Shown here: one piece after another, positions 1-64,000 of the stretch
Layout: each line of letters opens with the position of its first letter
Position numbering within the stretch: position 1 is the first letter of the stretch
Position numbers and translations under genes: made by a program
Assembly (NCBI GenBank): GCA_964394685.1
Contig: CAYMYO010000001.1
Coordinates: forward strand, 14 to 64,013
Direction: 5' to 3'
DNA: 64,000 nucleotides
Origin: an uncultured Gammaproteobacteria bacterium
GTDB lineage: Bacteria; Patescibacteriota; Microgenomatia; UBA10105; UBA927
The notes under the pieces: model-generated
What the model was told of the DNA's origin: nothing
Database searches by the model: none
What the model saw: the letters and a program-made list of their open reading frames with translations, nothing else

Positions 1-1093
1 TGAGGGTTTCGATTCCTTCCTTGGTTTTAGCAGAGATGAACACATGGGGAATGTCACCGGCTAACTCTGATATTTTTTGTCTATCCAGATGCGGTGCAGC
101 ATCAATTTTGTTAAACACCAATACTTCTTTATCCTGCGGAATTTTAAGCTGATCCAGAATATCGTTCACGACGCCGATTTTTTCCGTCATGAGCGGATCT
201 GATGCATCGATGATGTGAAGGACTATATCGGCGTGGACGGATTCCATGAGCGTGGATTTGAATGCTTCTATAAGTGCCGGCGGAAGATTGGCGATAAATC
301 CGATGGTGTCTGATATGAGCACTTTTTTCCCAAGACTCGGCATATAAATCTCACCGACGGTGCTGTCGAGCGTCGCAAACAACGCCTGTTCCACCAAATG
401 TTTTTTATGGGTGAGGACATTAAACAGCGATGTTTTTCCTGCATTGGTATATCCCACAATGGAGATCGTTTGCAGGCCGAGATTTTTTCTATGCTCCATC
501 TGACGTAAACGTGAATCAGCGGATTTGGCAAGCTCATCTTTGGCGCGTTTGATTTCGCGTTTCCAGTGCCGTTTCATAAGTTCCGTATTGGTTTCTCCGA
601 GCCCCCTTGTTCCGATACCGCCGCCCTGACGGGAAAGCACTATACCCATACCGTAAATCCTCGGCCCCATACTCTGCATCCGTGCAAGTTCTATCTGGAG
701 TTTGGCTTCCATCGTCCGTGCATGGTGGGAGAATATAGCAAGGATGAGATCGACTCGGTCCCAGATTTGGATATTCGGCCGTACGGTCCAAAACAATTTC
801 ATCAGTGTAAACTTCTGGCTGGGTTTGAGCTGTCCGTTGAAGATAATGATGTCTGTGGGATGCGTTTTCAGATAAACGCCGACTTCTTCCGCTTTTCCCG
901 GGCCAATATAAGTCGCATCAAATTCTTCACCTTTTTGATGGATAAGGTCCATGACTTGCGCATTCCCAAGTGTTTCAACGAGATGCCATAGTTCGGTGAT
1001 ATCCTCTTCCATGTCCGCACGGCTCATGCGCGGCCGGGAAAGGTAGACAAAGAGTATATTAAGCGGGTGGGAGAGAGTTTGCACTGCGTGCAT
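1..1093 (-). CDS. hflX: GTPase HflX. The C-terminus runs off the left edge of the window. Start taken at the upstream in-frame ATG at 1091-1093; an internal ATG at 1025-1027 is an alternative.
   Basis: The reverse-strand translation has no stop before the window edge. It reads MHAVQTLSHPLNILFVYL...GYTNAGKTSLFNVLT...DTIGFI...FNKID...PHVFISAKTKEGIETL: the HflX N-domain (ARTMEAKLQIELA, GGIGTRGLGET) followed by G1-G4 GTPase motifs. The N-terminal alignment to E. coli HflX (AVLVHIYF matching LNILFVYL) favours the longer start. Confidence 0.85.
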   Translation of the reverse strand, partial: MHAVQTLSHPLNILFVYLSRPRMSRADMEEDITELWHLVETLGNAQVMDLIHQKGEEFDATYIGPGKAEEVGVYLKTHPTDIIIFNGQLKPSQKFTLMKLFWTVRPNIQIWDRVDLILAIFSHHARTMEAKLQIELARMQSMGPRIYGMGIVLSRQGGGIGTRGLGETNTELMKRHWKREIKRAKDELAKSADSRLRQMEHRKNLGLQTISIVGYTNAGKTSLFNVLTHKKHLVEQALFATLDSTVGEIYMPSLGKKVLISDTIGFIANLPPALIEAFKSTLMESVHADIVLHIIDASDPLMTEKIGVVNDILDQLKIPQDKEVLVFNKIDAAPHLDRQKISELAGDIPHVFISAKTKEGIETL

Positions 1094-1192
1094 TATAACA
1101 AGATAAACATTTCGTTACATACTATTGCGCTATGTGTGTGGAGAGGATCAGTTCAGAATTTGATCAAGCGTTATCTATTTGTGGTATAGTAA

Positions 1193-1387
1193 ATGTATTC
1201 CATGGATAGAAAAACTCAATTTCTCAAAGTGTATGCAAATTTGCCATTAGGCGCCAGGGAAGAAATCGTGGCTGTTGTTGACGGTGAACCGTTGACATGG
1301 AAATCTGCAAAATTAGAGATAGAACAGGATACGCTGAAAGGAAAGCAGGTGTTAGAAACATTGACAAACCTTAAGATTTTACCATGA
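1193..1387 (+). CDS. Small hypothetical protein (64 aa), first gene of a coupled three-gene unit. It shows weak apparent paralogy to the next small ORF.
   Basis: Complete ORF. Its stop overlaps the next start (ATGA at 1384-1387). It shares the pattern EI..V.DG..L..K.AKLE..Q...GKQ..E with the following ORF. Confidence 0.45.
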   Translation: MYSMDRKTQFLKVYANLPLGAREEIVAVVDGEPLTWKSAKLEIEQDTLKGKQVLETLTNLKILP

Positions 1388-1632
1388 CTGATAAAACCCC
1401 AGATCAATTAAAATTAACAGAGGAAGAAAAGAATAAACTTAAGGAACTTGTTTTAGCGCGCCTTTCTGTTATGCCGCAAGAAATCTCCATATCCATTGGT
1501 GATAAGAATTTGGACAAGAAAGCACTTACAGAGCATGTTCAATCAGAAGATGAAATTGGTAAACAAATGATGGAAATGGATCTTGAATTTCTTCAGGACC
1601 TCGCGAGAGGTGCTATTTACGGACATGAATAA
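1384..1632 (+). CDS. Small hypothetical acidic protein (82 aa), second gene of the coupled unit.
   Basis: Complete ORF. Its start overlaps the upstream stop, and its own stop overlaps the downstream start (ATGAATAA at 1625-1632). Confidence 0.45.
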   Translation: MTDKTPDQLKLTEEEKNKLKELVLARLSVMPQEISISIGDKNLDKKALTEHVQSEDEIGKQMMEMDLEFLQDLARGAIYGHE

Positions 1633-2278
1633 TTCCCTTCTTGTTACAAGACCAAATCATGACTCAGCGACCAATTATCTCTATCATTGGACTGAACCGG
1701 TCATTGACGAGGCAAAACGAAAACATATCCCTGTATATGATTTGAAAGAAGACAAAGCAACGAAGAAAAACTTTTTGAGTTATTTGCAATCCAAACATCC
1801 GGGTTTTCTTTTTTTAAATGGCCATGGGGACGCTGAAACTGTTACAGGACAAAATTATGACGTTTTATTGGATAAAACCGTGAATAAAAATTTCGTTTCT
1901 GACACTATAATATACGCAAGAAGTTGTGATTCTGGAAAAATATTAGGAAATACACTGGTACAGCATGGAGTTTTGGCATTTATCGGATATACAAGGAAAT
2001 TTATTGTCGGAACGACGCGATTAAACATAACGAAGCCCCTTAAGGATCCATTAGCAAAATTATTTTTGGAGCCCTCCAATCTCATTCCGACGACGATACT
2101 CAAAGGTCATACTGCAGGTGAAGCAGACCGTCGATCGAAACAGGAGATGCTGAAAAATTTTCAGAAAATGATTTCTAGCGCTGGATCATTTGAAGAACGT
2201 TACGCTGCTCGATGGTTGTGGTCAAATATACGAAGTCAAGTAGTGATAGGTGATCAAAACTCATCCATAAATTCATAA
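1625..2278 (+). CDS. Minimal caspase-like (peptidase C14 / clan CD, orthocaspase-like) domain protein of about 217 aa.
   Basis: The in-frame ATG at 1625 overlaps the upstream stop. A hydrophobic strand precedes the His motif FLFLNGHGD and a second precedes the Cys motif TIIYARSCDSG, with 32 aa between them. This matches the metacaspase pattern FFHYSGHG ... ALFDSCHSG, including a PG before the His strand (KHPGFLFLNGHG). There is no signal peptide or TM segment. Confidence 0.55.
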   Translation: MNNSLLVTRPNHDSATNYLYHWTEPVIDEAKRKHIPVYDLKEDKATKKNFLSYLQSKHPGFLFLNGHGDAETVTGQNYDVLLDKTVNKNFVSDTIIYARSCDSGKILGNTLVQHGVLAFIGYTRKFIVGTTRLNITKPLKDPLAKLFLEPSNLIPTTILKGHTAGEADRRSKQEMLKNFQKMISSAGSFEERYAARWLWSNIRSQVVIGDQNSSINS

Positions 2279-2286
2279 TTACATTC

Positions 2287-3246
2287 ATGTTTAAGGGATT
2301 ACTCTTCAGGATTATTGTTTCGATAGTTGTTGTGGTGGGGGCCATTTTCCTTTTCTTCGGACCGGTGGGAACAAAAAAAGAAATGGAGCTGTTTGTGGTG
2401 CCACAGAACGCGGAAAATTTTGACGTGGCGGGGGAATTGAAAAAGCAGGGATTTGTCCGAAGCGAGTGGATTACAAGAATTATTCTTGAAGGTTCAACCA
2501 TCGAGCCGGGAGGATACCGGCTCAATAAATCAATGTGGTTGTGGCAGGTGACATTTACGATGAAAAGCAAACCGAGTCTTGTGTGGGTGACAATTGTTGG
2601 TTGTCAACGCAGGGAGCAGATTGCAGAAGTTTTGCAAAAAGCATTAGGATGGGACCAGACAAAACTTAATCAGTGGAACAACGCATATAAAAGCATGGAA
2701 TCGGATTATTTGGAAGGCGTATATTATCCCGACACGTATTTACTTCCCGTTGATGAAACAGGTGGTCAGGTAGCCAAACGGTTTATTGACCGCTTCAATG
2801 AAAAGTTTGCTCCGTATTCCCAAAAATTTCAGGACGCAAATATCCGGTGGGTAACAGCACTGAAAATTGCATCCTTAATTGAGCGGGAAGCGGGAGGGGC
2901 AAGTGACATGAAGCTTATTTCCGGCATTATCTGGAACAGGTTAAATATTAATATGCGCCTTCAGATTGATGCGACCATGCAATATACAAAAGGTCAGAAA
3001 TCTGATGAAAGTTGGTGGGGAGGAATAGATTTGACGGAAAAATTGAGCGACTCGCCGTACAACACATACCTCTATAAAGGCTTACCGCCTACACCTATTT
3101 GCAGCCCGGGAGTTATCTCCATTGAAGCAGTTTTATATCCGGAGGAAACAGACTGTCTGTATTATATTCATGACCGGAGCCGCCAGATCCACTGTGCAAA
3201 AACGTATGCGGAACATAAAAAGAATATTCAATTGTATTTACAATAG
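2287..3246 (+). CDS. mltG: Endolytic murein transglycosylase MltG (YceG family).
   Basis: N-terminal TM segment (FRIIVSIVVVVGAIFLFF). Motifs EGVYYPDTYLLP, IASLIEREAG, PYNTYLYKGLPPTPICSPG. Confidence 0.85.
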   Translation: MFKGLLFRIIVSIVVVVGAIFLFFGPVGTKKEMELFVVPQNAENFDVAGELKKQGFVRSEWITRIILEGSTIEPGGYRLNKSMWLWQVTFTMKSKPSLVWVTIVGCQRREQIAEVLQKALGWDQTKLNQWNNAYKSMESDYLEGVYYPDTYLLPVDETGGQVAKRFIDRFNEKFAPYSQKFQDANIRWVTALKIASLIEREAGGASDMKLISGIIWNRLNINMRLQIDATMQYTKGQKSDESWWGGIDLTEKLSDSPYNTYLYKGLPPTPICSPGVISIEAVLYPEETDCLYYIHDRSRQIHCAKTYAEHKKNIQLYLQ

Positions 3247-3296
3247 GGTGTGGTATATAATGGGGCGATAGAAAGCCACCTGTCCGGAAAGGTTAG

Positions 3297-3737
3297 GTGC
3301 GTGTGGACAAGGAACGATTACCCCACGGGAAAGCAGTGAACCGGCGAAGGATACTGGCTGAGACTCGGCAAAGAGCGGTGTTTAATGTGGACCAACGGAT
3401 TATCGAGAGAAGCCAAGCGGAGCGGCGTTTGATGGAAATTGATCAGATACTGTCTCCTGATGACCAGACCTTATCTATTATGAACGATCAGGAACGGGAG
3501 CAAACCCGGACCGGTTTGGAGATTGAACGCATTTGGCTGCAATTTAAGTTCAGTATGATCACCCCAGTGGAAAAACAGCGATTACTTGCAGGTAAATTTG
3601 ACGAATTGGAGAAGACCAAACCTGACTTGTACAACTGGTTAGTCGCTAGGAACGAAGACGAGTTGTCTATGGCGGAGCGGATTCGTGATAAGGTGATGCC
3701 ACCCATACGTGTTGCAGGATATTATACAAAGCGCTAG
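3297..3737 (+). CDS. Hypothetical Arg/Glu-rich protein with a GC-rich 5' portion. GTG start; alternative ATG start at 3432.
   Basis: Complete ORF from GTG 3297, with a stop at 3294-3296 just upstream. The N-terminal 45 codons are strongly GC- and Arg-rich, unlike the neighbours. No recognisable family. Confidence 0.35.
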   Translation: MRVDKERLPHGKAVNRRRILAETRQRAVFNVDQRIIERSQAERRLMEIDQILSPDDQTLSIMNDQEREQTRTGLEIERIWLQFKFSMITPVEKQRLLAGKFDELEKTKPDLYNWLVARNEDELSMAERIRDKVMPPIRVAGYYTKR

Positions 3738-3784
3738 TGAATTTCAAAGCGTCAGAACTTCTTCTGAAGGTGTAAAATATATTT

Positions 3785-4456
3785 ATGTACAAACTTTCTC
3801 CGTCCGACTTTGCGTACTTATATGAAGAGTGTAAGTTTTGTTATGTGTTGAAAATCAAACGGGGAGTTATTCGGCCGAGCATGCCCATGCCGGGGGTATT
3901 TTCTGCACTCAATACACGTCTTCAAGGAACGCTTATTGGAAAAGAACTCCGGCAGCTTTCACCAGAACTTCCTGCAGGCATTGTAGAAAGTCAGGAAGGG
4001 CATATAGAATCGCAAGTGATACCCGGAACAAAAGTATATATCAAAGGGAAGTATGATTTGTTAGTCAGGCAGCCGGATAATACGTATCTGATTGTTGATT
4101 TTAAAATCAGCCAGCCAAGTGAGGATAAGACAACCAAATTTCAAACACAACTGCAGGCATATCATTACGCGTTTGAACATCCGGCTCACGGGGAACCGAT
4201 TGTCATAACCAAAACGGGACTCATCATCATGTATCCGGACAAAACAACATTTGAAAACGGCCGGGCAATTCTTGATTTTCCACCGCAGTGGCTGGAAATT
4301 CCCATTGATGAACAAAAATTTTTACGGTTTATGGGAGAGGTGAGTTTGCTTTTGGAAGGACCGACACCCATGGAAAATCCACATTGTCCGTGGTGTCAGT
4401 ATCGGCATTTGGGAGAAAAACTCGCTCATCCGCAAACATTAGATATACCGTTTTAA
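3785..4456 (+). CDS. Cas4/RecB-like PD-(D/E)XK nuclease (DUF83-like) with a putative Fe-S cluster.
   Basis: N-terminal CKFCY and C-terminal CPWC cysteine pairs. Motif II/III YDLLVRQ...YLIVDFKIS (D...D-x-K). QLQAYHYA matches the QxxxY motif of RecB-family nucleases. No cas genes are nearby. Confidence 0.6.
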   Translation: MYKLSPSDFAYLYEECKFCYVLKIKRGVIRPSMPMPGVFSALNTRLQGTLIGKELRQLSPELPAGIVESQEGHIESQVIPGTKVYIKGKYDLLVRQPDNTYLIVDFKISQPSEDKTTKFQTQLQAYHYAFEHPAHGEPIVITKTGLIIMYPDKTTFENGRAILDFPPQWLEIPIDEQKFLRFMGEVSLLLEGPTPMENPHCPWCQYRHLGEKLAHPQTLDIPF

Positions 4457-4481
4457 TTAGTATTTCAAGTATTTTCTTCAC

Positions 4482-4512
4482 AAAAAAACCTCACTTACGC
4501 AAGGTTTTTTGT
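4482..4512. terminator. Bidirectional rho-independent terminator between convergent genes.
   Basis: The stem aaaaaacct (4483-4491) pairs with aggtttttt (4502-4510) around a 10-nt loop. A/T tracts on both sides mean it can serve the Cas4-like gene (+) and cspA (-). Confidence 0.55.
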
Positions 4513-4532
4513 CTTACTTTCTAAAAAGTAAA

Positions 4533-4733
4533 TTACGCTGCTAATTTTACATTCTTTGCAGCCGGTCCTTTTTCTCCATCAACGACGTCAAATTCAACTT
4601 TCGCTCCAACTTGAAGCGCGTCAAACATAACACCGACTAGATCTTTTGAATGAAAGAAAAGGTCTTTTGTTTCGCCGTCACGGGCGATAAAACCAAATCC
4701 TCTATCTGTTTTTACTTTAATTGTACCAGTCAT
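4533..4733 (-). CDS. cspA: Cold-shock protein (CspA family).
   Basis: MTGTIKVKTDRGFGFIARDGETKDLFFHSKDL: RNP1/RNP2 cold-shock domain, 66 aa. Confidence 0.9.
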   Translation of the reverse strand: MTGTIKVKTDRGFGFIARDGETKDLFFHSKDLVGVMFDALQVGAKVEFDVVDGEKGPAAKNVKLAA

Positions 4734-4784
4734 AGTAGTTTGTCTCCTTTCTGTTCACCATTATAACAGATTTTGCAGTATTAC

Positions 4785-4858
4785 GTGATTTCGAACGGTT
4801 ACTCAATGGTTACAAGGCTATTTTCAATCAAATTTTAGTTCGAAATCGTTGAGCGGAA
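4785..4858 (+). repeat. Copy 1 of an ~75-95-nt repeated element with a 10-bp terminal inverted repeat (GATTTCGAAC...GTTCGAAATC). It overlaps the promoter region of the LigT-like gene.
   Basis: GATTTCGAAC at 4787-4796 and GTTCGAAATC at 4838-4847 flank a conserved core GGTTAcaAGGCTATTTTcaaTCAAA, followed by GAGCGGAA. It is near-identical to the copy at 5434-5529. Confidence 0.6.
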
Positions 4859-4871
4859 CCAGAACCTAAGA

Positions 4872-4880
4872 TGATATAAT
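4872..4880 (+). promoter_or_regulatory. Extended -10 promoter element (TGaTATAAT) immediately upstream of the LigT-like ATG. It implies a leaderless or near-leaderless transcript.
   Basis: TGATATAAT ends 8 nt before ATG 4888. Confidence 0.4.
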
Positions 4881-4887
4881 TCTAGCT

Positions 4888-5412
4888 ATGCTTCAGAGTG
4901 TTATCCTTATCCCTATTCCTTCAGCGGATCCTGTTATTGGTGAATGGCGAAAAAAATATGATCACGTAGCACTCCATGGGATTCCGGCACATATTACACT
5001 TCTTTTTCCATTTAAAGAATCATCTCAAATTACTCAAGAAATAATAAAGAAACTCGAAGGTATATTTTTGAAGGTTAAACAATTTCCTTTTACCTTAGAT
5101 AGGATAAATACATTTCCGAACGTGATTTTTCTTGATCCGAATCCAAGAGATGAGTTTATTAAGTTAATCGAAGCAATTGTTCATATTTTCCCGGAAAATT
5201 CGCCCTATGAAGGAAAGTACTCGTCGATAAATCCTCATGCAACTATTGCACAGATAAGTGATATTGAAAAGACAGATTCATTGAAGAAACAAATAGAAGA
5301 AGATATTTCAATAAACTTTCCAATTCAATGTCTGGCAAAGGAAGCATGGTTAATGATTGAAGATGAGAAAGGTGAATGGCATATTCAATCAAAATTTCAA
5401 TTTCTTTCCTAG
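4888..5412 (+). CDS. 2H phosphoesterase superfamily protein (LigT / 2'-5' RNA ligase-like).
   Basis: Two H-x-T/S-x motifs (HITLLF and HATIAQ) with the spacing typical of LigT-like 2H enzymes. GC content is lower than the surrounding core genes. Confidence 0.55.
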   Translation: MLQSVILIPIPSADPVIGEWRKKYDHVALHGIPAHITLLFPFKESSQITQEIIKKLEGIFLKVKQFPFTLDRINTFPNVIFLDPNPRDEFIKLIEAIVHIFPENSPYEGKYSSINPHATIAQISDIEKTDSLKKQIEEDISINFPIQCLAKEAWLMIEDEKGEWHIQSKFQFLS

Positions 5413-5433
5413 TGTCTTGTACCCCCATACTGC

Positions 5434-5529
5434 ATGATTTCGAATGATTGCTCCAGGGTTATGAGGCTATTTTTAGTCAAATATTAGTTCGAAATCGTTG
5501 AATTTGAATTTTCAACTGTTTGAGCGGAA
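5434..5529 (+). repeat. Copy 2 of the repeated element (same orientation as copy 1). It carries a 19-nt insertion that forms an extra small hairpin.
   Basis: GATTTCGAAT at 5436-5445 and GTTCGAAATC at 5487-5496. The extra hairpin GTTGAA-tttgaatt-TTCAAC lies at 5497-5516, then GAGCGGAA at 5522-5529. The copy is preceded by TGTACCCCCA (5417-5426). Confidence 0.6.
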
Positions 5530-5552
5530 AAGTAACTATATTTGCTGTTTCC

Positions 5553-5580
5553 TTGACTTTAGGTAAAAAAATGATAATAT
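5553..5580 (+). promoter_or_regulatory. Sigma70-like promoter for the 5640 gene.
   Basis: -35 TTGACT at 5553-5558. Extended -10 TGaTAATAT at 5572-5580, with a 16-nt spacer to TAATAT. Confidence 0.45.
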
Positions 5581-5639
5581 CGCATTAGGACAATATAAAT
5601 ATGTTATAATGATACGTAAATGCGTATTTATTAATAATT

Positions 5640-6209
5640 ATGAGATTCAAAGAAAATTATTTAGCCGAAATAAATAGAAAAAAATCGCAAGCAGAAATTA
5701 ATGCTACAAATGCTCAACTAGAAGGAGAACGTCTTAAAACAATTCGCTCAGCAAATCGTGCCCGTTTTGAAGCTGAAGAAGCTCGTCAAAAAGCCAAATT
5801 TTTTGAATTTCTTCAATCCACACCAATACCTCAATTAATGCACGATGCAAAAGATGTTATTCCTGGTGTTGAACTTAATGAAAGTACTCGTGGAGGACTA
5901 AACCTTCAATCCTGGCAAGAAGGAGAATTAAAAATCGAAAGATTTTCTCAGCAATATGATTTCGAATGGACTGACTATGAAGTTAGTTTTAATAATGATC
6001 TTAGTATTTCTGTTCATGTTCAAGATGATGGTGCAGTCACATTTAGATTCGGAGGCCCAGCAGATTGCGATGATCGGTTCCAACAACGAAGAACAATAAA
6101 TTATCGGTCATGGTCACAAAATCCAAGTTTACTTGATAATACCCTATTACATGCAATACATCATCCTACAAAACATCATCAAGTTAATATTGTATCAAGC
6201 CCGTTTTAA
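5640..6209 (+). CDS. Hypothetical protein (189 aa), very AT-rich.
   Basis: Complete ORF downstream of a good promoter. No recognisable domain. The N-terminus looks coiled-coil (EINATNAQLEGERLKTIRSANRARFEAEEARQKAK). Confidence 0.45.
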   Translation: MRFKENYLAEINRKKSQAEINATNAQLEGERLKTIRSANRARFEAEEARQKAKFFEFLQSTPIPQLMHDAKDVIPGVELNESTRGGLNLQSWQEGELKIERFSQQYDFEWTDYEVSFNNDLSISVHVQDDGAVTFRFGGPADCDDRFQQRRTINYRSWSQNPSLLDNTLLHAIHHPTKHHQVNIVSSPF

Positions 6210-6237
6210 TATCTATTTACCTAACGTGTACCCCCAG

Positions 6238-6300
6238 CCGGATTCCCGTTCGACTCGAAGACTCGCTCAGAGCGCAGCGAACCGGATTATTTTGTGCCGC
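6238..6300 (+). terminator. GC-rich structured element with terminator-like architecture downstream of the 5640 gene.
   Basis: CCGG(attcccg)TTCG ... CGAACCGG is an interrupted inverted repeat with an internal CGCTC-a-GAGCG hairpin, followed by ATTATTTT. It is preceded by TGTACCCCCA (6229-6238), the same 10-mer found after the LigT-like gene. Confidence 0.4.
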
Positions 6301-6397
6301 GTAAGGGAGTCGGACCCTTGTTGATAGATTGAGAATCTACCGTACTAACCGTTATACGAACGCGGCAGAAGTTACAGCTAATTCTATCAATAACCTC

Positions 6398-6426
6398 TTG
6401 ACATCACAAGCGAAGTTCGATAGACT
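6398..6426 (+). promoter_or_regulatory. Sigma70-like promoter for greA.
   Basis: -35 TTGACA at 6398-6403, a 17-nt spacer, -10 TAGACT at 6421-6426. Confidence 0.5.
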
Positions 6427-6462
6427 TTGAAAACTTACTAGGGATTGAAAGCCCTATTTTTT

Positions 6463-6918
6463 ATGGATAGACCATTATTGACAAAGCAGGGACTTGCGGA
6501 ATTACAGGTTGAATATAAAGATCTGGTTGGTGTTAAACGGCCGGCGGCTGTTTCCAGGCTTTCTGATGCGCGCGAGCTTGGGGATTTAAGTGAAAACAGC
6601 GAGTATGCATCGGCAAAACAGGATCTTGCGTTTATTGACGGCAGAATTGCCGAACTTGAAGAAATCCTTCATGGTGCAAAAATCATTACCTCTCACCCGA
6701 AAGGGCTTGTTGATGTTGGATGTAAAGTGACGATTCATCTGAACGGAAAAAAAGACATTTTTCATGTCGTTGGTGAGTGGGAAGCGGATCCGTCAAACAA
6801 AAAAATTTCTCATTCATCTCCGCTTGGCAAAGCCCTCATGGGAAAAAAGGTAGGAGAAATAGTAGAAGTGGAAGCTCCTGCTGGCAAGGTCCTCTATAAA
6901 ATTATTGAGATAGAATAA
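6463..6918 (+). CDS. greA: Transcription elongation factor GreA.
   Basis: N-terminal coiled coil (LTKQGLAELQVEYKDL...RPAAVSRLSDARELGDLSENSEYASAK) and a C-terminal FKBP-like domain. ATG 6463 is preferred over the TTG at 6445. Confidence 0.85.
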   Translation: MDRPLLTKQGLAELQVEYKDLVGVKRPAAVSRLSDARELGDLSENSEYASAKQDLAFIDGRIAELEEILHGAKIITSHPKGLVDVGCKVTIHLNGKKDIFHVVGEWEADPSNKKISHSSPLGKALMGKKVGEIVEVEAPAGKVLYKIIEIE

Positions 6919-6946
6919 TTTCGGCAGTTTCTGATAAAATAAGAAT

Positions 6947-8401
6947 ATGCCGACACTCGACGAACTTCGCCAAGCAAGACTCACCAAACTCAAAAAACTT
7001 GTTGATAGTGGTACTCCCGCGTATCCGGCAGAAACCGGCTCCAGAGAAATGATTGCTGAAGCCAGAACACATGACAAAAAGATTGCAACAGTTGCCGGAC
7101 GCATCATGGCAATCCGGGGACACGGCAAAATTTTCTTTTTGGATTTAAAAGACAGTTCAGATCGGATTCAGATTGTTTGTAAAGTAGATGTGATGGAAGC
7201 AGCTTCATTTTCTCTTATGGAGTTTCTGGATATGGGAGACTTTATTTTGGTTTCTGGGGAAGTAGGAAAAACACAGGCAGGGGAGCTGTCTATTTTTGCA
7301 ACATCTTTCCATTTATTATCTAAATCTCTTCGGCCGCTTCCGAGCGTTTGGCACGGATTAACCGATGTTGAGGAACGGTATCGGCAGCGGTATGTAGATC
7401 TTATTATGAACAAAGAAGTCCGGGAAGTATTTGAAATACGGGCAAAAGTAATTTCGTATTTACGGAGGTTTCTTGATCAAGACGGGTTTATTGAAGTTGA
7501 AACACCGGTACTTCAACCAGTGTACGGCGGAGCATCGGCAAAACCGTTTGTCACGCACCACAATGCCCTAGATACGGACTTGTACCTGCGTATTGCAGTA
7601 GAACTATATTTAAAACGTCTCATTGTCGGAGGATTTGAAAAAGTGTATGAGATTGGCAAGGATTTTCGAAATGAGGGTATGAGCAGGCAGCACAATCCTG
7701 AATTTACCATGCTCGAGTTCTATTGGGCATATGCAACGTATGAAGATCTCATGACGTATTCAGAAAAAATGATCAGCGGACTCATTAAAGAGATTAAACA
7801 CACGATGAAAGTGACGTACCAGGGAACAAAACTGGATTTCACTCCACCATGGCCAAGAGTTTCCTATCGCGATGCAGTACTCGAATACACGGGTATTGAT
7901 ATTGCAATTGCTGACGATGAAAAGAAATTACTTATTGCAATTAAGAAACATAAATTTGTTATTGATGTGACGGGAGCCATTGGGTACGGAGTAATTCTTG
8001 ATACTTTGTACAAAGCAGCAGTGAGACCTAAGCTTATTGGACCATTGTTCTTAACAAAGCGGCCAACAGCATTTGTAACACTTGCCAAACGCCTTCCCGA
8101 AGACCCACGATTTACTGCATCATTTCAACTTCTTGTTATGGGAGAAGAATTATTAAATGCCTACAATGAGCTCAATGACCCGCAGGATCAGGCAGTCCGC
8201 TGGCGGGAATCAGAGGAACTAGGGAAACGCGGACAACAGGAACATGAATCCTATGACGCTGACTATATCAGGGCGCTCGAATATGGCATGCCGCCAACGG
8301 CAGGATGGGGTATGGGAATAGACAGACTTCTTACTATTTTAACGGATCAGAAATCCATCAAAGACGTTATTTTATTCCCAACTCTCCGGCCGGAAGTCTA
8401 A
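6947..8401 (+). CDS. lysS: Lysyl-tRNA synthetase, class II.
   Basis: N-terminal OB anticodon-binding domain followed by class II motifs (FRNEGMSRQHNPEFTMLEFYWAY; GMGIDRL). Confidence 0.95.
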   Translation: MPTLDELRQARLTKLKKLVDSGTPAYPAETGSREMIAEARTHDKKIATVAGRIMAIRGHGKIFFLDLKDSSDRIQIVCKVDVMEAASFSLMEFLDMGDFILVSGEVGKTQAGELSIFATSFHLLSKSLRPLPSVWHGLTDVEERYRQRYVDLIMNKEVREVFEIRAKVISYLRRFLDQDGFIEVETPVLQPVYGGASAKPFVTHHNALDTDLYLRIAVELYLKRLIVGGFEKVYEIGKDFRNEGMSRQHNPEFTMLEFYWAYATYEDLMTYSEKMISGLIKEIKHTMKVTYQGTKLDFTPPWPRVSYRDAVLEYTGIDIAIADDEKKLLIAIKKHKFVIDVTGAIGYGVILDTLYKAAVRPKLIGPLFLTKRPTAFVTLAKRLPEDPRFTASFQLLVMGEELLNAYNELNDPQDQAVRWRESEELGKRGQQEHESYDADYIRALEYGMPPTAGWGMGIDRLLTILTDQKSIKDVILFPTLRPEV

Positions 8402-8411
8402 TTTCATTGGT

Positions 8412-9272
8412 ATGGATATTAAAGAAATCACCGCGAAGTCTATTCTTACAAAAACGACACTCAAAAATGTTGATTTTGATTATACCGTTAACCCGTATAT
8501 TGGATGTGCGTTTGGTTGTGTGTATTGCTATGCGAGTTTCATGGGGCGGTTTGTCGGTAAGAAAAATGAGGATTGGGGAACATATGTGTTTGTCAAAATC
8601 AACGCTTCCGAATTGCTTGCAAAAGAAATAAAAAAACTTCCAAATAAAGGAAAAGGCAACGCAATTTGGTTTAGTTCTGTCACAGATCCATATCAGGGAC
8701 TCGAAGCAAAATATCAACTGACCAGAAAATGTTTAAAGGTGTTATTGGCATATGGATATGAAGGTGAAGTTCACATTCTCACAAAGTCAGACTTACTCCT
8801 TCGGGATATTGATCTATTCCACTACCTCCCTCGACATTCAGTAGGATTAACCATTACTTCAACTGACGATAAAGTATCCCGCTATTTTGAAAAATTTGCC
8901 CCACCCGTTAGTAAAAGGTTGCAAGCGTTAAAGCAATTGAAAGAAGCCGGTTTACACACATACGCGTTTGTGGGACCGATTCTTCCGCACGTTCTTATGA
9001 ATGAGCATGCAGTGGATCAACTCTTTTACCAGATAGCTGAAACCGGAACCACCTCAATCGTTGTCGAATACTTTAACGCTAGCCCGTATATTCTGAAACG
9101 GTTAGAAAAAGAATTACAAGGGATAAATACAAAAACAATTAATATGTTTCGTTTGTCAAAAAATAGAGAGTATCGGTTGGAATGGGATAAACGAATTAAA
9201 GCGTTGGTATCAAAATATAAGCTTTCATTAGTATACGGCGGAACATTGTATCATCCAGAAATGGAGAAATAA
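8412..9272 (+). CDS. Radical SAM protein, SplB-like (spore photoproduct lyase / DNA repair photolyase family, COG1533).
   Basis: NPYIGCAFGCVYCYA carries the CxxxCxxC radical SAM motif in the context typical of SplB-like proteins. Confidence 0.7.
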   Translation: MDIKEITAKSILTKTTLKNVDFDYTVNPYIGCAFGCVYCYASFMGRFVGKKNEDWGTYVFVKINASELLAKEIKKLPNKGKGNAIWFSSVTDPYQGLEAKYQLTRKCLKVLLAYGYEGEVHILTKSDLLLRDIDLFHYLPRHSVGLTITSTDDKVSRYFEKFAPPVSKRLQALKQLKEAGLHTYAFVGPILPHVLMNEHAVDQLFYQIAETGTTSIVVEYFNASPYILKRLEKELQGINTKTINMFRLSKNREYRLEWDKRIKALVSKYKLSLVYGGTLYHPEMEK

Positions 9273-9273
9273 T

Positions 9274-9894
9274 ATGAAAAAACTTCTTGTTGCTACAACA
9301 AATCCAGGTAAGCTTGCGGAACTTCAGGAATTTTTGTCTGATCTTCCTATTACACTTGTGAGTCTCAAAGATGTTGGGATTACGTCGCATGTTGAGGAAA
9401 CCGGAAAAACATTTAAAGACAATGCGCTCCTGAAAGCAACCCATTATGCAAAAGATTCAGGACTTCCAACGATTGCTGATGATGGAGGGCTTGAAATTGA
9501 CGCGTTAAACGGAGAACCTGGTGTGAATTCCCATCGATGGATTCATGGGGACAGAGAAGATGAAGACGAGGAGCTCATACAACATGCACTGATTCGATTA
9601 AAAGATACTCCCGAAGAAAAGCGTGGAGCACAACTTCATTTAGTCATAGCTTTTGCAACGCCTGACGGGAAAACGTACACTAGTGAAGGACGTATCCGAG
9701 GGATTATTCCATATAAGGCGTCTTCATACCGACGCAAAGGATTTCCATACCGGTCGCTTCTGTATCTTCCCGAGTTGAAAAAGTTTTACAACCATGATGA
9801 ATTGACCGAAGAAGAGAATAAAACATATAATCATAGGAAGAAGGCAATAGAGGACCTGAAGACCATTATTCGTGACACACTATTGTCATCCTGA
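9274..9894 (+). CDS. rdgB: Non-canonical purine NTP pyrophosphatase (RdgB/HAM1, dITP/XTP pyrophosphatase).
   Basis: VATTNPGKLAELQEF...IADDGGLEIDALNGEPGVNSHRW: Ham1 family signature. Confidence 0.85.
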   Translation: MKKLLVATTNPGKLAELQEFLSDLPITLVSLKDVGITSHVEETGKTFKDNALLKATHYAKDSGLPTIADDGGLEIDALNGEPGVNSHRWIHGDREDEDEELIQHALIRLKDTPEEKRGAQLHLVIAFATPDGKTYTSEGRIRGIIPYKASSYRRKGFPYRSLLYLPELKKFYNHDELTEEENKTYNHRKKAIEDLKTIIRDTLLSS

Positions 9895-9909
9895 ACTTGT
9901 TTCAGGATC
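9885..9909 (+). repeat. Conserved hairpin element H1 (GTCATCCTGAA-cttgt-TTCAGGATC). It overlaps the rdgB stop codon.
   Basis: 8-bp stem 9888-9895 / 9901-9908 with loop CTTGT. The rdgB TGA (9892-9894) lies in the 5' arm. It is near-identical to H5 at 16541-16565 apart from a compensatory T:A to C:G change. Confidence 0.65.
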
Positions 9910-9926
9910 TATCGGAAAAAGAAAAA

Positions 9927-9954
9927 TGGATGCTGAAATGAATTCAGCATGACA
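9927..9954 (-). repeat. Conserved hairpin element H2 (reverse orientation; its reverse complement is TGTCATGCTGAA-ttcat-TTCAGCATCC).
   Basis: 8-bp stem ATGCTGAA 9930-9937 / TTCAGCAT 9943-9950. It is the reverse complement of H3 at 11874-11901 apart from loop differences. Confidence 0.65.
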
Positions 9955-9970
9955 AAGAAAACAAAACGCT

Positions 9971-11215
9971 ATGTTAGATATTCATTTCATTAAAGAGAAT
10001 TTAGATCTCTGCAAACTCGCTGCTAAAAATAAAAACCGTGAAGTAGAGTGGGAGAAATTGTTATCTCTTGATGAGACGAGACGGAAGTTAATTACATCTG
10101 TTGAGGATTTACGGGCGCAGCGGAATGAAATCAGCAGAAAACCCGTTGAACAAGCCCGCGTTGAAGGAAAACAGATCAAAGAGTCGTTAAGGGGTCTGGA
10201 AGAAGAGCTTCGGCGGGTTGAAGAAGAACTACAGATACTTCTTTTGACTGTTCCTAATGTTCCGGATAAATCAGTGCCGGTGGGGAAAGACGCTTCAGGA
10301 AATGTAGAGATTCGGAAATGGGGAGATCTTCCCGTGTTTGATTATACACCGCGTGATCATATTGAATTAGCAAAGAAAAATGATTTAGTTGATTTTGAAC
10401 GGGGAGCAAAAGTCGGAGGATTTCGAACATATTTTACAAAAAATGAAGCAGTGCTTCTCGAAATGGGACTCCTTTTTTATGCAATGCAGAAACTGGTGGG
10501 AAAAGGATATACACCTCTTATGGCTCCATCGCTATTAAAAGAGTTCACGCTTTTTGGAATTGCACAATTTCCATGGGGAAGAGATGAAGTATATCATTTG
10601 GAGAAAGACGATGTATATCTTGCAGGTACTGCGGAACAACCAGTGACGGCATATTTATCTGATGAGATATTGATGGAAAAGGATTTACCAAAGAAGTTTG
10701 TTGCATTTTCTCCTTGTTTTCGAAGGGAATCAGGAAGTTACGGAAAGGATACAAAAGGGATTTATAGAGTGCACCAATTTAATAAAATTGAACAAGTAAT
10801 TATTTCAACTTCTGATTCGAGTAAATCTCTTACTCTTTTAGAGGAATTACTCGCTAACGCAGAGGAAATTCTTCAAGATTTAAAATTGCCGTATCGGGTG
10901 CTGTCGATGTGCACGGGAGATATGGGTGAACCGCAAGTGAAAAAATACGATATTGAAACCTGGATGCCTAGTAGAAATGCATATGGCGAAACAATGTCCG
11001 ATTCATTTATGGGAGATTTTCAAGCAAGAAGACTGAAAATTCGATACCGGGGGAAAGACGGAAAAATGGTATTTTGCCATACGCTCAATAATACAGCAAT
11101 TGCATTTCCACGAATTCTTATTCCAATATTTGAAAATTATCAGCAAAAAGATGGTTCAATCCGCGTGCCCAAAGTCCTCGTTCCCTTTGTCGGGAAGGAT
11201 GTGATCTCGCGGTGA
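9971..11215 (+). CDS. serS: Seryl-tRNA synthetase.
   Basis: N-terminal coiled-coil arm followed by class II core motifs (FRRESGSYGKDTKGIYRVHQFNKIE; TLNNTAIAFPRILI). Confidence 0.95.
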   Translation: MLDIHFIKENLDLCKLAAKNKNREVEWEKLLSLDETRRKLITSVEDLRAQRNEISRKPVEQARVEGKQIKESLRGLEEELRRVEEELQILLLTVPNVPDKSVPVGKDASGNVEIRKWGDLPVFDYTPRDHIELAKKNDLVDFERGAKVGGFRTYFTKNEAVLLEMGLLFYAMQKLVGKGYTPLMAPSLLKEFTLFGIAQFPWGRDEVYHLEKDDVYLAGTAEQPVTAYLSDEILMEKDLPKKFVAFSPCFRRESGSYGKDTKGIYRVHQFNKIEQVIISTSDSSKSLTLLEELLANAEEILQDLKLPYRVLSMCTGDMGEPQVKKYDIETWMPSRNAYGETMSDSFMGDFQARRLKIRYRGKDGKMVFCHTLNNTAIAFPRILIPIFENYQQKDGSIRVPKVLVPFVGKDVISR

Positions 11216-11859
11216 GTCGTGTTCTCTCATATTTAATTCCTCAGAAGCTCGCGGAGTTTTCAACGAAATATAACAGGTATATCCGGGTCAATGATGAATA
11301 TGGTGAAAAAAAGTTATTAGTGAACGGTTCACAGCAATCAGGGAAATACATTCGAAAGCTGTGGAAGGGCGCATGTAAAAAATTTGGTATTTTAGAAAAT
11401 AGAAATTGGAAAAAAATTTTGGTGTTGGGAGTTGGCGGCGGCACAGTGATTGAGCTATTGCATGGTCAGTTTCCAAATGTCCGTATCACCGGTGTTGATA
11501 TTGATTCAACGATCATTGATATCGCAAAGAAGTATTTTTTGTCTGGAGACATCGCGTATATTTATTTTAGTGTTGCTGATGCGAAGAAATTTATTCGGGA
11601 GAATAACTTGAAATATGACTGTATTATCATTGATATCTTTATCGGCAATGCTGTTCCTGATTTTGTTAAAACAAAAGCGTTTTTATCAGATTGCAAGCAA
11701 AAACTTTCAAAAAAAGGCGCTTTGTGCATCAATTATCTGCAAGATCGCGAATACAAAGAGAAGTCAGAGGAGTTTCATCAAGTGCTCCGGAGTCTTTTTC
11801 CAACCGTTCATGATTTTTGCATTGCAAATAACAGATTTTTCTTCGCATCCATAGTATAA
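11212..11859 (+). CDS. Spermidine synthase-like SAM-dependent methyltransferase-fold protein.
   Basis: GTG start overlapping the serS stop. ILVLGVGGGTV (GxGxG SAM-binding motif), ITGVDID and DCIIIDIF match the PABS/spermine synthase family topology. Confidence 0.5.
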   Translation: MSRVLSYLIPQKLAEFSTKYNRYIRVNDEYGEKKLLVNGSQQSGKYIRKLWKGACKKFGILENRNWKKILVLGVGGGTVIELLHGQFPNVRITGVDIDSTIIDIAKKYFLSGDIAYIYFSVADAKKFIRENNLKYDCIIIDIFIGNAVPDFVKTKAFLSDCKQKLSKKGALCINYLQDREYKEKSEEFHQVLRSLFPTVHDFCIANNRFFFASIV

Positions 11860-11873
11860 TTGGTGCATGCGTT

Positions 11874-11901
11874 TGTCATGCTGAATTTATTTCAGCATCC
11901 A
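11874..11901 (+). repeat. Conserved hairpin element H3 (TGTCATGCTGAA-tttat-TTCAGCATCC).
   Basis: 8-bp stem 11878-11885 / 11891-11898. Confidence 0.65.
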
Positions 11902-11917
11902 TCTGAAAACGGATGAG

Positions 11918-11942
11918 ATCCCGAAATAAATTCGGGATGACA
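11918..11942 (-). repeat. Conserved hairpin element H4 (reverse orientation; ATCCCGAA-ataaa-TTCGGGATGACA).
   Basis: 8-bp stem 11918-11925 / 11931-11938. Together with H3 it forms a larger imperfect palindrome across the secA 5' region. Confidence 0.65.
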
Positions 11943-11954
11943 AGAATATGTACT

Positions 11955-14672
11955 ATGTTTAAGTTCTTAGGCAAATTACTTGATAGCAACGAAAAGGAGA
12001 TTAAAAAGCTCCGGTTCATTGTTGAGAAGGTCAACAGTCTTGAGCCGGAAATTAAAAAATTAAAAGATAGTGAGTTTGCCTCAAAAACAGCAGAGCTGAA
12101 AACACGTCTTACAACCGGCGATACGCTCGATAATCTTCTTCCGATGGCCTTTGCCATCGTCCGGGAAGCAGCACTACGGACAATCGGAGAACGCCACTAT
12201 GATGTGCAGTTGATCGCATCGTATGCGCTTCACTTTGGAAAAGTAGCTGAACAGCGGACCGGAGAAGGAAAGACGTTATCAGCAATACCGGCATTGTATT
12301 TAAATGCACTATCTGGACGAGGTGCGCATTTGGTGACGGTAAACGATTATCTTGCCCGCAGGGACGCTGGATGGATGGGACCGGTATATCACTTCCTTGG
12401 TATGTCAGTATCAGCAATTATTTCCGAACAGTCGTTTATGTACGATCCGACAGTTGAGGATAAAGAAGCAGGGGATTGGAGACTGAAACACCTGCGTCCT
12501 GTAACCCGTAAAGAAGCGTACGGGGCGGATATTACGTATGGAATAAATAGTGAATTCGGATTTGATTATCTTCGGGATAATATGGTGTCAGATGCATCCC
12601 AACTGGTCCAACGGGGCTTTCACTACGCAGTTGTTGATGAGGTTGATTCGGTTCTTATTGACGAGGCGCGGACTCCGCATATTATTTCGGCTCCGGATAG
12701 TGAGGCGACACAACGCTATTATGAATACGCAAAGATTGTCGATAAGCTCACGCCGACAATGGATTATGTCATTGATGAAAAACTTCGTACTGCTCATTTG
12801 ACTGATCATGGAATAGTCAAAGTTGAAAAAGTGATGGGACTTGGAAATATTTACGAAGAAGATTTCGAAACAGTGCACCATCTAGAAGCAGCTTTGAAAG
12901 CCCGGACGTTATTTCTCAAGGATAAAGAATACATTGTGAAAGACGGACAAGTGGTGATTGTTGATGAATTTACCGGACGACTTTTGACAGGGCGACGGTT
13001 CAGTGAAGGCATCCATCAAGCAATTGAGGCAAAAGAGGGAGTGGTTATTCAACAGGAGAGTAAGACACTCGCAACCGTGTCACTTCAAAATTATTTTAGA
13101 ATGTATGAAAAATTATCCGGCATGACGGGGACAGCTGCTACAGAAGCAGAGGAGTTTCGAAAAATTTATAACCTTGATGTACTGGTTATTCCAACTCATA
13201 GACCAATGATTCGGAAAGATTTTCCTGATAGTGTATATAAAACAACCCGCGCTAAATATGTGGCAATAGCCAACGATATTATTGACTGTCACAAGCGTGG
13301 ACAGCCTGTTCTTGTTGGAACAACATCGATTGAAAAAAATGAAATCATTAGCGACTTACTGAAGCGAAAAGGAGTTGCTCATCAACTTCTTAATGCAAAA
13401 AACCACCTTCGGGAAGCTCTTATTATCGCTGAAGCAGGGAAACTAGGAGCTGTGACAGTCGCAACGAACATGGCTGGCCGGGGAGTTGACATTATTTTGG
13501 GTGGATCCAAACCGGAAGAAGTACTATTTGCAACGAAAAAAGAGTATGAAAAAGCACAAGAAGTATGGAAAGAAGATCATAAAAAGGTGATAGAAGCCGG
13601 TGGTCTTCATGTCATTGGATCTGAACGACATGAAAGCAGGCGTATTGATAACCAGCTTCGGGGTCGGGCTGGTCGTCAAGGCGATCCGGGATCTTCGAGG
13701 TTTTACGTGTCACTTGAAGATGACATTATGCGTCTTTTTGGCGGTGATCAAGTTGCAAAACTCATGACGATTTTCAAACTTCCGGAAGATGTACCTCTTG
13801 AGCATCCGATGGTGTCTCGTTCTATTGAACAAGCACAGACAAAAGTAGAAGGGTTTCATTTTGATTCACGCAAGCACTTGGTTGAATATGATGATGTGTT
13901 AAATAAACACCGCGAAATTATCTATCGACTTCGCAGGCGTGCGCTTCTTGAGGAAGCGCAAAAAGATTTAATACTGAAAGATCTTGAGAATGAAATAACA
14001 ACGCTTGTTAGTGTTGCGAAACAAGATGGAACATTGGATACGGAAAAAATTATTCAGGAATTTTCAACCATTATTCCGTTTGACAGCAATTCACAAGCAC
14101 AGTTAAAAGCACAACTAGCACAATTACCTGCTGATGCAGATGCAATAGACTTTTTACAAAGGTTAAGCCGCGATATGTACGAAAATCGTGAGAAACAAAT
14201 CAGCCCTGAGATTATGCGGCAGGTTGAACGTTGGGTGACGCTATCAGTTATTGATAATTTGTGGATGGATCATTTAGATGCCATTGATGATCTGCGGGAG
14301 GGAATTGGACTTCGTGGGTATGGACAACGCGATCCGCTGGTTGAATACAAAAACGAAGCGTACTCTATGTTTGAACGGCTCATGGCGACCATTAGCAGTG
14401 ATGTCGTGCACCGGATTTATAAAGTACAGGTGCAACTTCCTCCAGGAACGTCTCAGAATAAATCCGTGGAATTGCCAACTGAGACAAAATTGACTAAAGA
14501 AGCAAAGCGAGCCAGAACAAATGAAGAAGCGCAACAAAAACCAGCAGTAAATGCAAAAAAGGAATTAGGACGCAATGACCCATGCCCATGCGGAGCAATT
14601 AATCCAGAAACAGGAAAAATATATAAATATAAAAAATGCGGGATGATTAATGCGCCTTGGCATAAAAAATAA
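11955..14672 (+). CDS. secA: Preprotein translocase ATPase SecA.
   Basis: MFKFLGKLLDSNEKEIKKL aligns to the E. coli SecA N-terminus. Walker A QRTGEGKT; DEAD-like VDEVDS. The C-terminal metal-binding tail is CPCGAINPETGKIYKYKKC. ATG 11955 is preferred over the upstream in-frame ATGs that lie inside the hairpin elements. Confidence 0.95.
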   Translation: MFKFLGKLLDSNEKEIKKLRFIVEKVNSLEPEIKKLKDSEFASKTAELKTRLTTGDTLDNLLPMAFAIVREAALRTIGERHYDVQLIASYALHFGKVAEQRTGEGKTLSAIPALYLNALSGRGAHLVTVNDYLARRDAGWMGPVYHFLGMSVSAIISEQSFMYDPTVEDKEAGDWRLKHLRPVTRKEAYGADITYGINSEFGFDYLRDNMVSDASQLVQRGFHYAVVDEVDSVLIDEARTPHIISAPDSEATQRYYEYAKIVDKLTPTMDYVIDEKLRTAHLTDHGIVKVEKVMGLGNIYEEDFETVHHLEAALKARTLFLKDKEYIVKDGQVVIVDEFTGRLLTGRRFSEGIHQAIEAKEGVVIQQESKTLATVSLQNYFRMYEKLSGMTGTAATEAEEFRKIYNLDVLVIPTHRPMIRKDFPDSVYKTTRAKYVAIANDIIDCHKRGQPVLVGTTSIEKNEIISDLLKRKGVAHQLLNAKNHLREALIIAEAGKLGAVTVATNMAGRGVDIILGGSKPEEVLFATKKEYEKAQEVWKEDHKKVIEAGGLHVIGSERHESRRIDNQLRGRAGRQGDPGSSRFYVSLEDDIMRLFGGDQVAKLMTIFKLPEDVPLEHPMVSRSIEQAQTKVEGFHFDSRKHLVEYDDVLNKHREIIYRLRRRALLEEAQKDLILKDLENEITTLVSVAKQDGTLDTEKIIQEFSTIIPFDSNSQAQLKAQLAQLPADADAIDFLQRLSRDMYENREKQISPEIMRQVERWVTLSVIDNLWMDHLDAIDDLREGIGLRGYGQRDPLVEYKNEAYSMFERLMATISSDVVHRIYKVQVQLPPGTSQNKSVELPTETKLTKEAKRARTNEEAQQKPAVNAKKELGRNDPCPCGAINPETGKIYKYKKCGMINAPWHKK

Positions 14673-14828
14673 TTGCGTAGTCCGCCGAAGCGAACATTCG
14701 ACTGCGTGGATGTAGTCCTCGAGGCGAATTTGAGCGGAGGAGGAGTGCGGTTCCGGCAAGAAGTGGAAACGGTGTCATTACCCGAAGTTAGGTTAAAATT
14801 TTGAGGGTGGCGCGATTTTGGCGCGATT

Positions 14829-15608
14829 TTATCCTTCCAGTCTCGCAAAAGCTCCGGATTTTTTGGCTTGGCGGTAGGTATATTGGAAAATGAGGCATGC
14901 TAAAATAAACCAGATCCCATTGAGCATTGTAGCAATCCCTATGGCCTTCCAATCCAGTATTCCGGTTATTAGTTGTTTGCGTATCGATTCAAAAATATAG
15001 GTAGCCGGTAGCCCATATGAAATCCAACGAATTTGGACAGGTAATACTGATACGGGGTAAAATACTGCGGCAAATGGTTGAATGAGAAATACGAGTGCCC
15101 ATGATAAAGATTGCACCTGAGTGCTATAACGGAAAATTAAGCTAAGCGACAGTATGCCAACTGCCCAGGAAAAGATAAGTAGTTCAATGATATAAATTGC
15201 GTTCATCCAACCGATGGAAAGAAGAGAAAAATTATAGAGGAAATAGGCAATAACAGCAGACATGATAATGGCTAAGAGTGCTTTTATGGTTCCTGATATC
15301 ATTTGTCCAACAATAAACTCGGTCATGGATAACGGGGTGATAAATAAGCCACTGAAACTTCGTGCCCATATTTCCCATAGCGCTCCAACAGCAATAGCGT
15401 ATTCTCCGACCCAAATAGCGTTCCAGAAAATCATTCCGATTATCACATAGAGTCCTTGCGGGCTATCTGTTTGTTTAAATGAAAGAGCAATGAGCGCGTA
15501 TACCCAAATTTGAACAGCAGGATTCCAAAACACGTCTACCCATGTTTCCATGCTATGCCGGAAATGGTACCATGTGTGCAATAGCACTATTTTGAGCCTA
15601 TGTATTCG
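14829..15608 (-). CDS. ABC-2 type transporter permease.
   Basis: Six predicted TM helices. It overlaps the upstream ATPase gene by ~11 nt. Start taken at MRIHRL. Confidence 0.65.
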   Translation of the reverse strand, partial: RIHRLKIVLLHTWYHFRHSMETWVDVFWNPAVQIWVYALIALSFKQTDSPQGLYVIIGMIFWNAIWVGEYAIAVGALWEIWARSFSGLFITPLSMTEFIVGQMISGTIKALLAIIMSAVIAYFLYNFSLLSIGWMNAIYIIELLIFSWAVGILSLSLIFRYSTQVQSLSWALVFLIQPFAAVFYPVSVLPVQIRWISYGLPATYIFESIRKQLITGILDWKAIGIATMLNGIWFILACLIFQYTYRQAKKSGAFARLEG

Positions 15609-16545
15609 CATACGTTCCTTCGGAAATTGACAAAAATACGTCTTCAAGATCAGGTTTTTCTACATTAATATCCGTAATCCACACTTTGTGTTTCCTAAAA
15701 CCAAATAATACTTTTGGTATATCAGTTTCGGCAAGTGATATTTCAACGACATGTTCGCGCGGAAACGTGAATACAAGATTTTCATTGATAAGATATGTTC
15801 GTACAGGTGTTTGATCACCATCAAACGTTAGGATTAAATTAGAATTTCCGACACGTTTGGTAAGCTCAAGCGGTGTATCTTCAGCAACAATTTTTCCATG
15901 ACTGAGAAACATCACCCTGTCGCATAATTGTTCCACTTCTCCCATATTGTGACTGGTAAACAGAATGGATATGTGTTCTTTTTGTTGTAGGAGTTGAATA
16001 AGCTCAATTATTTTATTTGCAATATCCGGATCCAGGCTCGCTGTGGGCTCGTCCATAAGAAGTAATTTAGGGTTATTAAGAAGCGATTTAACTAAAACAA
16101 CGCGTGTTTTTTGTCCAGAAGATAAATGCCAAAATAGCTCATATTTCAATTCTTCGATTTCAAGCAGTGATAGCAGTTCGTTGATTCTTTTTTTTGCGTC
16201 CGGTACTGCATAAAGCCCTGCGTAAACAATAAGATTCTCAAAAACAGTCATGCGTGACTGAACATGAGTATACGCTGAAGCAAAATTAATTCTCGAAAGA
16301 ATATATTCGCGTTCTTTTGGAAATGGTTTAGAGAAATACGAAATCGTACCGGAAGTTGGTGTCATAAGATCCAAAAGCATCTGAATTGTGGTTGTTTTTC
16401 CAGCGCCATTTGGGCCTAGTAAGCCCACTATCTCTCCCTCTCCCACAGAAAAAGAAATGTGATCAACAGCAGTGATTGCGTTGAACTTCTTCGTTAACTC
16501 GTGAACTTCCAGAATCGGTGTATTCATAATTATTAATGTTGTCAT
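15598..16545 (-). CDS. ABC transporter ATP-binding protein (ABC-2 / drug-export type).
   Basis: Walker A GPNGAGKTT, ABC signature LSSGQKTRV, Walker B LLLMDEPTASLD, plus a C-terminal extension. Confidence 0.85.
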   Translation of the reverse strand: MTTLIIMNTPILEVHELTKKFNAITAVDHISFSVGEGEIVGLLGPNGAGKTTTIQMLLDLMTPTSGTISYFSKPFPKEREYILSRINFASAYTHVQSRMTVFENLIVYAGLYAVPDAKKRINELLSLLEIEELKYELFWHLSSGQKTRVVLVKSLLNNPKLLLMDEPTASLDPDIANKIIELIQLLQQKEHISILFTSHNMGEVEQLCDRVMFLSHGKIVAEDTPLELTKRVGNSNLILTFDGDQTPVRTYLINENLVFTFPREHVVEISLAETDIPKVLFGFRKHKVWITDINVEKPDLEDVFLSISEGTYANT

Positions 16546-16565
16546 CCCGAACTTGTTTCGGGATC
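16541..16565 (+). repeat. Conserved hairpin element H5 (GTCATCCCGAA-cttgt-TTCGGGATC). It overlaps the start codon of the divergent ABC ATPase gene.
   Basis: 8-bp stem 16544-16551 / 16557-16564. CAT at 16543-16545 is the minus-strand ATG. Confidence 0.65.
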
Positions 16566-16594
16566 CACGGTATTTATATTATAATAGCAATGCG

Positions 16595-17464
16595 ATGAAT
16601 ATAACACTCATCAGTGTGCTCGCTGGACTTGGAGGAATGCTCGGATGGGGGACATCTGATTTTTTTGCAAGCCAATCCACAGATCGTATTGGATATGTAA
16701 AAACATTTTTTTGGTCGCAGCTTATTGGATTAATTGTTATTATTTGTGTTGTTCCTTTTTCTGGAATAGTACTTCATTTTTCTTTTTCCGTGATTGGTTT
16801 ATTATTACTTTTATCATTTTTTTATACAGCTGGTTATTTATTATTTTATAAAGCATTTGAAATAGGAAATGTATCTGTTGTATCTTCAACAATCAATTTA
16901 TATGCGGTTTGTACGATGATTTTTTCTTTCATTTTCCTTGGTCAACGATTGACATTGATGCAAATAATTGCGGTTATTTTTATTTTTTTTGGAGTGACAT
17001 TGGTATCATTAAATTTTCAAGACATAGTTAAAGGAAAACTGTCAATATTATTAGGCGTTAAAGAAACGCTTTTATCCGCGTTAATTTTTGGAATATTTTG
17101 GACGGTAAGTAATGTTATCGCTAGTCAGATTGGATGGGTCGTTATCACTCTTGGAATCAAAATTGGCACAATTGTGTTGTTATTATTTTATTCATATTTT
17201 ATGAAAAATTCATTTAAATTAGAAAAAGTAAAGGTTAAAACAAAATACATACTTATTGGAGTAGGATTGTTGGATGTTATTGGAACAGCGAGCGTAAATT
17301 TTGGTTTATCTATAGGCGATGCGATTTTGATTACTCCAATCTCCACCGCCTTGTCAATTGTTACCATTTCATTAGCAGTGCTTTTTCTTAAAGAAAAGCT
17401 TAGTAGAATACAGGTAGTTGGAATAGTTACCACCCTTGCTGGTATTGTTATGACTGCTTTATAA
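16595..17464 (+). CDS. EamA/DMT-family transporter.
   Basis: About 10 TM helices. Duplicated EamA-like halves. ATG 16595 (MNITLISVLAGLGGMLGWG) is preferred over the upstream TTG. Confidence 0.65.
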   Translation: MNITLISVLAGLGGMLGWGTSDFFASQSTDRIGYVKTFFWSQLIGLIVIICVVPFSGIVLHFSFSVIGLLLLLSFFYTAGYLLFYKAFEIGNVSVVSSTINLYAVCTMIFSFIFLGQRLTLMQIIAVIFIFFGVTLVSLNFQDIVKGKLSILLGVKETLLSALIFGIFWTVSNVIASQIGWVVITLGIKIGTIVLLLFYSYFMKNSFKLEKVKVKTKYILIGVGLLDVIGTASVNFGLSIGDAILITPISTALSIVTISLAVLFLKEKLSRIQVVGIVTTLAGIVMTAL

Positions 17465-17465
17465 T

Positions 17466-18677
17466 TTACTCATACCTGATTGCGTCGATGGGGGAGAGAT
17501 CGGCGGCTTTTTTGGCAGGGAACACGCCGAAGATAATACCAACGCCGGATGATACTCCAAGCGCAATGACGACAGTCATCGCATCGATATAGACAGGGAA
17601 AAAATTGCGCAATACAAGTACAACCGCAAATGCAATCAGAAGTCCCAGTGCTCCACCTATTGCGGAAAGGAGTATGGATTCAGCCAGGAACTGATACAAA
17701 ATATCAGTTTTCAGTGCTCCCATTGCCCTTCTTATTCCAATTTCTCTGATGCGCTCAACAACAGATACGTACATGATATTCATAATTCCGATACCGCCAA
17801 CCAGTAAGGAGATAGCACCGATGGCAACGAATATGTAGTTTATTACGGAGAAGATAGAAAGAACGGAATTGATAATTTCAGTCTGTTCGACTACCGAAAA
17901 ATCTTCTTCGTTGTAACGTTCAGACATGATTTGTTTGACTTTTGGTATTACCAATGAGAAGGAATCCTGAGAGAATGTTTGGACATAGAAGGCAACAAAT
18001 TTTTTATCTGGATTGAATTGATAAGATGCGGTATAAGGAATATAGGCGAAAGCATCAAAATCTCTACCTACTATACCTCCAGCTCCGCCTTTAGGAGCTA
18101 AAACACCAATTATAGAAAAGTTTTGGTTTTCAATTTTGACATACTTACCCATGGCTTGATTTAAGTTATCAAAGAGTTTTTCTGCGAGTTTTGAGCCTAA
18201 AACAGCAACCTTAGCTCCTTTCCTTATATCAGTTTCGTTAAAGATGCGACCGACATTAGTTTCGAGATTTCTAACTGAGAAGATTTCCGGAGTAGTCGCA
18301 AAAACATCGGTTGTTTCTGTTACTCCAGAGTTGACCACATTGAGAGTTTTGACAAATATACCAACCACAGCTTTCACTTCAGGGATTTTCTTAAGATTTC
18401 TAAAGTCAATTTCGTCATAACGTTTTCCTCCAAATGCCCCAGGTCGGAACCCAAAACCACCACCTTGGGAGAATTTTCCTGGCATAACATACACAATGTT
18501 GCTTCCAAGTCGCTCGAATTGGTCTTGAATAAATATGCGAAGACCTTTGCCGAGAGCAAGCAACAGGACTACCGAGGTGACACCGATAAGAATGCCAAGA
18601 GATGTAAGAAATGTCCGGATTTTATTCCTGTTAAAATCTTCAAACGCAGATCTAATGATAAAAAGAAAATAATTCAT
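17466..18677 (-). CDS. ABC transporter permease, FtsX/MacB-like.
   Basis: N-terminal TM segment, a large periplasmic domain, and three C-terminal TMs (FtsX-like). It sits next to the ATPase and HlyD adaptor genes. Confidence 0.75.
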   Translation of the reverse strand: MNYFLFIIRSAFEDFNRNKIRTFLTSLGILIGVTSVVLLLALGKGLRIFIQDQFERLGSNIVYVMPGKFSQGGGFGFRPGAFGGKRYDEIDFRNLKKIPEVKAVVGIFVKTLNVVNSGVTETTDVFATTPEIFSVRNLETNVGRIFNETDIRKGAKVAVLGSKLAEKLFDNLNQAMGKYVKIENQNFSIIGVLAPKGGAGGIVGRDFDAFAYIPYTASYQFNPDKKFVAFYVQTFSQDSFSLVIPKVKQIMSERYNEEDFSVVEQTEIINSVLSIFSVINYIFVAIGAISLLVGGIGIMNIMYVSVVERIREIGIRRAMGALKTDILYQFLAESILLSAIGGALGLLIAFAVVLVLRNFFPVYIDAMTVVIALGVSSGVGIIFGVFPAKKAADLSPIDAIRYE

Positions 18678-18678
18678 G

Positions 18679-19350
18679 TTATTTTTGTTTGAATAATTTT
18701 CCATCCCGGATATATAGTTTTCTTCGTGTCCTATCTGCGACGTCCTGCTCGTGTGTGATGATGACAACCGTTACCTTGTCTTCGCGGTTCAGTTTTTCAA
18801 ATAAATCCATGATCGCGTTTCCGTTTTTAGAATCCAAATTGCCGGTTGGTTCATCAGCAAGAATCACCGCTGGCTGCATAATTAATGATCGGGCAATAGA
18901 CACCCGTTGCTGTTGACCGCCTGAGATTTTATTCGGAAATGATTTTTCTTTTCCGGATAATCCGAATTTTTTTATTAACTCCATTGCGCGGTCTTTTGGA
19001 TGAAATGAAAGGGCACGGCGCGCGTAAATTGTTGGAAGAAGAATATTTTCCAAAAGGGTAAGTTTATTAATGAGGTTAAATTGCTGAAACACAAATCCGA
19101 TAAATTCATTCCGCGCGTTGGATAATTCGTTGTCAGAATACTTAGATATATCGCGACCATTGATGGAAACAGTACCTTTAGTTGGGTTATCCAGTAACCC
19201 CATGATATGCATGAGAGTTGATTTTCCGGATCCGGAAGGACCAAGAATTGCGGTATATTCTCCCTTTGTGATTTCCAAACTGACATCGTCGAGTGCCTTG
19301 AATTCTTCTCCGGAGATGTCGTACTGTTTTGTAACATGAGAAAGTTTAAT
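18679..19350 (-). CDS. ABC transporter ATP-binding protein (MacB/LolD-type).
   Basis: Walker A GPSGSGKST, signature ISGGQQQRVSIAR, Walker B ILADEPTGNLD. Confidence 0.85.
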   Translation of the reverse strand: MKLSHVTKQYDISGEEFKALDDVSLEITKGEYTAILGPSGSGKSTLMHIMGLLDNPTKGTVSINGRDISKYSDNELSNARNEFIGFVFQQFNLINKLTLLENILLPTIYARRALSFHPKDRAMELIKKFGLSGKEKSFPNKISGGQQQRVSIARSLIMQPAVILADEPTGNLDSKNGNAIMDLFEKLNREDKVTVVIITHEQDVADRTRRKLYIRDGKLFKQK

Positions 19351-20398
19351 CATAGAGGATATCACCCTCAGCAAGACCGCCAGTAATTTCCGTCATGTCA
19401 TCGGATTCAATGCCGATTTGTACATATTGCTTCTCTTTTCCTTTAATCGTTTTTCTCATGACATAGTTTTTTCCGTTCTCGCTTTTTAAAAACCGGATGG
19501 GAATAGCAAGTACGTCAGGTTTTTCGGCAGTTGTGAATGTTGCATCAGCGGTCATGCCAATCCGATATTTTGCTATCGTATCAAGTGGAAAGCGGACATC
19601 AACTTCATAGACCGTGCTTGTTTCACCTGTCTTCGGAGTGAAAGCTACTGATTGAACGAATCCTTGAATATGGGTGTCAGGAAATGCATCAAATACAATA
19701 TCCGCCGACTGGCTGGAAGTTATTGTGGATACCTCTGTTTGATCAGGTAAAACAGAAAGATAGATGGAATCCGGATTTACTATTTCAAATTCCGCTTGCG
19801 TTGGTGTGACATTTACCCCAGCAATTGGAGACCCTACTTTTGTGACAACACCGGCAATTGGTGATATAAGCGTTGCGTATTTAAGAGCAATATTTTTCAG
19901 TTCTACGTCTAAAACCGCGCTGTTTAGATCAAATTGTGCCTTTTGAAGAGCTCTATCGGCATCATTCCTTTGATCCCACGTCAATCCCCAATATCTTTGG
20001 CTCGGTTCCCGGTATTCATCTTTGGTTTGATCAAAATCCCTGCGTTCGTTTTCATAGGTATTTAAATATTTTTGAAGATTTTTTTGAAGTTCAGCCTGAT
20101 CAAGTCCGGCGATAGCCTGATATTTAGTTACAACATCACCTTCTTTTACCCCGACCAACGCAAGGAGCCCTGAACTTTGAAACCGAAGGGTAATTTTTTC
20201 CTTGGCATCCAGTTTACCCGTCACCGTAAGGGTTTGTTTAATAGTTTCTCTTTTGACTGTGTGTGTAACCTCTTTTACGGCCTTTTTTGTTTGTTGTCCA
20301 AATTTATTCCATCCGACCAAAAGTACAACAACAAAAAGTGCAATGATCCAGGTAATTTTTCGTTTGTTGACAAAAGATAATAATTTCTGTACAACCAT
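19346..20398 (-). CDS. Efflux periplasmic adaptor subunit (HlyD/MacA family).
   Basis: N-terminal TM anchor, a coiled-coil hairpin region, then beta-barrel/lipoyl-like segments (LISPIAGVVTKV). Confidence 0.75.
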   Translation of the reverse strand: MVVQKLLSFVNKRKITWIIALFVVVLLVGWNKFGQQTKKAVKEVTHTVKRETIKQTLTVTGKLDAKEKITLRFQSSGLLALVGVKEGDVVTKYQAIAGLDQAELQKNLQKYLNTYENERRDFDQTKDEYREPSQRYWGLTWDQRNDADRALQKAQFDLNSAVLDVELKNIALKYATLISPIAGVVTKVGSPIAGVNVTPTQAEFEIVNPDSIYLSVLPDQTEVSTITSSQSADIVFDAFPDTHIQGFVQSVAFTPKTGETSTVYEVDVRFPLDTIAKYRIGMTADATFTTAEKPDVLAIPIRFLKSENGKNYVMRKTIKGKEKQYVQIGIESDDMTEITGGLAEGDILYD

Positions 20399-20404
20399 AC
20401 TACT

Positions 20405-21424
20405 ATGAAAAAATTAAAACTTAAGTTTCTTAAACACAAAAATCTGTTTTCGTTTTTTGTTCCAGTAGTTATTATAGCACTCCTCATCGGTGTCATTATT
20501 GTTAAGCGAAATAGAGATTATATGGTGACATTGAAAACAAAAACCATACCGGAAATAATAGCGAAGGTAACAGGGGATCCGACGATTAAAGTAAAAGAGG
20601 TCGCGAAATTGAAAAAAGTTAGCGGCATATACCAATTTGAACTCAATCTTGATATTGGCGGTACAGCAAGAACGTTTACGTCATACATGACGAAAGACGC
20701 AAAAATATTTTTTACCACAGGAAGTGTTGTGAGTGAACTTGGGAAAGCACCCGCAGCGGCTGGAGCACAACAAGAGCAACCGAAAGTGACATGTGCGGAT
20801 GTAAAAAAAGCAGATGTGCCGAAAGTGTCCGGATTTATCGTTGCGGATTGTCCGTTTGGCCTTCAGATGCAGCGATTAATGAATAAGGCTATTTTGGAAC
20901 AACCAGCGCTAAAGACTGTTTTTGATATCAAATATATCGGTTCAATTGTTGATGGAAAAATTACCGCTATGCATGGAGATAAGGAAGCACAAGAGAATCT
21001 GCGCCAGATTTGTATTCGGGAAGAACAGAAAAATTTCTATTGGTTGTATGTTTCTTGTTATATGAAAGAAGGTAAATTTTCAGAATGTCTTGCATCATCC
21101 GGAGTAAATACCGCTAATGTGAACGCGTGTATGACTGACAGCAAGCGTGGAAATGTATATGCACAAAAAGACTTTGATTTAGCAAATAAATTTAATATTG
21201 GCAGCTCACCAACATTACTTGTAAATGATTCCCAAATCGTGTCAGAATTTGATTTTGGAGGAAGAACTGCGGATGCGTTAAAACAAGTTGCATGTTGCGG
21301 ATCTAAAACACAGGGAAGTTTCTGTTCAAAGGCGTTGTCTACGGATCAAGTGGCTGCAGCATTTTCTGTGACTGAAGCAGCCGCAGCAGGGGGAGCAGCC
21401 GCAGCAAACTGCGGAGCAAATTAA
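20405..21424 (+). CDS. Membrane-anchored thioredoxin-fold (DsbA-like) protein with an Ala/Gly-rich C-terminal tail.
   Basis: N-terminal TM segment. FIVADCPFGLQMQ resembles a DsbA-type active-site region with a single Cys. The C-terminal low-complexity tail is AAAAGGAAAANCGAN. Confidence 0.4.
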   Translation: MKKLKLKFLKHKNLFSFFVPVVIIALLIGVIIVKRNRDYMVTLKTKTIPEIIAKVTGDPTIKVKEVAKLKKVSGIYQFELNLDIGGTARTFTSYMTKDAKIFFTTGSVVSELGKAPAAAGAQQEQPKVTCADVKKADVPKVSGFIVADCPFGLQMQRLMNKAILEQPALKTVFDIKYIGSIVDGKITAMHGDKEAQENLRQICIREEQKNFYWLYVSCYMKEGKFSECLASSGVNTANVNACMTDSKRGNVYAQKDFDLANKFNIGSSPTLLVNDSQIVSEFDFGGRTADALKQVACCGSKTQGSFCSKALSTDQVAAAFSVTEAAAAGGAAAANCGAN

Positions 21425-21435
21425 CGAGAAGATTT

Positions 21436-21478
21436 GAGGTGTTTAACAGCTGCTTCGGTGACCATGCGGCCGCGGGGA
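21436..21478 (-). other. Relic duplicate of the ruvB 3' end (about 43 bp, roughly 39 of 42 positions identical to 22840-22881). It would encode ...PRGRMVTEAAVKHLKSSR*.
   Basis: The direct nucleotide repeat GTTTAACAGCTGC.TCGGTGACCATGCGGCCGCGGGGA occurs both here and inside the true ruvB C-terminus. Confidence 0.7.
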
Positions 21479-21525
21479 ATAAATAAACTTAGAGCATTTT
21501 GATTACTTAATGTTATAATTTCTTC

Positions 21526-22713
21526 ATGGCAGAAGCTCAGCCCGTTTTAAATTTGAGGGAAATACCATTTTTTCCATTATCACCCAGTGATGAATTACAG
21601 CGTATTTGTGAATTAGGTAGACAAGTAGATTGTTCTGTTATACCAATTCCAGGTGCAGGATATGTTGTTCATAAAAATGATTCACCGTATATTGCTGAAG
21701 CACCCCTCGTTTTACTTGATTTTGATGATACAGGCGCACAAACAACATCTGATAAAGTTCATTGTTGGGAGGAAATACAGGCATTAGGAATTCCTCAAGA
21801 AGTGGTTAAAGAGTGCGATAAAATTTCTCGTGTATATCTTGGAGATGAAGAACCAATGTATGAACCTGAACTAGAGATGCGTTTACTTTCTCGAGCAAAA
21901 CAATTGGTAGATTCTCATAAGAGTATCGATAAAATACTTGCATCTGTACAAAAACTTCGCGCAGAATTAGTTGCAACAAGAAATTTTGATCAACAACAGG
22001 TAGAAACCGCAATTCGAAATATATATGATCGGACTAGATACACGTCAACGTTATATCCTGATACCATCGAGTCATTACGAAGACTTCATGGAAACGATGA
22101 GATTCCAACAAACGTAGCTATACTTACCTATGGAGACCCAGTATTTCAATTTACAAAGACATCCCAACTTCTTCGTGAAGGTGTTGTTTCGACAGTTTTT
22201 CTAACAACGACTAGAAAAGGAAGATTTTTTCAGGAAGCTTTACATGAAAATCCCTTTCAGCATTTTCCTTTAGTTTATCGATACACAGAAACTCCTCGTG
22301 GGATTGGGGTTGATTTTAAGAATTGGCAGGTTATGGTTGTGCTTTTTGATGATGATCCTAAACAAGTTACGAGTTTTAACAGTGTAGCAGAGCATGAAGG
22401 AATAACGGGATTAGGAGTCGTGCGTGTCAGAAGAGCTGGTGTTAAACGGGCAGAGAAGGATACGCCAATGGGAGCTTTGGTTACAGAAATTCAACCATCT
22501 GATACTTACCTTGATGCAAATTTATTTGAACAGGCAACGAAAGAATTAGAAATACGGGTATTAGAAAACTTTCTAGTCTCAGCGATAAAACAGTCTGGAG
22601 TTGATGTACTTACAGATAAAGATGTTGCAAGGATTTTTGAAATAGTTACTTTAGATAGAGAGATGACTTCAGACACATTACGAGTGTATCTTCTTGAAAG
22701 AACTAAGACATAA
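21526..22713 (+). CDS. Hypothetical protein with an N-terminal HAD-like DxD motif (cargo of the putative insertion).
   Basis: LVLLDFDDTGAQTT resembles HAD motif I (hhhDxDxT). The rest of the protein is unrecognised. Confidence 0.35.
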   Translation: MAEAQPVLNLREIPFFPLSPSDELQRICELGRQVDCSVIPIPGAGYVVHKNDSPYIAEAPLVLLDFDDTGAQTTSDKVHCWEEIQALGIPQEVVKECDKISRVYLGDEEPMYEPELEMRLLSRAKQLVDSHKSIDKILASVQKLRAELVATRNFDQQQVETAIRNIYDRTRYTSTLYPDTIESLRRLHGNDEIPTNVAILTYGDPVFQFTKTSQLLREGVVSTVFLTTTRKGRFFQEALHENPFQHFPLVYRYTETPRGIGVDFKNWQVMVVLFDDDPKQVTSFNSVAEHEGITGLGVVRVRRAGVKRAEKDTPMGALVTEIQPSDTYLDANLFEQATKELEIRVLENFLVSAIKQSGVDVLTDKDVARIFEIVTLDREMTSDTLRVYLLERTKT

Positions 22714-22747
22714 CGTTTTGTAATAGATTCGAAAGTGGTATTTTCCG

Positions 22748-22761
22748 TATGCACGTGCATA
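22748..22761. promoter_or_regulatory. 14-bp perfect palindrome TATGCACGTGCATA.
   Basis: Read directly from the sequence; it contains a CACGTG core. It lies in the 92-bp gap between the cargo gene and ruvB. Confidence 0.3.
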
Positions 22762-22805
22762 GCAAAAAGGAAACATTTTATTCCAACGGGATTGCTTCGC
22801 TCATT

Positions 22806-23831
22806 TTATTCGCTCGCAATGACATGCTCTTTTGAAGCAAGATGTTTAACAGCTGCGTCGGTGACCATGCGGCCGCGGGGAGTGCGTTTGAGAAATCCAA
22901 GCTGCATGAGGTACGGTTCGAGTATTTCTTCAACAGTACCAACATCTTCTGATATGGTCGCAGCTAATGTTTCAATTCCTATTGGTCCGCCATTATGTTT
23001 TTCAATAATGGTTGTAAGAAGTCGTCTATCAGAAGCATCAAGACCCTCTTTATCAATTCCAAGAAGAACAAGTGATTGCTCAAGAATAGATGCTGTTATC
23101 TCCGGAAGCCCTGCGACTTGCGCAACGTCTCTACTTCGTTTTAGTAGTCGTAGAGCTATACGCGGAGTGCCCCTACTTCGTTTAGCCAGTTCCAATTTTG
23201 CTTTTGCATCAATTGCGATATGAAGTTTTTTTGCCGCTTGGGTTATGATGTGTTCTAAATCAGCTGGTTGGTAAAAAGATAGCCGTTCAATAACCCCAAA
23301 CCGGTCCCGCATTGGAGATGAGAGAAGTCCCGCACGTGTCGTCGCTCCGACAATGGTAAATGGAGGAAGATCAAGCCTGAGTGTTCGCGCTGATGGTCCT
23401 TTTCCGATGATGATATCAAGAGCAAAATCCTCCATTGCCGGATAGAGTGTTTCCTCAACGAGTTTATTAAGCCTATGAATTTCATCAATAAATAAAATGT
23501 CATGAGGTTTGAGATTGGTGAGTATTGCAGCAAGATCTCCTGCCCGTTCTATCGCAGGACCAGATGTGATTCTGATGTTTACTTTCATTTCTTTTGCAAT
23601 CAGGTGTGCGAGCGTTGTTTTGCCTAAGCCCGGCGGTCCATACAAAAGAATGTGTTCCAATGCTTCCTTGCGTTTTTTGGCAGCAGTTATTGCGACGTGA
23701 AGACTTTTTTTTACTGCTAACTGACCGTAGAATTCATCCCAAGAAGACGCACGTAATGAAGTGATTATACGTTCTTCTTCAGGAGGCGTTGTATCAAAGA
23801 GAATATCTTCTTTCTTTTTGATTTGTTTCAT
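22806..23831 (-). CDS. ruvB: Holliday junction branch migration helicase RuvB.
   Basis: AAA+ Walker [10 protein letters not shown], Walker [11 protein letters not shown], RuvB C-terminal winged helix. Confidence 0.95.
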
Positions 23832-23832
23832 A

Positions 23833-24405
23833 TCATTTTCCTAATAGCTTTAAGGCTTCACGAAGTTTTTGTTCCAGTGTGACTGTTTTTGCAGGTATTT
23901 TTTTGATAATTGTAATAACTTCGTTTCTCACAAATCCCATGGAACAAAGCGCATCTATGAGTTCTTTGGTTTCACCTTCAAACGCGTCATCTAAATTTAA
24001 ATCCTGTAAACTACCCAGTTTACTTTTGAGTTCAATGATAATTTTTTGTGCATTTTTTTTCCCAAGTCGGGGAATAGTCGTAAAAAATTCAACATCGCTA
24101 TGGGTAACTGCACGTTCAACTGCGTTTACTCCACGATCAAGAATGGGCAGAGCCGTTTTAGGACCAATACCGGAAACAGTAATGAGAAGTTCAAATAAGG
24201 TTAACTCTTCTTTGCTTGCAAATCCATAGAGATCAAATGCATCTTCCCGGATATGACTATGAATATACAAGAGTACTTTTTTGTTTACTTCGAGTGTTTT
24301 AGCAAATTGGTTGGTTATATATACGTTGTATCCTACGTCACCTACAAAAAATAACGCTGGGTTTTTATGAAATAAAAATGGTATGGCTTTCAGCGCGCCT
24401 ATCAT
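23833..24405 (-). CDS. ruvA: Holliday junction DNA-binding protein RuvA.
   Basis: MIGALKAI...[11 protein letters not shown], HhH motifs [13 protein letters not shown]-terminal domain III. Confidence 0.9.
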
Positions 24406-24890
24406 AAAAGTTTTTGTTTCATACGATACGAAAACGCATGGGTCAAGGCTATTGCGAGCGCGTCAGCTACATCATCAGGCTTTGGTGTTTTGGTTAGATG
24501 CAGCTGCCGGGTTACCATATATTGTACCTGCTTTTTGTCTGCTTTTCCATCGCCTGTTATACACCGTTTTACCTCAAGAGGACTATAGGAAAACGTTTTG
24601 ATTTTTTTTAGTGAACACGTAAGAAGAAGTACTCCGCGTGCTTGTCCAACGGACATAGCTGTCGTTGCGTTGGTTGCAAAAAACAATGTTTCTATGGCAA
24701 CATCATCTGGTTTGTATTTGGATAGAAGTATCGATACAGCTTCATGGATATCAACAAGTCGCTGGTCATCAGGTTTTTCTTTTTTTGTTTCAATGATGCC
24801 GTAGGCAATAGGTTTGGGTCCCGTGGGTGTTTCGGAAATGACACCCCAGCCAACACGTGCAGTTCCCGGATCAAGCCCCATAATAATCAT
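24402..24890 (-). CDS. ruvC: Holliday junction resolvase RuvC.
   Basis: [17 protein letters not shown]... is the RuvC catalytic N-terminus. It overlaps ruvA by 4 nt. Confidence 0.9.
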
Positions 24891-24949
24891 GGTACAGTTA
24901 TAGCACATTCTCTTTTGTTTTTCTTGCCAAAACCGTATACTTACATTCG

Positions 24950-25294
24950 ATGCCTTTCATTCTTAAATTTATCATCACGCTTGCCTCAACTCTTGCTGTT
25001 GTAGTAGGTACGAGTCTTGTCTGGCCAAAAATAATGAATCGTCCGATTCCAGATGCGCTTGAACAAGTGCAGAAAGCGGTATTGGGGACTGAAATCGGAC
25101 AACAAGCAAATGATAAATTGGAATCTCTGCATATTTCATCATCTCCTGGTGAGATAGTGAATACTGCTTTTGGACAAGTGCAGGAGAAAGCACAAGAGGT
25201 AGTGACGAGGGAAATTATTATCCAAGTAGTGAAAAAAATTGAAACACTTGCTCCTGACCAGCAACAAGCTATTAAAGAACAAATTTGCAAATAA
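24950..25294 (+). CDS. Small membrane-anchored hypothetical protein.
   Basis: N-terminal TM segment ([18 protein letters not shown]) and a Gln-rich tail. Confidence 0.35.
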
Positions 25295-25295
25295 T

Positions 25296-26306
25296 ATGAA
25301 TGAAGAATTAAAACTTCGGGCGACAGAACTTATCGAAAAACTTAAGCTTGATGAGAAGCGGAAACTTCATCGTGAGCTCGAGGCCGCGAGCATGAAGGAA
25401 GATTTTTGGAAAGAGACAAAAGTTGCTGCGAAAACAATGAAGCGAATCGCAGAACTTGCAAAGGAAATTGAAGAAGGGGAAATGGTTCAGTTGCTGTTGG
25501 AAACTGGGGAAGAAGCAGAACTTGCAAAAGAGGTGAATCGGTTGGAATTTGCGACGTATTTATCCGGTTCGTATGATCGGGGAGATGCAATACTGTCTCT
25601 TCATGCAGGTCAAGGGGGAACTGAGGCTATGGACTGGACATCGATGTTAAACCGTATGTATCTTCGGTTTTGCGAGCGGAAAGGCTGGGAGACAAATGAA
25701 GTAGATTTTACCCCCGGCGATGAAGCTGGAATTAAAAGCGTCACAATTGAAGTGGCTGGAGCATATGCATATGGTTTTTTACGCGCAGAAACCGGTGTGC
25801 ATCGGTTAGTGCGGCAGTCTCCATTTAATGCAGATAATCTGCGTCAAACATCATTTGCCATGGTGGATGTGATGCCTGTGATTGAAGAATCGCAAATAAC
25901 AGCAATTCGCGAAGAAGATCTTATTTGGGATTTTTACAGGGCAGGCGGAAAAGGCGGTCAAAACGTCAATAAGGTTTCAACAGCAGTGAGACTAACGCAT
26001 ATTCCATCAGGAATAATTGTTACGTGTCAAAGTGAGCGGTATCAGGGACAAAACAGGGAATACGCGATGAAAATACTTCGGGCAAAATTGTGGACAAAAG
26101 AAGAAGAAAATCGTCAAAAAGAACAAGCGAAATACAAAGGGGTATACAAAACACCCGGGTGGGGGAATCAAATCAGGTCATATGTACTTCATCCCTATCA
26201 TATGGTAAAAGATCTGCGTACAGAGCATGAAACATCCAATACAGACAGGGTCTTGGATGGTGATATTGAAGATTTTATTATGGCGTACTTGAAAAAAAAT
26301 GTATAA
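25296..26306 (+). CDS. prfB: Peptide chain release factor 2, encoded contiguously with no programmed frameshift.
   Basis: SPF tripeptide (VRQSPFNAD) and GGQ motif (GGKGGQNVNKVSTAVRLTHIPSGI). The N-terminus aligns to RF2 without interruption. Confidence 0.9.
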   Translation: MNEELKLRATELIEKLKLDEKRKLHRELEAASMKEDFWKETKVAAKTMKRIAELAKEIEEGEMVQLLLETGEEAELAKEVNRLEFATYLSGSYDRGDAILSLHAGQGGTEAMDWTSMLNRMYLRFCERKGWETNEVDFTPGDEAGIKSVTIEVAGAYAYGFLRAETGVHRLVRQSPFNADNLRQTSFAMVDVMPVIEESQITAIREEDLIWDFYRAGGKGGQNVNKVSTAVRLTHIPSGIIVTCQSERYQGQNREYAMKILRAKLWTKEEENRQKEQAKYKGVYKTPGWGNQIRSYVLHPYHMVKDLRTEHETSNTDRVLDGDIEDFIMAYLKKNV

Positions 26307-26326
26307 GTCGTGATAATGGAGGAACT

Positions 26327-26800
26327 ATGGAAAAAATTGACCCGCTAACCAAAATAAAAAACAGTAAAGATTTCCCTATAACTCCCGAGGAAGAGGGAGT
26401 GACGAAACAAATGAAACTGATTATTGGCGCTGTATTTGTTCTCATGATTGGGTTTGGAATTTTGACCGGGTATATTATATCCGGAAAAAAACCCTCAACT
26501 ACACCATCGTCAACTGCTTCAGCTGGTCCAACAGCAAGCGGAAAAAATGTGTTTGGAAGTGCTGACAGTAAAACATTTACTGATAGTGCAACGGGGGTAG
26601 TTGAAAAAGACGGTGTTAGTGGTGAAGGAACGCATAAACTTATTCGGGATGGCGGACCATCTCAAACAGCATGTTTAGTTTCATCAGTTCTTGATCTTGA
26701 TCAATTTGCAGGAAAGAAAGTAAAAGTGACAAGTAAAACTATGGATGCGAAAAAATGTCCATGGTTTATGGATGTTGGACGTATTGAGATCTTACAGTAA
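26327..26800 (+). CDS. Hypothetical membrane-anchored protein upstream of ftsE.
   Basis: One TM helix (LIIGAVFVLMIGFGILTGYII), a Ser/Thr-rich linker, and a small extracytoplasmic domain. Confidence 0.4.
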   Translation: MEKIDPLTKIKNSKDFPITPEEEGVTKQMKLIIGAVFVLMIGFGILTGYIISGKKPSTTPSSTASAGPTASGKNVFGSADSKTFTDSATGVVEKDGVSGEGTHKLIRDGGPSQTACLVSSVLDLDQFAGKKVKVTSKTMDAKKCPWFMDVGRIEILQ

Positions 26801-26805
26801 TCGAA

Positions 26806-27516
26806 ATGATTCGATTTGACCACGTATCAAAGGATTTTGGGGGGAGTAAACCCGCTCTTTCTGACATATCCGTTGAAATACCAGACGGAGACTTTGTTTT
26901 TCTTATTGGTCCAACAGGAGCCGGTAAAAGTACACTGCTTAAGCTTATTATCCGTGATATAGTGCCTACAGTTGGCACAATTACTGTTGATAATTGGGAT
27001 ATTACCACCATTCCTCAATCGCAGATTCATTTACTTCGTCGTCATGTGCGTATGGCATTTCAGGATTTTAAGCTACTCATGGATCGAACTATTTTTGAAA
27101 ATATAGCAGTTGGTATGGAAGTATTAGGTAAACCCCAGGAAGAAATTGAAAAAGGGGTTCATGATGTATTGGAGCTCGTTGAATTATCCGATAAAGCCGA
27201 TGTGTTTCCGGCACAACTCTCTGCAGGAGAACTGCAGCGTATTGGGATAGCCCGGGCCATCGTAGGAGGTCCAAAGATACTTCTTGCCGATGAACCGACA
27301 GGAAATCTTGATCCTGAGACAAGCGATGAAATAATTGATATCCTTAAAGAAGTAAATAAAATGGGAACAACAGTGATTGTGGTTACCCATAACGCAACGT
27401 TGGTTGATAAAAATAGGAAACGGACAATTACGCTCAAAGCTGGAAGGTTAGAACACGATGAAATAAAGGGAAAGTATCATTTAACCAAAAGGAGTCATCA
27501 TGAAGAAAAACACTAA
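26806..27516 (+). CDS. ftsE: Cell division ATP-binding protein FtsE.
   Basis: Walker A GPTGAGKST, signature LSAGELQRIGIARA, Walker B LLADEPTGNLD. Immediately followed by ftsX. Confidence 0.9.
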   Translation: MIRFDHVSKDFGGSKPALSDISVEIPDGDFVFLIGPTGAGKSTLLKLIIRDIVPTVGTITVDNWDITTIPQSQIHLLRRHVRMAFQDFKLLMDRTIFENIAVGMEVLGKPQEEIEKGVHDVLELVELSDKADVFPAQLSAGELQRIGIARAIVGGPKILLADEPTGNLDPETSDEIIDILKEVNKMGTTVIVVTHNATLVDKNRKRTITLKAGRLEHDEIKGKYHLTKRSHHEEKH

Positions 27517-28399
27517 TTCCATTTGGGCTCATATGCGAAGGAGCCCCTATCAGACACTTGCAGCAATACTCACCATGTTTTTGACATTTCTTCTAGGAGG
27601 AGTATTTGCACTCACGACTGGAACATCACTTTCGATACTTCGGTATTTTGAAGGCAAACCGCAACTCACTGTCTTTTTTATGGAAAAAGCTGGAAAACCT
27701 GAAGCGGACGCTTTGAAAATAATATTGGAAGCAACAGGAAAAGTTGCGTCGACAAAATTTGTGTCAAAAGATGATGCGCTTGCCATTTATAAAGAACAAA
27801 ATAAGAACGATCCTTTGCTTCTTGAGATGGTGACGGCTGATATTCTTCCGGCGTCTCTTGAGGTGACCGCTATTGATCCAAGATTCCTATCAGAGCTTGA
27901 ACCAATCATTAAAAAAGCTGATGGAGTTGAGGAAGTTATTTTCCAAAAAGATGTTGTCGACGCGCTTCTCTCATGGACAAATGCAATTCGGATTATCGGA
28001 GGAACGCTTGCAGGACTTCTCGCAATTGATTCACTTCTTATTATTATGACCGTGATTGGACTTAAAATTGCGATGAAAAAAGAGGAGATAGAAATACTGA
28101 AACTCATAGGGGCAACACAGTGGTATATTCGAAAACCATTTATTATTGAAGGAGGAATTTACGGAATTGTTGGTGCGTTTTTCGCGTGGCTGATAATTAC
28201 CGTCCTTCTTTTTGTTTTTCGACCTGCGCTCCTGTCATTTTTAGGTGCAATCCCTGTTATTCATACACTTTTGGTTAATCCAGTAGCCTCTACAGCGCTT
28301 ATTGCGCTAGCCGGATTATTTGTTGTTTTTTGTATAACCGGATTTCTTCTTGGCGCAATCGGGAGCTTAATAACACTCGCGCGGTATATTAAATTTTAA
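27500..28399 (+). CDS. ftsX: Cell division permease FtsX.
   Basis: N-terminal TM segment, a periplasmic domain, three C-terminal TMs. It overlaps ftsE by 17 nt. Confidence 0.85.
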   Translation: MKKNTNSIWAHMRRSPYQTLAAILTMFLTFLLGGVFALTTGTSLSILRYFEGKPQLTVFFMEKAGKPEADALKIILEATGKVASTKFVSKDDALAIYKEQNKNDPLLLEMVTADILPASLEVTAIDPRFLSELEPIIKKADGVEEVIFQKDVVDALLSWTNAIRIIGGTLAGLLAIDSLLIIMTVIGLKIAMKKEEIEILKLIGATQWYIRKPFIIEGGIYGIVGAFFAWLIITVLLFVFRPALLSFLGAIPVIHTLLVNPVASTALIALAGLFVVFCITGFLLGAIGSLITLARYIKF

Positions 28400-28414
28400 C
28401 AAAGTATTTCTTTC

Positions 28415-29530
28415 ATGAAGATACTATTTGTCATCATCATGGGTGTGTTCTTGGTTCTCGTTCCGGCTTCTCGGATATATAGTCAAGATATCGAAACGTT
28501 ACGAGCAAAGATTGTTGAACTGCAAGGACAAGAAAATTCTCTTTCCAAAGAAATTAGTATTATCAATTCAAACATTGAGTTATCTACGTTAAAAATACAG
28601 ACAATTCGATCAGCAATAGGAAAGTTATCAATCGAAATTGATGAACTTGCCGGTGAAATTGAACGGCTAGAAGGATTATTAACCAAGCGATTGGAATTAG
28701 TCATATATAGAATACCTGAATCGTATAAACGAAGTGTGGCACCGAATTTTGGAATTGTATTTTTAAGCAGTAACATTTCAGATTTTATCTCTCGAGTTAA
28801 ATATGTGAGTCGCGTTCAACAAGAGGATGCACAACTTTTGTTTCAGCTCAAATCCACGCAAAATAATTATTCCGAACGGAAAGTGCTCCGTGAGAAAAAA
28901 CGTGCGCAACAAGAAGCGTTAAAAAAACAGTTAGAACAAGAAAGTGCCGCATTGGATAGGCAAAAAAAAGAAAAGGAAAACTTTTTATCGCAAACAAAAA
29001 ATAGCGAAGCGGTGTATCAACAGTTATTAGCTCAGGCGCTAGCTGAGCGGCAAGCTATTGAAGCAGCGCTGGTAAATTCAGTAAAAGTCGGGCCGATAAA
29101 GAAAGGGGATCCGATTGCCTTGGTCGGAAATACCGGGTATCCGGGATGTTCAACTGGGGCGCATTTACACTTTGAAATTCGAAAAGGTGGAACGTGGGTC
29201 AATGCAGAAGATTTTCTGAAAGCACGAGATGTTATTGATCAACAAAATGGGGGCAATCGTACTATTGGAACCGGTTCTTGGGATTGGCCGCTTGACGGGT
29301 CAATAATAGTTACCCAAAGGTACGGACAAACTCCATGGTCATGGTGGTATAAATATAGCGGCGGTATTCATACGGGTGTAGATATGGTAAGCAGTTCTAC
29401 AACAGTGATTCGTGCTCCGCAAGATGGGACAATGTACTCATCAAGTCAGTCATGCGGAGGAAGTATTATTAAAATAAAATATATAGAACATAATGATGGA
29501 ATAATAAGTTTTTATTTGCATGTACAGTAA
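28415..29530 (+). CDS. M23 family metallopeptidase, EnvC-like (coiled coil plus LytM domain).
   Basis: N-terminal signal/TM segment, long coiled coils, and a LytM motif GNTGYPGCSTGAHLHFEI. The ftsEX context supports the call. Confidence 0.8.
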   Translation: MKILFVIIMGVFLVLVPASRIYSQDIETLRAKIVELQGQENSLSKEISIINSNIELSTLKIQTIRSAIGKLSIEIDELAGEIERLEGLLTKRLELVIYRIPESYKRSVAPNFGIVFLSSNISDFISRVKYVSRVQQEDAQLLFQLKSTQNNYSERKVLREKKRAQQEALKKQLEQESAALDRQKKEKENFLSQTKNSEAVYQQLLAQALAERQAIEAALVNSVKVGPIKKGDPIALVGNTGYPGCSTGAHLHFEIRKGGTWVNAEDFLKARDVIDQQNGGNRTIGTGSWDWPLDGSIIVTQRYGQTPWSWWYKYSGGIHTGVDMVSSSTTVIRAPQDGTMYSSSQSCGGSIIKIKYIEHNDGIISFYLHVQ

Positions 29531-29545
29531 TGTACATGATTATCT

Positions 29546-30304
29546 ATGTCTGCCCGAGTACCAACCATTGTTGGAATAACGGTTTTACTTTTTTGTCTTC
29601 CTGGTTCAGTTTTTTCAGCAAGAGGCGTAGCAATCACGAGCGATAAGACATCTCTTTTTGGTGATGAAGAATGTCATATCACCGCGTCAACATCCGGATT
29701 TACTGATGGAGAAACCATTTATATAAAGGGCGCATTTTATCAGGAAAGTCCAACGAAAAATTATTTTGGTTATACAAAAAGTGGAGGTGAATGGATAAAA
29801 AATAGCGCGACAAATATAAGTCAAAGATCAATAAAAATAGGGGAATGGGATGGAACGATGATTGTGAAAAGTGATTTTAGTGACAGCGGATATAAAGGAG
29901 AAGGGGAATACGTTTTCAAAGTTGGATTTTATTATGGAAGTTATTCTTCTGTGAATTGGTCATCAAATTCAGTAATTATTTTATTAAATGAACCGGATCC
30001 GACTCCTACGAATACTCCGGTTCCTACAAATACGCCGACAAATACACCTGTGCCGACAGCGACCAGTACTCCTATTCCCACAAAAACTCCGACTCCTACA
30101 TTTACTCCAACTCTGAAGGCTACTCCTACAATTGAGATATTTCCAACAATAATTCCTAGTCTTGCGGCGGAAATATTAGGCGTTCAAGATAATAAAACAC
30201 CAAATAACAAGCCGTATGTTATCGCGCTTCTGTTTATTTCTATCGGTTGTGCGCTCCTTGCGGCTGTGTTTGTCATAAAATATCGTCTATACTTAAAGAA
30301 ATGA
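29546..30304 (+). CDS. Cell-surface protein with a Pro/Thr-rich linker and a C-terminal TM anchor.
   Basis: Signal peptide, a globular domain, the linker [40 protein letters not shown], and a C-terminal hydrophobic anchor. Confidence 0.5.
29995..30125 (+). repeat. Imperfect tandem nucleotide repeats that encode the PT-rich linker.
   Basis: ACTCCnACnAATAC-like units repeat several times. Confidence 0.5.
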
Positions 30305-30708
30305 AATATATTCGATTTTGGCTACCGGCCGTGTTGTGGATGGCGGTGATATTTGCATTTTCATCACGTCAAAAAGTTACGTTTACCGATTCGCATGTTA
30401 TCAGCTTTGTATTTTTTAAAACATTACATCTTGTTGAATACTTTGTGTTATATGTAGTGACCTATCGGGCAGTACGAAATACAAGTAAGAATAAATACAG
30501 GGCGTGGATTATCGCATTTATCATAACAAGCGTATATGCAATTATTGATGAAATCCATCAGCGGTACGTTCCAACTCGAGAAGGGAAGCTGCGTGATGTT
30601 ATAATTGACATGTTTGCAGGAGGACTTGCATGGGTAACACTCAAACAATTACTACCAACAATGCCAAAGAAACTCAAGAGGTGGGCGAGAGACTGGCATC
30701 TGATGTAA
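30301..30708 (+). CDS. VanZ-family membrane protein.
   Basis: Four TM helices and the VanZ motif region IIDEIHQRYVPTREGKLRDVIIDMFAG. Confidence 0.55.
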   Translation: MKYIRFWLPAVLWMAVIFAFSSRQKVTFTDSHVISFVFFKTLHLVEYFVLYVVTYRAVRNTSKNKYRAWIIAFIITSVYAIIDEIHQRYVPTREGKLRDVIIDMFAGGLAWVTLKQLLPTMPKKLKRWARDWHLM

Positions 30709-31070
30709 TAAAAAAATCGCTTCCTCGAATTTGTTGTTTATATGGGGAACTTGGAGCAGGGAAGACGGTATTTGCCCAAGGGTTTGCAAAAGGATTAGGA
30801 CTCCCCTCCCGTTTGGTCTCCCCTACGTTTATTATTATGAAACGGTATAGTATTCCAGGAAAAACAGATTTCTTTTACCATATAGATCTGTATCGATTAC
30901 AAGAAGAGGCACAGATTGCTAAGTTAGGTTTAGAAGAAATTTTTCAAGATCCATTTGCAATTACAGTTATTGAATGGGCAGATAGATTAGGTGTTCATTT
31001 ACCCAAATTGCGAGTTGATATTCATTTTAAGATAACAAACGACGGAGAAAGGGTAATCACGTATGCATGA
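30630..31070 (+). CDS. tsaE: tRNA threonylcarbamoyladenosine biosynthesis protein TsaE.
   Basis: GELGAGKTVFAQGFAKGLGL...SPTF. It overlaps the VanZ gene by 79 nt. Confidence 0.75.
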   Translation: MGNTQTITTNNAKETQEVGERLASDVIKKSLPRICCLYGELGAGKTVFAQGFAKGLGLPSRLVSPTFIIMKRYSIPGKTDFFYHIDLYRLQEEAQIAKLGLEEIFQDPFAITVIEWADRLGVHLPKLRVDIHFKITNDGERVITYA

Positions 31071-31635
31071 TTTATTAGTTCAAGCTATAGATATTCTCAA
31101 TAACGGTGGAGTGATTATTTTTCCAACGGATACTGCGTTTGGGGTCGGTTGCAGGATAGACAATAGCAAAGCTATTGATAGAGTATTTCGTATACGAAAC
31201 CGCCCCAGGATACAGCCATTACCTATATTAGTGTCAAGTCAAGAGCAATCACTCGCCTATTTCATTCACCCATCCGATATTGTGCGACATCTTATGCAAA
31301 CCTATTGGCCGGGAGCGCTCACCATTGTTGATTATTGTAAAAAAAATATGGTGCTCTCCCCCATCCGTGGTGGCGGAGAAACCGTTGGATTGAGATGGCC
31401 CAATCATCCGGTTCCGCAAATGCTTATTGATGGTGCAGGGGTGCCTATTGTCGGACCGTCAGCAAATATTCATGGCCATCCTACTCCATTTACCTTTGCT
31501 TCTTTAGATCCGGTATTTTTACAATTAGTTGATTTTGTCATTCCGGGTGAATGTAAAGGTCAATTATCATCAACTGTTGTGGATTGTACGGTCAATCCGT
31601 ACAAAATTATCCGTCAAGGAGCGGTTGTGTTATGA
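31063..31635 (+). CDS. tsaC: L-threonylcarbamoyladenylate synthase (YrdC/Sua5 family).
   Basis: IIFPTDTAFGVGC, LPILVSS, PGALTIV, VGPSANIHG: the YrdC fold. Confidence 0.85.
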   Translation: MHDLLVQAIDILNNGGVIIFPTDTAFGVGCRIDNSKAIDRVFRIRNRPRIQPLPILVSSQEQSLAYFIHPSDIVRHLMQTYWPGALTIVDYCKKNMVLSPIRGGGETVGLRWPNHPVPQMLIDGAGVPIVGPSANIHGHPTPFTFASLDPVFLQLVDFVIPGECKGQLSSTVVDCTVNPYKIIRQGAVVL

Positions 31636-31961
31636 AACTTATTATTGATACGCGAAGCAACGAAGAAACAATCATAGCCTTTGTTGTGGATGGAAAAAGG
31701 ATGGAAGAATCACTCCAAACAAATCACGCACACTCACAGGCGGTGTTACCTCTCATCGAAAAACTGCTTGCGAAAAAACACCTGTCTCTGAATGATATTA
31801 CGCAAATAGAAGTTTCTGTTGACACAGGCTCCTACACCGGCCGTCGCGTCGGTGCAGCTATCGCGCAAACGCTCAGCCAGCTTCTTCACGTTCCTGTTAA
31901 CGGACAGGAAGCATCTGTTCCGATAGATATTGCCTATGAAAAAGACAAGTGGAGTAAGTGA
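31632..31961 (+). CDS. tsaB: TsaB, N-terminal (YeaZ-like) domain only.
   Basis: MKLIIDTRSNEET... and VDTGSYTGRRVGAAIAQTLSQLL (counterpart of GPGSFTGVRIG). ATGA overlap with the tsaC stop. Confidence 0.7.
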   Translation: MKLIIDTRSNEETIIAFVVDGKRMEESLQTNHAHSQAVLPLIEKLLAKKHLSLNDITQIEVSVDTGSYTGRRVGAAIAQTLSQLLHVPVNGQEASVPIDIAYEKDKWSK

Positions 31962-31984
31962 TTTTGTGTGTTACAATAAGGGAT

Positions 31985-32119
31985 ATGAAAAGAATGACTT
32001 CGTATCTGCTCAGACAATACAAAAAAATGTCCGGGGATAAGAAGATCCGGATTGCGATGAAATTGTCAAAACTCGTCCGTGATGTAAGGAGATGCGGTAT
32101 GCAAGTCACCGGAGCCTAA
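31985..32119 (+). CDS. Small ORF (44 aa) upstream of the NTase gene. It may be a gene fragment or a small partner protein.
   Basis: ATG 31985 to TAA 32117-32119: MKRMTSYLLRQYKKMSGDKKIRIAMKLSKLVRDVRRCGMQVTGA. Too short to appear in the supplied ORF track. Confidence 0.2.
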   Translation: MKRMTSYLLRQYKKMSGDKKIRIAMKLSKLVRDVRRCGMQVTGA

Positions 32120-32124
32120 TTGAT

Positions 32125-32703
32125 ATGGAAGCTGAGGAATCACTTCTCATTACACTTGCAGAATTCTTTCATGCCCATGCTATTCCGTATATGATTACCG
32201 GCGCATGGAGCGTTATTTTCTATGGAAGACCCAGGGCGTCTCATGATATTGATTTTGTCGTTGATCTATTTCCGAAAGATGTCCAGAGGACGGTTCAGGC
32301 TCTCGCGTCACTTCCCAGTGAGTTTACAGTATATCCGGAGTCAGTCAGGGAAGGAATTGAACAAAGAAATATTTTTCAGATTTATCATAAACCGACGATA
32401 ATGAAAATCGACGTGTGGCTTTTGACAAATGATCCGTTCGACCAAGTGAGATTTAAACGGAAAAAATACGTGAACATCATTGGGAAAAATGTGTCTATTG
32501 CGTCAGCCGAAGACACCATTCTTCAAAAGCTTAGGTGGTACAAAGAAGCAAAAATTGAAAAACACATTATTGATGCCGCATTTGTGTATCAGATTCAAGG
32601 GAAACGACTGGACAAAAGATATATTACGGCGTGGGCGAAAAAACTTGGTATCACAAGATACATCAATAAATTGGGATCAATAAATCTTGAGCAATACCTC
32701 TGA
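32125..32703 (+). CDS. Minimal nucleotidyltransferase-fold (Pol beta superfamily) protein.
   Basis: ITGAWSVIFYGRPRASHDIDFVVD matches the hG[GS]...DhDh NTase signature. ATG 32125 has GGAG 8 nt upstream; ATG 32092 is the alternative start. Confidence 0.5.
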   Translation: MEAEESLLITLAEFFHAHAIPYMITGAWSVIFYGRPRASHDIDFVVDLFPKDVQRTVQALASLPSEFTVYPESVREGIEQRNIFQIYHKPTIMKIDVWLLTNDPFDQVRFKRKKYVNIIGKNVSIASAEDTILQKLRWYKEAKIEKHIIDAAFVYQIQGKRLDKRYITAWAKKLGITRYINKLGSINLEQYL

Positions 32704-32749
32704 TAATTTCATCGTCTACTCCTATAGAGCTGGTTTTTTGTCACCGGTA

Positions 32750-32791
32750 CAGATAGATATTCCCTACGGGAAAGATAAGTGGAGATAAAAG
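32750..32791 (+). other. Relic duplicate of the tsaB 3' end (about 33 of 42 positions identical to 31920-31961).
   Basis: CAGATAGATATTCCCTACGGGAAAGATAAGTGGAGATAAAAG here versus CCGATAGATATTGCCTATGAAAAAGACAAGTGGAGTAAGTGA at the true tsaB end. Confidence 0.6.
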
Positions 32792-33066
32792 CTGTAACTA
32801 TACCCTATAGTTTGACATAGATGGTATTATATGCTAGCATACTCCCACTAAATAAAACAGATTTAGGCTTATTTGCAGCCTAATTTTTGTTCATTTAGAC
32901 ACTTTTATTCTTGCACGTTTACAAGTTGCGGTTATATACACGCTTTATATTTGGTGAGCAGTGTTAAAGAGATCTCTATAGGTCTTTTTGACGCTGCTTA
33001 CCAGTGGTTTGGTTGGTAAGACAGATAATCCAAATTTTCTAATCTACGATCAAAGGAGTGTGTAAA

Positions 33067-33543
33067 ATGGCGAAGAAATTACTCGGTGGGGCAAAGGCTC
33101 TTAATAATCCCTGGAAGGGATATAAAGAGTCTCGAACGTGGGGGAAATGGTTTGTCATTCAGTGGCCGGATGTTCATCCGGATAGCCACTGCGAGGAGGG
33201 TCAGTATACTCCACATGACGAAAAACCAATGTGCATGAGATGTGGTTGGATCCCTCCTGAGGCTATTTGTTGCGGACATTGCATCGAGCTTCTGCGTAAC
33301 AAAGCGGAGCTCCACTTTCTCGCGAGCGAAGTGACCTGCAGTTCGTTCTCCAGTCTTCTGCTCACTGGGTACCAGGCTTATGTTGATCATCATCGTAAGC
33401 AACTTGTAGGACCTCCATTCTTTGAGGAAGTTAAAGAGTGGTGGAATGGGCTTCCAAGTGAGAAGAAGGATCGTTATATCAAGAAATACGACAAACCAGA
33501 TCTTTCTTCATTGCTCCGCTTGCTTGCGCAATTGATTGATTAA
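33067..33543 (+). CDS. Cys-rich hypothetical protein with anomalously high GC (~48%).
   Basis: AGGAG 8 nt upstream of ATG 33067. Ten Cys, including CMRCGW and CCGHC clusters. GC is about 10 points above the neighbouring genes. Confidence 0.4.
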   Translation: MAKKLLGGAKALNNPWKGYKESRTWGKWFVIQWPDVHPDSHCEEGQYTPHDEKPMCMRCGWIPPEAICCGHCIELLRNKAELHFLASEVTCSSFSSLLLTGYQAYVDHHRKQLVGPPFFEEVKEWWNGLPSEKKDRYIKKYDKPDLSSLLRLLAQLID

Positions 33544-33574
33544 CAATCCGTCTAACCGCAATACTAACGTGCAA

Positions 33575-33645
33575 ATACACCCTCCGACCGATTTTTGGTC
33601 ATTCCGAAAGGAAAAATTGAGAGGGTGTTTTTGTTGAAAGGGTAA
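33575..33645 (+). terminator. Rho-independent terminator with a long composite loop.
   Basis: ACACCCTC...GAGGGTGT followed by TTTTGTT. Confidence 0.45.
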
Positions 33646-33694
33646 TTTTGAACTTTAAGTGGTAATTTTTAATGCGAGTGGGTATGATAATTAT

Positions 33695-34552
33695 ATGCAG
33701 TATTTTTTGAGGCATTTTTTCTTACCGCACCATACAAATAATCACCGGGCGAAAGCGCTTCATATCGATTCTCTTTTGTGCTACGTTCTTTTATTTGCTG
33801 TATTTAACTTCGGAATTCGGATTATTCATCGTGAATTCCCGTCTGTTTTGGGCTACGCAACGGATATTCGTGTGGATGCGCTCCTGGCCTCAGCGAATGC
33901 CCAGCGCGTGAATTTGGGCCTTAACTCGCTGAAGCTGAATGCCGCGCTTTCTCAAGCAGCTTATGAAAAGGCAAAGGACATGTTTGCCAATGATTATTGG
34001 GCGCATAATAGTCCGCAAGGGAAAACTCCCTGGTCATTTATTGTTAATTCCGGGTATAGATATACGATAGCCGGAGAAAATCTTGCGAAAAATTTTGAAA
34101 CAAGCGGCGGCGTGGTATCAGCCTGGATAGCGTCACCAACTCATAGAGACAATATCGTGAAGCCTGGGTATCAGGATATTGGTTTTGCTGTCGTTAACGG
34201 CGTATTAAACGGTGAAGAAACGACGCTTGTTGTTCAAATGTTTGGTGCAGGAGGATCGCCGTTAGCAGAGAAACCACCTGTTAAAACAGTAATTCCCGAA
34301 GTTGCGTCTGCGGTAGTAGGATCAAATGTTTTTTCACAATCAACATTCAAGCCTATTTTTAATATTCCAACCATTACCCGTGATATCGCATTCATGTTTA
34401 TTGGTCTTATTGTGGGTGTGTTGATACTTGACGGTATTGTGGTGTCAAGAAAGAAAATTGTCCGCGTCGCGGGTCATAATATTGCTCACATTCTCTTTTT
34501 CCTAACGTTTTTTGTTGCTCTTACGATGGTGCAAAGAGGAGCTCTATTATGA
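33695..34552 (+). CDS. CAP/SCP/PR-1-like (YkwD-type) domain protein, membrane-anchored.
   Basis: N-terminal TM segment; CAP motifs HNSPQGK, GENLAKN, HRDNIVKPGYQDIG; C-terminal TMs. Confidence 0.55.
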   Translation: MQYFLRHFFLPHHTNNHRAKALHIDSLLCYVLLFAVFNFGIRIIHREFPSVLGYATDIRVDALLASANAQRVNLGLNSLKLNAALSQAAYEKAKDMFANDYWAHNSPQGKTPWSFIVNSGYRYTIAGENLAKNFETSGGVVSAWIASPTHRDNIVKPGYQDIGFAVVNGVLNGEETTLVVQMFGAGGSPLAEKPPVKTVIPEVASAVVGSNVFSQSTFKPIFNIPTITRDIAFMFIGLIVGVLILDGIVVSRKKIVRVAGHNIAHILFFLTFFVALTMVQRGALL

Positions 34553-34797
34553 AGTTAACATACGTCAATTTTATCGTTCTTGCAGTTATTCTGGCCTCAG
34601 GTATATTTACCTTTTGGGGAGCGCAAAATGATAAGACAATACAGCTATTTGTTGGAGTTGCAACAGCTGTCGCCTATGTACTTTGGGGAATGATTTACCA
34701 TGCGCTTGAAGGAGATTTACATGTGAAAGTTGTGATAGAATACAGTCTCGTTGGTGCGATAGCAATTATATTGCTTCTTACCATACTGTGGACATAA
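34549..34797 (+). CDS. Small two-TM membrane protein.
   Basis: 82 aa with two hydrophobic helices. Its start overlaps the upstream stop. Confidence 0.35.
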   Translation: MKLTYVNFIVLAVILASGIFTFWGAQNDKTIQLFVGVATAVAYVLWGMIYHALEGDLHVKVVIEYSLVGAIAIILLLTILWT

Positions 34798-34823
34798 AGT
34801 ACTTTTTTGAAAGGAGTTGTACT

Positions 34824-35567
34824 ATGCAGGGATTAATTATAGCTGGAGGACTCGCGACACGTCTCCAACCGCTAACATTGGTTACCAATAAACATCTTCT
34901 GCCTGTTTATAATAAGCCGATGATTTATTACCCTATTGAGGCAATGAAACAAGCGGGTATTAAAGAGGTATTGTTGACCTCAGGAGGAGAAGCTATATCT
35001 CAATTTGCTAATTTATTAAAATCCGGTGAAGACTTCGGCATGCGGTTGTATTATGGCGTACAGAAAAATCCAAAAGGAGGAATTGCAGATGCAATCGCCG
35101 TAGCTGAGGAGTTTACGCGTGATGAACCGCTGCTTCTTATTCTTGGAGATAATATTTTTCATTTTAATCTGAAAGCTTCAGTTGAACGGTTTCTTCAAGT
35201 GCAAAAGAAAGGTGCAAAGGTATTTGGTGTTAGACTTAAAAATTTAGCCAAGCAGTATGGGGTTATTGAAATGGATAAATCAGGAAAAGTTCTTTCCATT
35301 GAGGAAAAGCCGGAACATCCAAAATCTGATATTGCTCAAATTGGAATTTATATGTATGACAAACGGGTATTTGATTTTATTCGAAAGCTCAAACCGTCTT
35401 CGCGGGGTGAACTTGAAGTGACAGATCTTAATAATATGTATTTACGGGATGGAACACTCACCTGTGAAGTGATTGATTGGTGGGTAGATGCTGGAACTTC
35501 ATTTGATGAACTACTGAGAGCAAATATTCAGGTAGCAGAGCATGTTAAGAAAGGATCTTCGATATGA
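34824..35567 (+). CDS. rmlA: Glucose-1-phosphate thymidylyltransferase.
   Basis: MQGLIIAGGLATRLQPLT...LILGDNIF; AGGAG RBS; ATG 34824. Confidence 0.9.
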   Translation: MQGLIIAGGLATRLQPLTLVTNKHLLPVYNKPMIYYPIEAMKQAGIKEVLLTSGGEAISQFANLLKSGEDFGMRLYYGVQKNPKGGIADAIAVAEEFTRDEPLLLILGDNIFHFNLKASVERFLQVQKKGAKVFGVRLKNLAKQYGVIEMDKSGKVLSIEEKPEHPKSDIAQIGIYMYDKRVFDFIRKLKPSSRGELEVTDLNNMYLRDGTLTCEVIDWWVDAGTSFDELLRANIQVAEHVKKGSSI

Positions 35568-36037
35568 TCGACGGAGTCATGACGAAGACATTAACAAGAC
35601 ATCCTGATGAACGGGGGTATTTTGAGGAAATAATCCGTGTGACGGATGACTTTTTTAAAGAAGGATTCGGACAGTTGTCCCATTCATATATGGTTGCGGG
35701 CGTTGTGAAAGCATGGCATCTTCATACAACACAAATTGATTGGTGGTTTTGTGTGACAGGGAAAATAAAAGCAGCTCTTTATGATAAACGACCAGATTCT
35801 TCCACCTACAAAGAAACGAATGAATTTATTTTGGGAGATGCTCCGGATAGCATCGTTCTTAAAATTCCAGCTGGTATCGCGCACGGAATGAAAGTGCTTG
35901 AAGAACCGTGTCATTTTGTTTACGCAACGAGCAAAATTTATAATCCTGAGGAAGAAGGAAGAATTAGCTATGATGATACAGATATTGGATACGATTGGGT
36001 GCAAGGAATCCCAATCACAAATACAAAAATTACTTAA
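35564..36037 (+). CDS. rmlC: dTDP-4-dehydrorhamnose 3,5-epimerase (cupin).
   Basis: ERGYFEE..., HSYMVAGVVKAWHLH: the RmlC cupin motifs. Confidence 0.85.
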   Translation: MIDGVMTKTLTRHPDERGYFEEIIRVTDDFFKEGFGQLSHSYMVAGVVKAWHLHTTQIDWWFCVTGKIKAALYDKRPDSSTYKETNEFILGDAPDSIVLKIPAGIAHGMKVLEEPCHFVYATSKIYNPEEEGRISYDDTDIGYDWVQGIPITNTKIT

Positions 36038-36040
36038 TCT

Positions 36041-37024
36041 ATGAAATTGCTTGTGACAGGCGGAGCTGGGTTTATTGGATCTAACTTTATTTTATATTGG
36101 CTTGGAAGCCACAAAGAAGATCAGATAGTAAATTTAGATAAGCTTACGTACGCTGGAAATCTTGAGAATCTCACAACTGTTGAGCATGATAAGCGCTATA
36201 CATTCATCCATGGTGACATTTGCAACCACGACGATGTAACCAAATCAATGCAAGGAGTGGATGTGATCGTTCATTTTGCGGCAGAAAGTCACGTCGACCG
36301 TTCAATATGTGAGGCTGCTCCATTTGTCTCAACAAACGTCGTTGGCACACACGTGTTACTTGAAGAAGCGATGAAACAAAAAGTAAAACGGTTCCATCAT
36401 GTGTCAACAGATGAAGTATTTGGATCATTGGAATTAGGATCAGAGCAAAAATTTAATGAGCATTCTGCCTATGATCCGCATAGTCCATATTCAGCAACAA
36501 AATCAGCCTCGGATCATTTAGTTCGTGCGTACTATCATACCTATGGACTTCCTATAACCATCACAAATTGTTCCAATAATTATGGTCCGTTTCAATTCCC
36601 GGAAAAATTTATTCCCCTTACAATAACGAATCTTATAGAAGGGAAGAAAATACCGTTATATGGTGATGGGTTAAATGTTCGGGATTGGCTATATGTAGAA
36701 GATCATTGTCGGGCCATTGATGCGGTTCTTCAAAAAGGCAGTATTGGGGAAACATATTGTATCGGCGGAGTTACAGAGGATATTAATAATCGAACAGTCA
36801 TTGATAAAATCCTGGCCTTTTTTGATACATCCGAATCAGAAATTGAGTATGTGAAAGATCGCCTTGGACACGACCGCAGATATGCTATTGACTGGTCAAA
36901 AATTCGTATTGAACTTGGTTGGAGTCCTGCGTATGATTTTGATGCAGGCTTAGAAAAAACAATTCTTTGGTATAAAGAACACGAATCATGGTGGAAAAAA
37001 TTAAAAACAAGGGGGAAACAATAA
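36041..37024 (+). CDS. rmlB: dTDP-glucose 4,6-dehydratase.
   Basis: MKLLVTGGAGFIGSNF, YSATKSASDHLVRAY (YxxxK). Confidence 0.95.
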   Translation: MKLLVTGGAGFIGSNFILYWLGSHKEDQIVNLDKLTYAGNLENLTTVEHDKRYTFIHGDICNHDDVTKSMQGVDVIVHFAAESHVDRSICEAAPFVSTNVVGTHVLLEEAMKQKVKRFHHVSTDEVFGSLELGSEQKFNEHSAYDPHSPYSATKSASDHLVRAYYHTYGLPITITNCSNNYGPFQFPEKFIPLTITNLIEGKKIPLYGDGLNVRDWLYVEDHCRAIDAVLQKGSIGETYCIGGVTEDINNRTVIDKILAFFDTSESEIEYVKDRLGHDRRYAIDWSKIRIELGWSPAYDFDAGLEKTILWYKEHESWWKKLKTRGKQ

Positions 37025-37911
37025 TGAATATCATTGGTACCGGCTTATCAGGATTGGTTGGATCGCGTGTTGTGGCCCTACTTTCAAATCACACATGTGA
37101 AGATTTGAGCTTAGAATCAGGAGTTGATATTACAAAATTTGATGAGGTAGAAAAAAGACTTACTGCCTCCACTGCTCCCTGGGTGCTTCATTTTGCGGCA
37201 TTTACTGATGTACAGGCAGCTGAAAAGGAAAAAGACAAAGGGAATGAGAGTATTTCATGGAAAGTGAACGTAGAAGCAACGAAAAACATTGCTTCACTAT
37301 GCCGGAGGCTCGGTAAACACATGCTGTATCTTTCAACAGATTATGTATTTGACGGTATTGCAGATTCATATAATGAAGAAGCGGTTGGTAATCCACAGGG
37401 GTGGTATGCGAAAACGAAATATGAGGGGGAGAAGATCGTAAAAGATTTGAAAGATTGTGGATTAGTAGTAAGGATTGCTAATCCTTACAGGGCAAATTCC
37501 AGTTGCCTGCCTGCCGGCAGGCAGGGCAAAAAGGATTTTATGCATAAGATCTTAGAAAGACTGCAACAAGGGCTTCCTATTGCAGCTCCCACCAATCAAA
37601 AAATGACAGCTACGTATATTGATGATTTAGCACATGGAATCGAGAAATTGATATCGATAAATGCCACAGGGGTATATAACATTCCCGGAGCTGATAGTTT
37701 TTCTCCATACGAAGGAGCCACGATGATTGCAGAAGTGTTTGGAATAGACCAAAAAAATATCTCACAAACAACATTTGAGGAATATTTTGCAAATCGTGCT
37801 CCGATTCCGCAATATGGAGTACTGACGCATGATAAAATTGAATCTCTCGGGATAAAGGTTCATACATTCCGTGAGGGATTAATTGAAATTAAACGGATGG
37901 AGGAGAAATAA
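37024..37911 (+). CDS. rmlD: dTDP-4-dehydrorhamnose reductase.
   Basis: MNIIGTGLSGLVGS...YAKTKYEGE; TAATG overlap with rmlB. Confidence 0.8.
   Translation: MNIIGTGLSGLVGSRVVALLSNHTCEDLSLESGVDITKFDEVEKRLTASTAPWVLHFAAFTDVQAAEKEKDKGNESISWKVNVEATKNIASLCRRLGKHMLYLSTDYVFDGIADSYNEEAVGNPQGWYAKTKYEGEKIVKDLKDCGLVVRIANPYRANSSCLPAGRQGKKDFMHKILERLQQGLPIAAPTNQKMTATYIDDLAHGIEKLISINATGVYNIPGADSFSPYEGATMIAEVFGIDQKNISQTTFEEYFANRAPIPQYGVLTHDKIESLGIKVHTFREGLIEIKRMEEK
37506..37525. repeat. 20-bp perfect GC-rich palindrome CCTGCCTGCCGGCAGGCAGG inside the rmlD coding sequence.
   Basis: Read directly from the sequence. It encodes LPAGRQ and sits in an AT-rich gene. Confidence 0.8.
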
Positions 37912-37912
37912 T

Positions 37913-39211
37913 ATGACTATTTCTTTTATTGGACATGGATATGTGGGACTTGTCACTGCTGCGGTTTTTGCGGATTTAGGCAATACCGTTTGGGTAGTGG
38001 GAAGAACAAAGGAAAAAATTGAAACGTTAAAAAAAGGAATCGCAACGTTTTATGAACCGGGACTATCGGAACTTGTCAAACGGAATGTTGACGCAGGGAG
38101 ACTGTTGTTTACCCTTGAGTATCATGAAGCAGTAGGGCCTTCAGAAATTATTTTTATTGCTGTTGGAACTCCGCCAAAGGAAAATGGAGAAGCCGATTTA
38201 ACAGAAGTGTTTAATGCGGCACGGGAAATAGGAAAAAATCTTTCGGGATATAAAGTAGTTTCGGTTAAAAGTACGGTTCCGCCTGGAACAAACAAAAAAG
38301 TAGCAGCAATAGTGGATGAGGTAAAACCAACGGGTTCATCATTTGCTATTGCTTCAGTACCGGAATTTTTGCGTCAAGGACAGGCAATTGCTGATACGAT
38401 GCACCCGCAACGGGTAGTCATTGGAACAACGTCTGATAGAGCGCAAAAGTTACTCGTGGATCTCCATAAGCCAATTAACACGAAAATAGTCTTATGTAAT
38501 GTCGAAACAGCTGAACTTATTAAATACGCTGCTAATTCGATGTTGTCAGTGAAAATTTCTTTCGCCAATGCGATGGCCATCTTGTCTGAAAAAGTTGGAG
38601 CTGATGTAGAAAAAGTACTTGATGGTGTTGGGCTGGACCAGCGAATTGGAAGAAGTTTTTTATATCCTGGAGTTGGATATGGGGGAAGTTGTTTCCCAAA
38701 AGATGTGAAAGCATTAATTACAATAGGAAAAGAGTATGGATATGATTTTACGCTTCTAAAAGCAACAGATGCGATCAATGATGAAGCCAGGTTGCATTTT
38801 ATAGAGAAAATTCAAAATCATTTTCATGGAAAGTTACAAGGAAAAACAATTGCTGTTTTGGGTCTTTCATTTAAACCAGATACCGATGACATGCGGTTTG
38901 CGCCATCAGTCACCATCATAGAAGTCCTGACAATGGGCGGAGCAAAGGTAGTTGTATATGATCCGGTTGCAATAGAAAACGCAAAAAAGGTATTACCCAA
39001 GAATGTTATATTTGCAGCTTCTTCATATGATGCGGTAAAGGACGCTGATGCGGTCGCGGTTCTTACGGAGTGGAATGAGTTTCGGCAGTTGGATATGGTG
39101 AAAATCGCTAAGGGGTTAAAAGAACGGGTATTATTTGACGGACGGAATATCTATGATCCTCAAACCATGAAGGATTTGGGGTATACCTACTATGGAGTAG
39201 GTCGGATGTGA
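37913..39211 (+). CDS. ugd: UDP-glucose / nucleotide-sugar 6-dehydrogenase.
   Basis: MTISFIGHGYVGLV, GGSCFPKDV (catalytic Cys), GLSFKPDTDD. Confidence 0.85.
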   Translation: MTISFIGHGYVGLVTAAVFADLGNTVWVVGRTKEKIETLKKGIATFYEPGLSELVKRNVDAGRLLFTLEYHEAVGPSEIIFIAVGTPPKENGEADLTEVFNAAREIGKNLSGYKVVSVKSTVPPGTNKKVAAIVDEVKPTGSSFAIASVPEFLRQGQAIADTMHPQRVVIGTTSDRAQKLLVDLHKPINTKIVLCNVETAELIKYAANSMLSVKISFANAMAILSEKVGADVEKVLDGVGLDQRIGRSFLYPGVGYGGSCFPKDVKALITIGKEYGYDFTLLKATDAINDEARLHFIEKIQNHFHGKLQGKTIAVLGLSFKPDTDDMRFAPSVTIIEVLTMGGAKVVVYDPVAIENAKKVLPKNVIFAASSYDAVKDADAVAVLTEWNEFRQLDMVKIAKGLKERVLFDGRNIYDPQTMKDLGYTYYGVGRM

Positions 39212-39227
39212 TGTATAATATATACAT

Positions 39228-40187
39228 ATGATTATAAAAAAGGCACTTATAACAGGTATTGCAGGATTTGTCGGAAGTCATTTGGCGGAACTCCTCTTAT
39301 CAAAGGGATTTGAAGTATATGGGTTATCAAGGCCCAGGTCAAGAATGGATCATATTGAAGCAATTAAAGATAAACTTCATCTTGAAGATGCTGATATATT
39401 AGATTCCCATAGTTTATACGGAACAATATCCCGCATCAAACCGGATTATATATTTCACCTTGCTGCTCAGTCATTTGTTCCCACTTCTTGGGTGTCTCCA
39501 TCTGTAACTTTAGAAGTCAATATTATTGGGTCTGCGAATTTATTCGAAGCAGCCCGTCAGGCAAAGATTGATTGTACAATCCAAATTGCGTGTTCATCAG
39601 AAGAATATGGGTTAGTGCATCCGGATGAGACTCCTATTAAAGAAACAAATCCTCTTCGTCCGCAAAGTCCATACGGAGTATCAAAAGTAGCAATGGACTA
39701 TCTTGGATATCAGTATTTTTGTTCCTATGGTATGAAAATTATCCGAACCCGTGGCTTTAATCACACAGGACCCAGACGTGGAGAAACGTTCGTAACATCA
39801 AATTTTGCAAAGCAAATTGCGATGATTGAAAAAGGAAAACAAGAACCCGTTATGAAAGTAGGCAATGTAGAGGCAATCCGCGATTGGACAGATGTTCGGG
39901 ATATGGTAAAAGGATATTTGCTTTCGGTTGAAAGATGCGATGCAGGAGATGTATATAATATCTGTACTGGAAAAGGGGTAAAAGTACAAGACATGTTACA
40001 TATACTTCTTGGTATGAGTAAGGCTAAAGTTGAAATTATTCAAGATCCAAGCCGCATGCGTCCGTCCGAAGTTCCAGTTCTTGTTGGAGATAACTCCAAA
40101 TTTGTTGCAAAAACAGGTTGGAAGCCGGAAATACCATTTGAAAAAACAATGGAAGACCTTCTTAATTATTGGAGAGAACGGGTATAA
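39228..40187 (+). CDS. NAD-dependent sugar-nucleotide dehydratase/epimerase of the SDR family, most similar to GDP-mannose 4,6-dehydratase.
   Basis: ALITGIAGFVGSHL, YGVSKVAMDYLGYQY (YxxxK), FNHTGPRRGETF. Confidence 0.7.
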   Translation: MIIKKALITGIAGFVGSHLAELLLSKGFEVYGLSRPRSRMDHIEAIKDKLHLEDADILDSHSLYGTISRIKPDYIFHLAAQSFVPTSWVSPSVTLEVNIIGSANLFEAARQAKIDCTIQIACSSEEYGLVHPDETPIKETNPLRPQSPYGVSKVAMDYLGYQYFCSYGMKIIRTRGFNHTGPRRGETFVTSNFAKQIAMIEKGKQEPVMKVGNVEAIRDWTDVRDMVKGYLLSVERCDAGDVYNICTGKGVKVQDMLHILLGMSKAKVEIIQDPSRMRPSEVPVLVGDNSKFVAKTGWKPEIPFEKTMEDLLNYWRERV

Positions 40188-40192
40188 ACGGT

Positions 40193-41314
40193 ATGAATCT
40201 GGTTATTATCCTTCCCACGTATAATGAGCGGGAAAATATCGAAACTTTACTTGATGCTCTTCATAAAGAAGCGAAGGATATTTCACACCACACATTTCTC
40301 TATCTAATTGTTGATGACTTTTCCCCTGATGGTACAGGGAATATTATACGAACCTACCAAAAAAAACATAAAGATACATATCTTTTAGAAGAAAAAAAGG
40401 AAGGACTTGGCAAAGCGCTTCTTCGAGGAATGACGTACGCGGTAGACAAATTGCATGCGGATTTTATTCTCCAAATGGACTGTGATTTATCGCATGACCC
40501 TGCGAGAGTTCCTGCATTTATTAAAGAAGTTGATAAGGGTGCAGATTTTGTGGTCGGAAGCCGATATATCAAAGGTGGATCAATTCCATCCAATTGGGGA
40601 ATTCATCGAAAAATATTTAGCGTTGCTGGTAATGCCATTGTTCGGTTTGGACTTGGATATAGCCATGTTCATGATTGGACAGGTGGATTTCGGGCTTATG
40701 CAGTGAAATATTATTACGAATTAAAAGATCAGATGGAAGCGTATGGAGGGTATGTATTTCAAATAGCGTTTTTACATAAAGCAATTTCCCATGGAGCCCA
40801 TGTCGTTGAAGTTCCCATTCATTTTACGGATCGTAAATTCGGTCATTCAAAAATTGCACCGGCTGAATATATCAAAAACGTTTTGCTGTATGTGGGAACT
40901 GCACGGTTACAGGCCATTGTGCGTGGCCCCTTTGGGAAGTTTCTGATTGTCGGTGGATTTGGATTTGTTATTAACGCTGGATTGCTTGTTATTCTTCGTG
41001 AATGGATGGGGTTGTCGCCAACAATTGCCAACCTTATCGGAGCAGCTGCAGCTATATTTTCTAATTTTAATTTGAACAATGTATGGACGTTTAAAAAAAA
41101 GAAAATTATTTCTTTTGGTACGTATTTGGCAAAATTAGCTCAATTTTATGGAACCTCACTATTTGGAGTTATTGTTATACAAACAGGAACGATCGCTCTT
41201 GGAGTGAGACTGTTCGGAGATAGTCAATATTTTATCTATTTCTTGGTTGGAACCGCATCTCTTCTTATTTGGAATTACACCATGTATTCAAAAATTATCT
41301 GGAAAAAAAAGTGA
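40193..41314 (+). CDS. Polyprenol-phosphate glycosyltransferase (GT2, DPM1/ArnC-like) fused to a GtrA-like membrane domain.
   Basis: LVIILPTYNERENI, VDDFSPDGT, DCDLSHDP; the C-terminal four TM helices are GtrA-like. Confidence 0.75.
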   Translation: MNLVIILPTYNERENIETLLDALHKEAKDISHHTFLYLIVDDFSPDGTGNIIRTYQKKHKDTYLLEEKKEGLGKALLRGMTYAVDKLHADFILQMDCDLSHDPARVPAFIKEVDKGADFVVGSRYIKGGSIPSNWGIHRKIFSVAGNAIVRFGLGYSHVHDWTGGFRAYAVKYYYELKDQMEAYGGYVFQIAFLHKAISHGAHVVEVPIHFTDRKFGHSKIAPAEYIKNVLLYVGTARLQAIVRGPFGKFLIVGGFGFVINAGLLVILREWMGLSPTIANLIGAAAAIFSNFNLNNVWTFKKKKIISFGTYLAKLAQFYGTSLFGVIVIQTGTIALGVRLFGDSQYFIYFLVGTASLLIWNYTMYSKIIWKKK

Positions 41315-41322
41315 TTTGTCAT

Positions 41323-42849
41323 ATGAAACACTTTCTACGATTATTCGTACCATACGTACCTATTCTAGTGATTCTCATTCTTGCAGCATATCTACGTCTC
41401 TATAGAATTGCCGATTATATGACGTTTTTAGGGGACGAAGGACGGGACGTACTCATTGTAAAACGGATGATTGTCGACCAAAAGTTTACTCTCCTTGGTC
41501 CGACAGCGTCAGTTGGCGGATTTTTCATGGGTCCTATTTATTACTATTTTATGCTTCCGTTTCTCTGGGCATGGAATTTAAACCCCGTAGGACCCGCGAT
41601 CATGGTGGCATTATTTGGAATAGCAACAGTGTTTCTGGTTTATTATGTCGGTAAGCAATGGTTTTCAAAACCCGTTGCCTTGATTGCTTCGCTTTTATAC
41701 GCCATTTCTCCAATTGTTATTGCATATTCCCGTTCATCCTGGAATCCCAATATCGTTCCGTTTTTTGCATTACTGTCAATGTATTTACTAGGAAAAGCAA
41801 TTTTAAAAACACAGTATAACCTTTTATTTTGGGTTGGGTTATGCGCAGGCATTGGAGTACAGTTGCATTACATTTATTTGTTTCTCATTCTCACGCAAGG
41901 AGCACTCCTTGGGATTCATTACCGAAAATTGAATTTTATTCATATTCTTTATCTCATTTTAGGATTTTGTCTGGGATTTTCACCATTTCTCGCGTTTGAA
42001 CTTCGTCATGGATTTACCAACTCGCGTGCCATTTTGGAGTTTGTATTTGCTGGAAAAGATACCGGTTTTCAGTGGCATCAATTCATCGGAAATATTCAAG
42101 ATGTGTCCACGAGATTATTCGGTCGATTTATCATTCGGATTCCAGAGGCAGGCGCTCTGGGGAATTTACCATCAGGAGTTCGTGATCCATGGCGGACCTC
42201 CCAATCACTTCTAACTATTGGAGGAATGATCGCACTTGTTATTTTATGGATTCGTGCAAGAAGAACGATTATACCTTCTCTTTTCGCTGGTTGGTTATTT
42301 ATCCCCTTATTATTTTTTGGAATTTACAAAAAAAATATATATGACTATTATTTTGGAATTTTTTTTCCGATTCCATTTTATCTTACGGCTCTTTGTATTA
42401 TTGACATTGCAAAAATTAAATATATAGGAAAAGTTCTTGCAGTTGGTATCTTTGCTTACCTCGTTGTTTTCAACTGGCAGGGACGACCGTTTCGCTATGA
42501 GTCAAATAGACAACTTGCGCAGGTAGAGATGATTTCAAAAGCTATTGTTGAAAAAACAGATAATAAACCGTTTAATTTCGCGCTTATTACGACCGGTAAT
42601 TCTGATCATGCGTACAGATACTTTTTTGAAATATGGAAAAAGTCGCCGCTTATTATTGAAAATAGCGTTGTGGATCCAGATAGAAAGACTGTAGCGAGTC
42701 AACTGTTAATTGTTTGCGAAGATATTTTTTGTCAGCCGCTTGGTAACTCTCTTTGGGAAGTAGCGGGATTTGGAAGAGCGGAGATTGCTGGTGTTTGGGA
42801 CGTCAGTGTTGTTAAAATATACAAGCTAGTTCATTATAAAGGACAATAG
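41323..42849 (+). CDS. Predicted polytopic GT-C-type membrane glycosyltransferase (family assignment uncertain).
   Basis: About 11 TM helices, an acidic first extracytoplasmic loop, and a C-terminal soluble domain. Confidence 0.6.
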   Translation: MKHFLRLFVPYVPILVILILAAYLRLYRIADYMTFLGDEGRDVLIVKRMIVDQKFTLLGPTASVGGFFMGPIYYYFMLPFLWAWNLNPVGPAIMVALFGIATVFLVYYVGKQWFSKPVALIASLLYAISPIVIAYSRSSWNPNIVPFFALLSMYLLGKAILKTQYNLLFWVGLCAGIGVQLHYIYLFLILTQGALLGIHYRKLNFIHILYLILGFCLGFSPFLAFELRHGFTNSRAILEFVFAGKDTGFQWHQFIGNIQDVSTRLFGRFIIRIPEAGALGNLPSGVRDPWRTSQSLLTIGGMIALVILWIRARRTIIPSLFAGWLFIPLLFFGIYKKNIYDYYFGIFFPIPFYLTALCIIDIAKIKYIGKVLAVGIFAYLVVFNWQGRPFRYESNRQLAQVEMISKAIVEKTDNKPFNFALITTGNSDHAYRYFFEIWKKSPLIIENSVVDPDRKTVASQLLIVCEDIFCQPLGNSLWEVAGFGRAEIAGVWDVSVVKIYKLVHYKGQ

Positions 42850-42853
42850 GCGC

Positions 42854-43609
42854 ATGAAACCAATATATTTGAGTGTCATTATTCCGGCATACAACGAAGA
42901 AACAAATATCAGGTTGGGAGCTATTGATAAGGTGGCTAGGTACTTAGAAGATCAACCATATTCTTGGGAAGTGATTGTTGTAAACGATGGGTCAAGCGAT
43001 AGAACTGCAGCACTTATCTCAGAATTCAGTAAAAAGAATTTTCGGTTTCGGCTTATTGATAATCCACATCAGGGAAAAGCTGGTACGGTTATGACCGGAG
43101 TTGCGGAAGCAAAAGGAGAGATTGTTCTTTTTAGCGATCTTGATCAAGCAACTCCTATTAAAGAAATAGAAAAATTATTACCATGGTTTGCCCAAGGATA
43201 TGATGTTGTCATCGGATCAAGGAAAGGACAGCGGGAGGGTGCTCCATTTTCAAGACGCCTTATGGCACGCGGATTTATGCTTCTTCGCACCATCATCTTA
43301 GGTCTGAAAGGGATATCTGATACTCAGTGCGGGTTTAAAGCATTTACCCAAAAAGCTTCGAAGATTATTTTTCATCGCCTAGCATTATATGGTCATCATA
43401 AAACAGTAACAGGCGCGATGGTGACTGCTGGATTTGATGTAGAACTTCTTTTTTTGGCGAAATCGTTTGGATATAAAATAAAAGAAGTACCTGTCGAATG
43501 GCATTATGTTGAAACTCGGCGAGTCAGCCCCATCAAAGATTCTTGGGAAGGATTAATGGATATCATTCGAATTCGTATGAATGCATGGAGAGATTTGTAT
43601 AAACAATAA
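42854..43609 (+). CDS. GT2 glycosyltransferase (polyprenol-phosphate sugar synthase-like).
   Basis: LSVIIPAYNEE, VVNDGSSDRT, FSDLDQATP, QCGFKAF. Confidence 0.8.
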   Translation: MKPIYLSVIIPAYNEETNIRLGAIDKVARYLEDQPYSWEVIVVNDGSSDRTAALISEFSKKNFRFRLIDNPHQGKAGTVMTGVAEAKGEIVLFSDLDQATPIKEIEKLLPWFAQGYDVVIGSRKGQREGAPFSRRLMARGFMLLRTIILGLKGISDTQCGFKAFTQKASKIIFHRLALYGHHKTVTGAMVTAGFDVELLFLAKSFGYKIKEVPVEWHYVETRRVSPIKDSWEGLMDIIRIRMNAWRDLYKQ

Positions 43610-43616
43610 AAATTTT

Positions 43617-44759
43617 ATGGGTGTTGTTATCCTATATGGCGTCCTTGCTATTACTCTTCTGTTGTATTCATTCACGCAAGTTGATTTAGGAATGACGTTA
43701 ACACAAGCCAGTATTTGGCAGGGTATTCAGAAACAATTTCAATATATTGGATTTTTTAATCGACCATTATCAACAGTACTGTTTATTTCACTTCTCAGTG
43801 CGTATTTTTTGGCGTACGTTGGAGTTTTGTGGGGGATACAGAAAAAGAAAATTTCTTCAAAAACTATGTGGGTGGCGATTCTCGTTACAGCCGGAATTTT
43901 GGTTTTTTCTTACCCCGCTTTTTCCTATGATTTATTCAATCATATGTTTACCGCCAAAACCGTTCTCGTATATCACAAAAATCCTTATCTTGTTACACCG
44001 CTTCAATTTGCAGGTGTTGATCCTTGGCTATCGTTTATGCACTGGACACACGTAACGAGTATTTATAGCCCGTTATGGATTATTATGACGTTATTTCCGT
44101 ATGTGTTTGGATTTGGATATTTTCTTCTCCTTCTATGGAATTTTAAAATACTCATCGTTTCCTTTTATCTTCTCGCTGTATGGTCCATTGGAAAGATATT
44201 AGAAAAAGATGGGAAAATTGCACAATTAACCGGTATTGCGGTATTTGCACTTAATCCGCTCGTTATTATTGAGAGCATGGTAAGTGCACATAATGACATT
44301 GTTATGATGGGGTTAGCACTTTTTGCAATTGTAATCTATGGAAACAAAAATAAAGTAACATCTTTTTTTCTTCTTGCCTCATCAATAGCAATAAAATTAA
44401 TGACGATATTTCTCATCCCCGCGTATCTTGTTTGGTGGAATCGAACGATTGCTCTTGTGGCTATGGTGATTGGACTAGTTCTCGTATTGACAGAGCGGGA
44501 AATAATGGCATGGTATCTTTTATGGATTTTACCTTTTATTGCACTGTTTCCAACAAAATGGAATCTAATTATCCTAACGAGCGGCTTATCGTTGGGAATA
44601 CAGCTGCGATATGCACCATTTTTGTACTATGGGAACTGGAATAGTCCGGTTCCTCAGATTAAAATATGGGTAACGGCTATTCCAATTGCAATAACCATCA
44701 TTGTTGCTATCGTAAGATTTACGCTTTCGAAACGAAATATCCGTTATTTTTTTGACTAG
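43617..44759 (+). CDS. Polytopic membrane protein; probable membrane glycosyltransferase or polymerase.
   Basis: About 11 TM helices and no soluble domains. Confidence 0.45.
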   Translation: MGVVILYGVLAITLLLYSFTQVDLGMTLTQASIWQGIQKQFQYIGFFNRPLSTVLFISLLSAYFLAYVGVLWGIQKKKISSKTMWVAILVTAGILVFSYPAFSYDLFNHMFTAKTVLVYHKNPYLVTPLQFAGVDPWLSFMHWTHVTSIYSPLWIIMTLFPYVFGFGYFLLLLWNFKILIVSFYLLAVWSIGKILEKDGKIAQLTGIAVFALNPLVIIESMVSAHNDIVMMGLALFAIVIYGNKNKVTSFFLLASSIAIKLMTIFLIPAYLVWWNRTIALVAMVIGLVLVLTEREIMAWYLLWILPFIALFPTKWNLIILTSGLSLGIQLRYAPFLYYGNWNSPVPQIKIWVTAIPIAITIIVAIVRFTLSKRNIRYFFD

Positions 44760-44769
44760 ATATTTAACT

Positions 44770-47028
44770 GTGATAAAAAGAATTTTTCTATTCGTTTTTT
44801 TATTCACAATCTTTTTCTCCTTTTTTTCTGGAGATTTGAAAGCTCAAGGGAATTCCACACAACCCGCAATTACAATAATTAACCTTATTCGCGGAAATGG
44901 ACTTGGACACGAAACAGACGATTTACTTACGAGTCTCAAAGCCCAATGGCAGGTTACAAAGGAGGCGGATGTTCGTGCAACGTGGTTATTCCAATATGGG
45001 GCACTTGAGAATGCTGGTATGACTGAATTTGTTAAAAGCGAGATGAAAGATCAGGAATTCGGATTGTTGTTCGAAATTGACAGAAATTATGCCGAGAAGG
45101 CTCATGTCCAGTTTCGGGGAAAAGAAGCATGGTATTTTTCTGACGGATTATTATTGAGCTCTTATGATCGGAACGAAAGACGAAAAATGATAGATGCTGC
45201 GTTTTCTAAATTTAGGAAAATTTTTGGCTATTATCCCAAAACAGTCGGTGCATGGTGGATCGGCGGAGATTCACTTTTCTATATGCAGAAAAAGTATGGG
45301 ATTACTGCGGCGCTTCGGGCGGCGGATCAATTTAATTTAGATTTTTATTCGATTTGGGGAACTCCGTGGAATATCCCATACCTTTCTTCTAAAGTTAATG
45401 AGGGAATACCGGCAGCTTCATATGAAGAAAGTGCAAAGGTTGTGATTTTGCAATGGGCAATACGGGACCCATTGAAGGGGTATGCAGATGCGACATATAG
45501 TTTGCAGGATTATTCGATGAAAGGATATTCAGCAGAGTATGTTGATTATCTCGCTTCAATTTTTTTGCTGAAACCCTTTGGAAATATTGTCATGGGACTC
45601 GAGAATGGCGGAACGCTTGAGATGTTTCAACAATCATATAAGGGAATGTTAAATAAAGCCAAGGAGATTCAAGCATCCGGAAAAGCAAATATAGTGCTGG
45701 CACGGGACTATGCTCAGAATTTTCTCGCGCAAAAAAAAGTATTTGCAGGAAGAACATATTTTCTTTCTACAGATTACGATTCTAATAATCAATCATTCTG
45801 GTATACGTCAGAAAATTATAGGGTAGCAGTGCATAAAATTAACGATGCGGTATATTTAGTTGATTTACGAAATTATGTTACAAAAACAGAAGAAGATTTT
45901 AACATCCTTCCGAATAGTCAGGGTCATTTACGAATAAACGGGCCGGAAATAATTGATTCAATGAGATTTCCCGATAATAGAATGTTAATCAAAATCACGA
46001 AAGAACCACTTTCTATCAAAGAAAAAGATAAAGAAGTGGCACTGTATGCGGGAAATGATGAAATTGCTTATTTTACTTCAACGGGATGTACGTTGTATCT
46101 GGAAAACAATAATGAGAAACATTTTTATTTTAATCAGGAAAAATTAAGAATACTTCCTATACAAATTATAATCTCTCTTTACATTCTATATTTTATTGTT
46201 CTTTATGTTTACAAAAAAAATATTCGTAACTTATTTAAAGAGTATGTATTGTTACTTTTTCCGCTTTTTCTTGCGTTTTCGTTATTAGTAAATAGTTCAA
46301 CCTTTCTTTTTGATAAAAAAGAGACACCATTGCTTCATTTGCTTTTTTCCTTAGACTTTTTGCCTGTTTTAGTTACTGTGTATTTAAGTAAAATCCTTCC
46401 GTTTATTATTCTTTTTGTTCTTCATTATCTATGCAGGAAGAAGTTTTTCTGGGGGTATTACTTAGTATTACTGTTGTTGTATATCCATGTGCCGTATTTT
46501 CCTCTTGATAAAACAACGTATATGTTTGTAGCAACATTTTTTATTGTTATTGCTATTGCGTTATTTGCTATTGCCTATTTTATATTCTTAAAGAATAAAT
46601 CGAAGAACATCGGTATGTTATGTATTATTACTCCCTTCATGACGCTCTTATATATTGCTGTAGCAGTTATTTTTTCAAGAAGCAGGTTGGCACTAACGAC
46701 ATACGAAATAAACGCACTGCAATTTATCAAAAATCAAAATAAAAGCGTATTGCATGTCGAACAGCTGAATTATTCCATAAAGCCAATATACAAAGCGGTT
46801 AAACCTCTCTTATATAAAAATTATCTTCTCGGACAAATGATAACCGATAAAAAATGGGAAATGGTTATTAGACCTGAAAACAATATTCTTAACATATCCA
46901 ATTATGACAATAAAATTATTGTTATCCCCAGATACATAGGTTCTGACATATCCGAGTATGAAATTAAGTTGTTAAACCTGAAAAAGATATTTGATAACGC
47001 TCAAATAGCACTATTTGAAAAAATATAA
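44770..47028 (+). CDS. Large exported/membrane protein: N-terminal extracytoplasmic domain plus a C-terminal multi-TM region.
   Basis: A GTG start gives a signal peptide (IKRIFLFVFLFTIFFSFFSG), a soluble domain of about 430 aa, then at least 8 TM helices. Confidence 0.4.
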   Translation: MIKRIFLFVFLFTIFFSFFSGDLKAQGNSTQPAITIINLIRGNGLGHETDDLLTSLKAQWQVTKEADVRATWLFQYGALENAGMTEFVKSEMKDQEFGLLFEIDRNYAEKAHVQFRGKEAWYFSDGLLLSSYDRNERRKMIDAAFSKFRKIFGYYPKTVGAWWIGGDSLFYMQKKYGITAALRAADQFNLDFYSIWGTPWNIPYLSSKVNEGIPAASYEESAKVVILQWAIRDPLKGYADATYSLQDYSMKGYSAEYVDYLASIFLLKPFGNIVMGLENGGTLEMFQQSYKGMLNKAKEIQASGKANIVLARDYAQNFLAQKKVFAGRTYFLSTDYDSNNQSFWYTSENYRVAVHKINDAVYLVDLRNYVTKTEEDFNILPNSQGHLRINGPEIIDSMRFPDNRMLIKITKEPLSIKEKDKEVALYAGNDEIAYFTSTGCTLYLENNNEKHFYFNQEKLRILPIQIIISLYILYFIVLYVYKKNIRNLFKEYVLLLFPLFLAFSLLVNSSTFLFDKKETPLLHLLFSLDFLPVLVTVYLSKILPFIILFVLHYLCRKKFFWGYYLVLLLLYIHVPYFPLDKTTYMFVATFFIVIAIALFAIAYFIFLKNKSKNIGMLCIITPFMTLLYIAVAVIFSRSRLALTTYEINALQFIKNQNKSVLHVEQLNYSIKPIYKAVKPLLYKNYLLGQMITDKKWEMVIRPENNILNISNYDNKIIVIPRYIGSDISEYEIKLLNLKKIFDNAQIALFEKI

Positions 47029-47031
47029 AGA

Positions 47032-48597
47032 TTAATTTTCTGGAAGCGTATATTCAAATTCTTTTGCTTTCTTCCACTGATCATTTGATATTGTTGGTAT
47101 GAGTGATGTCTTCAGATAAAGACAAGATGGTTTTCCATACACAGAAAGTTGAGTGTAAAGATGAATAAAATCAATAGGAATGGATGGTTGATATGGTGCA
47201 GATGGCGTACAGAAATCATAATAGAAATCCGGAGGGTTATATAGAAACATCTGTAATCTGGCTCTAAAATATTTGCTGTCTTTTTCAGCTGGATAATAAA
47301 ATGAATAGGGGTAAGCAGATGATCGTTTTGCCTGCCAATAGAGTAATTCTTCGTTTCCATCAACAAACATGGTTTGATTGGGTTGAGACAGCGCTTTTAT
47401 AACTTCCCCTATTCCGATGTAGTGTCCGTAATTGGTGATAAATTCAGTGTGACTATCAATTTTTTGATATATAAAAGAATAGGGAGAAAAACAGCTGTAA
47501 AATACAAGTGGAATTGTGACGGCGAAAAATATATAGGTTTTGCGCATACCGGAAGTTACATCATAAAAAATATATAGTGTAGAAAAAGTAAATAATCCAT
47601 ACCAAACAAGCATATGAAACGCTTCATAATATAGTAATCCTGGACTTGTCGGTCGAAGATTTGCCAAGATTAAACTAATAGATAAGATGAGGGGAAGAAG
47701 AATTTTTTTTGTTCGAACTATTTTTATGATGGACAGGATATAAAGTACACTTAAAATGATTAATAGTACACGAAAATCGTTCCATAAACCAGAAATCAAA
47801 ATATATAGAGGGTAAAAAGCTGATTTGGCTAGTTCCCCCAGTAAAACATTTTGCGTTGAAAATTGAGGAATCAATGCGCGATAAGTATTAATAAGAATAA
47901 CGTTAGATATATAATCTTGTATGGGAAATAGAAAAAATAATGATGCGGTAAGCGTGAAAAAAAGTAGCATTGAGATAACGCCTATGGTTGAAGATACTTT
48001 TTTACGTAAGATTATATAAAGCAAAAATAACGCTAAGGGGATATACGGTTCACGCATAAATACAACAAACCAAGCGCACAGTGTCGCAAAAATGAATTCA
48101 ATAGGATAAACACGTCGTTTTTGCACAGTGAGAGTCATAAGACCCAGAAGATATATAAGTGGATAAACAATAAAAGCTTCTGCTAGAAATCTATCTCCAA
48201 ACACATAAAATTTAGTGAATTCAAATATGAGCATATTGACAAGACCCACAATCCCAAATCGCCAGCAAAGCAGAACTTGAAAAGCCAAACTATAAAGAAT
48301 AAGGGTTTGCCTATGGGCAAGAAGTAATCCATATATATTGATTGGATTAGTATAATGTTGAACGAAAAAACTAACATACGCCATAAGAGGTTGATGATTA
48401 AAATAAATTTCTGAAAATAGCGTCTTTCCTTGCCCCAAAAAATAACCACCTGCAAAATTAAAGCAATCATCAAAACAACCGAAGGCGCTTATTTTTGGAA
48501 TATATATTTTATAGAGGATGAAATATAGCGGTATAAGTAAAAAAATAAGGCCAACAAGTTTTAGAAAAGTACCGAATCTTCGTGTTTTTAACAGCAT
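47032..48597 (-). CDS. Polytopic membrane protein (GT-C-like candidate), convergent with and abutting the previous gene.
   Basis: Start chosen at MLLKTRRFGTFLKLVGLIFLL; about 12 TM helices and a C-terminal soluble domain. Confidence 0.45.
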   Translation of the reverse strand: MLLKTRRFGTFLKLVGLIFLLIPLYFILYKIYIPKISAFGCFDDCFNFAGGYFLGQGKTLFSEIYFNHQPLMAYVSFFVQHYTNPINIYGLLLAHRQTLILYSLAFQVLLCWRFGIVGLVNMLIFEFTKFYVFGDRFLAEAFIVYPLIYLLGLMTLTVQKRRVYPIEFIFATLCAWFVVFMREPYIPLALFLLYIILRKKVSSTIGVISMLLFFTLTASLFFLFPIQDYISNVILINTYRALIPQFSTQNVLLGELAKSAFYPLYILISGLWNDFRVLLIILSVLYILSIIKIVRTKKILLPLILSISLILANLRPTSPGLLYYEAFHMLVWYGLFTFSTLYIFYDVTSGMRKTYIFFAVTIPLVFYSCFSPYSFIYQKIDSHTEFITNYGHYIGIGEVIKALSQPNQTMFVDGNEELLYWQAKRSSAYPYSFYYPAEKDSKYFRARLQMFLYNPPDFYYDFCTPSAPYQPSIPIDFIHLYTQLSVYGKPSCLYLKTSLIPTISNDQWKKAKEFEYTLPEN

Positions 48598-48687
48598 AGA
48601 GTCTCTATGTATTATATGATATTTATTTAAATGATGATCTGGCCCGATAAATCTCCACATTTGTTTCAGGTGTAGTATTTCGATATA

Positions 48688-50193
48688 ATGAGGGTCATGA
48701 CAGGTAGAATCTGGAAAAGTCCTATAGTATGGTTTTTCCTTCTCGCGGGTATCTATTTCGCTACGAGGATCGTACAACTGACTAACCTCCCTATATTTAC
48801 TGATGAGGCTATTTATATCCGGTGGTCACAAATAGGGAGCGCTGATGCAGCATGGAGGTTTATATCGCTTACTGATGGCAAGCAACCATTTTTTACCTGG
48901 CTTGTTATGGCGAGCGTGAGGCTATTTCAAGATCCATTATTTGCCGGCCGAATGGTGTCTGTTATTGGAGGATTTATTAGCCTTATTGGACTTGTCCTGT
49001 TAAGCCGGGAACTATTCAAAAATGTTTCTATTGGACTTTTTGCCGCAGCTTTGTATGTCATCTCTCCATTTACCTTGATGTATGACAGGCTCGCGTTATA
49101 TGACACATGGGTTGCTACGTTTTCTATCTGGAATTTATATTTAGCCGTCCTTCTTGTCAAAAGATTGCGTCTAGATATCGCCCTTATTTTTGGAATGATG
49201 CTTGGAGTAGGAATGCTCAATAAGACATCAGCATTTTTAAGTCTCTATATGCTTCCAGTTACACTACTATTATTTGATTGGAAGAGGCCACAACTCATAA
49301 AACGATTTATTTTATGGTTGGGATATGGTTTAGTAGCGGCGATTCTGTCCCAGATTATTTACAGTGTTTTGCGGTTATCCCCATTTTTCTATATCATTTC
49401 TCAAAAAGATGTGTTATTTGTCTATCCATTGAAAGAGTGGCTGATTCATCCCTTCAACTTTTTTCAAGGTAATATTCATGGGTTATTTGATTGGTTAAAG
49501 GGGTATATGACATGGCCGCTACTTGCAACAGCATGGGCGGCAATCCTTATTCCCAAAAAATACATGCGCGAGAAATTACTCCTCATTGGTTGGTGGTTAG
49601 CACCATTTATTGCTCTTTCTCTGTTCGGAAGAATTTTATATCCGCGATTTATTTTATTTATGACCATGCCGCTTCTCATTCTCTCTGCGTACACCATTGT
49701 GTGGCTATTGACATTTATTCGAAAGTCTTCGATATTTTTCCTTCTCATTCTTTGCATTTGCGGAAGTAGTATCTATATCTCAACAAGAATACTTATTGAT
49801 ATTAAATCAGCACCGATTTTAAAAGCCGATCGCGGACAACTTGTTGATGATTGGCCGTCCGGATGGGGAACAAATGAAGTCGTAGCGTTTTTGAAAAACC
49901 AACAACAGCCCATTGCTGTGTATACAGAAGGAACATTTGGATTATTTCCGTATGCTCTTGAAATATTTTTACAAAACCATCCGACCATTGAAATTCATGG
50001 ACTTTGGCCGATTCCGGATACTATTCCAAAAGAAATGCTTGAAAGCGCCTCAACCAAACCTACATATTTTGTTTCGAACTTCACCCAAAAAGAATTTTTG
50101 TGGCCTCTGGTGCTTCTTGGAACGTATCAGAAAGGAAATAATCCAAAATCAGCAATGCGGTTATATCAAGTGGTTCCGAAGGTTGAGAAGTAG
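48688..50193 (+). CDS. GT-C family membrane glycosyltransferase (ArnT/PMT-like).
   Basis: The N-terminal loop IFTDEAIYIRW carries the DE motif typical of GT39/GT83; multi-TM with a C-terminal soluble domain. Confidence 0.65.
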   Translation: MRVMTGRIWKSPIVWFFLLAGIYFATRIVQLTNLPIFTDEAIYIRWSQIGSADAAWRFISLTDGKQPFFTWLVMASVRLFQDPLFAGRMVSVIGGFISLIGLVLLSRELFKNVSIGLFAAALYVISPFTLMYDRLALYDTWVATFSIWNLYLAVLLVKRLRLDIALIFGMMLGVGMLNKTSAFLSLYMLPVTLLLFDWKRPQLIKRFILWLGYGLVAAILSQIIYSVLRLSPFFYIISQKDVLFVYPLKEWLIHPFNFFQGNIHGLFDWLKGYMTWPLLATAWAAILIPKKYMREKLLLIGWWLAPFIALSLFGRILYPRFILFMTMPLLILSAYTIVWLLTFIRKSSIFFLLILCICGSSIYISTRILIDIKSAPILKADRGQLVDDWPSGWGTNEVVAFLKNQQQPIAVYTEGTFGLFPYALEIFLQNHPTIEIHGLWPIPDTIPKEMLESASTKPTYFVSNFTQKEFLWPLVLLGTYQKGNNPKSAMRLYQVVPKVEK

Positions 50194-50198
50194 CTTCT

Positions 50199-51698
50199 AT
50201 GAAACGAATACAATTCCACCATATCATATGGATATTTTTTATTATTGGTCTGGCAATTGTTGTTCTCTATCCACTCCTAAAGCCGGGATTTATCGTTACA
50301 GATGATGGAGATTGGATGATTATTCGATTTTCAGCGTTTTATCAAAGCCTTCGGGAGGGGCAATTTCCTGTACGTTTTTTAGGACGCTTAAATGATAGTT
50401 ATGGATATCCGGTGGCAAATTTTCTCTATCCGGGATTTATGTATATAGGAAGTTTTATTAAAGCAGTTGGTTTTTCTTTTCAAACGTCAATTGAAATCAT
50501 CATTGGTTCATCTATTTTACTTGGTTCTATAGCGATGTATGTCTGGCTCAATTCGTTTTTTACTCCACTTGCGAGTTTTGTCGGATCGATATCATTCTTA
50601 TTTTCTCCGTATCTTCTTTACGACGCATATAAACGAGGATCAGTTGGAGAACTACTAGCAATAGCATTAGTTGTTAGTATTTGTGCTGCTATTGAAAAAA
50701 AGGCTCGTGTATTGATTCCTCCGTTAACTCTGCTTCTTGCAATAAGTCACAATACGCTTGCATTGTTTTTCATACCATTTCTATTTGTCTATATCCTTGT
50801 CAAGAAACAATACCGATTGCTGTATCCTTTTGGTATTGGATTAGGGATGTCAGTATTTTTCTGGGGACCGGCCTTATTTGAACAATCACTCATTGCATTT
50901 AATCGGATAACCGTATCAGATCCTCAACATTATTTTGCAATGAGTCAAACAATTCTTATCCAAAGTTCACTTTTTATTATTGCCGCTATCATAAGTCTTT
51001 TTGGAAAGAAACTTATCTATAAAAAGGAACGATTATTGTTTTTTACAATCATTATTATTGTCTGCGTGTTTACCACTGGTATCAGCTCCTACATATGGAA
51101 TATCCCTTTGTTTGCAAAAGTAATTCAATTTCCCTATCGGTGGTTTTCTCTTGTTCTTATTATTGGGCCGTGGTTTGTCGCGTATATGACCGACAGGAAA
51201 GGGATAGCGCGAATACTCGCGATGATCGGAATTGCATATTTTATGTATGTTGCGTTTCCTTATATAAAAACAGAAAGTGTTGTTCGTCCTGACGGATTTT
51301 ATTCTACTAATGAGGGAACGACGACTGTCGCAAACGAATATATGCCGAAATGGGTAACAAAGGAATTTGAAACAAGACCTGCTAAAAAAATAGATTTCTA
51401 TAGTGGTTCAGGAACACTTTATCAAAAAAAGGTAAACAGCCAAGTTATTGATGTAGTTATTGATGCAAAAGAACCGAGTATTCTTCAAATAAACACTCTG
51501 TATTACCCCGGATGGGGAGGAATGCTTGATAACAAGAAACTTGATATATCAATTGATAATCCATATGGGGTAATGAGAATAGATATTCCTTCGGGAACGC
51601 ATCATCTTTATATGGCGTTTCGTGAAACACCAGTTCGTTTTGTTTTCGACATGATAAGTTTTATATTTTTTATAATTTTTATATTCGTTATTTTATGA
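50199..51698 (+). CDS. 6-pyruvoyl-tetrahydropterin synthase-related-domain membrane protein (GT-C-like).
   Basis: VTDDGDWMIIRFSAFYQSLREGQFPVRF...GYPVANFLYPG; multi-TM with a C-terminal beta-rich domain. Confidence 0.55.
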   Translation: MKRIQFHHIIWIFFIIGLAIVVLYPLLKPGFIVTDDGDWMIIRFSAFYQSLREGQFPVRFLGRLNDSYGYPVANFLYPGFMYIGSFIKAVGFSFQTSIEIIIGSSILLGSIAMYVWLNSFFTPLASFVGSISFLFSPYLLYDAYKRGSVGELLAIALVVSICAAIEKKARVLIPPLTLLLAISHNTLALFFIPFLFVYILVKKQYRLLYPFGIGLGMSVFFWGPALFEQSLIAFNRITVSDPQHYFAMSQTILIQSSLFIIAAIISLFGKKLIYKKERLLFFTIIIIVCVFTTGISSYIWNIPLFAKVIQFPYRWFSLVLIIGPWFVAYMTDRKGIARILAMIGIAYFMYVAFPYIKTESVVRPDGFYSTNEGTTTVANEYMPKWVTKEFETRPAKKIDFYSGSGTLYQKKVNSQVIDVVIDAKEPSILQINTLYYPGWGGMLDNKKLDISIDNPYGVMRIDIPSGTHHLYMAFRETPVRFVFDMISFIFFIIFIFVIL

Positions 51699-53323
51699 AA
51701 AAAATATTCGGACTTATTATCGTTTGTCTCTTGTCCTTCTGGTCTGTCAAAAGTCTTATGGGGCGAGGATACTTTCCGATGCATGATGATACGCAAATCG
51801 CACGCGTTGTTGTCATGGGAAATGCCTTGAGGAACGGACAATTTCCCGTCAGGTGGGTTTCTGATTTAGGATATGGCTATGGATACCCATTATATAATTT
51901 TTATGGGCCACTTCCATATTACTTTGGAGGCTCTTTATACGCGCTAGGGATAGATAGTGTGATTGCTACGAAATGGATGTTTGGAATTGGATCTGTACTC
52001 GCTGCTGTCTCGATGTATTTCTTTTTATATCCAATAATGGGCTTGTTAAGTTCAATTACCGGCTCGATGATTTTTTTATATGCACCCTATCACGCAGTGC
52101 AAATATATATTCGTGGATCAGTTGGAGAGTATTGGGCAATGGCATTTGTTCCGCTTATACTACTTGGCGTTTATAAAAAGAGGCCAATTATTGGCGCTTT
52201 GGGACTTGCCGGGACAATTCTTTCTCATACGATACTTGGGTTTATCTCAACCGCTATGTTGGGTTTTTCGATTGTTATTTTTTTGATAAGAAGGCGTGAT
52301 GGGAACATTTTGAAATTACTATCCTTAGGTCTTGGTATTTCAGCATTTTTTTGGCTTCCGGCACTTATGGAAATGCAATACACAAGTGTCTCTCATATGA
52401 TTGCCTCATCATCAACATCATTTACAAATCATTTTATCTGTTTATCTCAACTTTGGAATGCACCTTGGGGATATGGAGGATCAGCTCTTGGGTGCGTTGA
52501 TGGAATGTCTTTCAAAATAGGGAAATTTCATAGTATTGTTTTTGTATTGTCGTTATGTATTCTATTTTTCAATAGATTAGTTATGAGACTGAAAAAAATT
52601 AATACCATTGTCATGGTGGTAGCCTTATATATCGTAGTGATTATATTTTTGATGCTTCCGTATTCCTCCTTTATTTGGAATAATTTTGCTTTCACGCGCT
52701 TTATTCAATACCCATGGAGGCTGTTGTCATTTGTAATGCTAGGTATAGGAATACTCAGTGCGTATATTGTCGCATCATGGAGAGCTCCAATTGTTAGATT
52801 TCTGCTTGCAGCGATTATTGTTATAAGCGCAATTGCGATAAACGCAAAATTGTTTATTCCACAATATCAGTATCTCAGAGATTCGTATCAATTCGAAACA
52901 AAAGAAGAGCTGCGGTACCGGATATCTAAAATATCTGATGAATATTTACCAAAAGACCTGCCACGTCCAATGTACAGTACCGATCTTGTTCATGATGTGA
53001 TTTCACAAAACCCGACGTTTACTGTTAAAGAGATACAAAAATCAGAAACATCTATGATGTATGAAATCAAAAGCACGATTACTCAGACTATCCAATTAAA
53101 ACTTGCGTATTTTCCAGGTTGGATATTTAAAGTTAACGGAAATGAAATCACACCCACAATTGCCAGCGGTTTACCCTCCGTGATAGTATCTGAAGGGCAA
53201 TCAATTATTGAGATGAGATTTAGAAATACACCCATTCGAACGCTAGCAAATGCTATAACTGTTATAACGATTATAACAATTATAATTTTTATACTAATTT
53301 ATGGGAAAAAAACCAACGCTTAA
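51695..53323 (+). CDS. Paralog of the preceding PTPS-related membrane protein.
   Basis: MHDDTQIARVVVMGNALRNGQFPVRWVSDLGYGYGYPLYNFYGPL parallels the same motif in the upstream gene. Confidence 0.55.
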   Translation: MKKIFGLIIVCLLSFWSVKSLMGRGYFPMHDDTQIARVVVMGNALRNGQFPVRWVSDLGYGYGYPLYNFYGPLPYYFGGSLYALGIDSVIATKWMFGIGSVLAAVSMYFFLYPIMGLLSSITGSMIFLYAPYHAVQIYIRGSVGEYWAMAFVPLILLGVYKKRPIIGALGLAGTILSHTILGFISTAMLGFSIVIFLIRRRDGNILKLLSLGLGISAFFWLPALMEMQYTSVSHMIASSSTSFTNHFICLSQLWNAPWGYGGSALGCVDGMSFKIGKFHSIVFVLSLCILFFNRLVMRLKKINTIVMVVALYIVVIIFLMLPYSSFIWNNFAFTRFIQYPWRLLSFVMLGIGILSAYIVASWRAPIVRFLLAAIIVISAIAINAKLFIPQYQYLRDSYQFETKEELRYRISKISDEYLPKDLPRPMYSTDLVHDVISQNPTFTVKEIQKSETSMMYEIKSTITQTIQLKLAYFPGWIFKVNGNEITPTIASGLPSVIVSEGQSIIEMRFRNTPIRTLANAITVITIITIIIFILIYGKKTNA

Positions 53324-54044
53324 TATTGTTATTCCTGTTTATAACGAAGAGGACGAACTTGAAAGTCATACAGAGACCCTTATCGGGTTTCTAAAATCGT
53401 ATTTAACTGATTTTGACTGGAGTATCACAATTGCCGATAATGCTTCTGTTGATAAGACGCTTGCTATTGCCCGCAGGCTAGCAAAAAAGTATCCGGCAGT
53501 GCGTGCGTTTCATTTGGATAAAAAAGGCAGGGGTCGGGCTGTGAAAGAAGCATGGATGAAAATTGAAGCGGACGTTCACTGTTACATGGATGTTGATTTG
53601 TCTACTGATCTTAAACATATCCCGCCGCTTGTCCGGTCGATTCTTCGGGGATATGATATCGCAATAGGAACTCGGAATGCCGAGTCTTCGAAGGTATATG
53701 GAAGAGGATGGCTACGGACACTAACTTCTAAAACATATATCGCTCTTATCCGATTGTTATTTTTCATCCGTTTTACCGACGCGCAGTGCGGGTTTAAGGC
53801 AATCACGGGTCAAGCAGCGAAAAGCTTACTTCCGTATATAGAGGATAACGAATGGTTTTTTGATTCAGAACTTCTCATTGTTGCCGAAAAGCTCGGATAT
53901 AGAATATATGAAGAAGCAGTGACGTGGATAGATAATCCGGGTTCAACAGTTCGGGTAGTTAAAACAGCTCAAGGAGACTTAGATGGATTATGGAGATTAT
54001 TCAAAATTCGACCATGGAAGACACTTGCTAAACGATATGGATGA
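53301..54044 (+). CDS. GT2 glycosyltransferase.
   Basis: LNIVIPVYNEED, ADNASVDKT, DVDLSTD, QCGFKA. Confidence 0.8.
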   Translation: MGKKPTLNIVIPVYNEEDELESHTETLIGFLKSYLTDFDWSITIADNASVDKTLAIARRLAKKYPAVRAFHLDKKGRGRAVKEAWMKIEADVHCYMDVDLSTDLKHIPPLVRSILRGYDIAIGTRNAESSKVYGRGWLRTLTSKTYIALIRLLFFIRFTDAQCGFKAITGQAAKSLLPYIEDNEWFFDSELLIVAEKLGYRIYEEAVTWIDNPGSTVRVVKTAQGDLDGLWRLFKIRPWKTLAKRYG

Positions 54045-55482
54045 AACAAATATAGAATCTATTAAGAAAAAATCTGTTACCGGTATTTTAGCACTCACTT
54101 CAAGGACATTTCTTTTGCAACTCATCGCTTTTGGAGCGACATTTTTGCTGACTATCTATTTGACTCCATCAGTATTTGGTATATTTTTTGTTGTATCAGC
54201 TGTTATTTCATTCTTATCTTATTTTTCAGATATTGGGCTTGCAGCGGCCCTCATTCAAAAAAAGGAAGAGATTACAGATGATGATTTAACGACGACATTT
54301 ACCATACAACAACTTTTGGTGTTACCCATTGTGCTTGTTGCGTATTTTTTATCTTCACGAATCGGATTATTTTATGGGCTAGATAGTGATGGAGTAGTAT
54401 TATTTCAAGCGCTCGTTATTTCTTTTTTCTTTTCATCACTTAAAACAATCCCCTCAGTGCTTCTTGAACGGTCATTAAAATTTCATATCCTCGTTATTCC
54501 TCAAATAGCAGAAACATTAGGGTTTTACATTGTTGCCGTGGTCCTTGCCTCCCGAGGATTAGGGGTTGCAAGTTTTACGTATGCGGTGTTAACACGGGCA
54601 ATTGTTGGACTTGTCCTCATGTATATCGTTTCTCCGTGGAAAATAAAAATAGGGATTGAGAAAACTGTGGCAAAGCGGTTACTCAAGTTTGGTATACCAT
54701 TTCAACTCAATTCTTTTTTGGCACTTCTCAAAGATGATTTGATGACTGTATTTTTAGGTAAAATTCTTCCATTTGCCGAGGTCGGGTATATTGGGTGGGC
54801 GAAGAAATGGGCAGAAGTGCCACTTCGTTTAATCATGGATGGTGTCATTCGGGTAACATTTCCGGCATTTGCACGGCTGCAGCATTCAAAGGAGATTTTA
54901 GGACGTGCAATTGAAAAGACGCTATTTGGTCTCGCTATCACCATTCTTCCGATATCAGTGGGACTTTTGTTTTTTATTGACCCCCTCGTCAAACTTATAC
55001 CTAAATATGGTAAATGGGAACCTGCTCTATTTTCCTTTTCGTTGTTTGTTCTTGCCTCCATATTAGCTGCATTTTCAACGCCGCTCACAAACGCCTTAAA
55101 TGCAGTTGGAAAGATAAAAATCACTCTTTTGCTTATGGTTTCATGGACTATTGCTACCTGGGTTCTTACCGTAACTCTTGTTCATTACATTGGATTTAAT
55201 GGAGTTGCCGTTGCGCTTTTTATTCTTACGTCGTCTCTGCCAATTGTTGTGGCACTGACTAAAAAGGTTGCGGTTTTTTCTTTTGTATCCATGGTAAAAT
55301 GGCCATTTGTCGCAGCGTGCACCCAATCTTTGTGGTATTACTTATTTCGAGGAAGCGCTCCCTATACACTAATACATCAGGTTATCATTGCTTCCTCCGG
55401 TGTTATACTATATATGGCTGTGCTTTGGTTGTTTGAAAGGAAACGAATCATGGAAATGGTTCATTTCATTCGACTAAAATAA
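54037..55482 (+). CDS. Polysaccharide flippase (Wzx/MOP superfamily).
   Basis: About 12-14 TM helices with a MATE/Wzx-like N-terminal region (SVTGILALTSRTFLLQLIAFGATFLLTIYLTP). Confidence 0.7.
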   Translation: MDETNIESIKKKSVTGILALTSRTFLLQLIAFGATFLLTIYLTPSVFGIFFVVSAVISFLSYFSDIGLAAALIQKKEEITDDDLTTTFTIQQLLVLPIVLVAYFLSSRIGLFYGLDSDGVVLFQALVISFFFSSLKTIPSVLLERSLKFHILVIPQIAETLGFYIVAVVLASRGLGVASFTYAVLTRAIVGLVLMYIVSPWKIKIGIEKTVAKRLLKFGIPFQLNSFLALLKDDLMTVFLGKILPFAEVGYIGWAKKWAEVPLRLIMDGVIRVTFPAFARLQHSKEILGRAIEKTLFGLAITILPISVGLLFFIDPLVKLIPKYGKWEPALFSFSLFVLASILAAFSTPLTNALNAVGKIKITLLLMVSWTIATWVLTVTLVHYIGFNGVAVALFILTSSLPIVVALTKKVAVFSFVSMVKWPFVAACTQSLWYYLFRGSAPYTLIHQVIIASSGVILYMAVLWLFERKRIMEMVHFIRLK

Positions 55483-55483
55483 T

Positions 55484-56395
55484 ATGAAACCGACCCTATC
55501 TATTGTTATCTCTGCGTATAATGAAGAAAGATCAATTGAGCGATGTTTGAAGTCAGTCAGCCAACTGGCGGATGAAATAATAGTTGTTGATAACGAGTCA
55601 CAGGATAAGACAGTGGAAGTGGCTAAGAAGTATACAAAAAAAGTTTTTAGTGCCCCCAATCAACTGATGCTCAATATCAATAAAAATTTTGGTTTTTCAA
55701 AGGCAAGTGGAGATTGGATATTGAATCTTGATGATGACGAGGAAGTAACTCCAGTTCTTGCTAAAGAAATACTATCACTCATTCGTTCTAATCCATCTAA
55801 AAATGGCTTTTGGTTAAAACGGAAAAATTTTTCCTTTGGTAAATGGATACAACATGGGCTTTGGTGGCCGGATAAACAAATCAGATTATTTCGAAGGGGA
55901 CGTGGACAATTCCCCTGTGTTCATATCCATGAATATGTCAAAGTGGATGGAGAGGTTGGAGAGCTTACTGAACCATATGTTCACTATAATTATGAAACAG
56001 TACATCAGTATCTAACAAAAATTGACCGTGCTTCAACGAGTGAAGCTATTACATTGTCAGAGTTAAATTATCAACTCATGTGGCATGACGCAATCCGTTT
56101 TCCGGTATCTGATTTTATAAAAATTTATTTTGCGCAAGGAGGATATAAAGACGGTCTCCATGGATTAGTTCTTTCTTTGTTTCAAGCATTTTACTCTTTT
56201 TGTACGTTTGCTAAGTATTGGGAAATGAAAAAATTTGAACAGCGCGACATATCATTGAAAGAGGTGTCATCAGAACTGAATAACAGAAAAGAAGAAATAC
56301 GATATTGGATACTGACAAGTAAGCTGACTAAGTCATCACCCATAATGAAGGTATTTCTCAGGATGAAACGTAAACTCATTTCGATTCATGCATGA
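55484..56395 (+). CDS. GT2 glycosyltransferase.
   Basis: LSIVISAYNEE, VVDNESQDKT, LDDDEEV. Confidence 0.8.
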   Translation: MKPTLSIVISAYNEERSIERCLKSVSQLADEIIVVDNESQDKTVEVAKKYTKKVFSAPNQLMLNINKNFGFSKASGDWILNLDDDEEVTPVLAKEILSLIRSNPSKNGFWLKRKNFSFGKWIQHGLWWPDKQIRLFRRGRGQFPCVHIHEYVKVDGEVGELTEPYVHYNYETVHQYLTKIDRASTSEAITLSELNYQLMWHDAIRFPVSDFIKIYFAQGGYKDGLHGLVLSLFQAFYSFCTFAKYWEMKKFEQRDISLKEVSSELNNRKEEIRYWILTSKLTKSSPIMKVFLRMKRKLISIHA

Positions 56396-57321
56396 AAATC
56401 AAACAATACAACATTACCGCTGTTATAGTCAATTGGAATGGTAAAGATGACACCGTGAGATGTTTGGAATCGCTTCAAAAAATTAATTTATTAGGGAACA
56501 CGCTTTCAATAATTGTTGTAGATAATGGATCGACGAATGACTCTGTTAGCGTTATCAAGAAGTTTTTTCCGAAAATCTCCGTGATTGTTACAGGAAAGAA
56601 TTTAGGTTTTACCGGCGGAAATAACGTAGGGATCCAAGAAGCGATGAAGAGAAAAGCTGATCTCATTTGGCTCTTGAATAATGATACGTTGGTAGACCGA
56701 CAGGTGTTATCTTTTGCAACTGTATTTGACGACCAACACATAGGTGCGTGCGGCAGCAAGATCTATTTTGCTCCCGGTCATGAGTTTCATCATGATAGAT
56801 ATAAGGACAGTGAACGCGGAAGGGTCTTCTGGTATGCCGGAGGTCTTATTGATTGGAATAACCTATATGCATCCCATAGAGGCGTTGATGAAGTAGATCA
56901 CGGACAATATGACAAAAAAGAAGAAACACCATTTATCACCGGATGTTCGTTCGTGGTGAGACGGGAAGTTATAGAACAGGTTGGGATGCTTGATGACCGC
57001 TATTACTTGTATCTTGAAGATCTGGATTGGAATATTCGGATGCAAAAAGCCGGTTTTAAGACGCTCTATGTTCCAGCATCAATTGTGTGGCACGTGAATG
57101 CGGGTTCATCGGGAAGACCCGGCAATCCTGTTCATGAATACTATTTTACCCGGAACCGATTGCTTTTGGGAATGCGATACGCATCAATTCGAATTAAGTT
57201 TGCTCTTATTCGTGAAGGCTGTCGTTTTTTCATAGGGCAATCAGCTATTCGAAGAAAAGCAGTATTAGATTGGTTGTTTGGTAGATTTGGTAAACAATAT
57301 GAGCCAAAAAAAATCAATTAG
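56392..57321 (+). CDS. GT2 glycosyltransferase (rhamnosyltransferase-like).
   Basis: ITAVIVNWNG, VVDNGSTNDS, GFTGGNNVG, YLEDLDW. Confidence 0.8.
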   Translation: MKIKQYNITAVIVNWNGKDDTVRCLESLQKINLLGNTLSIIVVDNGSTNDSVSVIKKFFPKISVIVTGKNLGFTGGNNVGIQEAMKRKADLIWLLNNDTLVDRQVLSFATVFDDQHIGACGSKIYFAPGHEFHHDRYKDSERGRVFWYAGGLIDWNNLYASHRGVDEVDHGQYDKKEETPFITGCSFVVRREVIEQVGMLDDRYYLYLEDLDWNIRMQKAGFKTLYVPASIVWHVNAGSSGRPGNPVHEYYFTRNRLLLGMRYASIRIKFALIREGCRFFIGQSAIRRKAVLDWLFGRFGKQYEPKKIN

Positions 57322-58048
57322 CGCCATAATAATTGCGAAAAACGAAGAAGCCCGGATAGCGGAGTGTATAAAGAGTGTCGGCTGGGTCGATGAAGTCATT
57401 GTTGTTGACAACGGTTCAATGGATGCAACAGCGGAAGTTGTAAAGAAACTGAAAGTGGATCTCATTATAGATACGATGCAGGATTTTGCTTCCATCAGGG
57501 ATAAAGGAGCATCGGTTGCACACGGAACGTGGCTTCTGTATGTTGATGCTGATGAGACGGTGACGGAACAACTGAAAAAAGAAATTTTGAGAATTAGTAC
57601 ATCACCGTCTTCCGATGCGGCATATTTTATTTCCAGGAAAAATTATTATCTGGGTCATGAGTGGCCGACAAAAGACAAAATGATACGGCTTATCAAAAAA
57701 GACGCGCTTATTTCCTGGGTAGGGAAGCTGCATGAACACCCCGAAATACGGGGAAACATCGGAGATCTGAAAGAACCGTTACTCCATGACACTCATAGAA
57801 CGCTTTCTGAAATGGTTACTAAAACAAATGAGTGGTCTGAAGTTGAGGCGGATTTACGGTTATGTGCAAATCACCCTCACATGGTAACATGGAGATTTTT
57901 TCGAGTTATGGGATCTGCATTTTGGAAATCCTATATTAGTGAAGGTGGTTGGAAAGCGGGAATTGTTGGATGGATAGAAAGTATCTATCAGGCATTTAGT
58001 ATGTTTATTACCTATGCAAAGCTATGGGAAAAACAACAAAAAACATAA
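57299..58048 (+). CDS. GT2 glycosyltransferase; paralog of the gene at 55484-56395.
   Basis: ISAIIIAKNEE, VVDNGSMDAT, YVDADETV; the C-terminal region parallels the 55484 gene. Confidence 0.75.
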   Translation: MSQKKSISAIIIAKNEEARIAECIKSVGWVDEVIVVDNGSMDATAEVVKKLKVDLIIDTMQDFASIRDKGASVAHGTWLLYVDADETVTEQLKKEILRISTSPSSDAAYFISRKNYYLGHEWPTKDKMIRLIKKDALISWVGKLHEHPEIRGNIGDLKEPLLHDTHRTLSEMVTKTNEWSEVEADLRLCANHPHMVTWRFFRVMGSAFWKSYISEGGWKAGIVGWIESIYQAFSMFITYAKLWEKQQKT

Positions 58049-60342
58049 TTCAATGGGTCACACGTTTGTGGCCGGTTATCGTTCTTGTCTGTTTTGTCGG
58101 AATATTTTCATTACCGTATATAACAAAAGGGCTCATTCCTTTTCCCTCTAAATACCTCGTCACCTTTTTTGCTCCGTGGAATGCGTCTTACGGGATGCCT
58201 GTAAAAAATAACGCCATGCCGGATGTTATAACTCAGATCTATCCATGGAAGGCGCGTACGATCGATTCATGGAAACAAGGTCAATTTCCGCTTTGGAATC
58301 CATACGCATTTGCGGGTACTGCTCACGCAGCAAACTATCAGACAGCGGTGTTTAATCCAATAAACCTATTATTTTTTGTTCTGCCTTTTATTGACGCGTG
58401 GAGCTTTATGATTCTTCTCCAACCACTTCTTGCAGCCCTGGGAACATATCTATTTCTTCGCGCTCTTGACAGGTCGCAAGTCGCATCACTCATTGGATCT
58501 ATCGGATTTATGTTTTGCGGTTTTATTACCACATGGATGGCATACGGAACACTGGGGTATGCGGCACTCGCGTTGCCATGGATTTTATGGTCAATTGCAA
58601 TAAATTTTAGGAAACATTCCGTCTTAGGGAGAATAACACTTCCCATATTTGTTGCGATTTCTTTCCTCTCCGGGCATTTTCAAATTAGCTTGTATGTGGG
58701 TATTGCAGCAATACTATTTATTTGTTTTGAAGGATGGCAAAAAAGAAATTGGAAAGAAGTCATTTACTCATTGTTAGGTGTCGTTATCGGAATTGGATTT
58801 GCGGCGCCGCAATTGCTTCTTACGTATCATGCATATAGTGCATCAACACGTACAGATAGTTTTATTCGTTCAGAAGTTATCCCATGGAGCTATCTTATTA
58901 CACTCTTTTCGCCTGATTTCTTCGGAAATCCGGTAACAAGAAACGATTGGTTTGGTCATTACGCAGAATGGGGATCGTATGTAGGTATTGTACCTCTTAT
59001 ACTTTCGATTACCGCTTTGTTTGTATCTTTGAAGGGGTACAAAAAATATTTTCTTTTTCTTATCGGTATAACGATACTATTGGCATTTCCAACTCCTATA
59101 TCTGATATTCTTTTTCGATTGAGAGTTCCAATTCTTTCAACAAGTGCCGCTTCGCGGATTATTTTTCTTCTCAGTTTTGGGATTATCGGATTAGCGTCTT
59201 TTGGCATTGATGAGCTTATTGTTGTGTGGAAGGAAAAGAATAAAAAATTCTTACTGCCGCTTGTTATTGGATGTGCCATTTTCCTTTTCGTTTTTTGGAT
59301 GATGGTGCTCGGTGTTAAGCCGTTTCCTATTGACAAGCTCATTATCGCAAAGCGAAATATTATATTGCCGACGGCGTTAACTTTCATAACTCTCATTATT
59401 GTGATAACTGGATTTATCAGGAAATACAAACTACAGACAATTCTTCTCGCATTTCTATTAGGCATTGGTATGTTTGACATGTATCGTTATGCAACTAAAT
59501 GGATGCCGTTTGAAGAGAAAAAATATCTGTATCCCGAGTCAACTTCAATAGCATATGTAAGAAAAAACATCGATTTTAACCGTGTATTTGGAAATATCGG
59601 TGGAGAAGTAGGGAATATGTATCAACTTCCGCTCATTGAAGGATATGATGCGATGTACCAAGCGAGATACGGGGAATTTATTGGTGCTTCATCCAATGGA
59701 ATTGTCGCTCCTGCAGGAAGATCGGTAGTATCGTTTGATAAATATGGGAGATTTAACAGTGATGTGCTCCAGTTATTAGCTGTTCGGTATATCTATCAAA
59801 GAAAGAGTGATGGAAGAAATGTGTGGGCATTTCCCGTTTGGCAGTATCCAGACGGCGATATGGTGAAACGATTTGAAGATGAACATTATGAAGTATATGA
59901 ATATACTCGTGCATACCCTCGCGCGTTTTTAACTTCATCTTATGAAGTACGACGCGATCCGCAGGAAATAATTGATACACTTTTTAGAAATGACTTTGAT
60001 AGAAGAAATACACTTGTTCTTGAAGAAGAACCAAGTATTAAACCGATGCAAGGAGAAGGTGTTGCAAAAATTGCAAAGTATGAAGCAAATAGCGTAGTGA
60101 TTCAAACAAATAGCACAGTGCCGAAATTATTATTCTTATCCGATGTATATGATGACGGATGGGAAGCAACGATTGACGGAAAGAAGACAAAAATATACCT
60201 GGCAGATTATGATTTTCGAGCCGTTAGTGTCCCAGCTGGTATGCATACGATAGAATATAGATACCATCCGATAGAATTTCGCATTGGTCTGTTGGTTGCT
60301 TTTATAAGCGTTATTGTATTGGGCATTACACTACTATTATGA
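58024..60342 (+). CDS. YfhO-family membrane protein (GT-C-like glycosyltransferase).
   Basis: WNPYAFAGTA, LFSPDFFGNP; about 13 TM helices plus a C-terminal beta domain ending in a TM helix. Confidence 0.6.
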   Translation: MGKTTKNIIQWVTRLWPVIVLVCFVGIFSLPYITKGLIPFPSKYLVTFFAPWNASYGMPVKNNAMPDVITQIYPWKARTIDSWKQGQFPLWNPYAFAGTAHAANYQTAVFNPINLLFFVLPFIDAWSFMILLQPLLAALGTYLFLRALDRSQVASLIGSIGFMFCGFITTWMAYGTLGYAALALPWILWSIAINFRKHSVLGRITLPIFVAISFLSGHFQISLYVGIAAILFICFEGWQKRNWKEVIYSLLGVVIGIGFAAPQLLLTYHAYSASTRTDSFIRSEVIPWSYLITLFSPDFFGNPVTRNDWFGHYAEWGSYVGIVPLILSITALFVSLKGYKKYFLFLIGITILLAFPTPISDILFRLRVPILSTSAASRIIFLLSFGIIGLASFGIDELIVVWKEKNKKFLLPLVIGCAIFLFVFWMMVLGVKPFPIDKLIIAKRNIILPTALTFITLIIVITGFIRKYKLQTILLAFLLGIGMFDMYRYATKWMPFEEKKYLYPESTSIAYVRKNIDFNRVFGNIGGEVGNMYQLPLIEGYDAMYQARYGEFIGASSNGIVAPAGRSVVSFDKYGRFNSDVLQLLAVRYIYQRKSDGRNVWAFPVWQYPDGDMVKRFEDEHYEVYEYTRAYPRAFLTSSYEVRRDPQEIIDTLFRNDFDRRNTLVLEEEPSIKPMQGEGVAKIAKYEANSVVIQTNSTVPKLLFLSDVYDDGWEATIDGKKTKIYLADYDFRAVSVPAGMHTIEYRYHPIEFRIGLLVAFISVIVLGITLLL

Positions 60343-61373
60343 AAATCGGATTATATAACCCCTATTTTGATTCATTTGGCGGAGGAGAGCGATATATGCT
60401 CACCCTAGGGGAACATTGGTCAAAAACTCATGACGTATCAATTTTTTGGGATGACAATACTATTATTGATACGTCCCAAAAAAGGTTCAAATTAGATTTA
60501 TCCAGGATAACAGTTGTACCGAATATATTTAAAAACGGATCTCTCATTAAAAAAATGTTGGTATCTGCTACGTATGATTGTATTGTGTTTTTAAGTGACG
60601 GAAGTGTTCCAATGTCCTTAGCTAAGCATAATATACTTCATTTTCAAGTTCCTTTTTCAAACGTCTCCATAAACAGCTGGAAAAAAAGTAGATATCAGCG
60701 GGTTGTGTGTAACTCAAAGTTTACCCAAAGACATTTGGATGCAACGATAGGAATTCCGACAACGGTTATTTATCCTCCTGTAGCAAATGAGGAATTTCAA
60801 GTTGCTATGAAAGAGAATGTCATAGTTTCAGTCGGACGGTTTAACGGTCATTACAACGTCAAGAAGCAGGATGTATTGATAGAAGTATTTATAGATATGG
60901 TAAAAGAACGAAAGTTAGCCGGGTGGAAATTGGTTTTAACTGGAGGCATGCTTCCGACCGATAAGGAATATGTAGAGAAATTGAAAAAGTTGAGTAAAAA
61001 CTATCCCATTGAAATTATTTCCAACGCGTCATTTGAAAAAATCCAATCCTTGTACGGGCTAGCTCGTCTGTATTGGCATGGAGCGGGATTTGAAGAAATG
61101 AAACCGGAACATATGGAGCATTTTGGCATATCAACCGTTGAAGCAATGTCTTCCGGATGCGCCCCAATCGTGTTTGCAGGTGGCGGACAGACGGAAATAG
61201 TGACGGATGGTGTAAACGGATATACATGGAAAACAAAAAAAGAACTTATGCATAAAACAATGATGGCAATCAAAAATGAAAGCATTATGAGCAGTAAAAT
61301 TACACAAAGATCGAAAGATTTTTCCAAAAACATTTTTAATCAGGCGTTCGACGATTTACTCAAATTGTTATGA
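60339..61373 (+). CDS. GT4 (GT-B fold) glycosyltransferase.
   Basis: EHFGISTVEAMSSGCAPIVF is the E-x7-E motif. Confidence 0.8.
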   Translation: MKIGLYNPYFDSFGGGERYMLTLGEHWSKTHDVSIFWDDNTIIDTSQKRFKLDLSRITVVPNIFKNGSLIKKMLVSATYDCIVFLSDGSVPMSLAKHNILHFQVPFSNVSINSWKKSRYQRVVCNSKFTQRHLDATIGIPTTVIYPPVANEEFQVAMKENVIVSVGRFNGHYNVKKQDVLIEVFIDMVKERKLAGWKLVLTGGMLPTDKEYVEKLKKLSKNYPIEIISNASFEKIQSLYGLARLYWHGAGFEEMKPEHMEHFGISTVEAMSSGCAPIVFAGGGQTEIVTDGVNGYTWKTKKELMHKTMMAIKNESIMSSKITQRSKDFSKNIFNQAFDDLLKLL

Positions 61374-63574
61374 GGAAATACCTGTATGACTTTCTTGGAA
61401 TTGCAGTAATTGCTTGCATCGTCTTAGTATTTTTTTATAAAACGATTATTTACGGATTATTACCTGTCCCATCAGATACGCTCATTGGTTTATATCATCC
61501 ATATCGTGATGCATATCTCAATGAATTTACCAGAGGCGTACCATTTAAAAATTTTCTTATTACCGATCCAGTGAGGCAACAAATTCCATGGAGGAAACAA
61601 GTAATTGAATATTGGAAAAAAGGTACACTTCCTTCCTGGGATGCATGGAGTTTTTCTGGAACGACACTTGTTGGTAATATTCAAGCCGGATCATTTTACC
61701 CATTAAATATTTTATTTTTCTTATTTTCTTTTCCAGTTGCATGGTCGCTTCTTATTATTAGTCAACCACTTCTTGCCGGAATATTTTTGTATGTATTCTT
61801 ACGAAATAAAAAACTTGATATCATTCCGTCACTTATTGGAAGCATTGCATTCGCCTTTGGAGGCTATTCCATGTCCTGGCTTACATGGGGAACTATTGTC
61901 TCGACATTCCTTTGGACTCCGCTCATGTTTTTTGCGGTTGACAAAATTCACTTAGAGAAAAAAAGCTGGAAATGGAAAATAGTATTATTGTTTGCTCTGA
62001 CATTCTCATTTTTTGCCGGTCATTTGCAGTTTTTTATATACGGTGTTGTGTTTGTGATCTGGTATGCGTTCTGGGAATATTGGAAACCTCGTATATGTAA
62101 AATTACATGGTGGCATGGAATAATACCCGTTCTTTTTTTTCTTATCATAGGAGTGCAATGGATTCCTTTACTCCGATTTTTACCGATGACATCAAGAGTA
62201 GCAGGAGCTGCGTACCTACATGAGGGGTTTTTTGTTCCAATTGTGCATCTCATTCAATTTATTTCACCTGATTATTTCGGTAACCCAGCGACACTTAATT
62301 ACTGGGGTGTATGGAATTATGGAGAAATGACAGGATATGTAGGAGTCATCGTATTAACATTGGCTCTTCTTGGAATTGGAAAGAAGACTCTTATTTGGGT
62401 TATTCCAATTATTATTTCGTTGATTTTTGCAGTGGACTCGCCGATTAGTAGATTACCTTTTGTTCTTCATATACCGGGCATTTCTCTATTTCAGCCAACA
62501 CGTCTCATTATTGTTGTGGGTTTGTGTTTATCAATTCTTGCAGCATACGGAGCATCAAAGATATTTTTATTGTCAAAAAAGCAGAGAATTTTGACATTGG
62601 CAGTTATTGGTTGTTTGTTTGTTGTAGCATGGTTATTTGGAGAAAATCCCGTGACCCGCCGAAACTTAGTACTTCCGACCGTTTTGTATACGGTTTCTGT
62701 GATTGCTGTTGTCATATCGCTGTTTGCAGGAAAATGGAAATGGCTTCAAACAGTTCTTTTGTTATTGTTTTTTACAGTGAATATTTTTGATTTACTCCGC
62801 TTCGGATGGAAATTTACGTCATTTACGAGTTCGTCATATTTTTTTCCAGAGACAACAACCATTTCATTTCTAAAACAACAACCACAACCATTCCGCGTTA
62901 TGGTTTTAGATGACCGCGCATTACCGCCAAATGTTTTGACGTATTATGGAATTGAATCTGTCAGCGGATATGATCCCATTCATAGTTCGCGGTACGAAGA
63001 ATTTATTGCAGCCATGGAACGGGGAGAACCGAATATCACACCACCATTTGGATTTGAACGAATTATAACGCCAAAAAATTACTCATCTCCGCTATTTAAT
63101 CTATTAGGAGTCAAATATGTGATCACAATGAAGCAAATAAACAGTCCAAAGTTGAAGTTGATGCTTCAAGAAGGAGAAACCATTGTATACAAGAATAGTG
63201 ATTTTTCTCCACGAGCCTATTTGGCTGATACCATTTTCGTTAAAAAAATCAAACAGGACATAATTAATGGGTTGTATGATAAAAATTTTATTCCAGGTAA
63301 AACAGCAATTATTGAAAAAGAATTGCCTATAATCAGCGCACCTATTTTTATTTCTGAAGGAGTGTCGATTACTTCATATGCTCCAAATAAGATGACGTTG
63401 GATGTTACAGTTTTGAATAATCGATTACTCGTAATTGGAAATATGTTTAATCCGGGTTGGAAGGTGATGATTGATGGAAAAAAGACCGAAGTATATAAAA
63501 CCAACTATTTATTCTTCGGTGTTACTGTTCCCTCCGGAATGCATAAGATTGATATAATGTATACATCTTTATGA
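61370..63574 (+). CDS. YfhO-family membrane protein; paralog of the gene at 58024-60342.
   Basis: WDAWSFSGTT, FISPDYFGNP; the same architecture. Confidence 0.6.
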   Translation: MRKYLYDFLGIAVIACIVLVFFYKTIIYGLLPVPSDTLIGLYHPYRDAYLNEFTRGVPFKNFLITDPVRQQIPWRKQVIEYWKKGTLPSWDAWSFSGTTLVGNIQAGSFYPLNILFFLFSFPVAWSLLIISQPLLAGIFLYVFLRNKKLDIIPSLIGSIAFAFGGYSMSWLTWGTIVSTFLWTPLMFFAVDKIHLEKKSWKWKIVLLFALTFSFFAGHLQFFIYGVVFVIWYAFWEYWKPRICKITWWHGIIPVLFFLIIGVQWIPLLRFLPMTSRVAGAAYLHEGFFVPIVHLIQFISPDYFGNPATLNYWGVWNYGEMTGYVGVIVLTLALLGIGKKTLIWVIPIIISLIFAVDSPISRLPFVLHIPGISLFQPTRLIIVVGLCLSILAAYGASKIFLLSKKQRILTLAVIGCLFVVAWLFGENPVTRRNLVLPTVLYTVSVIAVVISLFAGKWKWLQTVLLLLFFTVNIFDLLRFGWKFTSFTSSSYFFPETTTISFLKQQPQPFRVMVLDDRALPPNVLTYYGIESVSGYDPIHSSRYEEFIAAMERGEPNITPPFGFERIITPKNYSSPLFNLLGVKYVITMKQINSPKLKLMLQEGETIVYKNSDFSPRAYLADTIFVKKIKQDIINGLYDKNFIPGKTAIIEKELPIISAPIFISEGVSITSYAPNKMTLDVTVLNNRLLVIGNMFNPGWKVMIDGKKTEVYKTNYLFFGVTVPSGMHKIDIMYTSL

Positions 63575-64000
63575 AAATACCTACGGTTTCTATAGTTATT
63601 CCTAATTGGAATGGTGTGTATCTCATGGAGAAGCATCTCCAGCATGTTATGGATCGAACTCCTGGGGCAGAGATTATCATTGCAGATGATGTATCCTCAG
63701 ATGGATCAGTTGATTATCTCAAAAAGAATTTCCCGCATGTTATTGTGGTGTCAAGCAAGAAAAGACAAGGATTTGCCGGGAACGTCAATGCAGGAGTGGC
63801 GCGATCAACCGGTGAGATTGTGATTCTATTAAATACTGATGTAGAACCTGAAAAAGGATTCTTGCAACCGCTCTTGTCTCATTTTGATGACCCTGGCGTA
63901 TTTGCTGTTGGATGTTTAGAAAAAAGTTGGGAAAATGGCAAAGCTGTGCTTCGAGGACGTGGTATTGCTTCGTGGGAAAAAGGTTTTTATGTTCATAAGC
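63571..64000 (+). CDS. GT2 glycosyltransferase, 3'-truncated by the window edge.
   Basis: ATGA overlap with the upstream stop; VSIVIPNWNG, IADDVSSDGS, LLNTDVEPE. Confidence 0.7.
   Translation, partial: MKIPTVSIVIPNWNGVYLMEKHLQHVMDRTPGAEIIIADDVSSDGSVDYLKKNFPHVIVVSSKKRQGFAGNVNAGVARSTGEIVILLNTDVEPEKGFLQPLLSHFDDPGVFAVGCLEKSWENGKAVLRGRGIASWEKGFYVHK

Follow-up and report, generated by a model that had tools for sequence, protein, structure and literature searches.

The 64-kb stretch of DNA analysed here (the window) contains a cassette of three overlapping genes, in which two genes for small proteins, A and B, are followed on the same strand by C, the gene for a predicted cysteine peptidase. Its features are listed below, with all positions counted in the window.

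1182..1190, + strand: possible extended -10 element TGgTATAGT in the intergenic region between hflX and A, identified by reading only
1202..1387, + strand: gene A, 61 aa (the alternative ATG at 1193 gives 64 aa)
1384..1387, + strand: A/B junction ATGA, where the ATG of B and the TGA of A overlap; direct sequence reading
1384..1632, + strand: gene B, 82 aa, a small acidic protein; ORF call
1625..1632, + strand: B/C junction ATGAATAA, where C starts 8 nt inside the end of B; direct sequence reading
1625..2278, + strand: gene C, 217 aa, predicted single-domain clan CD cysteine peptidase
1823..1825, + strand: codon CAT of His67, in the NGHG motif, predicted catalytic, just past strand 3 (residues 61-64)
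1925..1927, + strand: codon TGT of Cys101, in the YARSC motif, predicted catalytic, just past strand 4 (residues 95-98)

An earlier note on this DNA had described A, B and C as three open reading frames coupled through the overlaps ATGA and ATGAATAA, and this arrangement can be read directly at the locus. Each of the two overlaps is also the commonest solution among 48 non-redundant relatives, the 4-nt A/B overlap occurring in 21 and the 8-nt B/C overlap in 17 of them. The gene upstream of the cassette lies on the opposite strand, running from about position 1027 off the window edge, and matches GTP-bdg_N, GTP-bdg_M and MMR_HSR1, so that the cassette is indeed divergent from hflX, as had been proposed. 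The next gene 3' of C is mltG/yceG.

The start codons of A and C each have a competitor. For A, the ATG at 1202 is likelier than that at 1193, since the relatives of A are mostly 60-63 aa long and a public protein of 61 aa is 100% identical to A over the matched part. For C, an upstream TTG at 1583 would make the protein 231 aa long; its relatives begin with MNKSLLVTRP, and the start is therefore placed at ATG 1625. The scan for promoters and terminators was uninformative for the cassette. The possible extended -10 element at 1182-1190, which ends 2 nt short of ATG 1193, was not called by the consensus promoter scan because it has no -35 hexamer at a spacing of 16-18 nt. If this promoter is real, the transcript would exclude ATG 1193 and ATG 1202 would be nearly leaderless, which is consistent with the 61-aa length of the A relatives.

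A word-index search returned 302 relatives of C, and an exhaustive profile search yielded 1986 clusters at 50% identity (E <= 1e-3). Of these, 319 reach E <= 1e-30 and about 1000 form a distant tail with E between 1e-10 and 1e-3. The best 150 of the 1986 clusters are all single-domain proteins, mostly of about 205-220 aa, with some shorter fragments. In a genome scan restricted to one genome per species, from which 80 loci were kept, at least 211 species-level genomes were found to have a C relative. When profile HMMs of A and B were applied, 87 of 92 C matches proved to have both genes upstream, in the A-B-C order and on the same strand. The remaining five trace to four loci, three of which (L010, L019 and L083) lie at the start of a contig. 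At L019 and L083, B is still visible, and at L010 (41-679) C is split into two matches or ORFs, reflecting a frameshift, a pseudogene or a sequencing error. At the fourth locus, L067 (4001-4492), C is a truncated remnant that begins with residue 48 and lacks the first 47, and A and B are missing as well; it is the sole locus at which C is unaccompanied for a reason other than the end of a contig. Individual look-ups agree with the scan. Starting from four C relatives (Gottesmanbacteria, Beckwithbacteria, Giovannonibacteria and assembly GCA_000397985), two small genes of 61-67 and 67-85 aa were found directly upstream each time, with entirely different flanking genes in all four cases. Starting from three diverse A proteins, B and C were found downstream in all three. 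Conservation of the gene order in related genomes, which the earlier note had made a test of its proposal, is thus borne out.

Clustering of the ORFs around 84 non-redundant loci revealed neither a fourth conserved gene, no other family being present in more than 4 of the loci, nor a conserved defence neighbourhood. The cassette is therefore self-contained, and hflX, mltG and a nearby PD-(D/E)XK nuclease gene are not part of it. The nuclease gene (223 aa, window positions 3785-4456) has a counterpart on a related contig, P0004, whose C is 82% identical to that of the window and where a 223-aa PDDEXK_1 gene directly follows the cassette; in the window, the two are separated by mltG and a 146-aa ORF. 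The shared nuclease probably represents local synteny among close relatives and not a component of the module. The 146-aa ORF (3297-3737), located between mltG and the nuclease gene, is charged, looks helical and has no Pfam match. The P0004 contig (JGI 3300075153) also carries, at 8745-10159, on the opposite strand and about 4 kb downstream of the cassette, two genes of 217 and 207 aa without a Pfam match, the former having the same length as C, of which it might be a second copy. The window has a G+C content of 39%, and a tRNA-Glu(CTC) gene at 6294-6366 on the minus strand is its sole tRNA or Rfam match.

The named relatives belong to the ultrasmall Patescibacteria (CPR), namely to Gottesman-, Beckwith-, Davies-, Levy-, Shapiro-, Roizman-, Woese-, Collier-, Nomura-, Giovannoni-, Uhr- and Magasanikbacteria and to Paceibacterota. 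The cassette is also seen in many third-party bins (L009, L015, L016, L022, L036 and others) labelled Gammaproteobacteria, Pseudomonadales or Saccharibacteria, and in one bin labelled Altiarchaeales (L078); these labels are probably unreliable, and we suspect that those of Gammaproteobacteria, Pseudomonadales and Altiarchaeales are wrong. The closest relatives of each C come mostly from the same named lineage, which suggests mainly vertical descent. There are exceptions, such as the lineage of the window itself, which is closer to Beckwithbacteria (57%) and to Parcubacteria-type sequences (54%) than to a second Gottesmanbacteria lineage (46%). There is one copy of the cassette in the 64-kb window. 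Two copies each, on different contigs, were found in the assembled genomes of Beckwithbacteria JAZDKF01 and in Roizmanbacteria PFTH01 (L010/L011 and L034/L040), and these could be either true paralogs or strain mixtures.

An AlphaFold2 model of C, built on an alignment of 41 relatives, has a mean pLDDT of 96.9 and a pTM of 0.93. It consists of strand b1 (residues 5-9), helices, b2 (37-41), a helix, b3 (61-64) and b4 (95-98), followed by a helix, b5 (118-122), three long helices (142-204) and b6 (205-209). A review of clan CD describes the clan as having an alpha/beta/alpha sandwich whose central sheet corresponds to strands b1-b6 of the caspases. The model of C displays such a sandwich, with His67 three residues past b3, Cys101 three residues past b4, and the His preceding the Cys. 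The caspase-haemoglobinase fold, the placement of the dyad and the lack of accessory domains, all of which had been anticipated from the sequence, are thus recovered in the predicted structure. The motifs NGHG and ARSC from which the dyad had been recognised are real as well: both His67 and Cys101 are invariant in the 41 relatives and in 79 non-redundant relatives from genomes, and they are kept even in a viral homolog that is only 26% identical. Across the 79 sequences, N65, G68, G75, G108, G121, Y122 and D141 are likewise invariant, and the near-invariant positions include T8, R9, P10, D13, W22, D39, P138 and N152. Judged by this model, C is a catalytically intact-looking clan CD domain. From the same model we infer that His67 and Cys101 are juxtaposed in space, and likewise the make-up of the S1 pocket.

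The same conservation pattern bears on the idea that C is a non-catalytic caspase-fold scaffold, comparable to the caspase-like domain of Raptor, and that the trio forms a purely structural complex. Pseudo-enzymes normally lose their catalytic residues, whereas in C the His, the Cys and the glycines flanking the His are retained by all 79 sequences and by the remote homolog from the virus. We find the scaffold idea barely credible. We hold it to be very probable that C is an active peptidase of clan CD and that A and B are its dedicated partners.

The assignment of C to a particular family within the clan is a different matter. The earlier note had called C a caspase-like protease of family C14; the clan CD part of this description stands on the predicted fold, but the C14 part does not, since there is no profile match. 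Neither Peptidase_C14, for which matches were reported to E <= 1, nor CHAT gave a Pfam match for the window C or for any of the 41 relatives, so that the profile search suggested at the outset came back negative. Searches with the window C returned nothing from Pfam, NCBIfam or PDB sequences, and the C family profile likewise finds no PDB sequence, gingipains included. In structural comparisons with the C model, the best scores belong to Gingipain R (17.7; 4ief_B, 174 residues at 2.4 A), Gingipain K (17.0) and activated SAVED-CHAT (16.0), followed by Metacaspase-9 (13.5; the metacaspases as a group score 12.6-13.5), separase (13.0), legumain (12.4), MALT1 (11.9), GPI transamidase (10.9), caspases (about 10-11) and clostripain-like C11 (about 10). 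In other words, the closest structural relatives are not C14 enzymes, gingipains and SAVED-CHAT being nearer than caspases and metacaspases. Peptidase_C25 (PF01364, gathering score 23 bits) is also the only recurring Pfam signal in the C family. One of the 41 relatives, P0037, matches it with 29.2 bits over residues 45-215 (profile positions 215-374), and two more distant members match it in the His-Cys region with 19.9 and 15.0 bits, below the gathering score; the window C itself has no Peptidase_C25 match. The spacing between the catalytic residues is 34 in C as compared to 33 in Kgp (His444, Cys477). We conclude that C founds or joins an unannotated, outlying clan CD family that is nearest to C25 and CHAT and is reduced to the bare catalytic domain. 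To our knowledge, C is among the smallest clan CD proteases.

The comparison with gingipains also offers a hint about specificity. The invariant Asp141 of C is located at Cys+40, near the position of the Kgp pocket residue Asp516 (Cys477+39), and Gln282 and Trp284, which line the S1 pocket of RgpB, lie 38 and 40 residues past Cys244. By this spacing argument, C may prefer a basic residue at P1. We also considered a caspase-like acidic S1 pocket formed by Arg9 and Arg99. This candidate is weakened by the finding that Arg99, two residues before the Cys, is replaced by Leu in a large subfamily, which argues against Arg99 as a general specificity determinant.

How does the cassette compare with systems that use related folds? 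Gingipains are secreted multidomain proteins with a prodomain, Ig-like and adhesin domains and a C-terminal secretion domain. In contrast to RgpB and Kgp of family C25, C has no prodomain, no Ig-like or adhesin domains and no C-terminal secretion signal; the protein begins directly at strand 1, and no signal peptide was noted by reading. C is probably cytoplasmic. Gingipains also lack the two small partner genes, whereas C is encoded with both. The CHAT proteases, such as SAVED-CHAT, Csx29 (the TPR-CHAT of Craspase) and the DdvA anti-sigma factor, differ from C in that C has neither a sensor domain (SAVED, TPR) nor a CRISPR or CBASS neighbourhood. With the caspases, metacaspases and orthocaspases of C14, C shares the clan CD fold and a dyad placed after strands 3 and 4, but it lacks their p20/p10 linker architecture. 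For the cassette as a whole, the closest functional analogies are offered by separase-securin and by the caspase cascades of prokaryotes. In the former pair, separase is a eukaryotic protein of very large size and securin is disordered, whereas A is confidently folded, and there is no sequence relationship between that pair and the cassette. In the prokaryotic caspase cascades, a CHAT or caspase-like protease acts with co-encoded partners (bioRxiv 10.1101/2023.06.23.546230). Our search of the literature found no description of the A, B or C family or of the cassette, and the family databases gave no significant match to the three window proteins, in keeping with the initial impression that the module had not been described. 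We rate the cassette as a new minimal clan CD family together with a new family of small-protein partners, within a known clan.

Turning to these partners, A and B are not chance ORFs, since they are syntenic with C in the 87 matches noted above and since synonymous differences exceed amino acid-changing ones in both genes. When the window was compared codon by codon with a relative whose C is 80% identical, the ratio of synonymous to amino acid-changing differences was 15:5 for A, 19:9 for B and 46:43 for C. The two small ORFs, which could have been spurious, can thus be taken as real genes, translationally coupled through overlaps of the commonest kind. A is roughly neutral to slightly acidic and has relatives in 2229 clusters at 90% identity. 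Its model (pLDDT 94.1) is confident and folded from end to end, with no long linker, and comprises helices at 3-12 and 16-20, a beta hairpin (22-26, 29-32) and helices at 33-41 and 45-56; no match to it was found among solved folds. B starts with about 18 variable, probably flexible residues. In the conserved core that comes after them, R26, G39 and G59 are invariant, and V23, G76 and Y79 almost so. The protein ends with a conserved G-x-x-Y and a variable tail that is short (0-6 residues or more). B is acidic, with a net charge of -7 in the window copy and a median of -4, and C is basic, with a pI of 9.4 in the window copy and a median net charge of +6. For both A and B, Pfam has no match, NCBIfam, PADLOC and PHROGs gave none that was significant, and searches of PDB sequences, with single sequences and with profiles, produced nothing usable. 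The B profile did pick up a designed double-psi beta-barrel (E 0.069), without any significant stretch, which we put down to chance. Compared with their relatives, the window copies of A, C and B show mean identities of 53%, 44% and 36%, respectively, so that A is the most constrained of the three.

These properties help to weigh what A and B might be to the protease. They could be its substrates, one of the two roles put forward in the earlier note, C cleaving a precursor A and/or B and thereby freeing an active fragment, as in caspase- or gasdermin-type activation. The tight genetic coupling of both genes to an apparently active protease would suit such a role, and so would the variable N-terminal segment of B that precedes its core. 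However, A is folded over its whole length and is more conserved than the enzyme that would cleave it, neither A nor B contains a hydrophobic or amphipathic effector-like segment, and no invariant basic or acidic residue that might mark a cleavage site was found in an exposed loop. The conserved D/E-T...G motif coincides with the beginning of helix 4, where it could be serving as a helix cap. For these reasons the substrate role seems unlikely to us.

Another option is that C acts, in the manner of PorU, GPI8 and the legumain-type ligases of clan CD, as a transpeptidase or ligase, which would trim the short C-terminal tail of A or B and attach the small protein to another molecule, in a minimal form of protein tagging. 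Clan CD, and family C25 within it, include transpeptidases. The conserved G-x-x-Y with a short variable tail at the end of B would fit such processing, and A and B are conserved more strongly than a simple inhibitor would require. Against this, A was found to have no conserved recognition motif at its C-terminus, the B tail varies too much to define a sorting signal, and there is neither a candidate acceptor nor an additional conserved gene. The idea is speculative, and we hold it to be highly improbable. A related candidate, B as a Pup-like tag, was prompted by the end of the window copy (YGHE) and was rejected because the C-termini are not conserved across 48 relatives.

The earlier note had also proposed that A and B arose by tandem duplication, on the basis of a loose shared motif. 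This motif was aligned by BLASTP, hhalign and HMM comparison, all of which pair the same stretch, comprising the hairpin, helix 3 and the start of helix 4, but the statistical support is moderate. BLASTP of the window A against B gave an E of 0.21. With hhalign, P was 8.8e-4 (probability 23%) for alignments of 48 sequences and 2.4e-3 (probability 12%) for larger alignments, both runs covering the same 31-32 columns. In the 48-sequence set, the B HMM scored several A sequences with E from 6e-5 to 1e-3. A and B are probably homologous and would then be distant paralogs.

A further angle on this relationship is provided by the viral homolog of C. It is encoded by BK063666.1 (Caudoviricetes sp. 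vir519, locus L088 in our set), whose host is given as Methanofastidiosa, within a cassette at 3705-4648. The C homolog is 248 aa long and carries GHG and LSC motifs. Towards its C-terminus lies a hydrophobic segment that could be read as a membrane anchor. Just one small gene, of 66 aa, precedes that of the C homolog and overlaps it by 4 nt; its product is recognised by the A HMM (E 1e-3) as well as by the B HMM (E 5e-5), over the same stretch. The pair has the appearance of a two-gene cassette that exists outside Patescibacteria. In our reading, the ancestral state was one small gene plus the protease, and the small gene was duplicated in Patescibacteria.

The presence of a homologous pair in a virus genome makes it tempting to view the cassette as a toxin-antitoxin-like or abortive-infection module, with C as a toxic protease, the acidic B as its antitoxin and A as a regulator or chaperone. 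Several other features could be cited in favour: the small genes come first and the enzyme last, with overlapping start and stop codons, a basic enzyme has an acidic partner, the flanks are variable, and some genomes (L010/L011, L034/L040) have two copies. Yet the searches for a mobile or defence-related context do not support it, nor do they support the possible link to cell death or defence raised in the earlier note. In PADLOC-DB 2.0, A and B had no match and the best match of C was non-significant (E 0.018); PHROGs gave no significant match (best E 0.017), and neither the plasmid search nor the IMG/VR pattern search returned a match for the cassette. There is no inverted repeat that could serve as an operator upstream of A, in the interval 1020-1215, and A has no recognisable DNA-binding fold. 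The mainly vertical descent suggested by the closest C relatives also speaks against this view, as does the conservation of A across classes, which exceeds what we would expect of an antitoxin. We consider a module of this type quite unlikely.

The reading that we prefer, at a probability of roughly 45%, is that A, B and C make up a self-contained, translationally coupled operon of Patescibacteria in which the partners regulate a clan CD peptidase. According to this proposal, the three proteins would be made in a fixed ratio and would assemble as a stoichiometric complex, perhaps with an A-B heterodimer formed through the beta hairpins. A and B would act on the basic protease by gating or inhibiting its active site or by serving as substrate adaptors, and thus as regulators rather than disposable substrates, and the regulated C would then cleave other targets. 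A regulatory role is suggested by the slower evolution of A relative to the enzyme, by its being folded throughout, by the absence of an invariant cleavable loop residue, and by the pairing of a basic enzyme with an acidic partner. The probability left over by this and the four other readings (substrates, transpeptidase, toxin-antitoxin-like module, scaffold) is reserved for one outside them.

Going further, it might be imagined that the cassette is a hitherto unrecognised type of device for regulated proteolysis or protein tagging, widespread in Patescibacteria, in which a minimal gingipain-like or CHAT-like enzyme is switched by, or covalently transfers, small proteins of a new fold (the A/B family), and that the pairing is old; this broader picture is decidedly unlikely as a whole. 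The antiquity of the protease-small-protein pairing would follow from the one-partner version kept by a virus of an archaeal host. A large part of bacterial diversity falls within Patescibacteria, and the majority of the conserved genes in this group lack an assigned function. The cassette is compact (about 1.1 kb) and is present in at least 211 species-level genomes, with about 2000 clusters of C at 50% identity, and it represents a tractable experimental entry to regulated proteolysis in these bacteria. It also offers a minimal model for the control of caspase-fold enzymes by small proteins. If A and B prove to be inhibitors, adaptors or transferable tags, they would constitute a new family and a new mode of clan CD control.

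Follow-up and report, generated by a model that had tools for sequence, protein, structure and literature searches.

The islet that lies directly beside a tRNA-Glu gene in the window (the whole 64-kb stretch of DNA that was analysed) consists of two single-gene cassettes bounded by copies of a ~90-nt repeat, hereafter E, which is probably an attP-like site delimiting single-gene cassettes that were accreted at tRNA-Glu and mobilised in trans. Arrays of E are best read as tRNA-anchored islands, a known kind of element, in a tiny, integrase-less form. This reading is carried by the tRNA identity of the repeat's core, the geometry of the locus, an empty site in relatives, four classes of junction and the organisation of the arrays.

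E has a chromosomal setting, with csp, tRNA-Glu, GreA, LysS, SerRS and SecA as its context. At six related loci (L005-L009 and L013) the order is csp-tRNA-Glu-GreA-LysS with no islet, and because csp directly adjoins tRNA-Glu on its downstream side in these relatives, the ~1.5 kb at 4775-6289 represents an insertion. The islet (4775..6289, ~1515 bp) takes the place of ~4 bp (TGAC) in the relatives' empty site, its edges being set by alignment of the window (cagatttt/gcag...ggatta/ttttgtgccgcg, edges marked by slashes) with L005 (cagattttTGACttttgtgccgcg). Relatives do not share an identical locus: the same junction is empty in L005 and holds other content in L017. GC content drops to 0.348 over 4777-6287 compared with 0.41-0.43 in the flanks, a value as low being found in only 5% of windows of equal size, which bears out the low-GC islet proposed in a sequence-only reading of this DNA. 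All three Logan contigs from the source samples carry the islet.

The left flank is the core cold-shock protein gene csp (4533..4733, minus strand; PF00313, E=2e-19; synteny in L005-L009 and L013). An extended -10 (TGTTATAAT, 4760..4768, minus strand), recognised from its sequence and kept in L005 and L017, is the final conserved flank sequence before the left junction and presumably works as the csp promoter. On the right, the islet starts 5 nt beyond the 3' end of the resident tRNA-Glu(CTC) gene (6294..6366, minus strand; ARAGORN; Rfam 59 bits). The acceptor stem of this tRNA (GCCGCG/CGCGGC) differs from that of the tRNA-Glu fragments described below, which means that the gene first targeted is not intact at this locus. 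The sequence-only reading made no mention of the tRNA gene, which is key to the locus, nor of the tRNA origin of TGTACCCCCA and of the third repeat.

The repeated element is real at this locus, where E1, E2, E3, two exact copies of TGTACCCCCA and the dip in GC are all present. A repeat search of the window returned a 74-nt direct repeat of 82% identity (4779-4852 versus 5428-5501), in keeping with the two direct copies previously seen around the LigT-like gene. The pattern GATTTCGAA-N30-60-TTCGAAATC has exactly two occurrences in the 64 kb (shuffles expect 0), and E1 and E2 were the sole matches in the window to a profile built from 16 copies of E. E1, the first element of the array (4775..4864, plus strand; nhmmer 78-81 bits; alignment), is truncated at its 5' end, where the GTACCCCCAT core is missing, and retains an ~80-nt body with arms GATTTCGAAC and GTTCGAAATC, which form a perfect 10-bp inverted repeat. 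E2 is the full internal element, core plus body (5419..5529, or to 5512 for the ~90-nt repeat, plus strand; nhmmer 88-90 bits; alignment), and opens with the first copy of core O (GTACCCCCAT, 5419..5428, plus strand), whose reverse complement forms the final 10 nt of the relatives' tRNA-Glu genes. The earlier description needs correcting on two points: the left arm of E2 (GATTTCGAAT) carries one mismatch, and the GAGCGGAA tail is particular to this genome, lies outside the family consensus and is preceded in E2 by a genome-specific 19-nt insert.

The 10-mer TGTACCCCCA is exact at 5418-5427 and 6227-6236, 5-17 nt past the stop codon in each case, and absent elsewhere in the window. It does follow both stops, as had been noticed, but it belongs to the element itself, as the 10 nt at its 5' end (core O, GTACCCCCAT), and is not a separate motif. 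E3 (6228..6287, plus strand; match to the L031/L032 tRNA-Glu 3' end) is richer in GC and joins core O (GTACCCCCAg) to a tRNA-Glu T-arm/acceptor fragment, in the order CCGGATTC, a 32-nt insert (6246-6277) and CGAACCGGA, with a T-run at 6287-6293. The third, GC-richer inverted repeat of the sequence-only reading is thereby confirmed as a feature (6237-6287) and reassigned in origin to a 3' fragment of tRNA-Glu. The architecture of E3 recurs at L014 2013 and L025 3223, and an unexplained insert of 28-33 nt sits at one shared T-loop position in all three fragments of this type.

Core O is identical to the last 10 nt of tRNA-Glu in two related Microgenomates genomes (L031 and L032), read as the reverse complement, and E3 matches the 3' end of the same genes at 17/18 and then 9/9 positions. 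Over a longer span, the first 27 nt of E align with the last 22 nt of tRNA-Glu (p about 0.01). O and E3 in the window lie on the strand of the resident tRNA-Glu and immediately downstream of it; tRNA-like fragments in L031, L032 and one L025 copy likewise keep the strand of the resident tRNA-Glu and lie downstream of it, and some elements of L025 lie upstream of the intact tRNA. All four junction classes were found, and every one switches exactly at O: trailer-O-tRNA (L031, L032), trailer-O-E body (L021_8244, L032 5578; degenerate in L031 10637), cassette-O-E body (at least 10 internal copies) and cassette-O-tRNA fragment (window, L014, L025). A single upstream unit, a GIY-YIG leader followed by O, is joined to differing E bodies in L014 and L021, and the E-body subtype upstream of the LigT cassette differs between the window and L014. 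The first copies of two arrays (E1 and L021_6163) both lack O, which means that the left ends of arrays depart from canonical attL sites. We infer that a recombinase made these junctions.

Beyond the window, E was found only in clusters, at ~9 loci, so that the array reading draws on about 10 loci from one clade. Within arrays all copies are co-oriented and spaced by 407-2139 bp, with one co-oriented gene, mostly an orphan, between consecutive copies; L014 and L024 have common flanks and different cassettes. The earlier suggestion of a cassette delimited by repeats, or of a duplicated unit of gene plus 3' element, holds, given the absence of the islet in relatives and the single genes that E bounds elsewhere. 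A dispersed repeat of MITE or REP type, inserted twice here by chance, could have the length (~90 nt) and the short inverted repeats of E, and would suit a solo 3' half-copy located 8.5 kb from the array in L031. We regard it as extremely improbable: conserved sequence reaches 17 nt and 12 nt past the inverted repeats, target-site duplications are absent, and the copies are all co-oriented and clustered, the window holding just two in 64 kb. E is not a genome-wide REP, so that the refuting outcome named in the sequence-only reading did not arise.

Neither the 27 window ORFs scanned, nor the sequence up to 15 kb from the islet, nor any E-bearing locus yielded a recombinase or integrase gene. 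Searches for a phage origin yielded one chance match, inside a coding region, in two IMG/VR pattern scans and nothing in INPHARED, and a PLSDB search for a plasmid origin gave no match. A strict-pattern scan of GTDB, in which the window genome is apparently not a species representative, returned only a chance match in a Verrucomicrobia gene. Neither excised circles nor an empty site within the population were seen.

The first cassette gene (4888..5412, plus strand) encodes a 2H/LigT-like (YjcG-like) phosphoesterase of 174 aa (PF13563, E=1.8e-20; NCBIfam) with both HxT motifs present, at H35 and H117. Its homologues (45-79% identity) occupy varied contexts, and a general linkage between E and LigT was rejected, distant homologues in L018 and L027-L030 being without E and L017 showing remnants only. 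A putative extended -10 (TGATATAAT, 4872..4880, plus strand) lies 7 nt before the LigT ATG, and GATGATATAATTCTAGyTATG precedes the LigT homologue in L014 as well; the LigT mRNA is probably leaderless, because no Shine-Dalgarno sequence is present. The second cassette carries a promoter-like, TG-extended TTGACT-16-TAATAT (5553..5580, plus strand), kept upstream of a remote homologue in L022, and a gene for a 189-aa orphan (5640..6209, plus strand) made up of a long helix at the N terminus and a small beta domain. This ORF had no family match in Pfam or NCBIfam; its sole match among 5.8e9 clusters was itself, and one representative homologue was found in 1.84e9. Its AF2 model (pLDDT 61) was too poor for a fold search. 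Remote homologues adjoin E in L022 and L031, and the family is rare and fast-evolving, with members beside E elements in other genomes.

E is always found upstream of a gene and in the orientation of that gene, in the interval from a stop codon to the following, usually ORFan, gene. Its 3' end (TTGAAT) is properly placed as the -35 of a TATAAT in ~5/15 copies, with an A/T-rich tract ahead, and in most copies an independent, complete promoter follows further downstream. The position of E in hypervariable regions is that of the PeSLs (promoter-early stem-loops) of T4-like phages, and one could regard E as a promoter-bearing module, a portable regulatory repeat between whose copies homologous recombination swaps genes with no dedicated recombinase. 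The -35 and A/T-rich tract, the mosaic E bodies seen between homologous cassettes and the lack of a recombinase gene nearby would all suit such shuffling. Homologous exchange does not, however, predict at least 15 junctions that switch at one 9-10-nt core, tRNA and trailer junctions among them; moreover, the complete downstream promoters of most copies and the absence of a terminator-type stem-loop argue against it, and we consider it unlikely.

The arms of E are two inverted 11-mers, each with TTCGAA, that lie 51 bp apart from centre to centre. The sequence-only reading had called the repeats structured. Pairing of the arms would make E a riboswitch, an sRNA, a terminator or an attC-like single-strand hairpin, and the perfect inverted repeat of E1 speaks for it. 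This explanation fails the tests that could be run. Single-sequence folds gave z-scores of -1.1 to +0.3, insignificant on both strands, and the RNAalifold consensus energy was -0.57 kcal/mol, which amounts to no consensus fold. The arms show 0 compensatory pairs and a percentage paired no better than that of shuffles; in favour of structure, one covarying pair was seen in a short hairpin inside E (columns 35-39 / 43-47 of the alignment). Matches to Rfam 15 were limited to the tRNA and a sub-threshold cspA over csp, with none for E at the gathering threshold or even at E<10. A structured RNA is accordingly hardly credible.

Conservation of arm sequence without covariation is what is expected of protein-binding sites in double-stranded DNA. 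Purely regulatory DNA, in which a dimeric regulator would use the 11-mers as operators to control the downstream genes jointly and the tRNA resemblance would be only historical, would also accord with the constant upstream, co-oriented placement of E and with the GAGGCTATTTT block, which is invariant in 15/16 copies of the alignment. Such a role explains neither how the arrays are organised nor the empty site, the identity with the tRNA end or the junction classes. In several copies (L014 a, b and d) the arms are non-complementary or degenerate and the remainder of the element is nonetheless preserved, and no regulator gene is linked, making operators alone a highly unlikely account. Proteins could nevertheless bind the arms, and a recombinase or an accessory factor would be a likelier partner than a regulator.

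Under the attachment-site reading that we favour, the ~90-nt E would start with O, corresponding to the tRNA-Glu 3' end on the opposite strand, continue with ~17 nt of an apparently degenerate T-arm copy and end with a conserved arm of ~65 nt that includes the two inverted 11-mers. The mobile unit would be E body-promoter-one gene-O, and units would be added successively at the tRNA-Glu 3' end by site-specific recombination, with the crossover at or next to O. The order resulting in the window would be E1 (left end, O lost)-LigT-E2-orphan-E3-tRNA-Glu, in which E2 would represent a full attP-like internal junction and E3 the joining of O to a tRNA-Glu T-arm fragment. Because the cassettes encode no recombinase, the enzyme would have to act in trans. 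The E body may also give the following gene upstream promoter sequence, in the form of the A/T-rich tract and, in some copies, the -35. Elements of this family may still be mobile. Weighing against this reading are the lack of a recombinase gene at the loci, the first copies without O, the elements of L025 upstream of the tRNA, the differing acceptor stem of the resident tRNA-Glu, the T-loop inserts, the lack of observed circles or empty sites within the population, and a sample confined to one clade.

Among known systems, the tRNA-anchored islands of Prochlorococcus (tycheposons), in which successive site-specific integrations leave partial tRNA repeats (bioRxiv 10.1101/2020.12.28.424599), share with E arrays insertion immediately beyond the 3' end of a tRNA gene, tandem units separated by direct repeats of that end, empty sites in relatives, degenerate remnants and a variable, low-GC cargo mostly of unknown function. 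They differ in that the units of E arrays are single genes (0.4-2 kb), which at none of ~10 loci come with an integrase, replication or regulatory module, that the repeat has just 10 nt in common with the tRNA and adds a conserved ~80-nt non-tRNA arm, and that the host is a candidate-phyla-radiation (CPR; Microgenomates) bacterium. E cassettes likewise depart from tRNA-targeted integrative elements in having no integrase of their own. Cis-mobilizable elements (CIMEs) and other accreted att-flanked elements (PMC5704250) are also att-bounded, integrase-less, tandem and presumed to be mobilised in trans; unlike them, E arrays have an attP-like site at every internal junction, far smaller units and no cognate integrase-bearing element identified. 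With PeSLs (PMC2839356, PMC4122927), E has in common an intergenic module running from a stop codon to an ORFan, hyperplastic regions, supplied promoter sequence, modular gene shuffling and free-standing GIY-YIG genes nearby in two loci. In contrast to PeSLs, E resides in a cellular chromosome, has no terminator stem-loop, leaves the -10 outside the repeat, conserves the -35 in some copies only and has a tRNA-derived core with fixed junctions.

Integron cassettes and CALINs (attC clusters without an integrase) resemble E arrays in their co-oriented single-gene arrays with many ORFans (and a HicAB toxin-antitoxin pair, found among the L021 cassettes), in a conserved imperfect inverted-repeat separator of 60-140 nt with no adjacent integrase, and in having at least two sites within 4 kb with small co-oriented cassettes. 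Identity with attC was rejected, as neither the boxes nor the boundary position fit: E has no L-box pairing or second (L) box, one 10-bp arm pair and no conserved hairpin, and its flanks switch where GTACCCCCAT ends, ~55 nt upstream of the right-arm GTTCGAA, rather than at the G/TT of an R' box. E cassettes further differ from integron cassettes in having their own promoters and an array anchored at a tRNA gene. More tentatively, E arrays might constitute an undescribed integron-like cassette system of CPR (Microgenomates) bacteria, in which single-gene circles with a ~90-nt attP and a tRNA-Glu 3'-end core are captured successively at tRNA-Glu by an unlinked, trans-acting recombinase; if so, these tiny genomes would have a dedicated hotspot at which to sample ORFans and genes of nucleotide metabolism.

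The genomes of CPR bacteria are very small, and the mobile elements reported from them are, to our knowledge, few. A tRNA-anchored array of single-gene cassettes, if that is what E arrays are, would provide a compact route of gene gain and loss in these bacteria and a form intermediate between classical tRNA-targeting islands and integron cassette arrays. It predicts a cognate recombinase elsewhere in E-bearing genomes, and the 90-nt E supplies a handle with which to search metagenomes for such hotspots.

One frame of E is open in 13/16 copies ([SC]TPILRD[FY]EQLL.GYEAIF.QILVRNR*), with a pN/pS of 0.54 versus 0.68-1.04 in the other frames. A C-terminal coding end of a target gene was rejected as a current coding function, the frame having no start codon, a stop-to-stop length of 17-59 aa and third codon positions that show no excess variability. 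Among 5.8e9 proteins, a profile search recovered only calls of 41-83 aa over other E copies, and E thus accounts for these spurious 'hypothetical proteins'.

On the plus strand, the minus-strand csp gene (4533–4733) is followed by the first copy of a repeated element (E1, 4775–4864), a LigT-like 2H phosphoesterase gene (LigT, 4888–5412), a second copy (E2, 5419–5529), a gene encoding a 189-aa orphan (5640–6209) and a third, GC-richer element (E3, 6228–6287), beyond which lie the minus-strand tRNA-Glu(CTC) (6294–6366) and the GreA and LysS genes. The sequence-only reading had described this islet by its repeats, their patterned arms, a recurrent 10-mer and a dip in GC, and this description was borne out on every point: E1 and E2 form a 74-nt direct repeat with 82% identity, the arm pattern is found at two sites in 64 kb (none expected), TGTACCCCCA has two exact occurrences and none elsewhere in the window, and the GC content is 0.35 against 0.41–0.43 in the flanks.

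The islet is an insertion at a hotspot. Alignment with the empty site gave ~1515 additional bases (4775–6289), bounded by the extended −10 of csp and a point 5 nt beyond the 3′ end of the tRNA. The csp protein belongs to a Microgenomates-group (CPR) protein cluster, and the synteny GreA-LysS-radical SAM-Ham1-SerRS is common to six related contigs, in all of which csp adjoins tRNA-Glu(CTC) on its downstream side, ~20 nt apart. Another relative (L017) has a breakpoint at the same left junction with different gene content, i.e. an M23 peptidase, a LigT 74% identical to that of the window and accompanied by remnants of E only, and a 104-aa ORF. Since csp in the relatives lies on the same strand as tRNA-Glu with no terminator in the ~20 nt between them (window 4733–4775 and 6294–6409; L005, a compared contig, 5907–6028), the two may be co-transcribed there. 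In the window, 1.5 kb of antisense genes part them, leaving csp with the TGTTATAAT extended −10 only.

A search of contigs holding LigT homologues yielded four E copies and one E3-like element in L014, a contig from an NCBI metagenome-assembled genome, and one metagenome pattern scan plus a profile search added loci L021–L025 and L031–L035. The consensus spans ~90 nt, (A/T)GTACCCCCATACTACGCGATTwCGAACAGTTGCTCAAGGGGTAyGAGGCTATTTTyrAyCAAATTTTAGTTCGAAATCGTTGAATTTGAG, and from it TGTACCCCCA is read as the 5′ end of E. The family was found solely within cassette arrays, in which E copies are co-oriented, spaced 0.4–2.1 kb apart and usually separated by one co-oriented gene. With just two copies in the window, E is therefore not a genome-wide REP, the outcome that would have spoken against a cassette boundary. 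Most cassette genes have no family match, and the remainder comprise a cupin, a cytidine deaminase, an Asp/Glu racemase, a CAP-domain protein and a HicAB pair. A thymidine-kinase flank is common to L014 and L024, whose cassettes differ; remote homologues of the window orphan adjoin E copies in L022 and L031, and the promoter region of the orphan is conserved with that of the L022 homologue. Several cassette genes (LigT, cytidine deaminase) display TGATATAMT 3–7 nt ahead of the ATG and no Shine–Dalgarno (window 4872–4890; L014 1026–1042; L024 1625–1640, minus), an arrangement that suggests leaderless mRNAs, unlike core genes such as csp, which have a clear GGAG.

The core of E comes from the 3′ end of tRNA-Glu. 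In L031, which has the same neighbourhood as the window (beta-lactamase, tRNA-Glu, GreA, LysS, SerRS and SecA), and in L032, the opposite strand of tRNA-Glu reads trailer TTTGAGGCTAAATTGAAGCTAACGTT, then GTACCCCCAT and CCGGATTCGAACCGGAG, and E opens with the final 10 nt of these tRNAs, termed core O. Over the following ~17 nt, E can be aligned to the T-arm if five inserted bases are allowed (p ~0.01). E3 consists of O, the T-arm itself (17/18 identical), a 32-nt insert and CGAACCGGA (9/9), an architecture that recurs after the last cassette in L014 and L025. In the window, L031 and L032, and partly in L025, such tRNA-like fragments share the strand of the resident tRNA-Glu and are located downstream of it. 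As the resident acceptor stem is GCCGCG and that of the fragments GCCCCCA, the original target would have been another allele or paralogue, now truncated. The T-loop of the resident gene (6294–6366, minus) is also non-canonical, with TCCGACT in place of TTCGAAT. L005 shares this loop and the acceptor stem, both of which set the gene apart from the canonical tRNA-Glu type, whose 3′ terminus is the repeat core, so that the resident gene might be no substrate for whatever targets O. In each of the three E3-type fragments, 28–33 nt interrupt the T-loop at the same point, between GGATTC and GAACC (window 6246–6277; L014 2032–2059; L025 3174–3205, minus); these inserts have no sequence in common, and most of them fold into GC-rich hairpins. 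Two GAGGCYAAAT-like motifs in tandem make up the tRNA-Glu trailer, which is conserved across genomes (L031 11890–11915; L032 7529–7554; L021 8218–8244; L025 5195–5222, minus) and may act as a signal for processing or termination; inside E, the invariant block GAGGCTATTTT is similar to one trailer unit.

All four junction types expected of integration at a tRNA 3′ end were present, with flanks switching exactly at O: trailer–O–tRNA, read as attB (L031, L032); trailer–O–E body, read as attL-like (L021_8244; L032 5578; degenerate in L031 10637); cassette–O–E body, read as an attP-like internal junction (window E2 and at least 10 others); and cassette–O–tRNA fragment, read as attR-like (the E3 type). 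L014 and L021 have an identical upstream unit (the leader of a GIY-YIG gene plus O) that continues into different E bodies, and two arrays, those starting with E1 and L021_6163, lack O in their first element. Homologous shuffling of a promoter module, as in PeSL (PMC2839356), would account for the position of E and for the absence of an enzyme, but leaves the fixed 10-nt switch point and the tRNA junctions unaccounted for. We moderately favour E as an att site. One-gene units of E body, promoter, gene and O would accrue in succession at tRNA-Glu through site-specific recombination at or beside O, and the internal junctions of such tandem arrays would be full attP sites, a look that E2 fits. 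The junctions would then be enzymatic in origin, with units mobilised in trans and the process presumably still active. A recombinase or accessory proteins would probably bind the conserved 65-nt arm, which bears two inverted 11-mers and also provides A/T-rich upstream promoter sequence; a well-spaced −35 lies within E in ~5 of 15 copies. Against this reading, scans of the 15 kb around the islet, of 27 window ORFs and of every E-bearing locus turned up no recombinase; the O-less first elements, the differing acceptor stem of the resident tRNA-Glu and the T-loop inserts also weaken it.

The structure proposed for the repeats did not hold up, and E has no conserved fold: folding of single sequences gave z-scores of −1.1 to +0.3, RNAalifold on 16 copies gave −0.57 kcal/mol, the 10-bp arm helix showed no compensatory changes, variation merely disrupting pairs, the percentage paired was no better than in shuffles, and Rfam returned no match. 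The structured-RNA reading thus fails on folding, covariation and Rfam, and the attC and MITE readings failed the tests applied to them. Were E purely an operator, arms conserved without covariation would be explained, but not the arrays. A coding role was considered because one 27-codon frame (…TPILRDYEQLLKGYEAIFDQILVRNR*; alignment columns 4–87; window 4775–4851 and 5418–5500) is open in 13/16 copies with pN/pS 0.54, and was rejected, since the frame lacks both a start codon and any long homologue. In several public contigs, gene callers placed 41–83-aa 'hypothetical proteins' (P0047–P0052) on it.

The closest known concept for E as an att site is that of tRNA-anchored islands in which one integration after another leaves partial tRNAs behind (tycheposons), together with integrase-less att-flanked CIMEs, while integron cassettes and CALINs have a similar array architecture. 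E arrays differ from all of these in that each unit is one gene and brings no integrase, that a long, conserved non-tRNA arm is attached to a tRNA-derived core of just 10 nt, and that the host is a CPR bacterium.

A small free-standing GIY-YIG nuclease gene (83–92 aa) lies divergently and directly beside an E copy in two arrays (gene and leader region: L014 2096–2347, minus, and 2350–2379; L021 7483–7761, minus, and 7805–7837). In its leader, a variable 4–5-bp stem brackets the conserved motif yGTAGCTTTAGCGAAr, which also occurs (L014 265–300) ahead of an unrelated 77-aa gene; the GIY-YIG gene could encode a nuclease that takes part in cassette turnover, or the leader could be a small RNA motif. 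Between convergent genes in L031, 8.5 kb from the array, the 3′ half of E stands alone (GGGGCTATTTTCAACCAAATTTTAGTTCGAAAT, 1504–1550), directly behind the stop codon that ends a response-regulator-like gene, so parts of E may also occur or act away from arrays. L030, from a more distant CPR genome, has another string of small co-oriented genes that includes LigT; a different 38-nt repeat (1979–2016 and 2979–3016; 89% identity) lies there upstream of two small genes and is perhaps a repeated promoter module unrelated to E.

Follow-up and report, generated by a model that had tools for sequence, protein, structure and literature searches.

A 64-kb stretch of DNA from a Microgenomates-group CPR bacterium (hereafter the window) carries short, closely similar palindromes at three gene junctions, which raises the question of what family these elements belong to and how they came to lie there. 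All five copies that a sequence-only reading had proposed were present, at the sites it gave although with positions off by 0–3 nt. Each is an exact copy of TGTCAT-[8-bp stem]-[5-nt loop]-[stem']-C, and the pattern TGTCATSCYGAANNNNNTTCRGSAT had five true matches in the window against 0.00 expected from 100 dinucleotide shuffles. A tolerant scan of the remaining 47 kb, allowing the tag plus an imperfect hairpin, returned zero additional units. H1 (9884–9911, plus strand) has stem ATCCTGAA/TTCAGGAT, loop CTTGT and tail CTA, and H2 (9927–9954), whose tag lies on the minus strand, has stem ATGCTGAA/TTCAGCAT, loop TTCAT and tail CCA. H3 (11874–11901, plus strand) shares the stem of H2, with loop TTTAT and tail CCA; H4 (11915–11942, minus strand) has stem ATCCCGAA/TTCGGGAT, loop TTTAT and tail CTC; and the singleton H5 (16540–16567, plus strand) combines the stem of H4 with loop CTTGT and tail CCA. 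The other four units form two pairs, in the rdgB-serS and methyltransferase-secA gaps as had been described, but the pairs are inverted, head-to-head (TGTCAT...ATGACA), rather than tandem. Both are heterodimers, H1+H2 joining CCTGAA to GCTGAA and H3+H4 joining GCTGAA to CCCGAA, and each doublet is a short non-coding unit of 69–71 nt with terminal inverted repeats TGTCAT...ATGACA.

The TGTC tag, the stem form AT.....A/T.....AT with a 5-nt loop, and the combination of GTC upstream with C directly after the palindrome are each found in 5/5 window units. C is also the first base of every tail, and the full CCA is present in three of the five (H2, H3, and H5). The stem consensus is ATSCYGAA. Compensatory change, earlier claimed for three positions, is real but confined to two (C/G and T/C, both compensated), the middle C being constant. 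Each unit is predicted to fold into the 8-bp stem and 5-nt loop with −8.9 to −11.4 kcal/mol under RNA parameters and −6.1 to −7.4 kcal/mol under DNA parameters. H3 and H4 together gave one long imperfect hairpin (−33 kcal/mol RNA, −18.4 DNA), in agreement with the suggestion that they make up a single larger palindrome.

Twelve syntenic loci from relatives were compared with the window; 10 span rdgB-serS and 11 span methyltransferase-secA. The rdgB-serS junction lacks hairpins in all 10. Inserted segment 1 (9884–9968, 85 nt) consists of the doublet at 9884–9954 plus AAGAAAACAAAACG. At the corresponding empty sites of L121, L123, L125, L126, and L127, the stop codon of rdgB and the ATG of serS overlap (..CTATGTTAG..). 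The same unbroken sequence occurs in L122 at a contig end, and in L258–L262 a His_Phos_1 gene lies between rdgB and serS, with no hairpins there. Segment 1 is flanked by CTAT at 9880–9883 and 9969–9972 and the empty sites carry one CTAT, which may reflect a 4-nt target duplication or chance. Inserted segment 2 (11863–11954, 92 nt, against 4–6 nt in empty sites) lies between a −10-like TATAAT (11856–11861) and the orthologous secA start ATG at 11955. Of the 11 relative loci reaching that site, 10 lack an insert (L121–L125, L127, L258, and L260–L262); L126, the only relative with a doublet, carries it here, at the same offsets as in the window but with another spacer and another right-hand stem. 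The window and L126 doublets may be orthologous or independent, the identity matrices of serS and secA being star-like at 78–85%. Where the window has inserted segment 3 (16528–16570, 43 nt), the orthologous gap between the divergent ABC-ATPase and EamA genes of L127 has only ATATC.

Relative to genus-level relatives, each of the three window sites is an insertion, and a recent one, because the orthologous junctions of the relatives are empty apart from the single pair in L126. The filled and empty orthologous sites provide direct evidence that gene junctions acquire such repeats over times of genus-level divergence. The ends of the three inserts differ, lying 0, 4 or 11, and 12 nt upstream of the tags, and the possible flanking duplications are CTAT at site 1, ATG at site 2, and none at site 3; such short repeats could be chance matches. 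The doublets share with MITEs their terminal inverted repeats, short non-coding length and presence/absence at orthologous sites, but differ in having no consistent target-site duplication, no uniform ends and no related DDE transposon, and in that single units occur.

It had been suggested that the family may be lineage-specific, whereas dozens of phyla, and viral contigs as well, carry the same sequence family. A pattern search beyond the window recovered the motif in 49 viral contigs and at no fewer than 120 genome loci, including one DPANN MAG, with complementary stems throughout; the genome loci gave 145 matches, and in each of the 145 the variable positions were complementary. Head-to-head pairing as in the window recurs at many loci. 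Among 198 hairpin cores, 188 bear a GTCA tag, and 176 of these 188 have C after the palindrome; the tag begins with T in 158 of the 188 related units and with C in 24, GTC being invariant. Both-side changes were seen at six of the eight stem pairs, and the total of 108 cells compares with 29.6 ± 7.9 after shuffling, a value equaled in 0 of 500 shuffles. Intergenic positions make up 90% of the 145 sites, the DNA being 85% coding, and the sites are biased toward gene 3' ends and convergent gaps with no strand bias. A literature text search with literal sequences and peptides gave no match, and an exact-sequence look-up of the window SerS found nothing on record.

The recurrent partner of these hairpins is a small GIY-YIG nuclease, in agreement with the published link to Ssn. 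At 71 of 80 metagenomic loci encoding a GIY-YIG protein of 96 aa, a hairpin lies within 150 nt; the 80 loci came from an alignment query, a single Ssn-like protein having recovered itself alone. Hairpin density is 7.5/kb in the 100 nt upstream of the GIY-YIG ORF and 8.6/kb in the 100 nt downstream, falling to 0.2–0.4/kb beyond 500 nt, a 20- to 40-fold local enrichment. The GAA-N5-TTC type accounts for 70 of the 131 flanking hairpins, and at 21 of the 33 loci flanked on both sides the arrangement is (+,−), with tags outward as in the window doublets. Individual examples of the gene with such hairpins alongside are L176 and L032, the latter a Kerfeldbacteria MAG in which the adjoining hairpin is identical to the 26-nt core of H5; some database proteins begin MLNLFQHL, which is a translated hairpin. 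The partner family (alignment A1, 95–97 aa) matches Pfam GIY-YIG at E = 4e-17, and the spacing of its invariant Y8, Y19, and E66 equals that of SsnA Y6, Y17, and E64, a comparison of spacing rather than of aligned sequences. A PDB sequence search with the family gave no match, and NCBIfam holds no specific model for it. Clustering of ORFs within 150 nt of the 145 hairpin sites, or over whole loci including viral ones, showed no recurrent neighbor; the partner gene is seldom present at any given site, as a single-copy gene would be. No ssn homolog was found within the 64-kb window.

Two described systems resemble these units. CGTC REPs carry the tag CGTC, often TGTC, stems of 8–9 bp that open with a complementary A and T, loops of 4–5 nt, and the tail CCA, and form head-to-head dimers, which in CGTC-2 are mostly heterodimers (Di Nocera et al., 2013, BMC Genomics 14:522; PMC3733652). 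The window units share the unpaired tag, an 8-bp stem with an A/T start, a 5-nt loop and a short tail, as well as the head-to-head heterodimers (two, plus the singleton), intergenic location and lack of an adjacent transposase. In addition, the Sulfurovum CGTC-2 peptide RHSELVSGS, a supplementary example in that paper, back-translates to CGTCATTCnGAACTTGTTTCnGGATC, in which the GAACTTGTTTC core of the window family occurs (PMC3733652). The window units thus fit the CGTC/TGTC-tagged REP superfamily, specifically CGTC-2, as judged by stem and loop lengths and this one example. Relative to that study, the host here is a Microgenomates-group CPR bacterium and copies were found in many further phyla, a DPANN MAG and viral contigs. 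The earlier description of the family as a REP/BIME-like palindromic repeat under selection for the hairpin was right in kind, given the CGTC-type match, the head-to-head dimers and the strong covariation.

The second system is that of NTS/SRM (Ssn-related motif) hairpins and SsnA, a single-domain GIY-YIG nuclease (cd10448 family) of roughly 95 aa (Chenal et al., 2025, Nat Commun 16:2388; PMC11893778). SsnA recognizes SRM hairpins only as ssDNA, on the tag-bearing strand, and does not bind RNA; its binding site comprises the hairpin together with the following C, its cut falls a few nt upstream of the tag, and the bases critical for cutting and binding are the three that precede the palindrome and the C right after it (PMC11893778). 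SRM and ssn were physically associated in 71%, and a role of Ssn in transformation is demonstrated only in N. meningitidis (Chenal et al., 2025; PMC11893778). The GAA-N5-TTC hairpins resemble SRM, and are putative Ssn targets, in the xGTCAT orienting tag, the hairpin, the C after the palindrome, and the tight association with an ~95-aa single-domain GIY-YIG gene that has hairpins on both sides. The window differs from SRM-ssn loci in lacking ssn, and the NTS stem ATTCCCGC with its 4-nt loop differs from ATSCYGAA with a 5-nt loop. The published SRM string, HGTCWYN(0-2)YYVSBRHN(0-5)WNVSBRGN(0-2)RNCYNB, was hand-built from 29 genomes (PMC11893778); it matches an NTS control but none of the five window units, because the string requires S/B/R at stem positions that are A/T in these units. 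Since the GAA-N5-TTC subfamily is invisible to that string, the number of SRM and their stated host range have probably been underestimated. This subfamily is widespread among phyla and lies on either side of ssn-like genes that make up a large, highly conserved clade.

We conclude that the five units are probably CGTC-2-type REPs/SRM, linked to Ssn elsewhere, that were inserted at three junctions. The host genome would then have, or have had, a cognate Ssn that binds the window units when the DNA is single-stranded, a state that might arise when DNA is replicated, repaired or taken up. The doublets would be non-autonomous derivatives of an SRM-ssn-SRM cassette that have spread without ssn, and any effects on expression of rdgB, serS, secA or the ABC gene would be a by-product. 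What is new is modest, namely the presence in Microgenomates, the filled and empty sites, and a subfamily missed by the published SRM string, and the overall importance is likewise modest, as a new occurrence of a described repeat family.

More tentatively, the doublets could be non-autonomous elements with active mobility, which an Ssn-type GIY-YIG ssDNA nuclease copies in trans and which cross phyla, possibly via phages; we favor this extension less than the reading above and regard it as possible rather than probable. A route for cross-phylum spread is suggested by the hairpins and an ssn gene present on predicted viral contigs. If true, such copying in trans would mean transposition or homing based on a GIY-YIG enzyme rather than on DDE or HUH enzymes, and CPR gene junctions that are still being invaded. 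In CPR bacteria, whose genomes are tiny and which rely on DNA uptake, an ssDNA "restriction" function might, on the same condition, be important.

A main role at the RNA level, as terminators or as mRNA-stabilizing or processing stem-loops kept by selection in each genome, is unlikely. RNA hairpins of this kind would be stable, with predicted doublet folds reaching −27 and −33 kcal/mol, the window doublets would be transcribed, having promoter-like sites upstream, and the genome-wide bias toward gene 3' ends and convergent gaps points the same way. However, a U-rich tail follows only one of the five units, in one orientation (H2, minus strand), the other four failing the terminator rule, and 62 co-directional gaps show no preferred orientation relative to transcription (17:17 and 15:13). 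A terminator role, which had been raised earlier, is also at odds with the position of the two doublets directly upstream of start codons and not at operon ends. The tag, the loop-closing pairs and the trailing C are near-identical across phyla and phages, which points to specific protein recognition and not to structure alone, and SsnA, as noted, does not bind RNA. Rfam gave no match at the hairpins even at E ≤ 1, and relatives manage without the elements at the same junctions.

The window hairpins bear a general resemblance to GTAG-type REPs and REPINs mobilized by a RAYT (a Y1/HUH tyrosine transposase), being short, tagged, placed between genes and arranged in inverted doublets, yet such an origin is very improbable. 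The tag is TGTC rather than GTAG, and a search with Y1 transposase sequences found none in the window and none recurring near 169 hairpin loci; the association with a RAYT-like gene proposed earlier did not materialize. Nor did Di Nocera et al. (2013; PMC3733652) find CGTC repeats on the flanks of any RAYT. The single RAYT-like gene encountered, a frameshifted copy in Flavobacterium luteum (L099), is flanked by a different palindrome, ACCCTYGCAGGGTT. The logic of GTAG REP/REPIN/BIME-RAYT systems is the same as here, with many copies of a short tagged hairpin recognized as ssDNA, inverted doublets, and a single-copy partner gene flanked by repeats, but the tag and the enzyme class (HUH/Y1 vs. 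GIY-YIG) are different, and REPIN arms are near-identical whereas the window doublets are heterodimeric. REP-RAYT systems are mostly lineage-specific and vertically inherited; the window hairpin family, in contrast, is nearly identical across phyla. Least probable of all are double-stranded operators for a dimeric transcription factor regulating serS, secA, and the ABC transporter, for although at each of the three window sites the palindromes have promoters and start codons close by, the orthologous promoters of relatives lack them, the asymmetric tag is conserved, thousands of copies occur in unrelated phyla and phages, and the stem covaries freely, a change that an operator would not tolerate.

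The insertions altered gene boundaries, directly or in annotation. As had been proposed, H1 contains the rdgB stop, a new TGA at 9892–9894; the RdgB C-terminus reads ...TLC before the stop in orthologs and ...TLLSS in the window. H5, in which the ATG of the divergent ABC ATPase gene had been placed, most likely does not contain it, given that the L127 ortholog starts at ATGAATACACC, equivalent to window 16527–16525 and 12 nt outside the H5 tag. The longest EamA ORF begins at a TTG (16553) inside the H5 loop, which we rejected as an artifact, the orthologous start being the ATG at 16595. The doublets now belong to the 5' leaders of the serS and secA genes. The distance from ATGACA to ATG is 12 nt at three junctions (two window sites and the filled L126 site), a spacing that is not general among the 145 sites (20/145 on that side vs. 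12/145 on the other). Hairpins of this type are a hazard for annotation, yielding false start codons, as in the longest ORFs of the ABC ATPase and EamA genes, and altered stops, as in rdgB.

The hairpin family is real and belongs to a described repeat superfamily with a described partner enzyme. Reading of three regions and pattern searches confirmed the five copies proposed by the sequence-only reading, which with tag and tail occupy 9884–9911 (H1, plus strand), 9927–9954 (H2, minus strand, the partner of H1), 11874–11901 (H3, plus), 11915–11942 (H4, minus) and 16540–16567 (H5, plus, a single unit). Each 28-nt unit consists of a TGTC tag, an AT(C/G)C(T/C)GAA stem, a 5-nt loop, the complementary stem, and C plus two bases, and the predicted fold was obtained for every one. 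The compensatory changes reported earlier were borne out at both variable stem positions, which number two in the window rather than three; likewise, the "tandem pairs" at rdgB–serS and methyltransferase–secA are indeed pairs but stand head-to-head, forming TGTCAT...ATGACA doublets of 71 and 69 nt that take up four of the five units. The second doublet also folds, in prediction, into one long imperfect hairpin, as the larger palindrome claimed for H3 and H4 implied. Shuffled window sequence was expected to contain zero copies vs. the five found, and the other 47 kb yielded no further copies to a search allowing 2 mismatches or to a tolerant scan (tag plus imperfect hairpin). Genes flanking the units encode, by Pfam, Ham1/RdgB, SerS, a methyltransferase, SecA, an ABC-2 permease, an ABC ATPase and an EamA transporter, and the closest SerS matches (91% and below) were from Microgenomates-group and Gottesmanbacteria CPR MAGs. 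The sole Rfam match in the window at the gathering threshold was a tRNA gene (6295–6366, minus strand).

The earlier description of the family as REP-like was correct, and the units fit the CGTC-tagged REPs, in which the tag is often TGTC, stems of 8–9 bp start with complementary A and T, loops span 4–5 nt and tails are CCA-like; head-to-head dimers predominate, heterodimers occur in the CGTC-2 and CGTC-3 families, and members are known from five phyla, including Neisseria dRS3 and Rickettsia RPE-4 and RPE-6 (Di Nocera 2013, PMC3733652). That study concluded that CGTC repeats have no dedicated transposase, and a Sulfurovum CGTC-2 example in its supplement encodes the window-type core, GAACTTGTTTC. 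The gene ssnA, which encodes a 94-aa single-domain GIY-YIG protein, is flanked by the NTS of Neisseria and by related SRM hairpins, and the NTS-ssnA-NTS arrangement has an IS-like appearance; SsnA binding is confined to the ssDNA form of the hairpin and to one strand, the enzyme cuts a few nt upstream and depends critically on the 3 nt 5′ of the palindrome and the C 3′ of it, and the Ssn system reduces transformation by NTS-bearing DNA (Chenal 2025, PMC11893778). However, the published degenerate SRM string (Chenal 2025, PMC11893778) matches 0/5 window units; a common GAA-N5-TTC subfamily escaping that string is new, as is a CPR host for these repeats.

A degenerate-pattern scan over 185,579 species genomes returned at least 145 matches in at least 120 loci vs. 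∼17 chance matches expected in 596 Gb (uniform-composition estimate). Variable stem positions were complementary in 145/145 matches listed (chance, about one in four), and loops among them were conserved as CTTGT, TTTAT or CTTGA. Hosts among the matches listed were Patescibacteria of many classes, Melainabacteria, Treponema, Bacteroidota, Ignavibacteriota, Elusimicrobiota, Nitrospirota, Alpha-, Gamma- and Deltaproteobacteria including Rickettsiales, and one Nanoarchaeota MAG; some carriers are cultured isolates. The motif also occurred on 49 IMG/VR contigs, many copies adjoining portal, terminase or capsid genes, and with many phyla and viral contigs represented the family is not lineage-specific, contrary to the earlier suggestion that it may be. 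Sister stem variants (e.g., GTCATTCCCGCGAAGGCGGGAATCC, GTCACCCTGAACTTGTTTCAGGGTC) were found in the same loci. When hairpin cores were gathered without a flank constraint, 188 of 198 carried a GTCA tag at one side and 176 of these 188 tagged units had C after the palindrome; conservation ended 1 nt 5′ of the tag and 2 nt 3′ of the stem, and double changes affected six of the eight stem pairs. Sites were 90% intergenic vs. surrounding sequence that was 85% coding, convergent gaps were preferred over co-directional and divergent ones with no orientation bias relative to transcription, and head-to-head pairs with unlike stems were the commonest arrangement. Regularly spaced arrays of 4–11 units were also observed: those in L082 (147–869, ∼145-nt spacing), L037 (1490–1677, ∼82) and L045 (59–279, ∼98) alternate in orientation and between two stem classes, and the four units in L039 (47–247, ∼42/93) share one direction and one stem.

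Clustering of neighboring genes identified no recurrent neighbor near the hairpins. A motif and phmmer screen detected short GIY-YIG ORFs immediately adjoining clusters of hairpins in a Kerfeldbacteria locus (L032) and a viral contig (L176). This highly conserved partner family, a candidate Ssn-type one, comprises at least 7,117 clusters, the best 120 of which have 72–80% identity and 95–97 aa; it is GIY-YIG by Pfam, and its Y/Y/E spacing equals that of SsnA. Certain annotated N-termini (MLNLFQHL) are translated hairpin. In 80 metagenome loci fetched with an alignment of the family, tagged hairpins reached 7.5/kb over the 100 nt preceding the ORF and 8.6/kb over the 100 nt following it, dropping to 0.2–0.4/kb beyond 500 nt, and 71 loci had a hairpin within 150 nt. 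The layout TGTCAT-hairpin, gene, hairpin-ATGACA, oriented as in the window doublets, was seen in 21 of 33 two-sided loci, and 70 of the 131 flanking units were of the GAA-N5-TTC type. Because this association was described by Chenal (2025, PMC11893778), our result reproduces it independently with a different stem subfamily and is not a discovery; copies on viral contigs, in one case with an ssn-like gene, are new. In that predicted viral sequence (L176 541–1040/L177, IMGVR_UViG_3300045988_146177) the gene is immediately followed by a cluster of five or six tagged hairpins. Most ssn-like proteins P0121–P0240 lie on 0.5–3 kb contigs, which would fit assemblies breaking at a repeated cassette. 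The proposed RAYT link found no support, the only RAYT-like gene met (L099) being flanked by a different palindrome. There, in Flavobacterium luteum (4524–5478), a frameshifted RAYT-like Y1 transposase (ORFs 5002–5265 and 4555–4986, minus strand) lies between ACCCTYGCAGGGTT-type palindromes with a TGTCAT hairpin 13 nt past one, placing two REP systems side by side.

Comparison with 12 syntenic loci of relatives (L121–L127 and L258–L262; serS and secA 72–84% identical to the window in nucleotides) revealed insertion polymorphism, and these filled vs. empty orthologous sites are likewise new. At rdgB–serS, where L124 was left out for having another gene 5′ of serS, hairpins were absent from all 10 relative loci spanning the junction. 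In L121, L123, L125, L126 and L127 the stop codon of rdgB and the start of serS overlap (..CACACTATGTTAGA..), the same unbroken sequence occurs at the L122 contig end, and L258–L262 carry a His_Phos_1 gene, missing in the window, between rdgB and serS. The 85-nt window insert, with CTAT at either side, gives RdgB the C-terminus LLSS* in place of LC*; H1 does contain the rdgB stop, as claimed, and orthologues show it to be a new one supplied by the insert. The methyltransferase–secA site was empty in 10 of 11 relative loci reaching it, with a TATAAT box 6–8 nt 5′ of the secA ATG, vs. 92 nt in the window, where the doublet ends 12 nt ahead of the orthologous ATG (11955). L126 is filled at offsets equal to those of the window, with a different spacer and flanks and a right-hand stem of CCTGAA vs. 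CCCGAA; this may reflect either a common origin followed by compensatory change or a hot spot that received an insertion twice, and the serS and secA identity matrices are compatible with both. The divergent ABC-ATPase/EamA gap is ATATC in L127 vs. 43 nt including H5 in the window. The longest ORFs on both sides begin inside H5, at 16545 (ATG of ATGACA) and 16553 (TTG in the loop), but these starts are artefacts because comparison with L127 places the true ones outside it (ABC ATPase, 16527–16525; EamA, 16595), and the ATPase ATG thus most likely lies outside the hairpin, contrary to the earlier reading. About 150 kb of relatives' DNA contained no extra copies beyond the L126 doublet, and at least four of the five window units are recent gains of the window lineage.

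The units are most likely sites that an Ssn-type nuclease cognate to them recognizes in ssDNA, and the doublets are probably ssn-less derivatives of a hairpin-flanked ssn cassette. No ssn-like gene was found in the 64-kb window; the nuclease would be encoded by the window's genome and would presumably cleave these particular stems. Insert ends are non-uniform across sites and the short repeats flanking them could be coincidental, and therefore no particular copying mechanism is indicated. Roles at the RNA level may exist as side effects. The doublets lie 3′ of promoter-like sites (TTGACC-18-TATAAT at 9802–9831; TATAAT at 11856–11861) and are thus predicted to belong to the serS and secA leaders, but no Rfam family matches the hairpins and only one unit of five is terminator-like, which argues against the terminator role considered earlier.

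A TATAAT was also noted 6–9 nt 5′ of the secA and EamA starts in empty sites (L121, L122, L127) and at 11856–11861 and 16580–16585 in the window. Such spacing points to mRNAs that are leaderless, or nearly so, in this CPR lineage and that hairpin insertions would turn into mRNAs with structured leaders. In L258 (6054–6212), the His_Phos_1 gene follows a T-box-like leader (Rfam RF00230, E = 1.8e-12, 58.7 bits and thus short of the gathering score, 93); the corresponding L260 gap resembles it by eye, and the window has no such leader. In L126 (6150–6720), a 27-nt direct repeat (GGTGCTTGCACTCATACATGGGACGAT) present in two copies encloses a YhbQ-like GIY-YIG ORF (6244–6570, minus strand) unlike the ssn type; the ORF adjoins a tRNA-like sequence, has no TGTCAT hairpins, and looks like a separate insertion.

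Follow-up and report, generated by a model that had tools for sequence, protein, structure and literature searches.

The 64-kb stretch of DNA analysed here (the window), which comes from an uncultured bacterium of the groundwater type, contains, between two convergent housekeeping genes, a slot that is occupied by a single foreign gene and bracketed by a direct repeat (Table 1). The left neighbour matches thioredoxin-type Pfam families weakly, and its orthologs adjoin ruvB syntenically in three relatives (L009, L106 and L109). The right neighbour, ruvB, is preceded upstream by ruvA and ruvC, and its product carries three Pfam domains (Table 1) at E-values of 1e-78 to 1e-23. The repeat comprises 42 nt with 40 of 42 positions identical and a spacing of 1403 nt between the copies, which enclose 1,361 nt (21479-22839) with one ORF running antiparallel to ruvB. 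A search with a 39-nt core of the repeat, allowing up to three mismatches, returned two sites in the window, while the expectation from 100 shuffles was zero. The original prediction, a single-gene cassette bracketed by a duplication of about 43 bp with some 39 of 42 positions identical, was therefore right in that the duplication is real and unique in the window, and needed correction as to its length, its identity and the position of its left copy. The 1.36-kb segment with one unrelated gene on the opposite strand was found as described; the right copy had been taken for the terminus of ruvB, which in fact continues for a further 34 nt.

Table 1. Features of the ruvB/DsbA-like slot, with coordinates relative to the window
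Feature	Coordinates	Strand	Remarks
DsbA/thioredoxin-like membrane-anchored protein gene, left neighbour of the slot	20405..21424	+	339-aa ORF
Stranded ancestral ruvB 3' end (pseudogene fragment)	21421..21478	-	18 codons PRGRMVTEAAVKHLKSSR plus stop
Left copy of the 42-nt repeat	21437-21478		inside the stranded ruvB end
Cargo-specific upstream flank, 47 nt	21479..21525	+	extended -10-like motif TGTTATAAT at 21511-21519
Cargo gene, sequence-orphan 395-aa protein with HAD-superfamily fold	21526..22713	+	extra N- and C-terminal parts
Cargo-specific 3' flank, 18 nt	22714..22731	+	boundaries from blastn and alignment
ruvB 3' untranslated region with palindrome TATGCACGTGCATA	22732..22805	-	common to L106 and L110
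New ruvB tail	22806..22839	-	10 codons plus stop, in place of KSSR-stop
Right copy of the 42-nt repeat	22840..22881	-	within functional ruvB
ruvB, 341 aa, right neighbour and target gene	22806..23831	-	RuvB_N, AAA_lid_4 and RuvB_C domains

The duplicated arrangement is not an artefact of assembly. A chimeric join of two strains via a common 42-mer might be suspected in a metagenome-assembled genome with strain variation at this very locus. However, an independent Logan contig assembled from another run (L007, 2,507 nt) spans both copies together with their flanks and is 100% identical to the window, and the other bracketed loci described below recur in independent assemblies as well. Moreover, because the two copies differ at two positions, they offer no exact common 31-mer for a mis-join of the assembly graph in this allele, so that such an origin is exceedingly improbable.

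By comparison with close relatives it is evident that the slot between ruvB and the DsbA-like gene is hypervariable, being either empty or occupied by an EamA gene, by the HAD gene or by another ORF. It is empty in L109, whose RuvB is 93% identical and whose ruvB (1628-2635, plus strand) ends in KSSR-stop, the stop overlapping that of the DsbA-like gene (2632-3663, minus strand) in the sequence TTAA; in the window, the stranded remnant and the DsbA-like gene overlap in TTAA just as in this empty site. Positions 24983..22839 of the window are collinear with 476..2620 of L109 and positions 21477..19300 with 2577..4814, and since these two blocks overlap in L109, the same 44 nt (2577-2620) align to both copies in the window. 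The more distant L009 (83%) has the same synteny with a 53-nt spacer and no insert. In L107 the slot holds another ORF and the repeat sequence is present once, a manual count on the alignment giving 95% identity with the left copy of the window and 90% with the right one. In L106 and L110 an EamA gene follows the ASKEH tail and hairpin that are also present in the window, and there is no remnant. The closest RuvB relatives, of 334-335 aa, end in KSSR, KSFR or KQQ and thereby resemble the remnant, which, reaching down to 21421, translates on the minus strand into a full alternative ruvB ending (PRGRMVTEAAVKHLKSSR and a stop). The ruvC-ruvA-ruvB genes are mosaic among these genomes. Alignment with the insert-free L109 and L009 thus bears out the insertion of a single gene at the 3' end of ruvB that had originally been proposed, and supports its being lineage-specific. 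The accompanying idea that the insertion regenerates this 3' end holds insofar as ruvB is intact and its old end lies stranded, the extreme tail having been replaced and not fully regenerated. The repeat itself codes for the C-terminal end of RuvB_C, a conserved domain (Pfam match 261-331).

Not all of the inserted segment is peculiar to the cargo. Homology to L106 and L110 starts at 22732 according to both blastn and alignment, and the 108 nt proximal to ruvB (22732-22839), comprising the tail and the palindrome, are found 3' of ruvB in both genomes together with a different gene, coding for an EamA transporter, and without the repeat. As the tail (also in P0028/L106 and P0047/L110) and the palindrome accompany another gene there, they are not specific to the cargo. 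Two further RuvB variants (P0042 and P0044) end in ASKNS-stop, and others (P0046, P0024 and P0149) in ASV-stop or KSFR-stop. The 14-bp palindrome, to which the original prediction had drawn attention, is indeed present at 22748-22761 as the sole exact copy in the window; its region folds modestly (-7.7 kcal/mol, z -1.65), and the core CACGTGCATACG is kept in the alignment with L106 and L110. A role as a cassette-specific site was rejected owing to this conservation beside another gene. Between the convergent genes the palindrome probably forms a hairpin of little stability. By contrast, the 47 nt upstream of the cargo gene have no homology in L106, L109 or L107. They include, 6 nt upstream of the ATG, the extended -10-like motif TGTTATAAT, which, as read from the sequence, may serve as the promoter of the cargo gene, the consensus scan having made no call there; a promoter and terminator scan over 21300-22950 yielded nothing above chance.

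The cargo protein is as uncharacterised as had been stated, profile searches against Pfam, NCBIfam, PHROG and PADLOC as well as a comparison with PDB sequences giving no meaningful match. Curated HAD models of Pfam and NCBIfam likewise matched neither the protein nor 10 distant relatives, apart from a weak match to NIF (E 0.0017), and there was no match to restriction-modification or defence proteins. The N-terminal HAD-like DxD noticed before could nevertheless be placed as motif I (D65-x-D67-x-T69) and was joined by structural evidence, as the AF2 model (pLDDT 89.6, pTM 0.87) predicts a Rossmann-like HAD core fold. The PDB matches listed by Foldseek are HAD-superfamily enzymes (HAD hydrolases, dehalogenases and phosphatases; best E 6e-6) with target-normalised TM-scores mostly of 0.5-0.6, and in BFVD the fold matches comprise nucleotidases and phosphatases of the HAD type. 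For the C-terminal helical part (residues 321-395) a single-sequence model reached a pLDDT of 61.5, too low for a fold search. D65, D67 and T69 are kept in at least 90% of 23 sequences, and K231 and D275-D277, which are invariant, are predicted to represent HAD motifs III and IV. The protein is thus a rare, sequence-orphan member of the HAD fold and probably a phosphatase, its family amounting to 119 representative clusters among 1.84 billion proteins. The genomic neighbourhoods of the family are rich in NUDIX, Ham1 and HAD genes, which suggests a function in nucleotide housekeeping.

With respect to the mode of insertion, the original prediction saw in the locus the signature of site-specific integration and in the segment a decayed or in-trans mobilised cassette. 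According to this explanation a small cassette with an attP mimicking the ruvB 3' end would have been integrated by a tyrosine or serine recombinase that acted in trans or has since been lost, and the two copies would represent attL and attR. Indeed, as in integrative elements at the 3' ends of tRNA or protein genes, including satellites consisting of cargo only, the direct repeats derive from the target, and a gene 3' end is targeted, displaced and kept functional; furthermore, the 108-nt arm with the palindrome, conserved beside the ruvB-side copy in three lineages with different cargo, resembles an att-proximal arm. However, no recombinase was found in the segment, as had been noted before. 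Pfam scans of window ORFs, 10 further ORFs included, revealed neither a recombinase nor a transposase, and an att core and conserved ends are lacking. L106 and L110 have the arm without a second repeat copy, the right copy is collinear with the ordinary ruvB of relatives, and the repeat is unique in the window, where two copies of it and a single copy of the palindrome were found. In addition, homologous cargo occurs at four unrelated targets differing between genomes, within brackets of about 27-99 nt that have no sequence in common. Taken together with the palindrome not being specific to the cargo, these observations leave both the site-specific signature and the mobilised cassette unsupported, and make integration of this kind quite unlikely. 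Near the insert, Rfam at gathering threshold and ARAGORN revealed no tRNA or tmRNA target, the sole match being a tRNA-Glu at 6294-6366. A precomputed Resolvase match in the RuvB homolog P0070 was dismissed as spurious, the protein being a RuvB with an internal tandem duplication.

Other classes of mobile elements fit no better. DNA transposons and insertion sequences are recognised by terminal inverted repeats and a short target duplication of fixed length, whereas here the ends of 21479-22839 have no inverted repeat, the duplication measures 42 nt and there is no transposase. The attC site of an integron cassette is an imperfect palindrome of 57-141 nt with RYYYAAC/GTTRRRY cores that follows the ORF; in contrast, the locus has only the perfect 14-nt palindrome common to L106 and L110, and neither an array nor an integrase. 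Searches of phage and plasmid protein records and a scan of viral contigs revealed no phage, plasmid or viral carrier of the cargo.

The arrangement at ruvB recurs around homologs of the cargo gene in three other genomes of Patescibacteria, each bracketed by a duplication of unrelated local sequence. In L004 the bracket of 99 nt consists of an intergenic region and the first 13 nt of a ychF-like ORF, in L102 the bracket of 42 nt is the 5' untranslated region of the next gene, and in L104 the bracket of about 27 nt (p = 3/2000) covers the last 8 codons and the stop of a convergent gene, the two copies reading GELARGWR-stop and GELAKGWR-stop. All three were reassembled independently (L005, L006 and L091 for L004, L103 for L102, L105 for L104). 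The inner flanks of the four bracketed units (47/126, 184/39, 15/85 and 48/19 nt) are mutually unrelated, and no conserved termini are common to the units. Local duplications that are unrelated in sequence and unequal in length would be expected of a target duplication and not of an att site. Within the window, a LigT-like gene (4888-5412) is bracketed by a 74-nt repeat, and spacer modules in an island of L102 are bracketed likewise; the repeat motifs of that island (ATATACTGCAAACGTTAT) are absent from the window.

Brackets were found at 4 of the 10-11 independent loci of the cargo family, a share that, measured against a rough expectation, may exceed what a purely passive passenger would show. 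This raises the question of whether the gene could itself be mobile, its product promoting its own insertion, e.g., by acting on DNA ends and thereby giving rise to long and variable target duplications. In favour of this scenario are the high share of single-gene units bracketed by local duplications in so rare a family, the absence of any other mobility gene, and the existence of HAD-fold 3'-phosphatases acting on nucleic-acid ends, polynucleotide kinase/phosphatases being among the weaker viral fold matches of the cargo. However, by fold it matches HAD hydrolases and nucleotidases of the ordinary kind that act on small molecules, the termini and inner flanks of the four units have nothing in common, and 6 or 7 loci of the family lie in tight operon-like contexts without repeats. 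Genes unrelated to the cargo, such as the LigT-like gene and the spacer modules of the L102 island, are bracketed in the same way, and the NUDIX/Ham1/HAD neighbourhoods suggest housekeeping functions instead. Self-mobility of the HAD gene is therefore very unlikely, and the broader proposition that the 395-aa family marks a new single-gene mobile unit of Patescibacteria, inserting at gene ends and promoters with duplications of about 27-99 bp by means of its own product or of an undiscovered trans-acting system, is hardly less doubtful.

A closer counterpart is the class of insertions with long target duplication (Nobusato et al. 2000, Gene 259:99; Furuta, Abe & Kobayashi 2010, NAR 38:2428, PMC2853133). 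Its members are flanked by repeats of variable length above 30 bp, mostly 46-47 bp and in some cases about 400 bp, which often span the start or stop of a neighbouring gene that is left intact; an empty site is known from a relative, mobility genes are absent, and the hosts are mostly naturally competent species (PMC2853133). In line with this description, the locus at ruvB is a small unit in direct repeats longer than 30 bp (42 nt, 40 of 42 identical), the insert is below 20 kb and has no integrase, transposase or mobile element in or beside it according to the Pfam scans, and the repeat is not dispersed, its two copies being the only ones in the window. The repeat is single-copy at the empty site (2577-2620 in L109; a single copy in L107; L009 empty), it overlaps the end of a neighbouring gene that has remained intact, and the lineages concerned are believed to import DNA. 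In the published cases the cargo consists of restriction-modification genes, and the proposed cause was cleavage of both DNA strands by the restriction enzyme (PMC2853133), whereas at ruvB both R and M genes are absent and the HAD-fold cargo has no nuclease signature; yet the R and M genes were the sampling criterion of that survey and not a demonstrated requirement of the process. Further differences are the host, a Gottesmanbacteria-like member of the Patescibacteria, and the extreme tail of the target, which was replaced and not fully regenerated. We know of no demonstrated joining mechanism for this class.

On balance, the locus is best regarded as a probable insertion with long target duplication, presumably the work of recombination or repair by the host on DNA that had been imported, without a dedicated recombinase. 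The duplication, the empty site, the variability of the slot and the recurrence at cargo homologs are observed; as to the manner of joining, the donor and the timing, we infer the following course of events. In the ancestral state ruvB would have ended in VKHLKSSR-stop, and the stops of ruvB and of the convergent DsbA-like gene would have overlapped. Then a DNA fragment of 1.36 kb would have been joined in, consisting of the new 10-codon ruvB tail, the short hairpin region and the divergent HAD-family (phosphatase-like) gene, the latter arriving with its own 47 nt of upstream sequence, and this joining would have duplicated 42 bp of the ruvB 3' end. As a result ruvB retains its entire winged-helix domain and reads into the new tail, and the old end has been left beside the DsbA-like gene, intact and useless. 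The joining might have been performed by the recombination or repair machinery of the host on DNA imported from a relative, one junction lying at the last common ruvB codons (AAACAYCTT) and the other being illegitimate; neither a site-specific recombinase nor a transposase would be required.

The sequence of the two copies bears on the source of the duplicated DNA. Both contain GCTGTT (Ala-Val328), found in no sampled relative, which implies either that the recipient's own sequence was truly duplicated or that the copies were homogenised later. The idea that the copies are homeologous ends of two lineages was set aside, since both share this lineage-specific variant. If a homologous ruvB anchor had come from an L106-like donor, the right copy and the ruvB sequence upstream of it should likewise be L106-like. 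However, only the tail and the hairpin are of this type; in the right copy and over the final 150 nt of ruvB the sequence resembles L107 or is peculiar to the lineage, those 150 nt being 90.7% identical to L107 and 85.3% to L106. The 108-nt region of tail and hairpin is about 83% identical to L106 by manual count on the alignment, and the flanks are 86% identical, which would fit an old event common to L106; in that case the near-identity of the copies (40 of 42) would require gene conversion.

GCTGTT in both copies is also compatible with a Campbell-type spread, in which a repeat-flanked unit would have been excised as a circle in a sister strain and would have re-entered the empty site by a RecA crossover across the 42 nt; donor and recipient would then be of one lineage. 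Amplification through flanking repeats is known from restriction-modification units (PMC2853133). In addition, the Logan contig L008 spans exactly 21449..22856 of the window, i.e. the repeat spacing plus 5 nt, and since it ends inside both copies, a co-existing variant at or near 22857 is implied. However, these ends are more simply explained if a co-existing strain differs by one SNP (G/T at 22857). Moreover, 42 nt is near the lower homology limit for efficient RecA recombination, and such a route would account for the spread of the unit and not for its origin, the first illegitimate event still being required. We therefore consider it unlikely.

Two further models may be compared with the insertion with long target duplication favoured here. 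Displacement of gene 3' ends by homology-facilitated illegitimate recombination was proposed for effector-immunity modules of T6SS and for Rhs loci (PMC5361080). As in these systems, a new 3' end and a downstream gene arrive together without a dedicated recombinase, and the old 3' end persists downstream as an orphan with part of its sequence in common with the functional gene. However, the latter are polymorphic toxins with long conserved anchors and selected diversity of their tips, whereas at the present locus 18 codons of a housekeeping helicase were displaced and a comparison with L106 and L107 shows no tract of donor type preceding the repeat. In hotspots without mobile elements, on the other hand, gene turnover proceeds by recombination in the core genes on either side (Oliveira et al. 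2017, PMC5635113), and the locus resembles such hotspots in having a variable slot between two conserved genes and mosaic flanking core genes. Yet double homologous recombination in the flanks, as assumed by this model, leaves no duplication, and the 42-nt duplication requires at least one non-homologous join.

The single-gene insertion at ruvB is thus real, and it probably belongs to an already described type; the evidence does not support a site-specific mobile element as its origin. Little is understood of how the streamlined genomes of uncultured Patescibacteria acquire single genes where no mobile element can be recognised, and the empty site of L109 and the filled site of the window provide a clean before-and-after pair, in which a gene was gained beside an essential repair gene without damage, at the cost of a stranded gene end. 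Events of this type were formerly tied to restriction-modification genes, whose cutting of DNA was thought to be causal; that a cargo other than a nuclease occurs with the same anatomy four times suggests that the process is more general. Long target duplication may arise incidentally when DNA is taken up and repaired, and could therefore be surveyed systematically as a marker of recent gene gain. At the same time, a rare and unannotated family with the HAD fold is flagged for biochemistry, and should it after all prove to be a mobile unit, a long-unexplained class of insertions would gain a tractable case without restriction-modification genes.

The cargo gene is bracketed by a 42-nt direct repeat whose two copies are identical at 40 of 42 positions and have a spacing of 1403 nt, and with up to 3 mismatches allowed the 39-nt core of this repeat was found at just these two sites in the 64 kb, compared to 0 in shuffled sequences. 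The duplication of a ruvB end around a single-gene segment, as described in the original prediction, is thereby borne out, as is the presence of a palindrome near the ruvB-side junction. The right copy, however, does not comprise the last nucleotides of ruvB, as had been stated, since ten further ruvB codons beyond it run into the bracketed segment; the left copy, a stranded ruvB end, extends on the - strand to 21421, reading PRGRMVTEAAVKHLKSSR*. Because both copies and both flanks are covered with 100% identity by L007, assembled independently from a different run, the arrangement is not a mis-join. Within the repeat there are also a NotI (GCGGCCGC) and a SacII site (CCGCGG) (21463-21476 and 22866-22879), which should be rare at about 40% G + C, the SacII site being 4 nt from the left insertion junction.

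Features of the window and repeats bracketing the cargo gene and its homologs in other Patescibacteria (L004, L102, L104)
Feature	Position	Strand	Size	Remarks
PD-(D/E)XK nuclease-family ORF	3785-4456			Pfam E 5e-10; two genes upstream of the LigT-like insert
74-nt direct repeat	4779-4852 and 5428-5501		74 nt	82% identical; spacing 649
LigT/2H-phosphoesterase-like gene (2'-5' RNA ligase type)	4888-5412		174 aa	Pfam E 2e-20
DsbA/thioredoxin-like ORF	20405-21424			stop overlapped by stop of left ruvB remnant
Left repeat copy	21437-21478		42 nt	stranded ruvB end
Bracketed segment	21479-22839		1,361 nt	single ORF between repeat copies
Cargo ORF	21526-22713	+	395 aa	
Palindrome TATGCACGTGCATA	22748-22761			
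ruvB	22806-23831	-	341 aa	Pfam: RuvB_N, AAA lid, RuvB_C; RuvB_C match stops at residue 331
Right repeat copy	22840-22881		42 nt	inside ruvB
AbiEii/nucleotidyltransferase-like ORF	32092-32703			weak match, E 3e-4
Bracket, window			42 nt	ruvB 3' end duplicated
Bracket, L004			99 nt	hairpin, promoter-like stretch and first 13 nt of ychF-like ORF duplicated
Bracket, L102			42 nt	next gene's 5' UTR with ribosome-binding site duplicated
Bracket, L104			about 27 nt	last 8 codons + stop of convergent PFOR-beta-like gene duplicated

The nearest RuvB relatives are 334-335 aa long, 92-94% identical over residues 1-331, and have C-termini (KSSR*, KSFR* or KQQ*) of the type kept in the left remnant. In L109, the locus of the RuvB protein P0031, into whose 90% cluster the window RuvB falls, ruvC, ruvA and ruvB are directly followed by the convergent DsbA-like gene, and the TTAA overlap of the latter with ruvB equals that between remnant and DsbA-like gene in the window. 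By blastn, window 24983..22839 is collinear with L109 476..2620 and window 21477..19300 with L109 2577..4814; therefore, each copy matches a common stretch of 44 nt in L109, relative to which the window has an additional 1.36 kb. The same synteny, with a spacer of just 53 nt, is found in L009, the ruvB locus of a more distant Gottesmanbacteria MAG (RuvB 83% identical). The suggested comparison with relatives lacking the insert thus revealed the empty site in both loci, and the reading as an insertion that leaves ruvB preserved, as had been proposed, is upheld. In another RuvB homolog (P0070, 476 aa, from a 158-kb ENA contig), some 135 residues of the AAA+ domain are duplicated in tandem within the protein; the Resolvase annotation precomputed for it was rejected as a spurious weak match.

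The RuvB tail type of the window also ends RuvB in the related loci L106 (P0028, 91% identical) and L110, where next to it comes a stretch of about 74 nt with homology to window 22732-22805, palindrome core included, followed by a convergent gene for an EamA-family transporter and by the DsbA-like gene, both HAD gene and ruvB remnant being absent. As the homology with L106 ends at 22732, 18 nt past the cargo stop codon, the cargo-specific part amounts to 21479-22731 (1,253 nt), and part of the supposed cassette, i.e., tail, hairpin region and palindrome, is not specific to the HAD cargo. In L107 (RuvB 93% identical, tail KQQ*) a different, co-directional ORF follows ruvB. Over 22884-24908, comparison with L106, L107 and L109 gives a recombination mosaic in which the nearest relative shifts along the operon: ruvC is nearest to L107 (up to 95.5%), ruvA to L106 (up to 92.7%), and the final 150 nt of ruvB to L107 (90.7% versus 85.3%), with the RuvB protein columns being patchy in like manner to the ruvC-ruvA-ruvB DNA. 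The ruvB slot resembles the integrase-free hotspots whose content turns over through recombination at the core genes on either side (PMC5635113).

Both copies carry GCTGTT (Ala-Val328; 22849-22854 and 21446-21451), whereas all sampled relatives have GCA/GCC followed by ATT/ATC (Ala-Ile) at this position, with Ile in 15/15 close RuvB sequences aligned. The copies are therefore true paralogs or have been homogenised, which suggests that the window lineage either underwent a true duplication or had its functional gene and stranded fragment converted to one another's sequence. Counted on the alignment, identity to L106 is about 83% for the tail-plus-hairpin region, which is therefore not closer to L106 than are the flanks (86%). 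An old event, dating to the ancestor that the window lineage shares with L106/L110, would fit this, the HAD gene and the remnant having later been swapped for the EamA gene in the latter two; the 40/42 identity of the copies would then need gene conversion. Alternatively, the insertion might be recent and its donor unsampled. In addition, L008, a Logan contig of 1,408 nt from a second run, corresponds to 21449-22856 and breaks inside both copies, which points to a co-existing population variant. Its length equals the repeat spacing plus 5 nt and its right end lies one base before a G/T difference at 22857; this is most simply explained by a co-existing strain that has T rather than G there, and a mixture of empty-site and circular forms would fit as well.

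The cargo protein has no match in Pfam, NCBIfam, PHROGs, PADLOC or PDB sequences, and Pfam domains are likewise absent in ten distant members of its family. A word-indexed search returned only 23 relatives, and all those with a name given are from Patescibacteria; when 1.84 billion representatives were searched exhaustively with a profile, 119 clusters were obtained at E ≤ 1e-3, of which 31 at E ≤ 1e-30. The AlphaFold2 model, based on the 23-sequence alignment, is confident (pLDDT 89.6, pTM 0.87), and the listed Foldseek matches to PDB structures belong to the HAD superfamily (HAD hydrolases, dehalogenases, phosphatases; best E 6e-6). Matches to viral structures comprise HAD 5'-nucleotidases, those to polynucleotide kinase/phosphatases being weaker. 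D65-x-D67-x-T69 is conserved to at least 90%, which together with the HAD-type fold of the predicted model agrees with the HAD-like N-terminal motif noticed before, and K231 and D275-D277 are invariant; by inference, these residues fit the HAD motifs. Residues 1-60 and 330-395 lie outside the HAD core, the C-terminal part being modelled poorly on its own. Homologs repeatedly have NUDIX, Ham1/ITPase, other HAD genes and a kinase in their neighbourhood, which hints at a role in nucleotide house-cleaning or at variable islands of small hydrolases that these genomes share; in L001, L101, L102, L004 and L099, the genes recurring beside the HAD-like gene code for NUDIX, Ham1/ITPase, a PF00702 HAD hydrolase and an APH-type kinase. 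Our best guess for the cargo is a phosphatase acting on nucleotides or other small molecules.

Comparing the 450 nt upstream with those downstream of the cargo homolog at 11 loci, representing 10-11 independent genomes, brackets were found at 4 of 10-11 independent loci, a striking proportion for one rare family, in a comparison confined to this family; the remaining six or seven have tight operon-like settings without repeats. The family might either be special or simply recently mobile. In L104, GELARGWR* is the functional and GELAKGWR* the stranded copy, and 3/2,000 shuffles reach the observed score. Independent assemblies repeat the brackets of L004 (L005, L006, L091), L102 (L103) and L104 (L105). 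In L004 (7385-7580), a 14-codon ychF pseudo-start (MSLSVGIVGLPNVG) directly follows the second repeat copy and precedes, by about 110 nt of unrelated sequence, the true ychF start (MGLSVGIVGLPNVGKST), and therefore the ychF 5' end was displaced at the same spot in an earlier event.

Brackets are also not exclusive to the cargo gene, as they occur around the LigT-like gene of the window, where the repeat unit folds into a hairpin through GATTTCGAAC...GTTCGAAATC, and in the L102 island. The latter (1-7000; GCA_964435535.1, CAYSZF010000016.1) consists of single genes (PEP-utilizer, NUDIX, HAD-like gene, APH kinase, HAD gene) parted by repeated spacer modules and resembles a cassette array or an island rich in MITEs. 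It harbours three occurrences each of a hairpin (TTCAGCTCAAAAAA...TTTTTTGAGCTGAA) and of a 95-nt unit whose internal stem varies between copies yet remains complementary, an element of about 125 nt bounded by GCAGTATATGCA and TGCATATACTGC, and a 197-aa HAD gene flanked by 26-nt inverted repeats; none of these motifs is found in the window.

The repeats of the four bracketed loci are of unequal length and have no sequence in common, and as their inner flanks vary in length and sequence the bracketed units have no conserved ends. Along with the occurrence of the palindrome region in L106/L110, this does not support the site-specific, recombinase-driven cassette envisaged originally, and a mobility mechanism peculiar to the cargo family seems quite improbable. 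The features of the locus instead match the definition of insertion with long target duplication (PMC2853133), a class without mobility genes described by Kobayashi's group mostly from naturally competent species, in which repeats of more than 30 bp and variable length are single-copy at the empty site of a relative and often cover the start or stop of a neighbouring gene that remains intact. The stranded old ruvB end is fitted equally well by 3'-end displacement through homology-facilitated illegitimate recombination, a process put forward for loci of the T6SS and Rhs type (PMC5361080). Therefore, the event is read as a product of host recombination or repair, which would act on imported DNA; Patescibacteria commonly have pili and competence genes, to which DNA uptake is ascribed (PMC12455944). 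One join would lie at the last codons common to both ruvB tail types (AAACAYCTT) and the other, non-homologous, would connect a point 47 nt upstream of the cargo ATG to ruvB codon 318, so that the 42 nt between the joins would end up on both sides; joining might have proceeded via a staggered break, template switching or bridging of sister chromosomes. The locus is a further case of a known, mechanistically unexplained class of insertions, from which it differs in that its cargo is not a restriction-modification system and that the phylum is new to the class.
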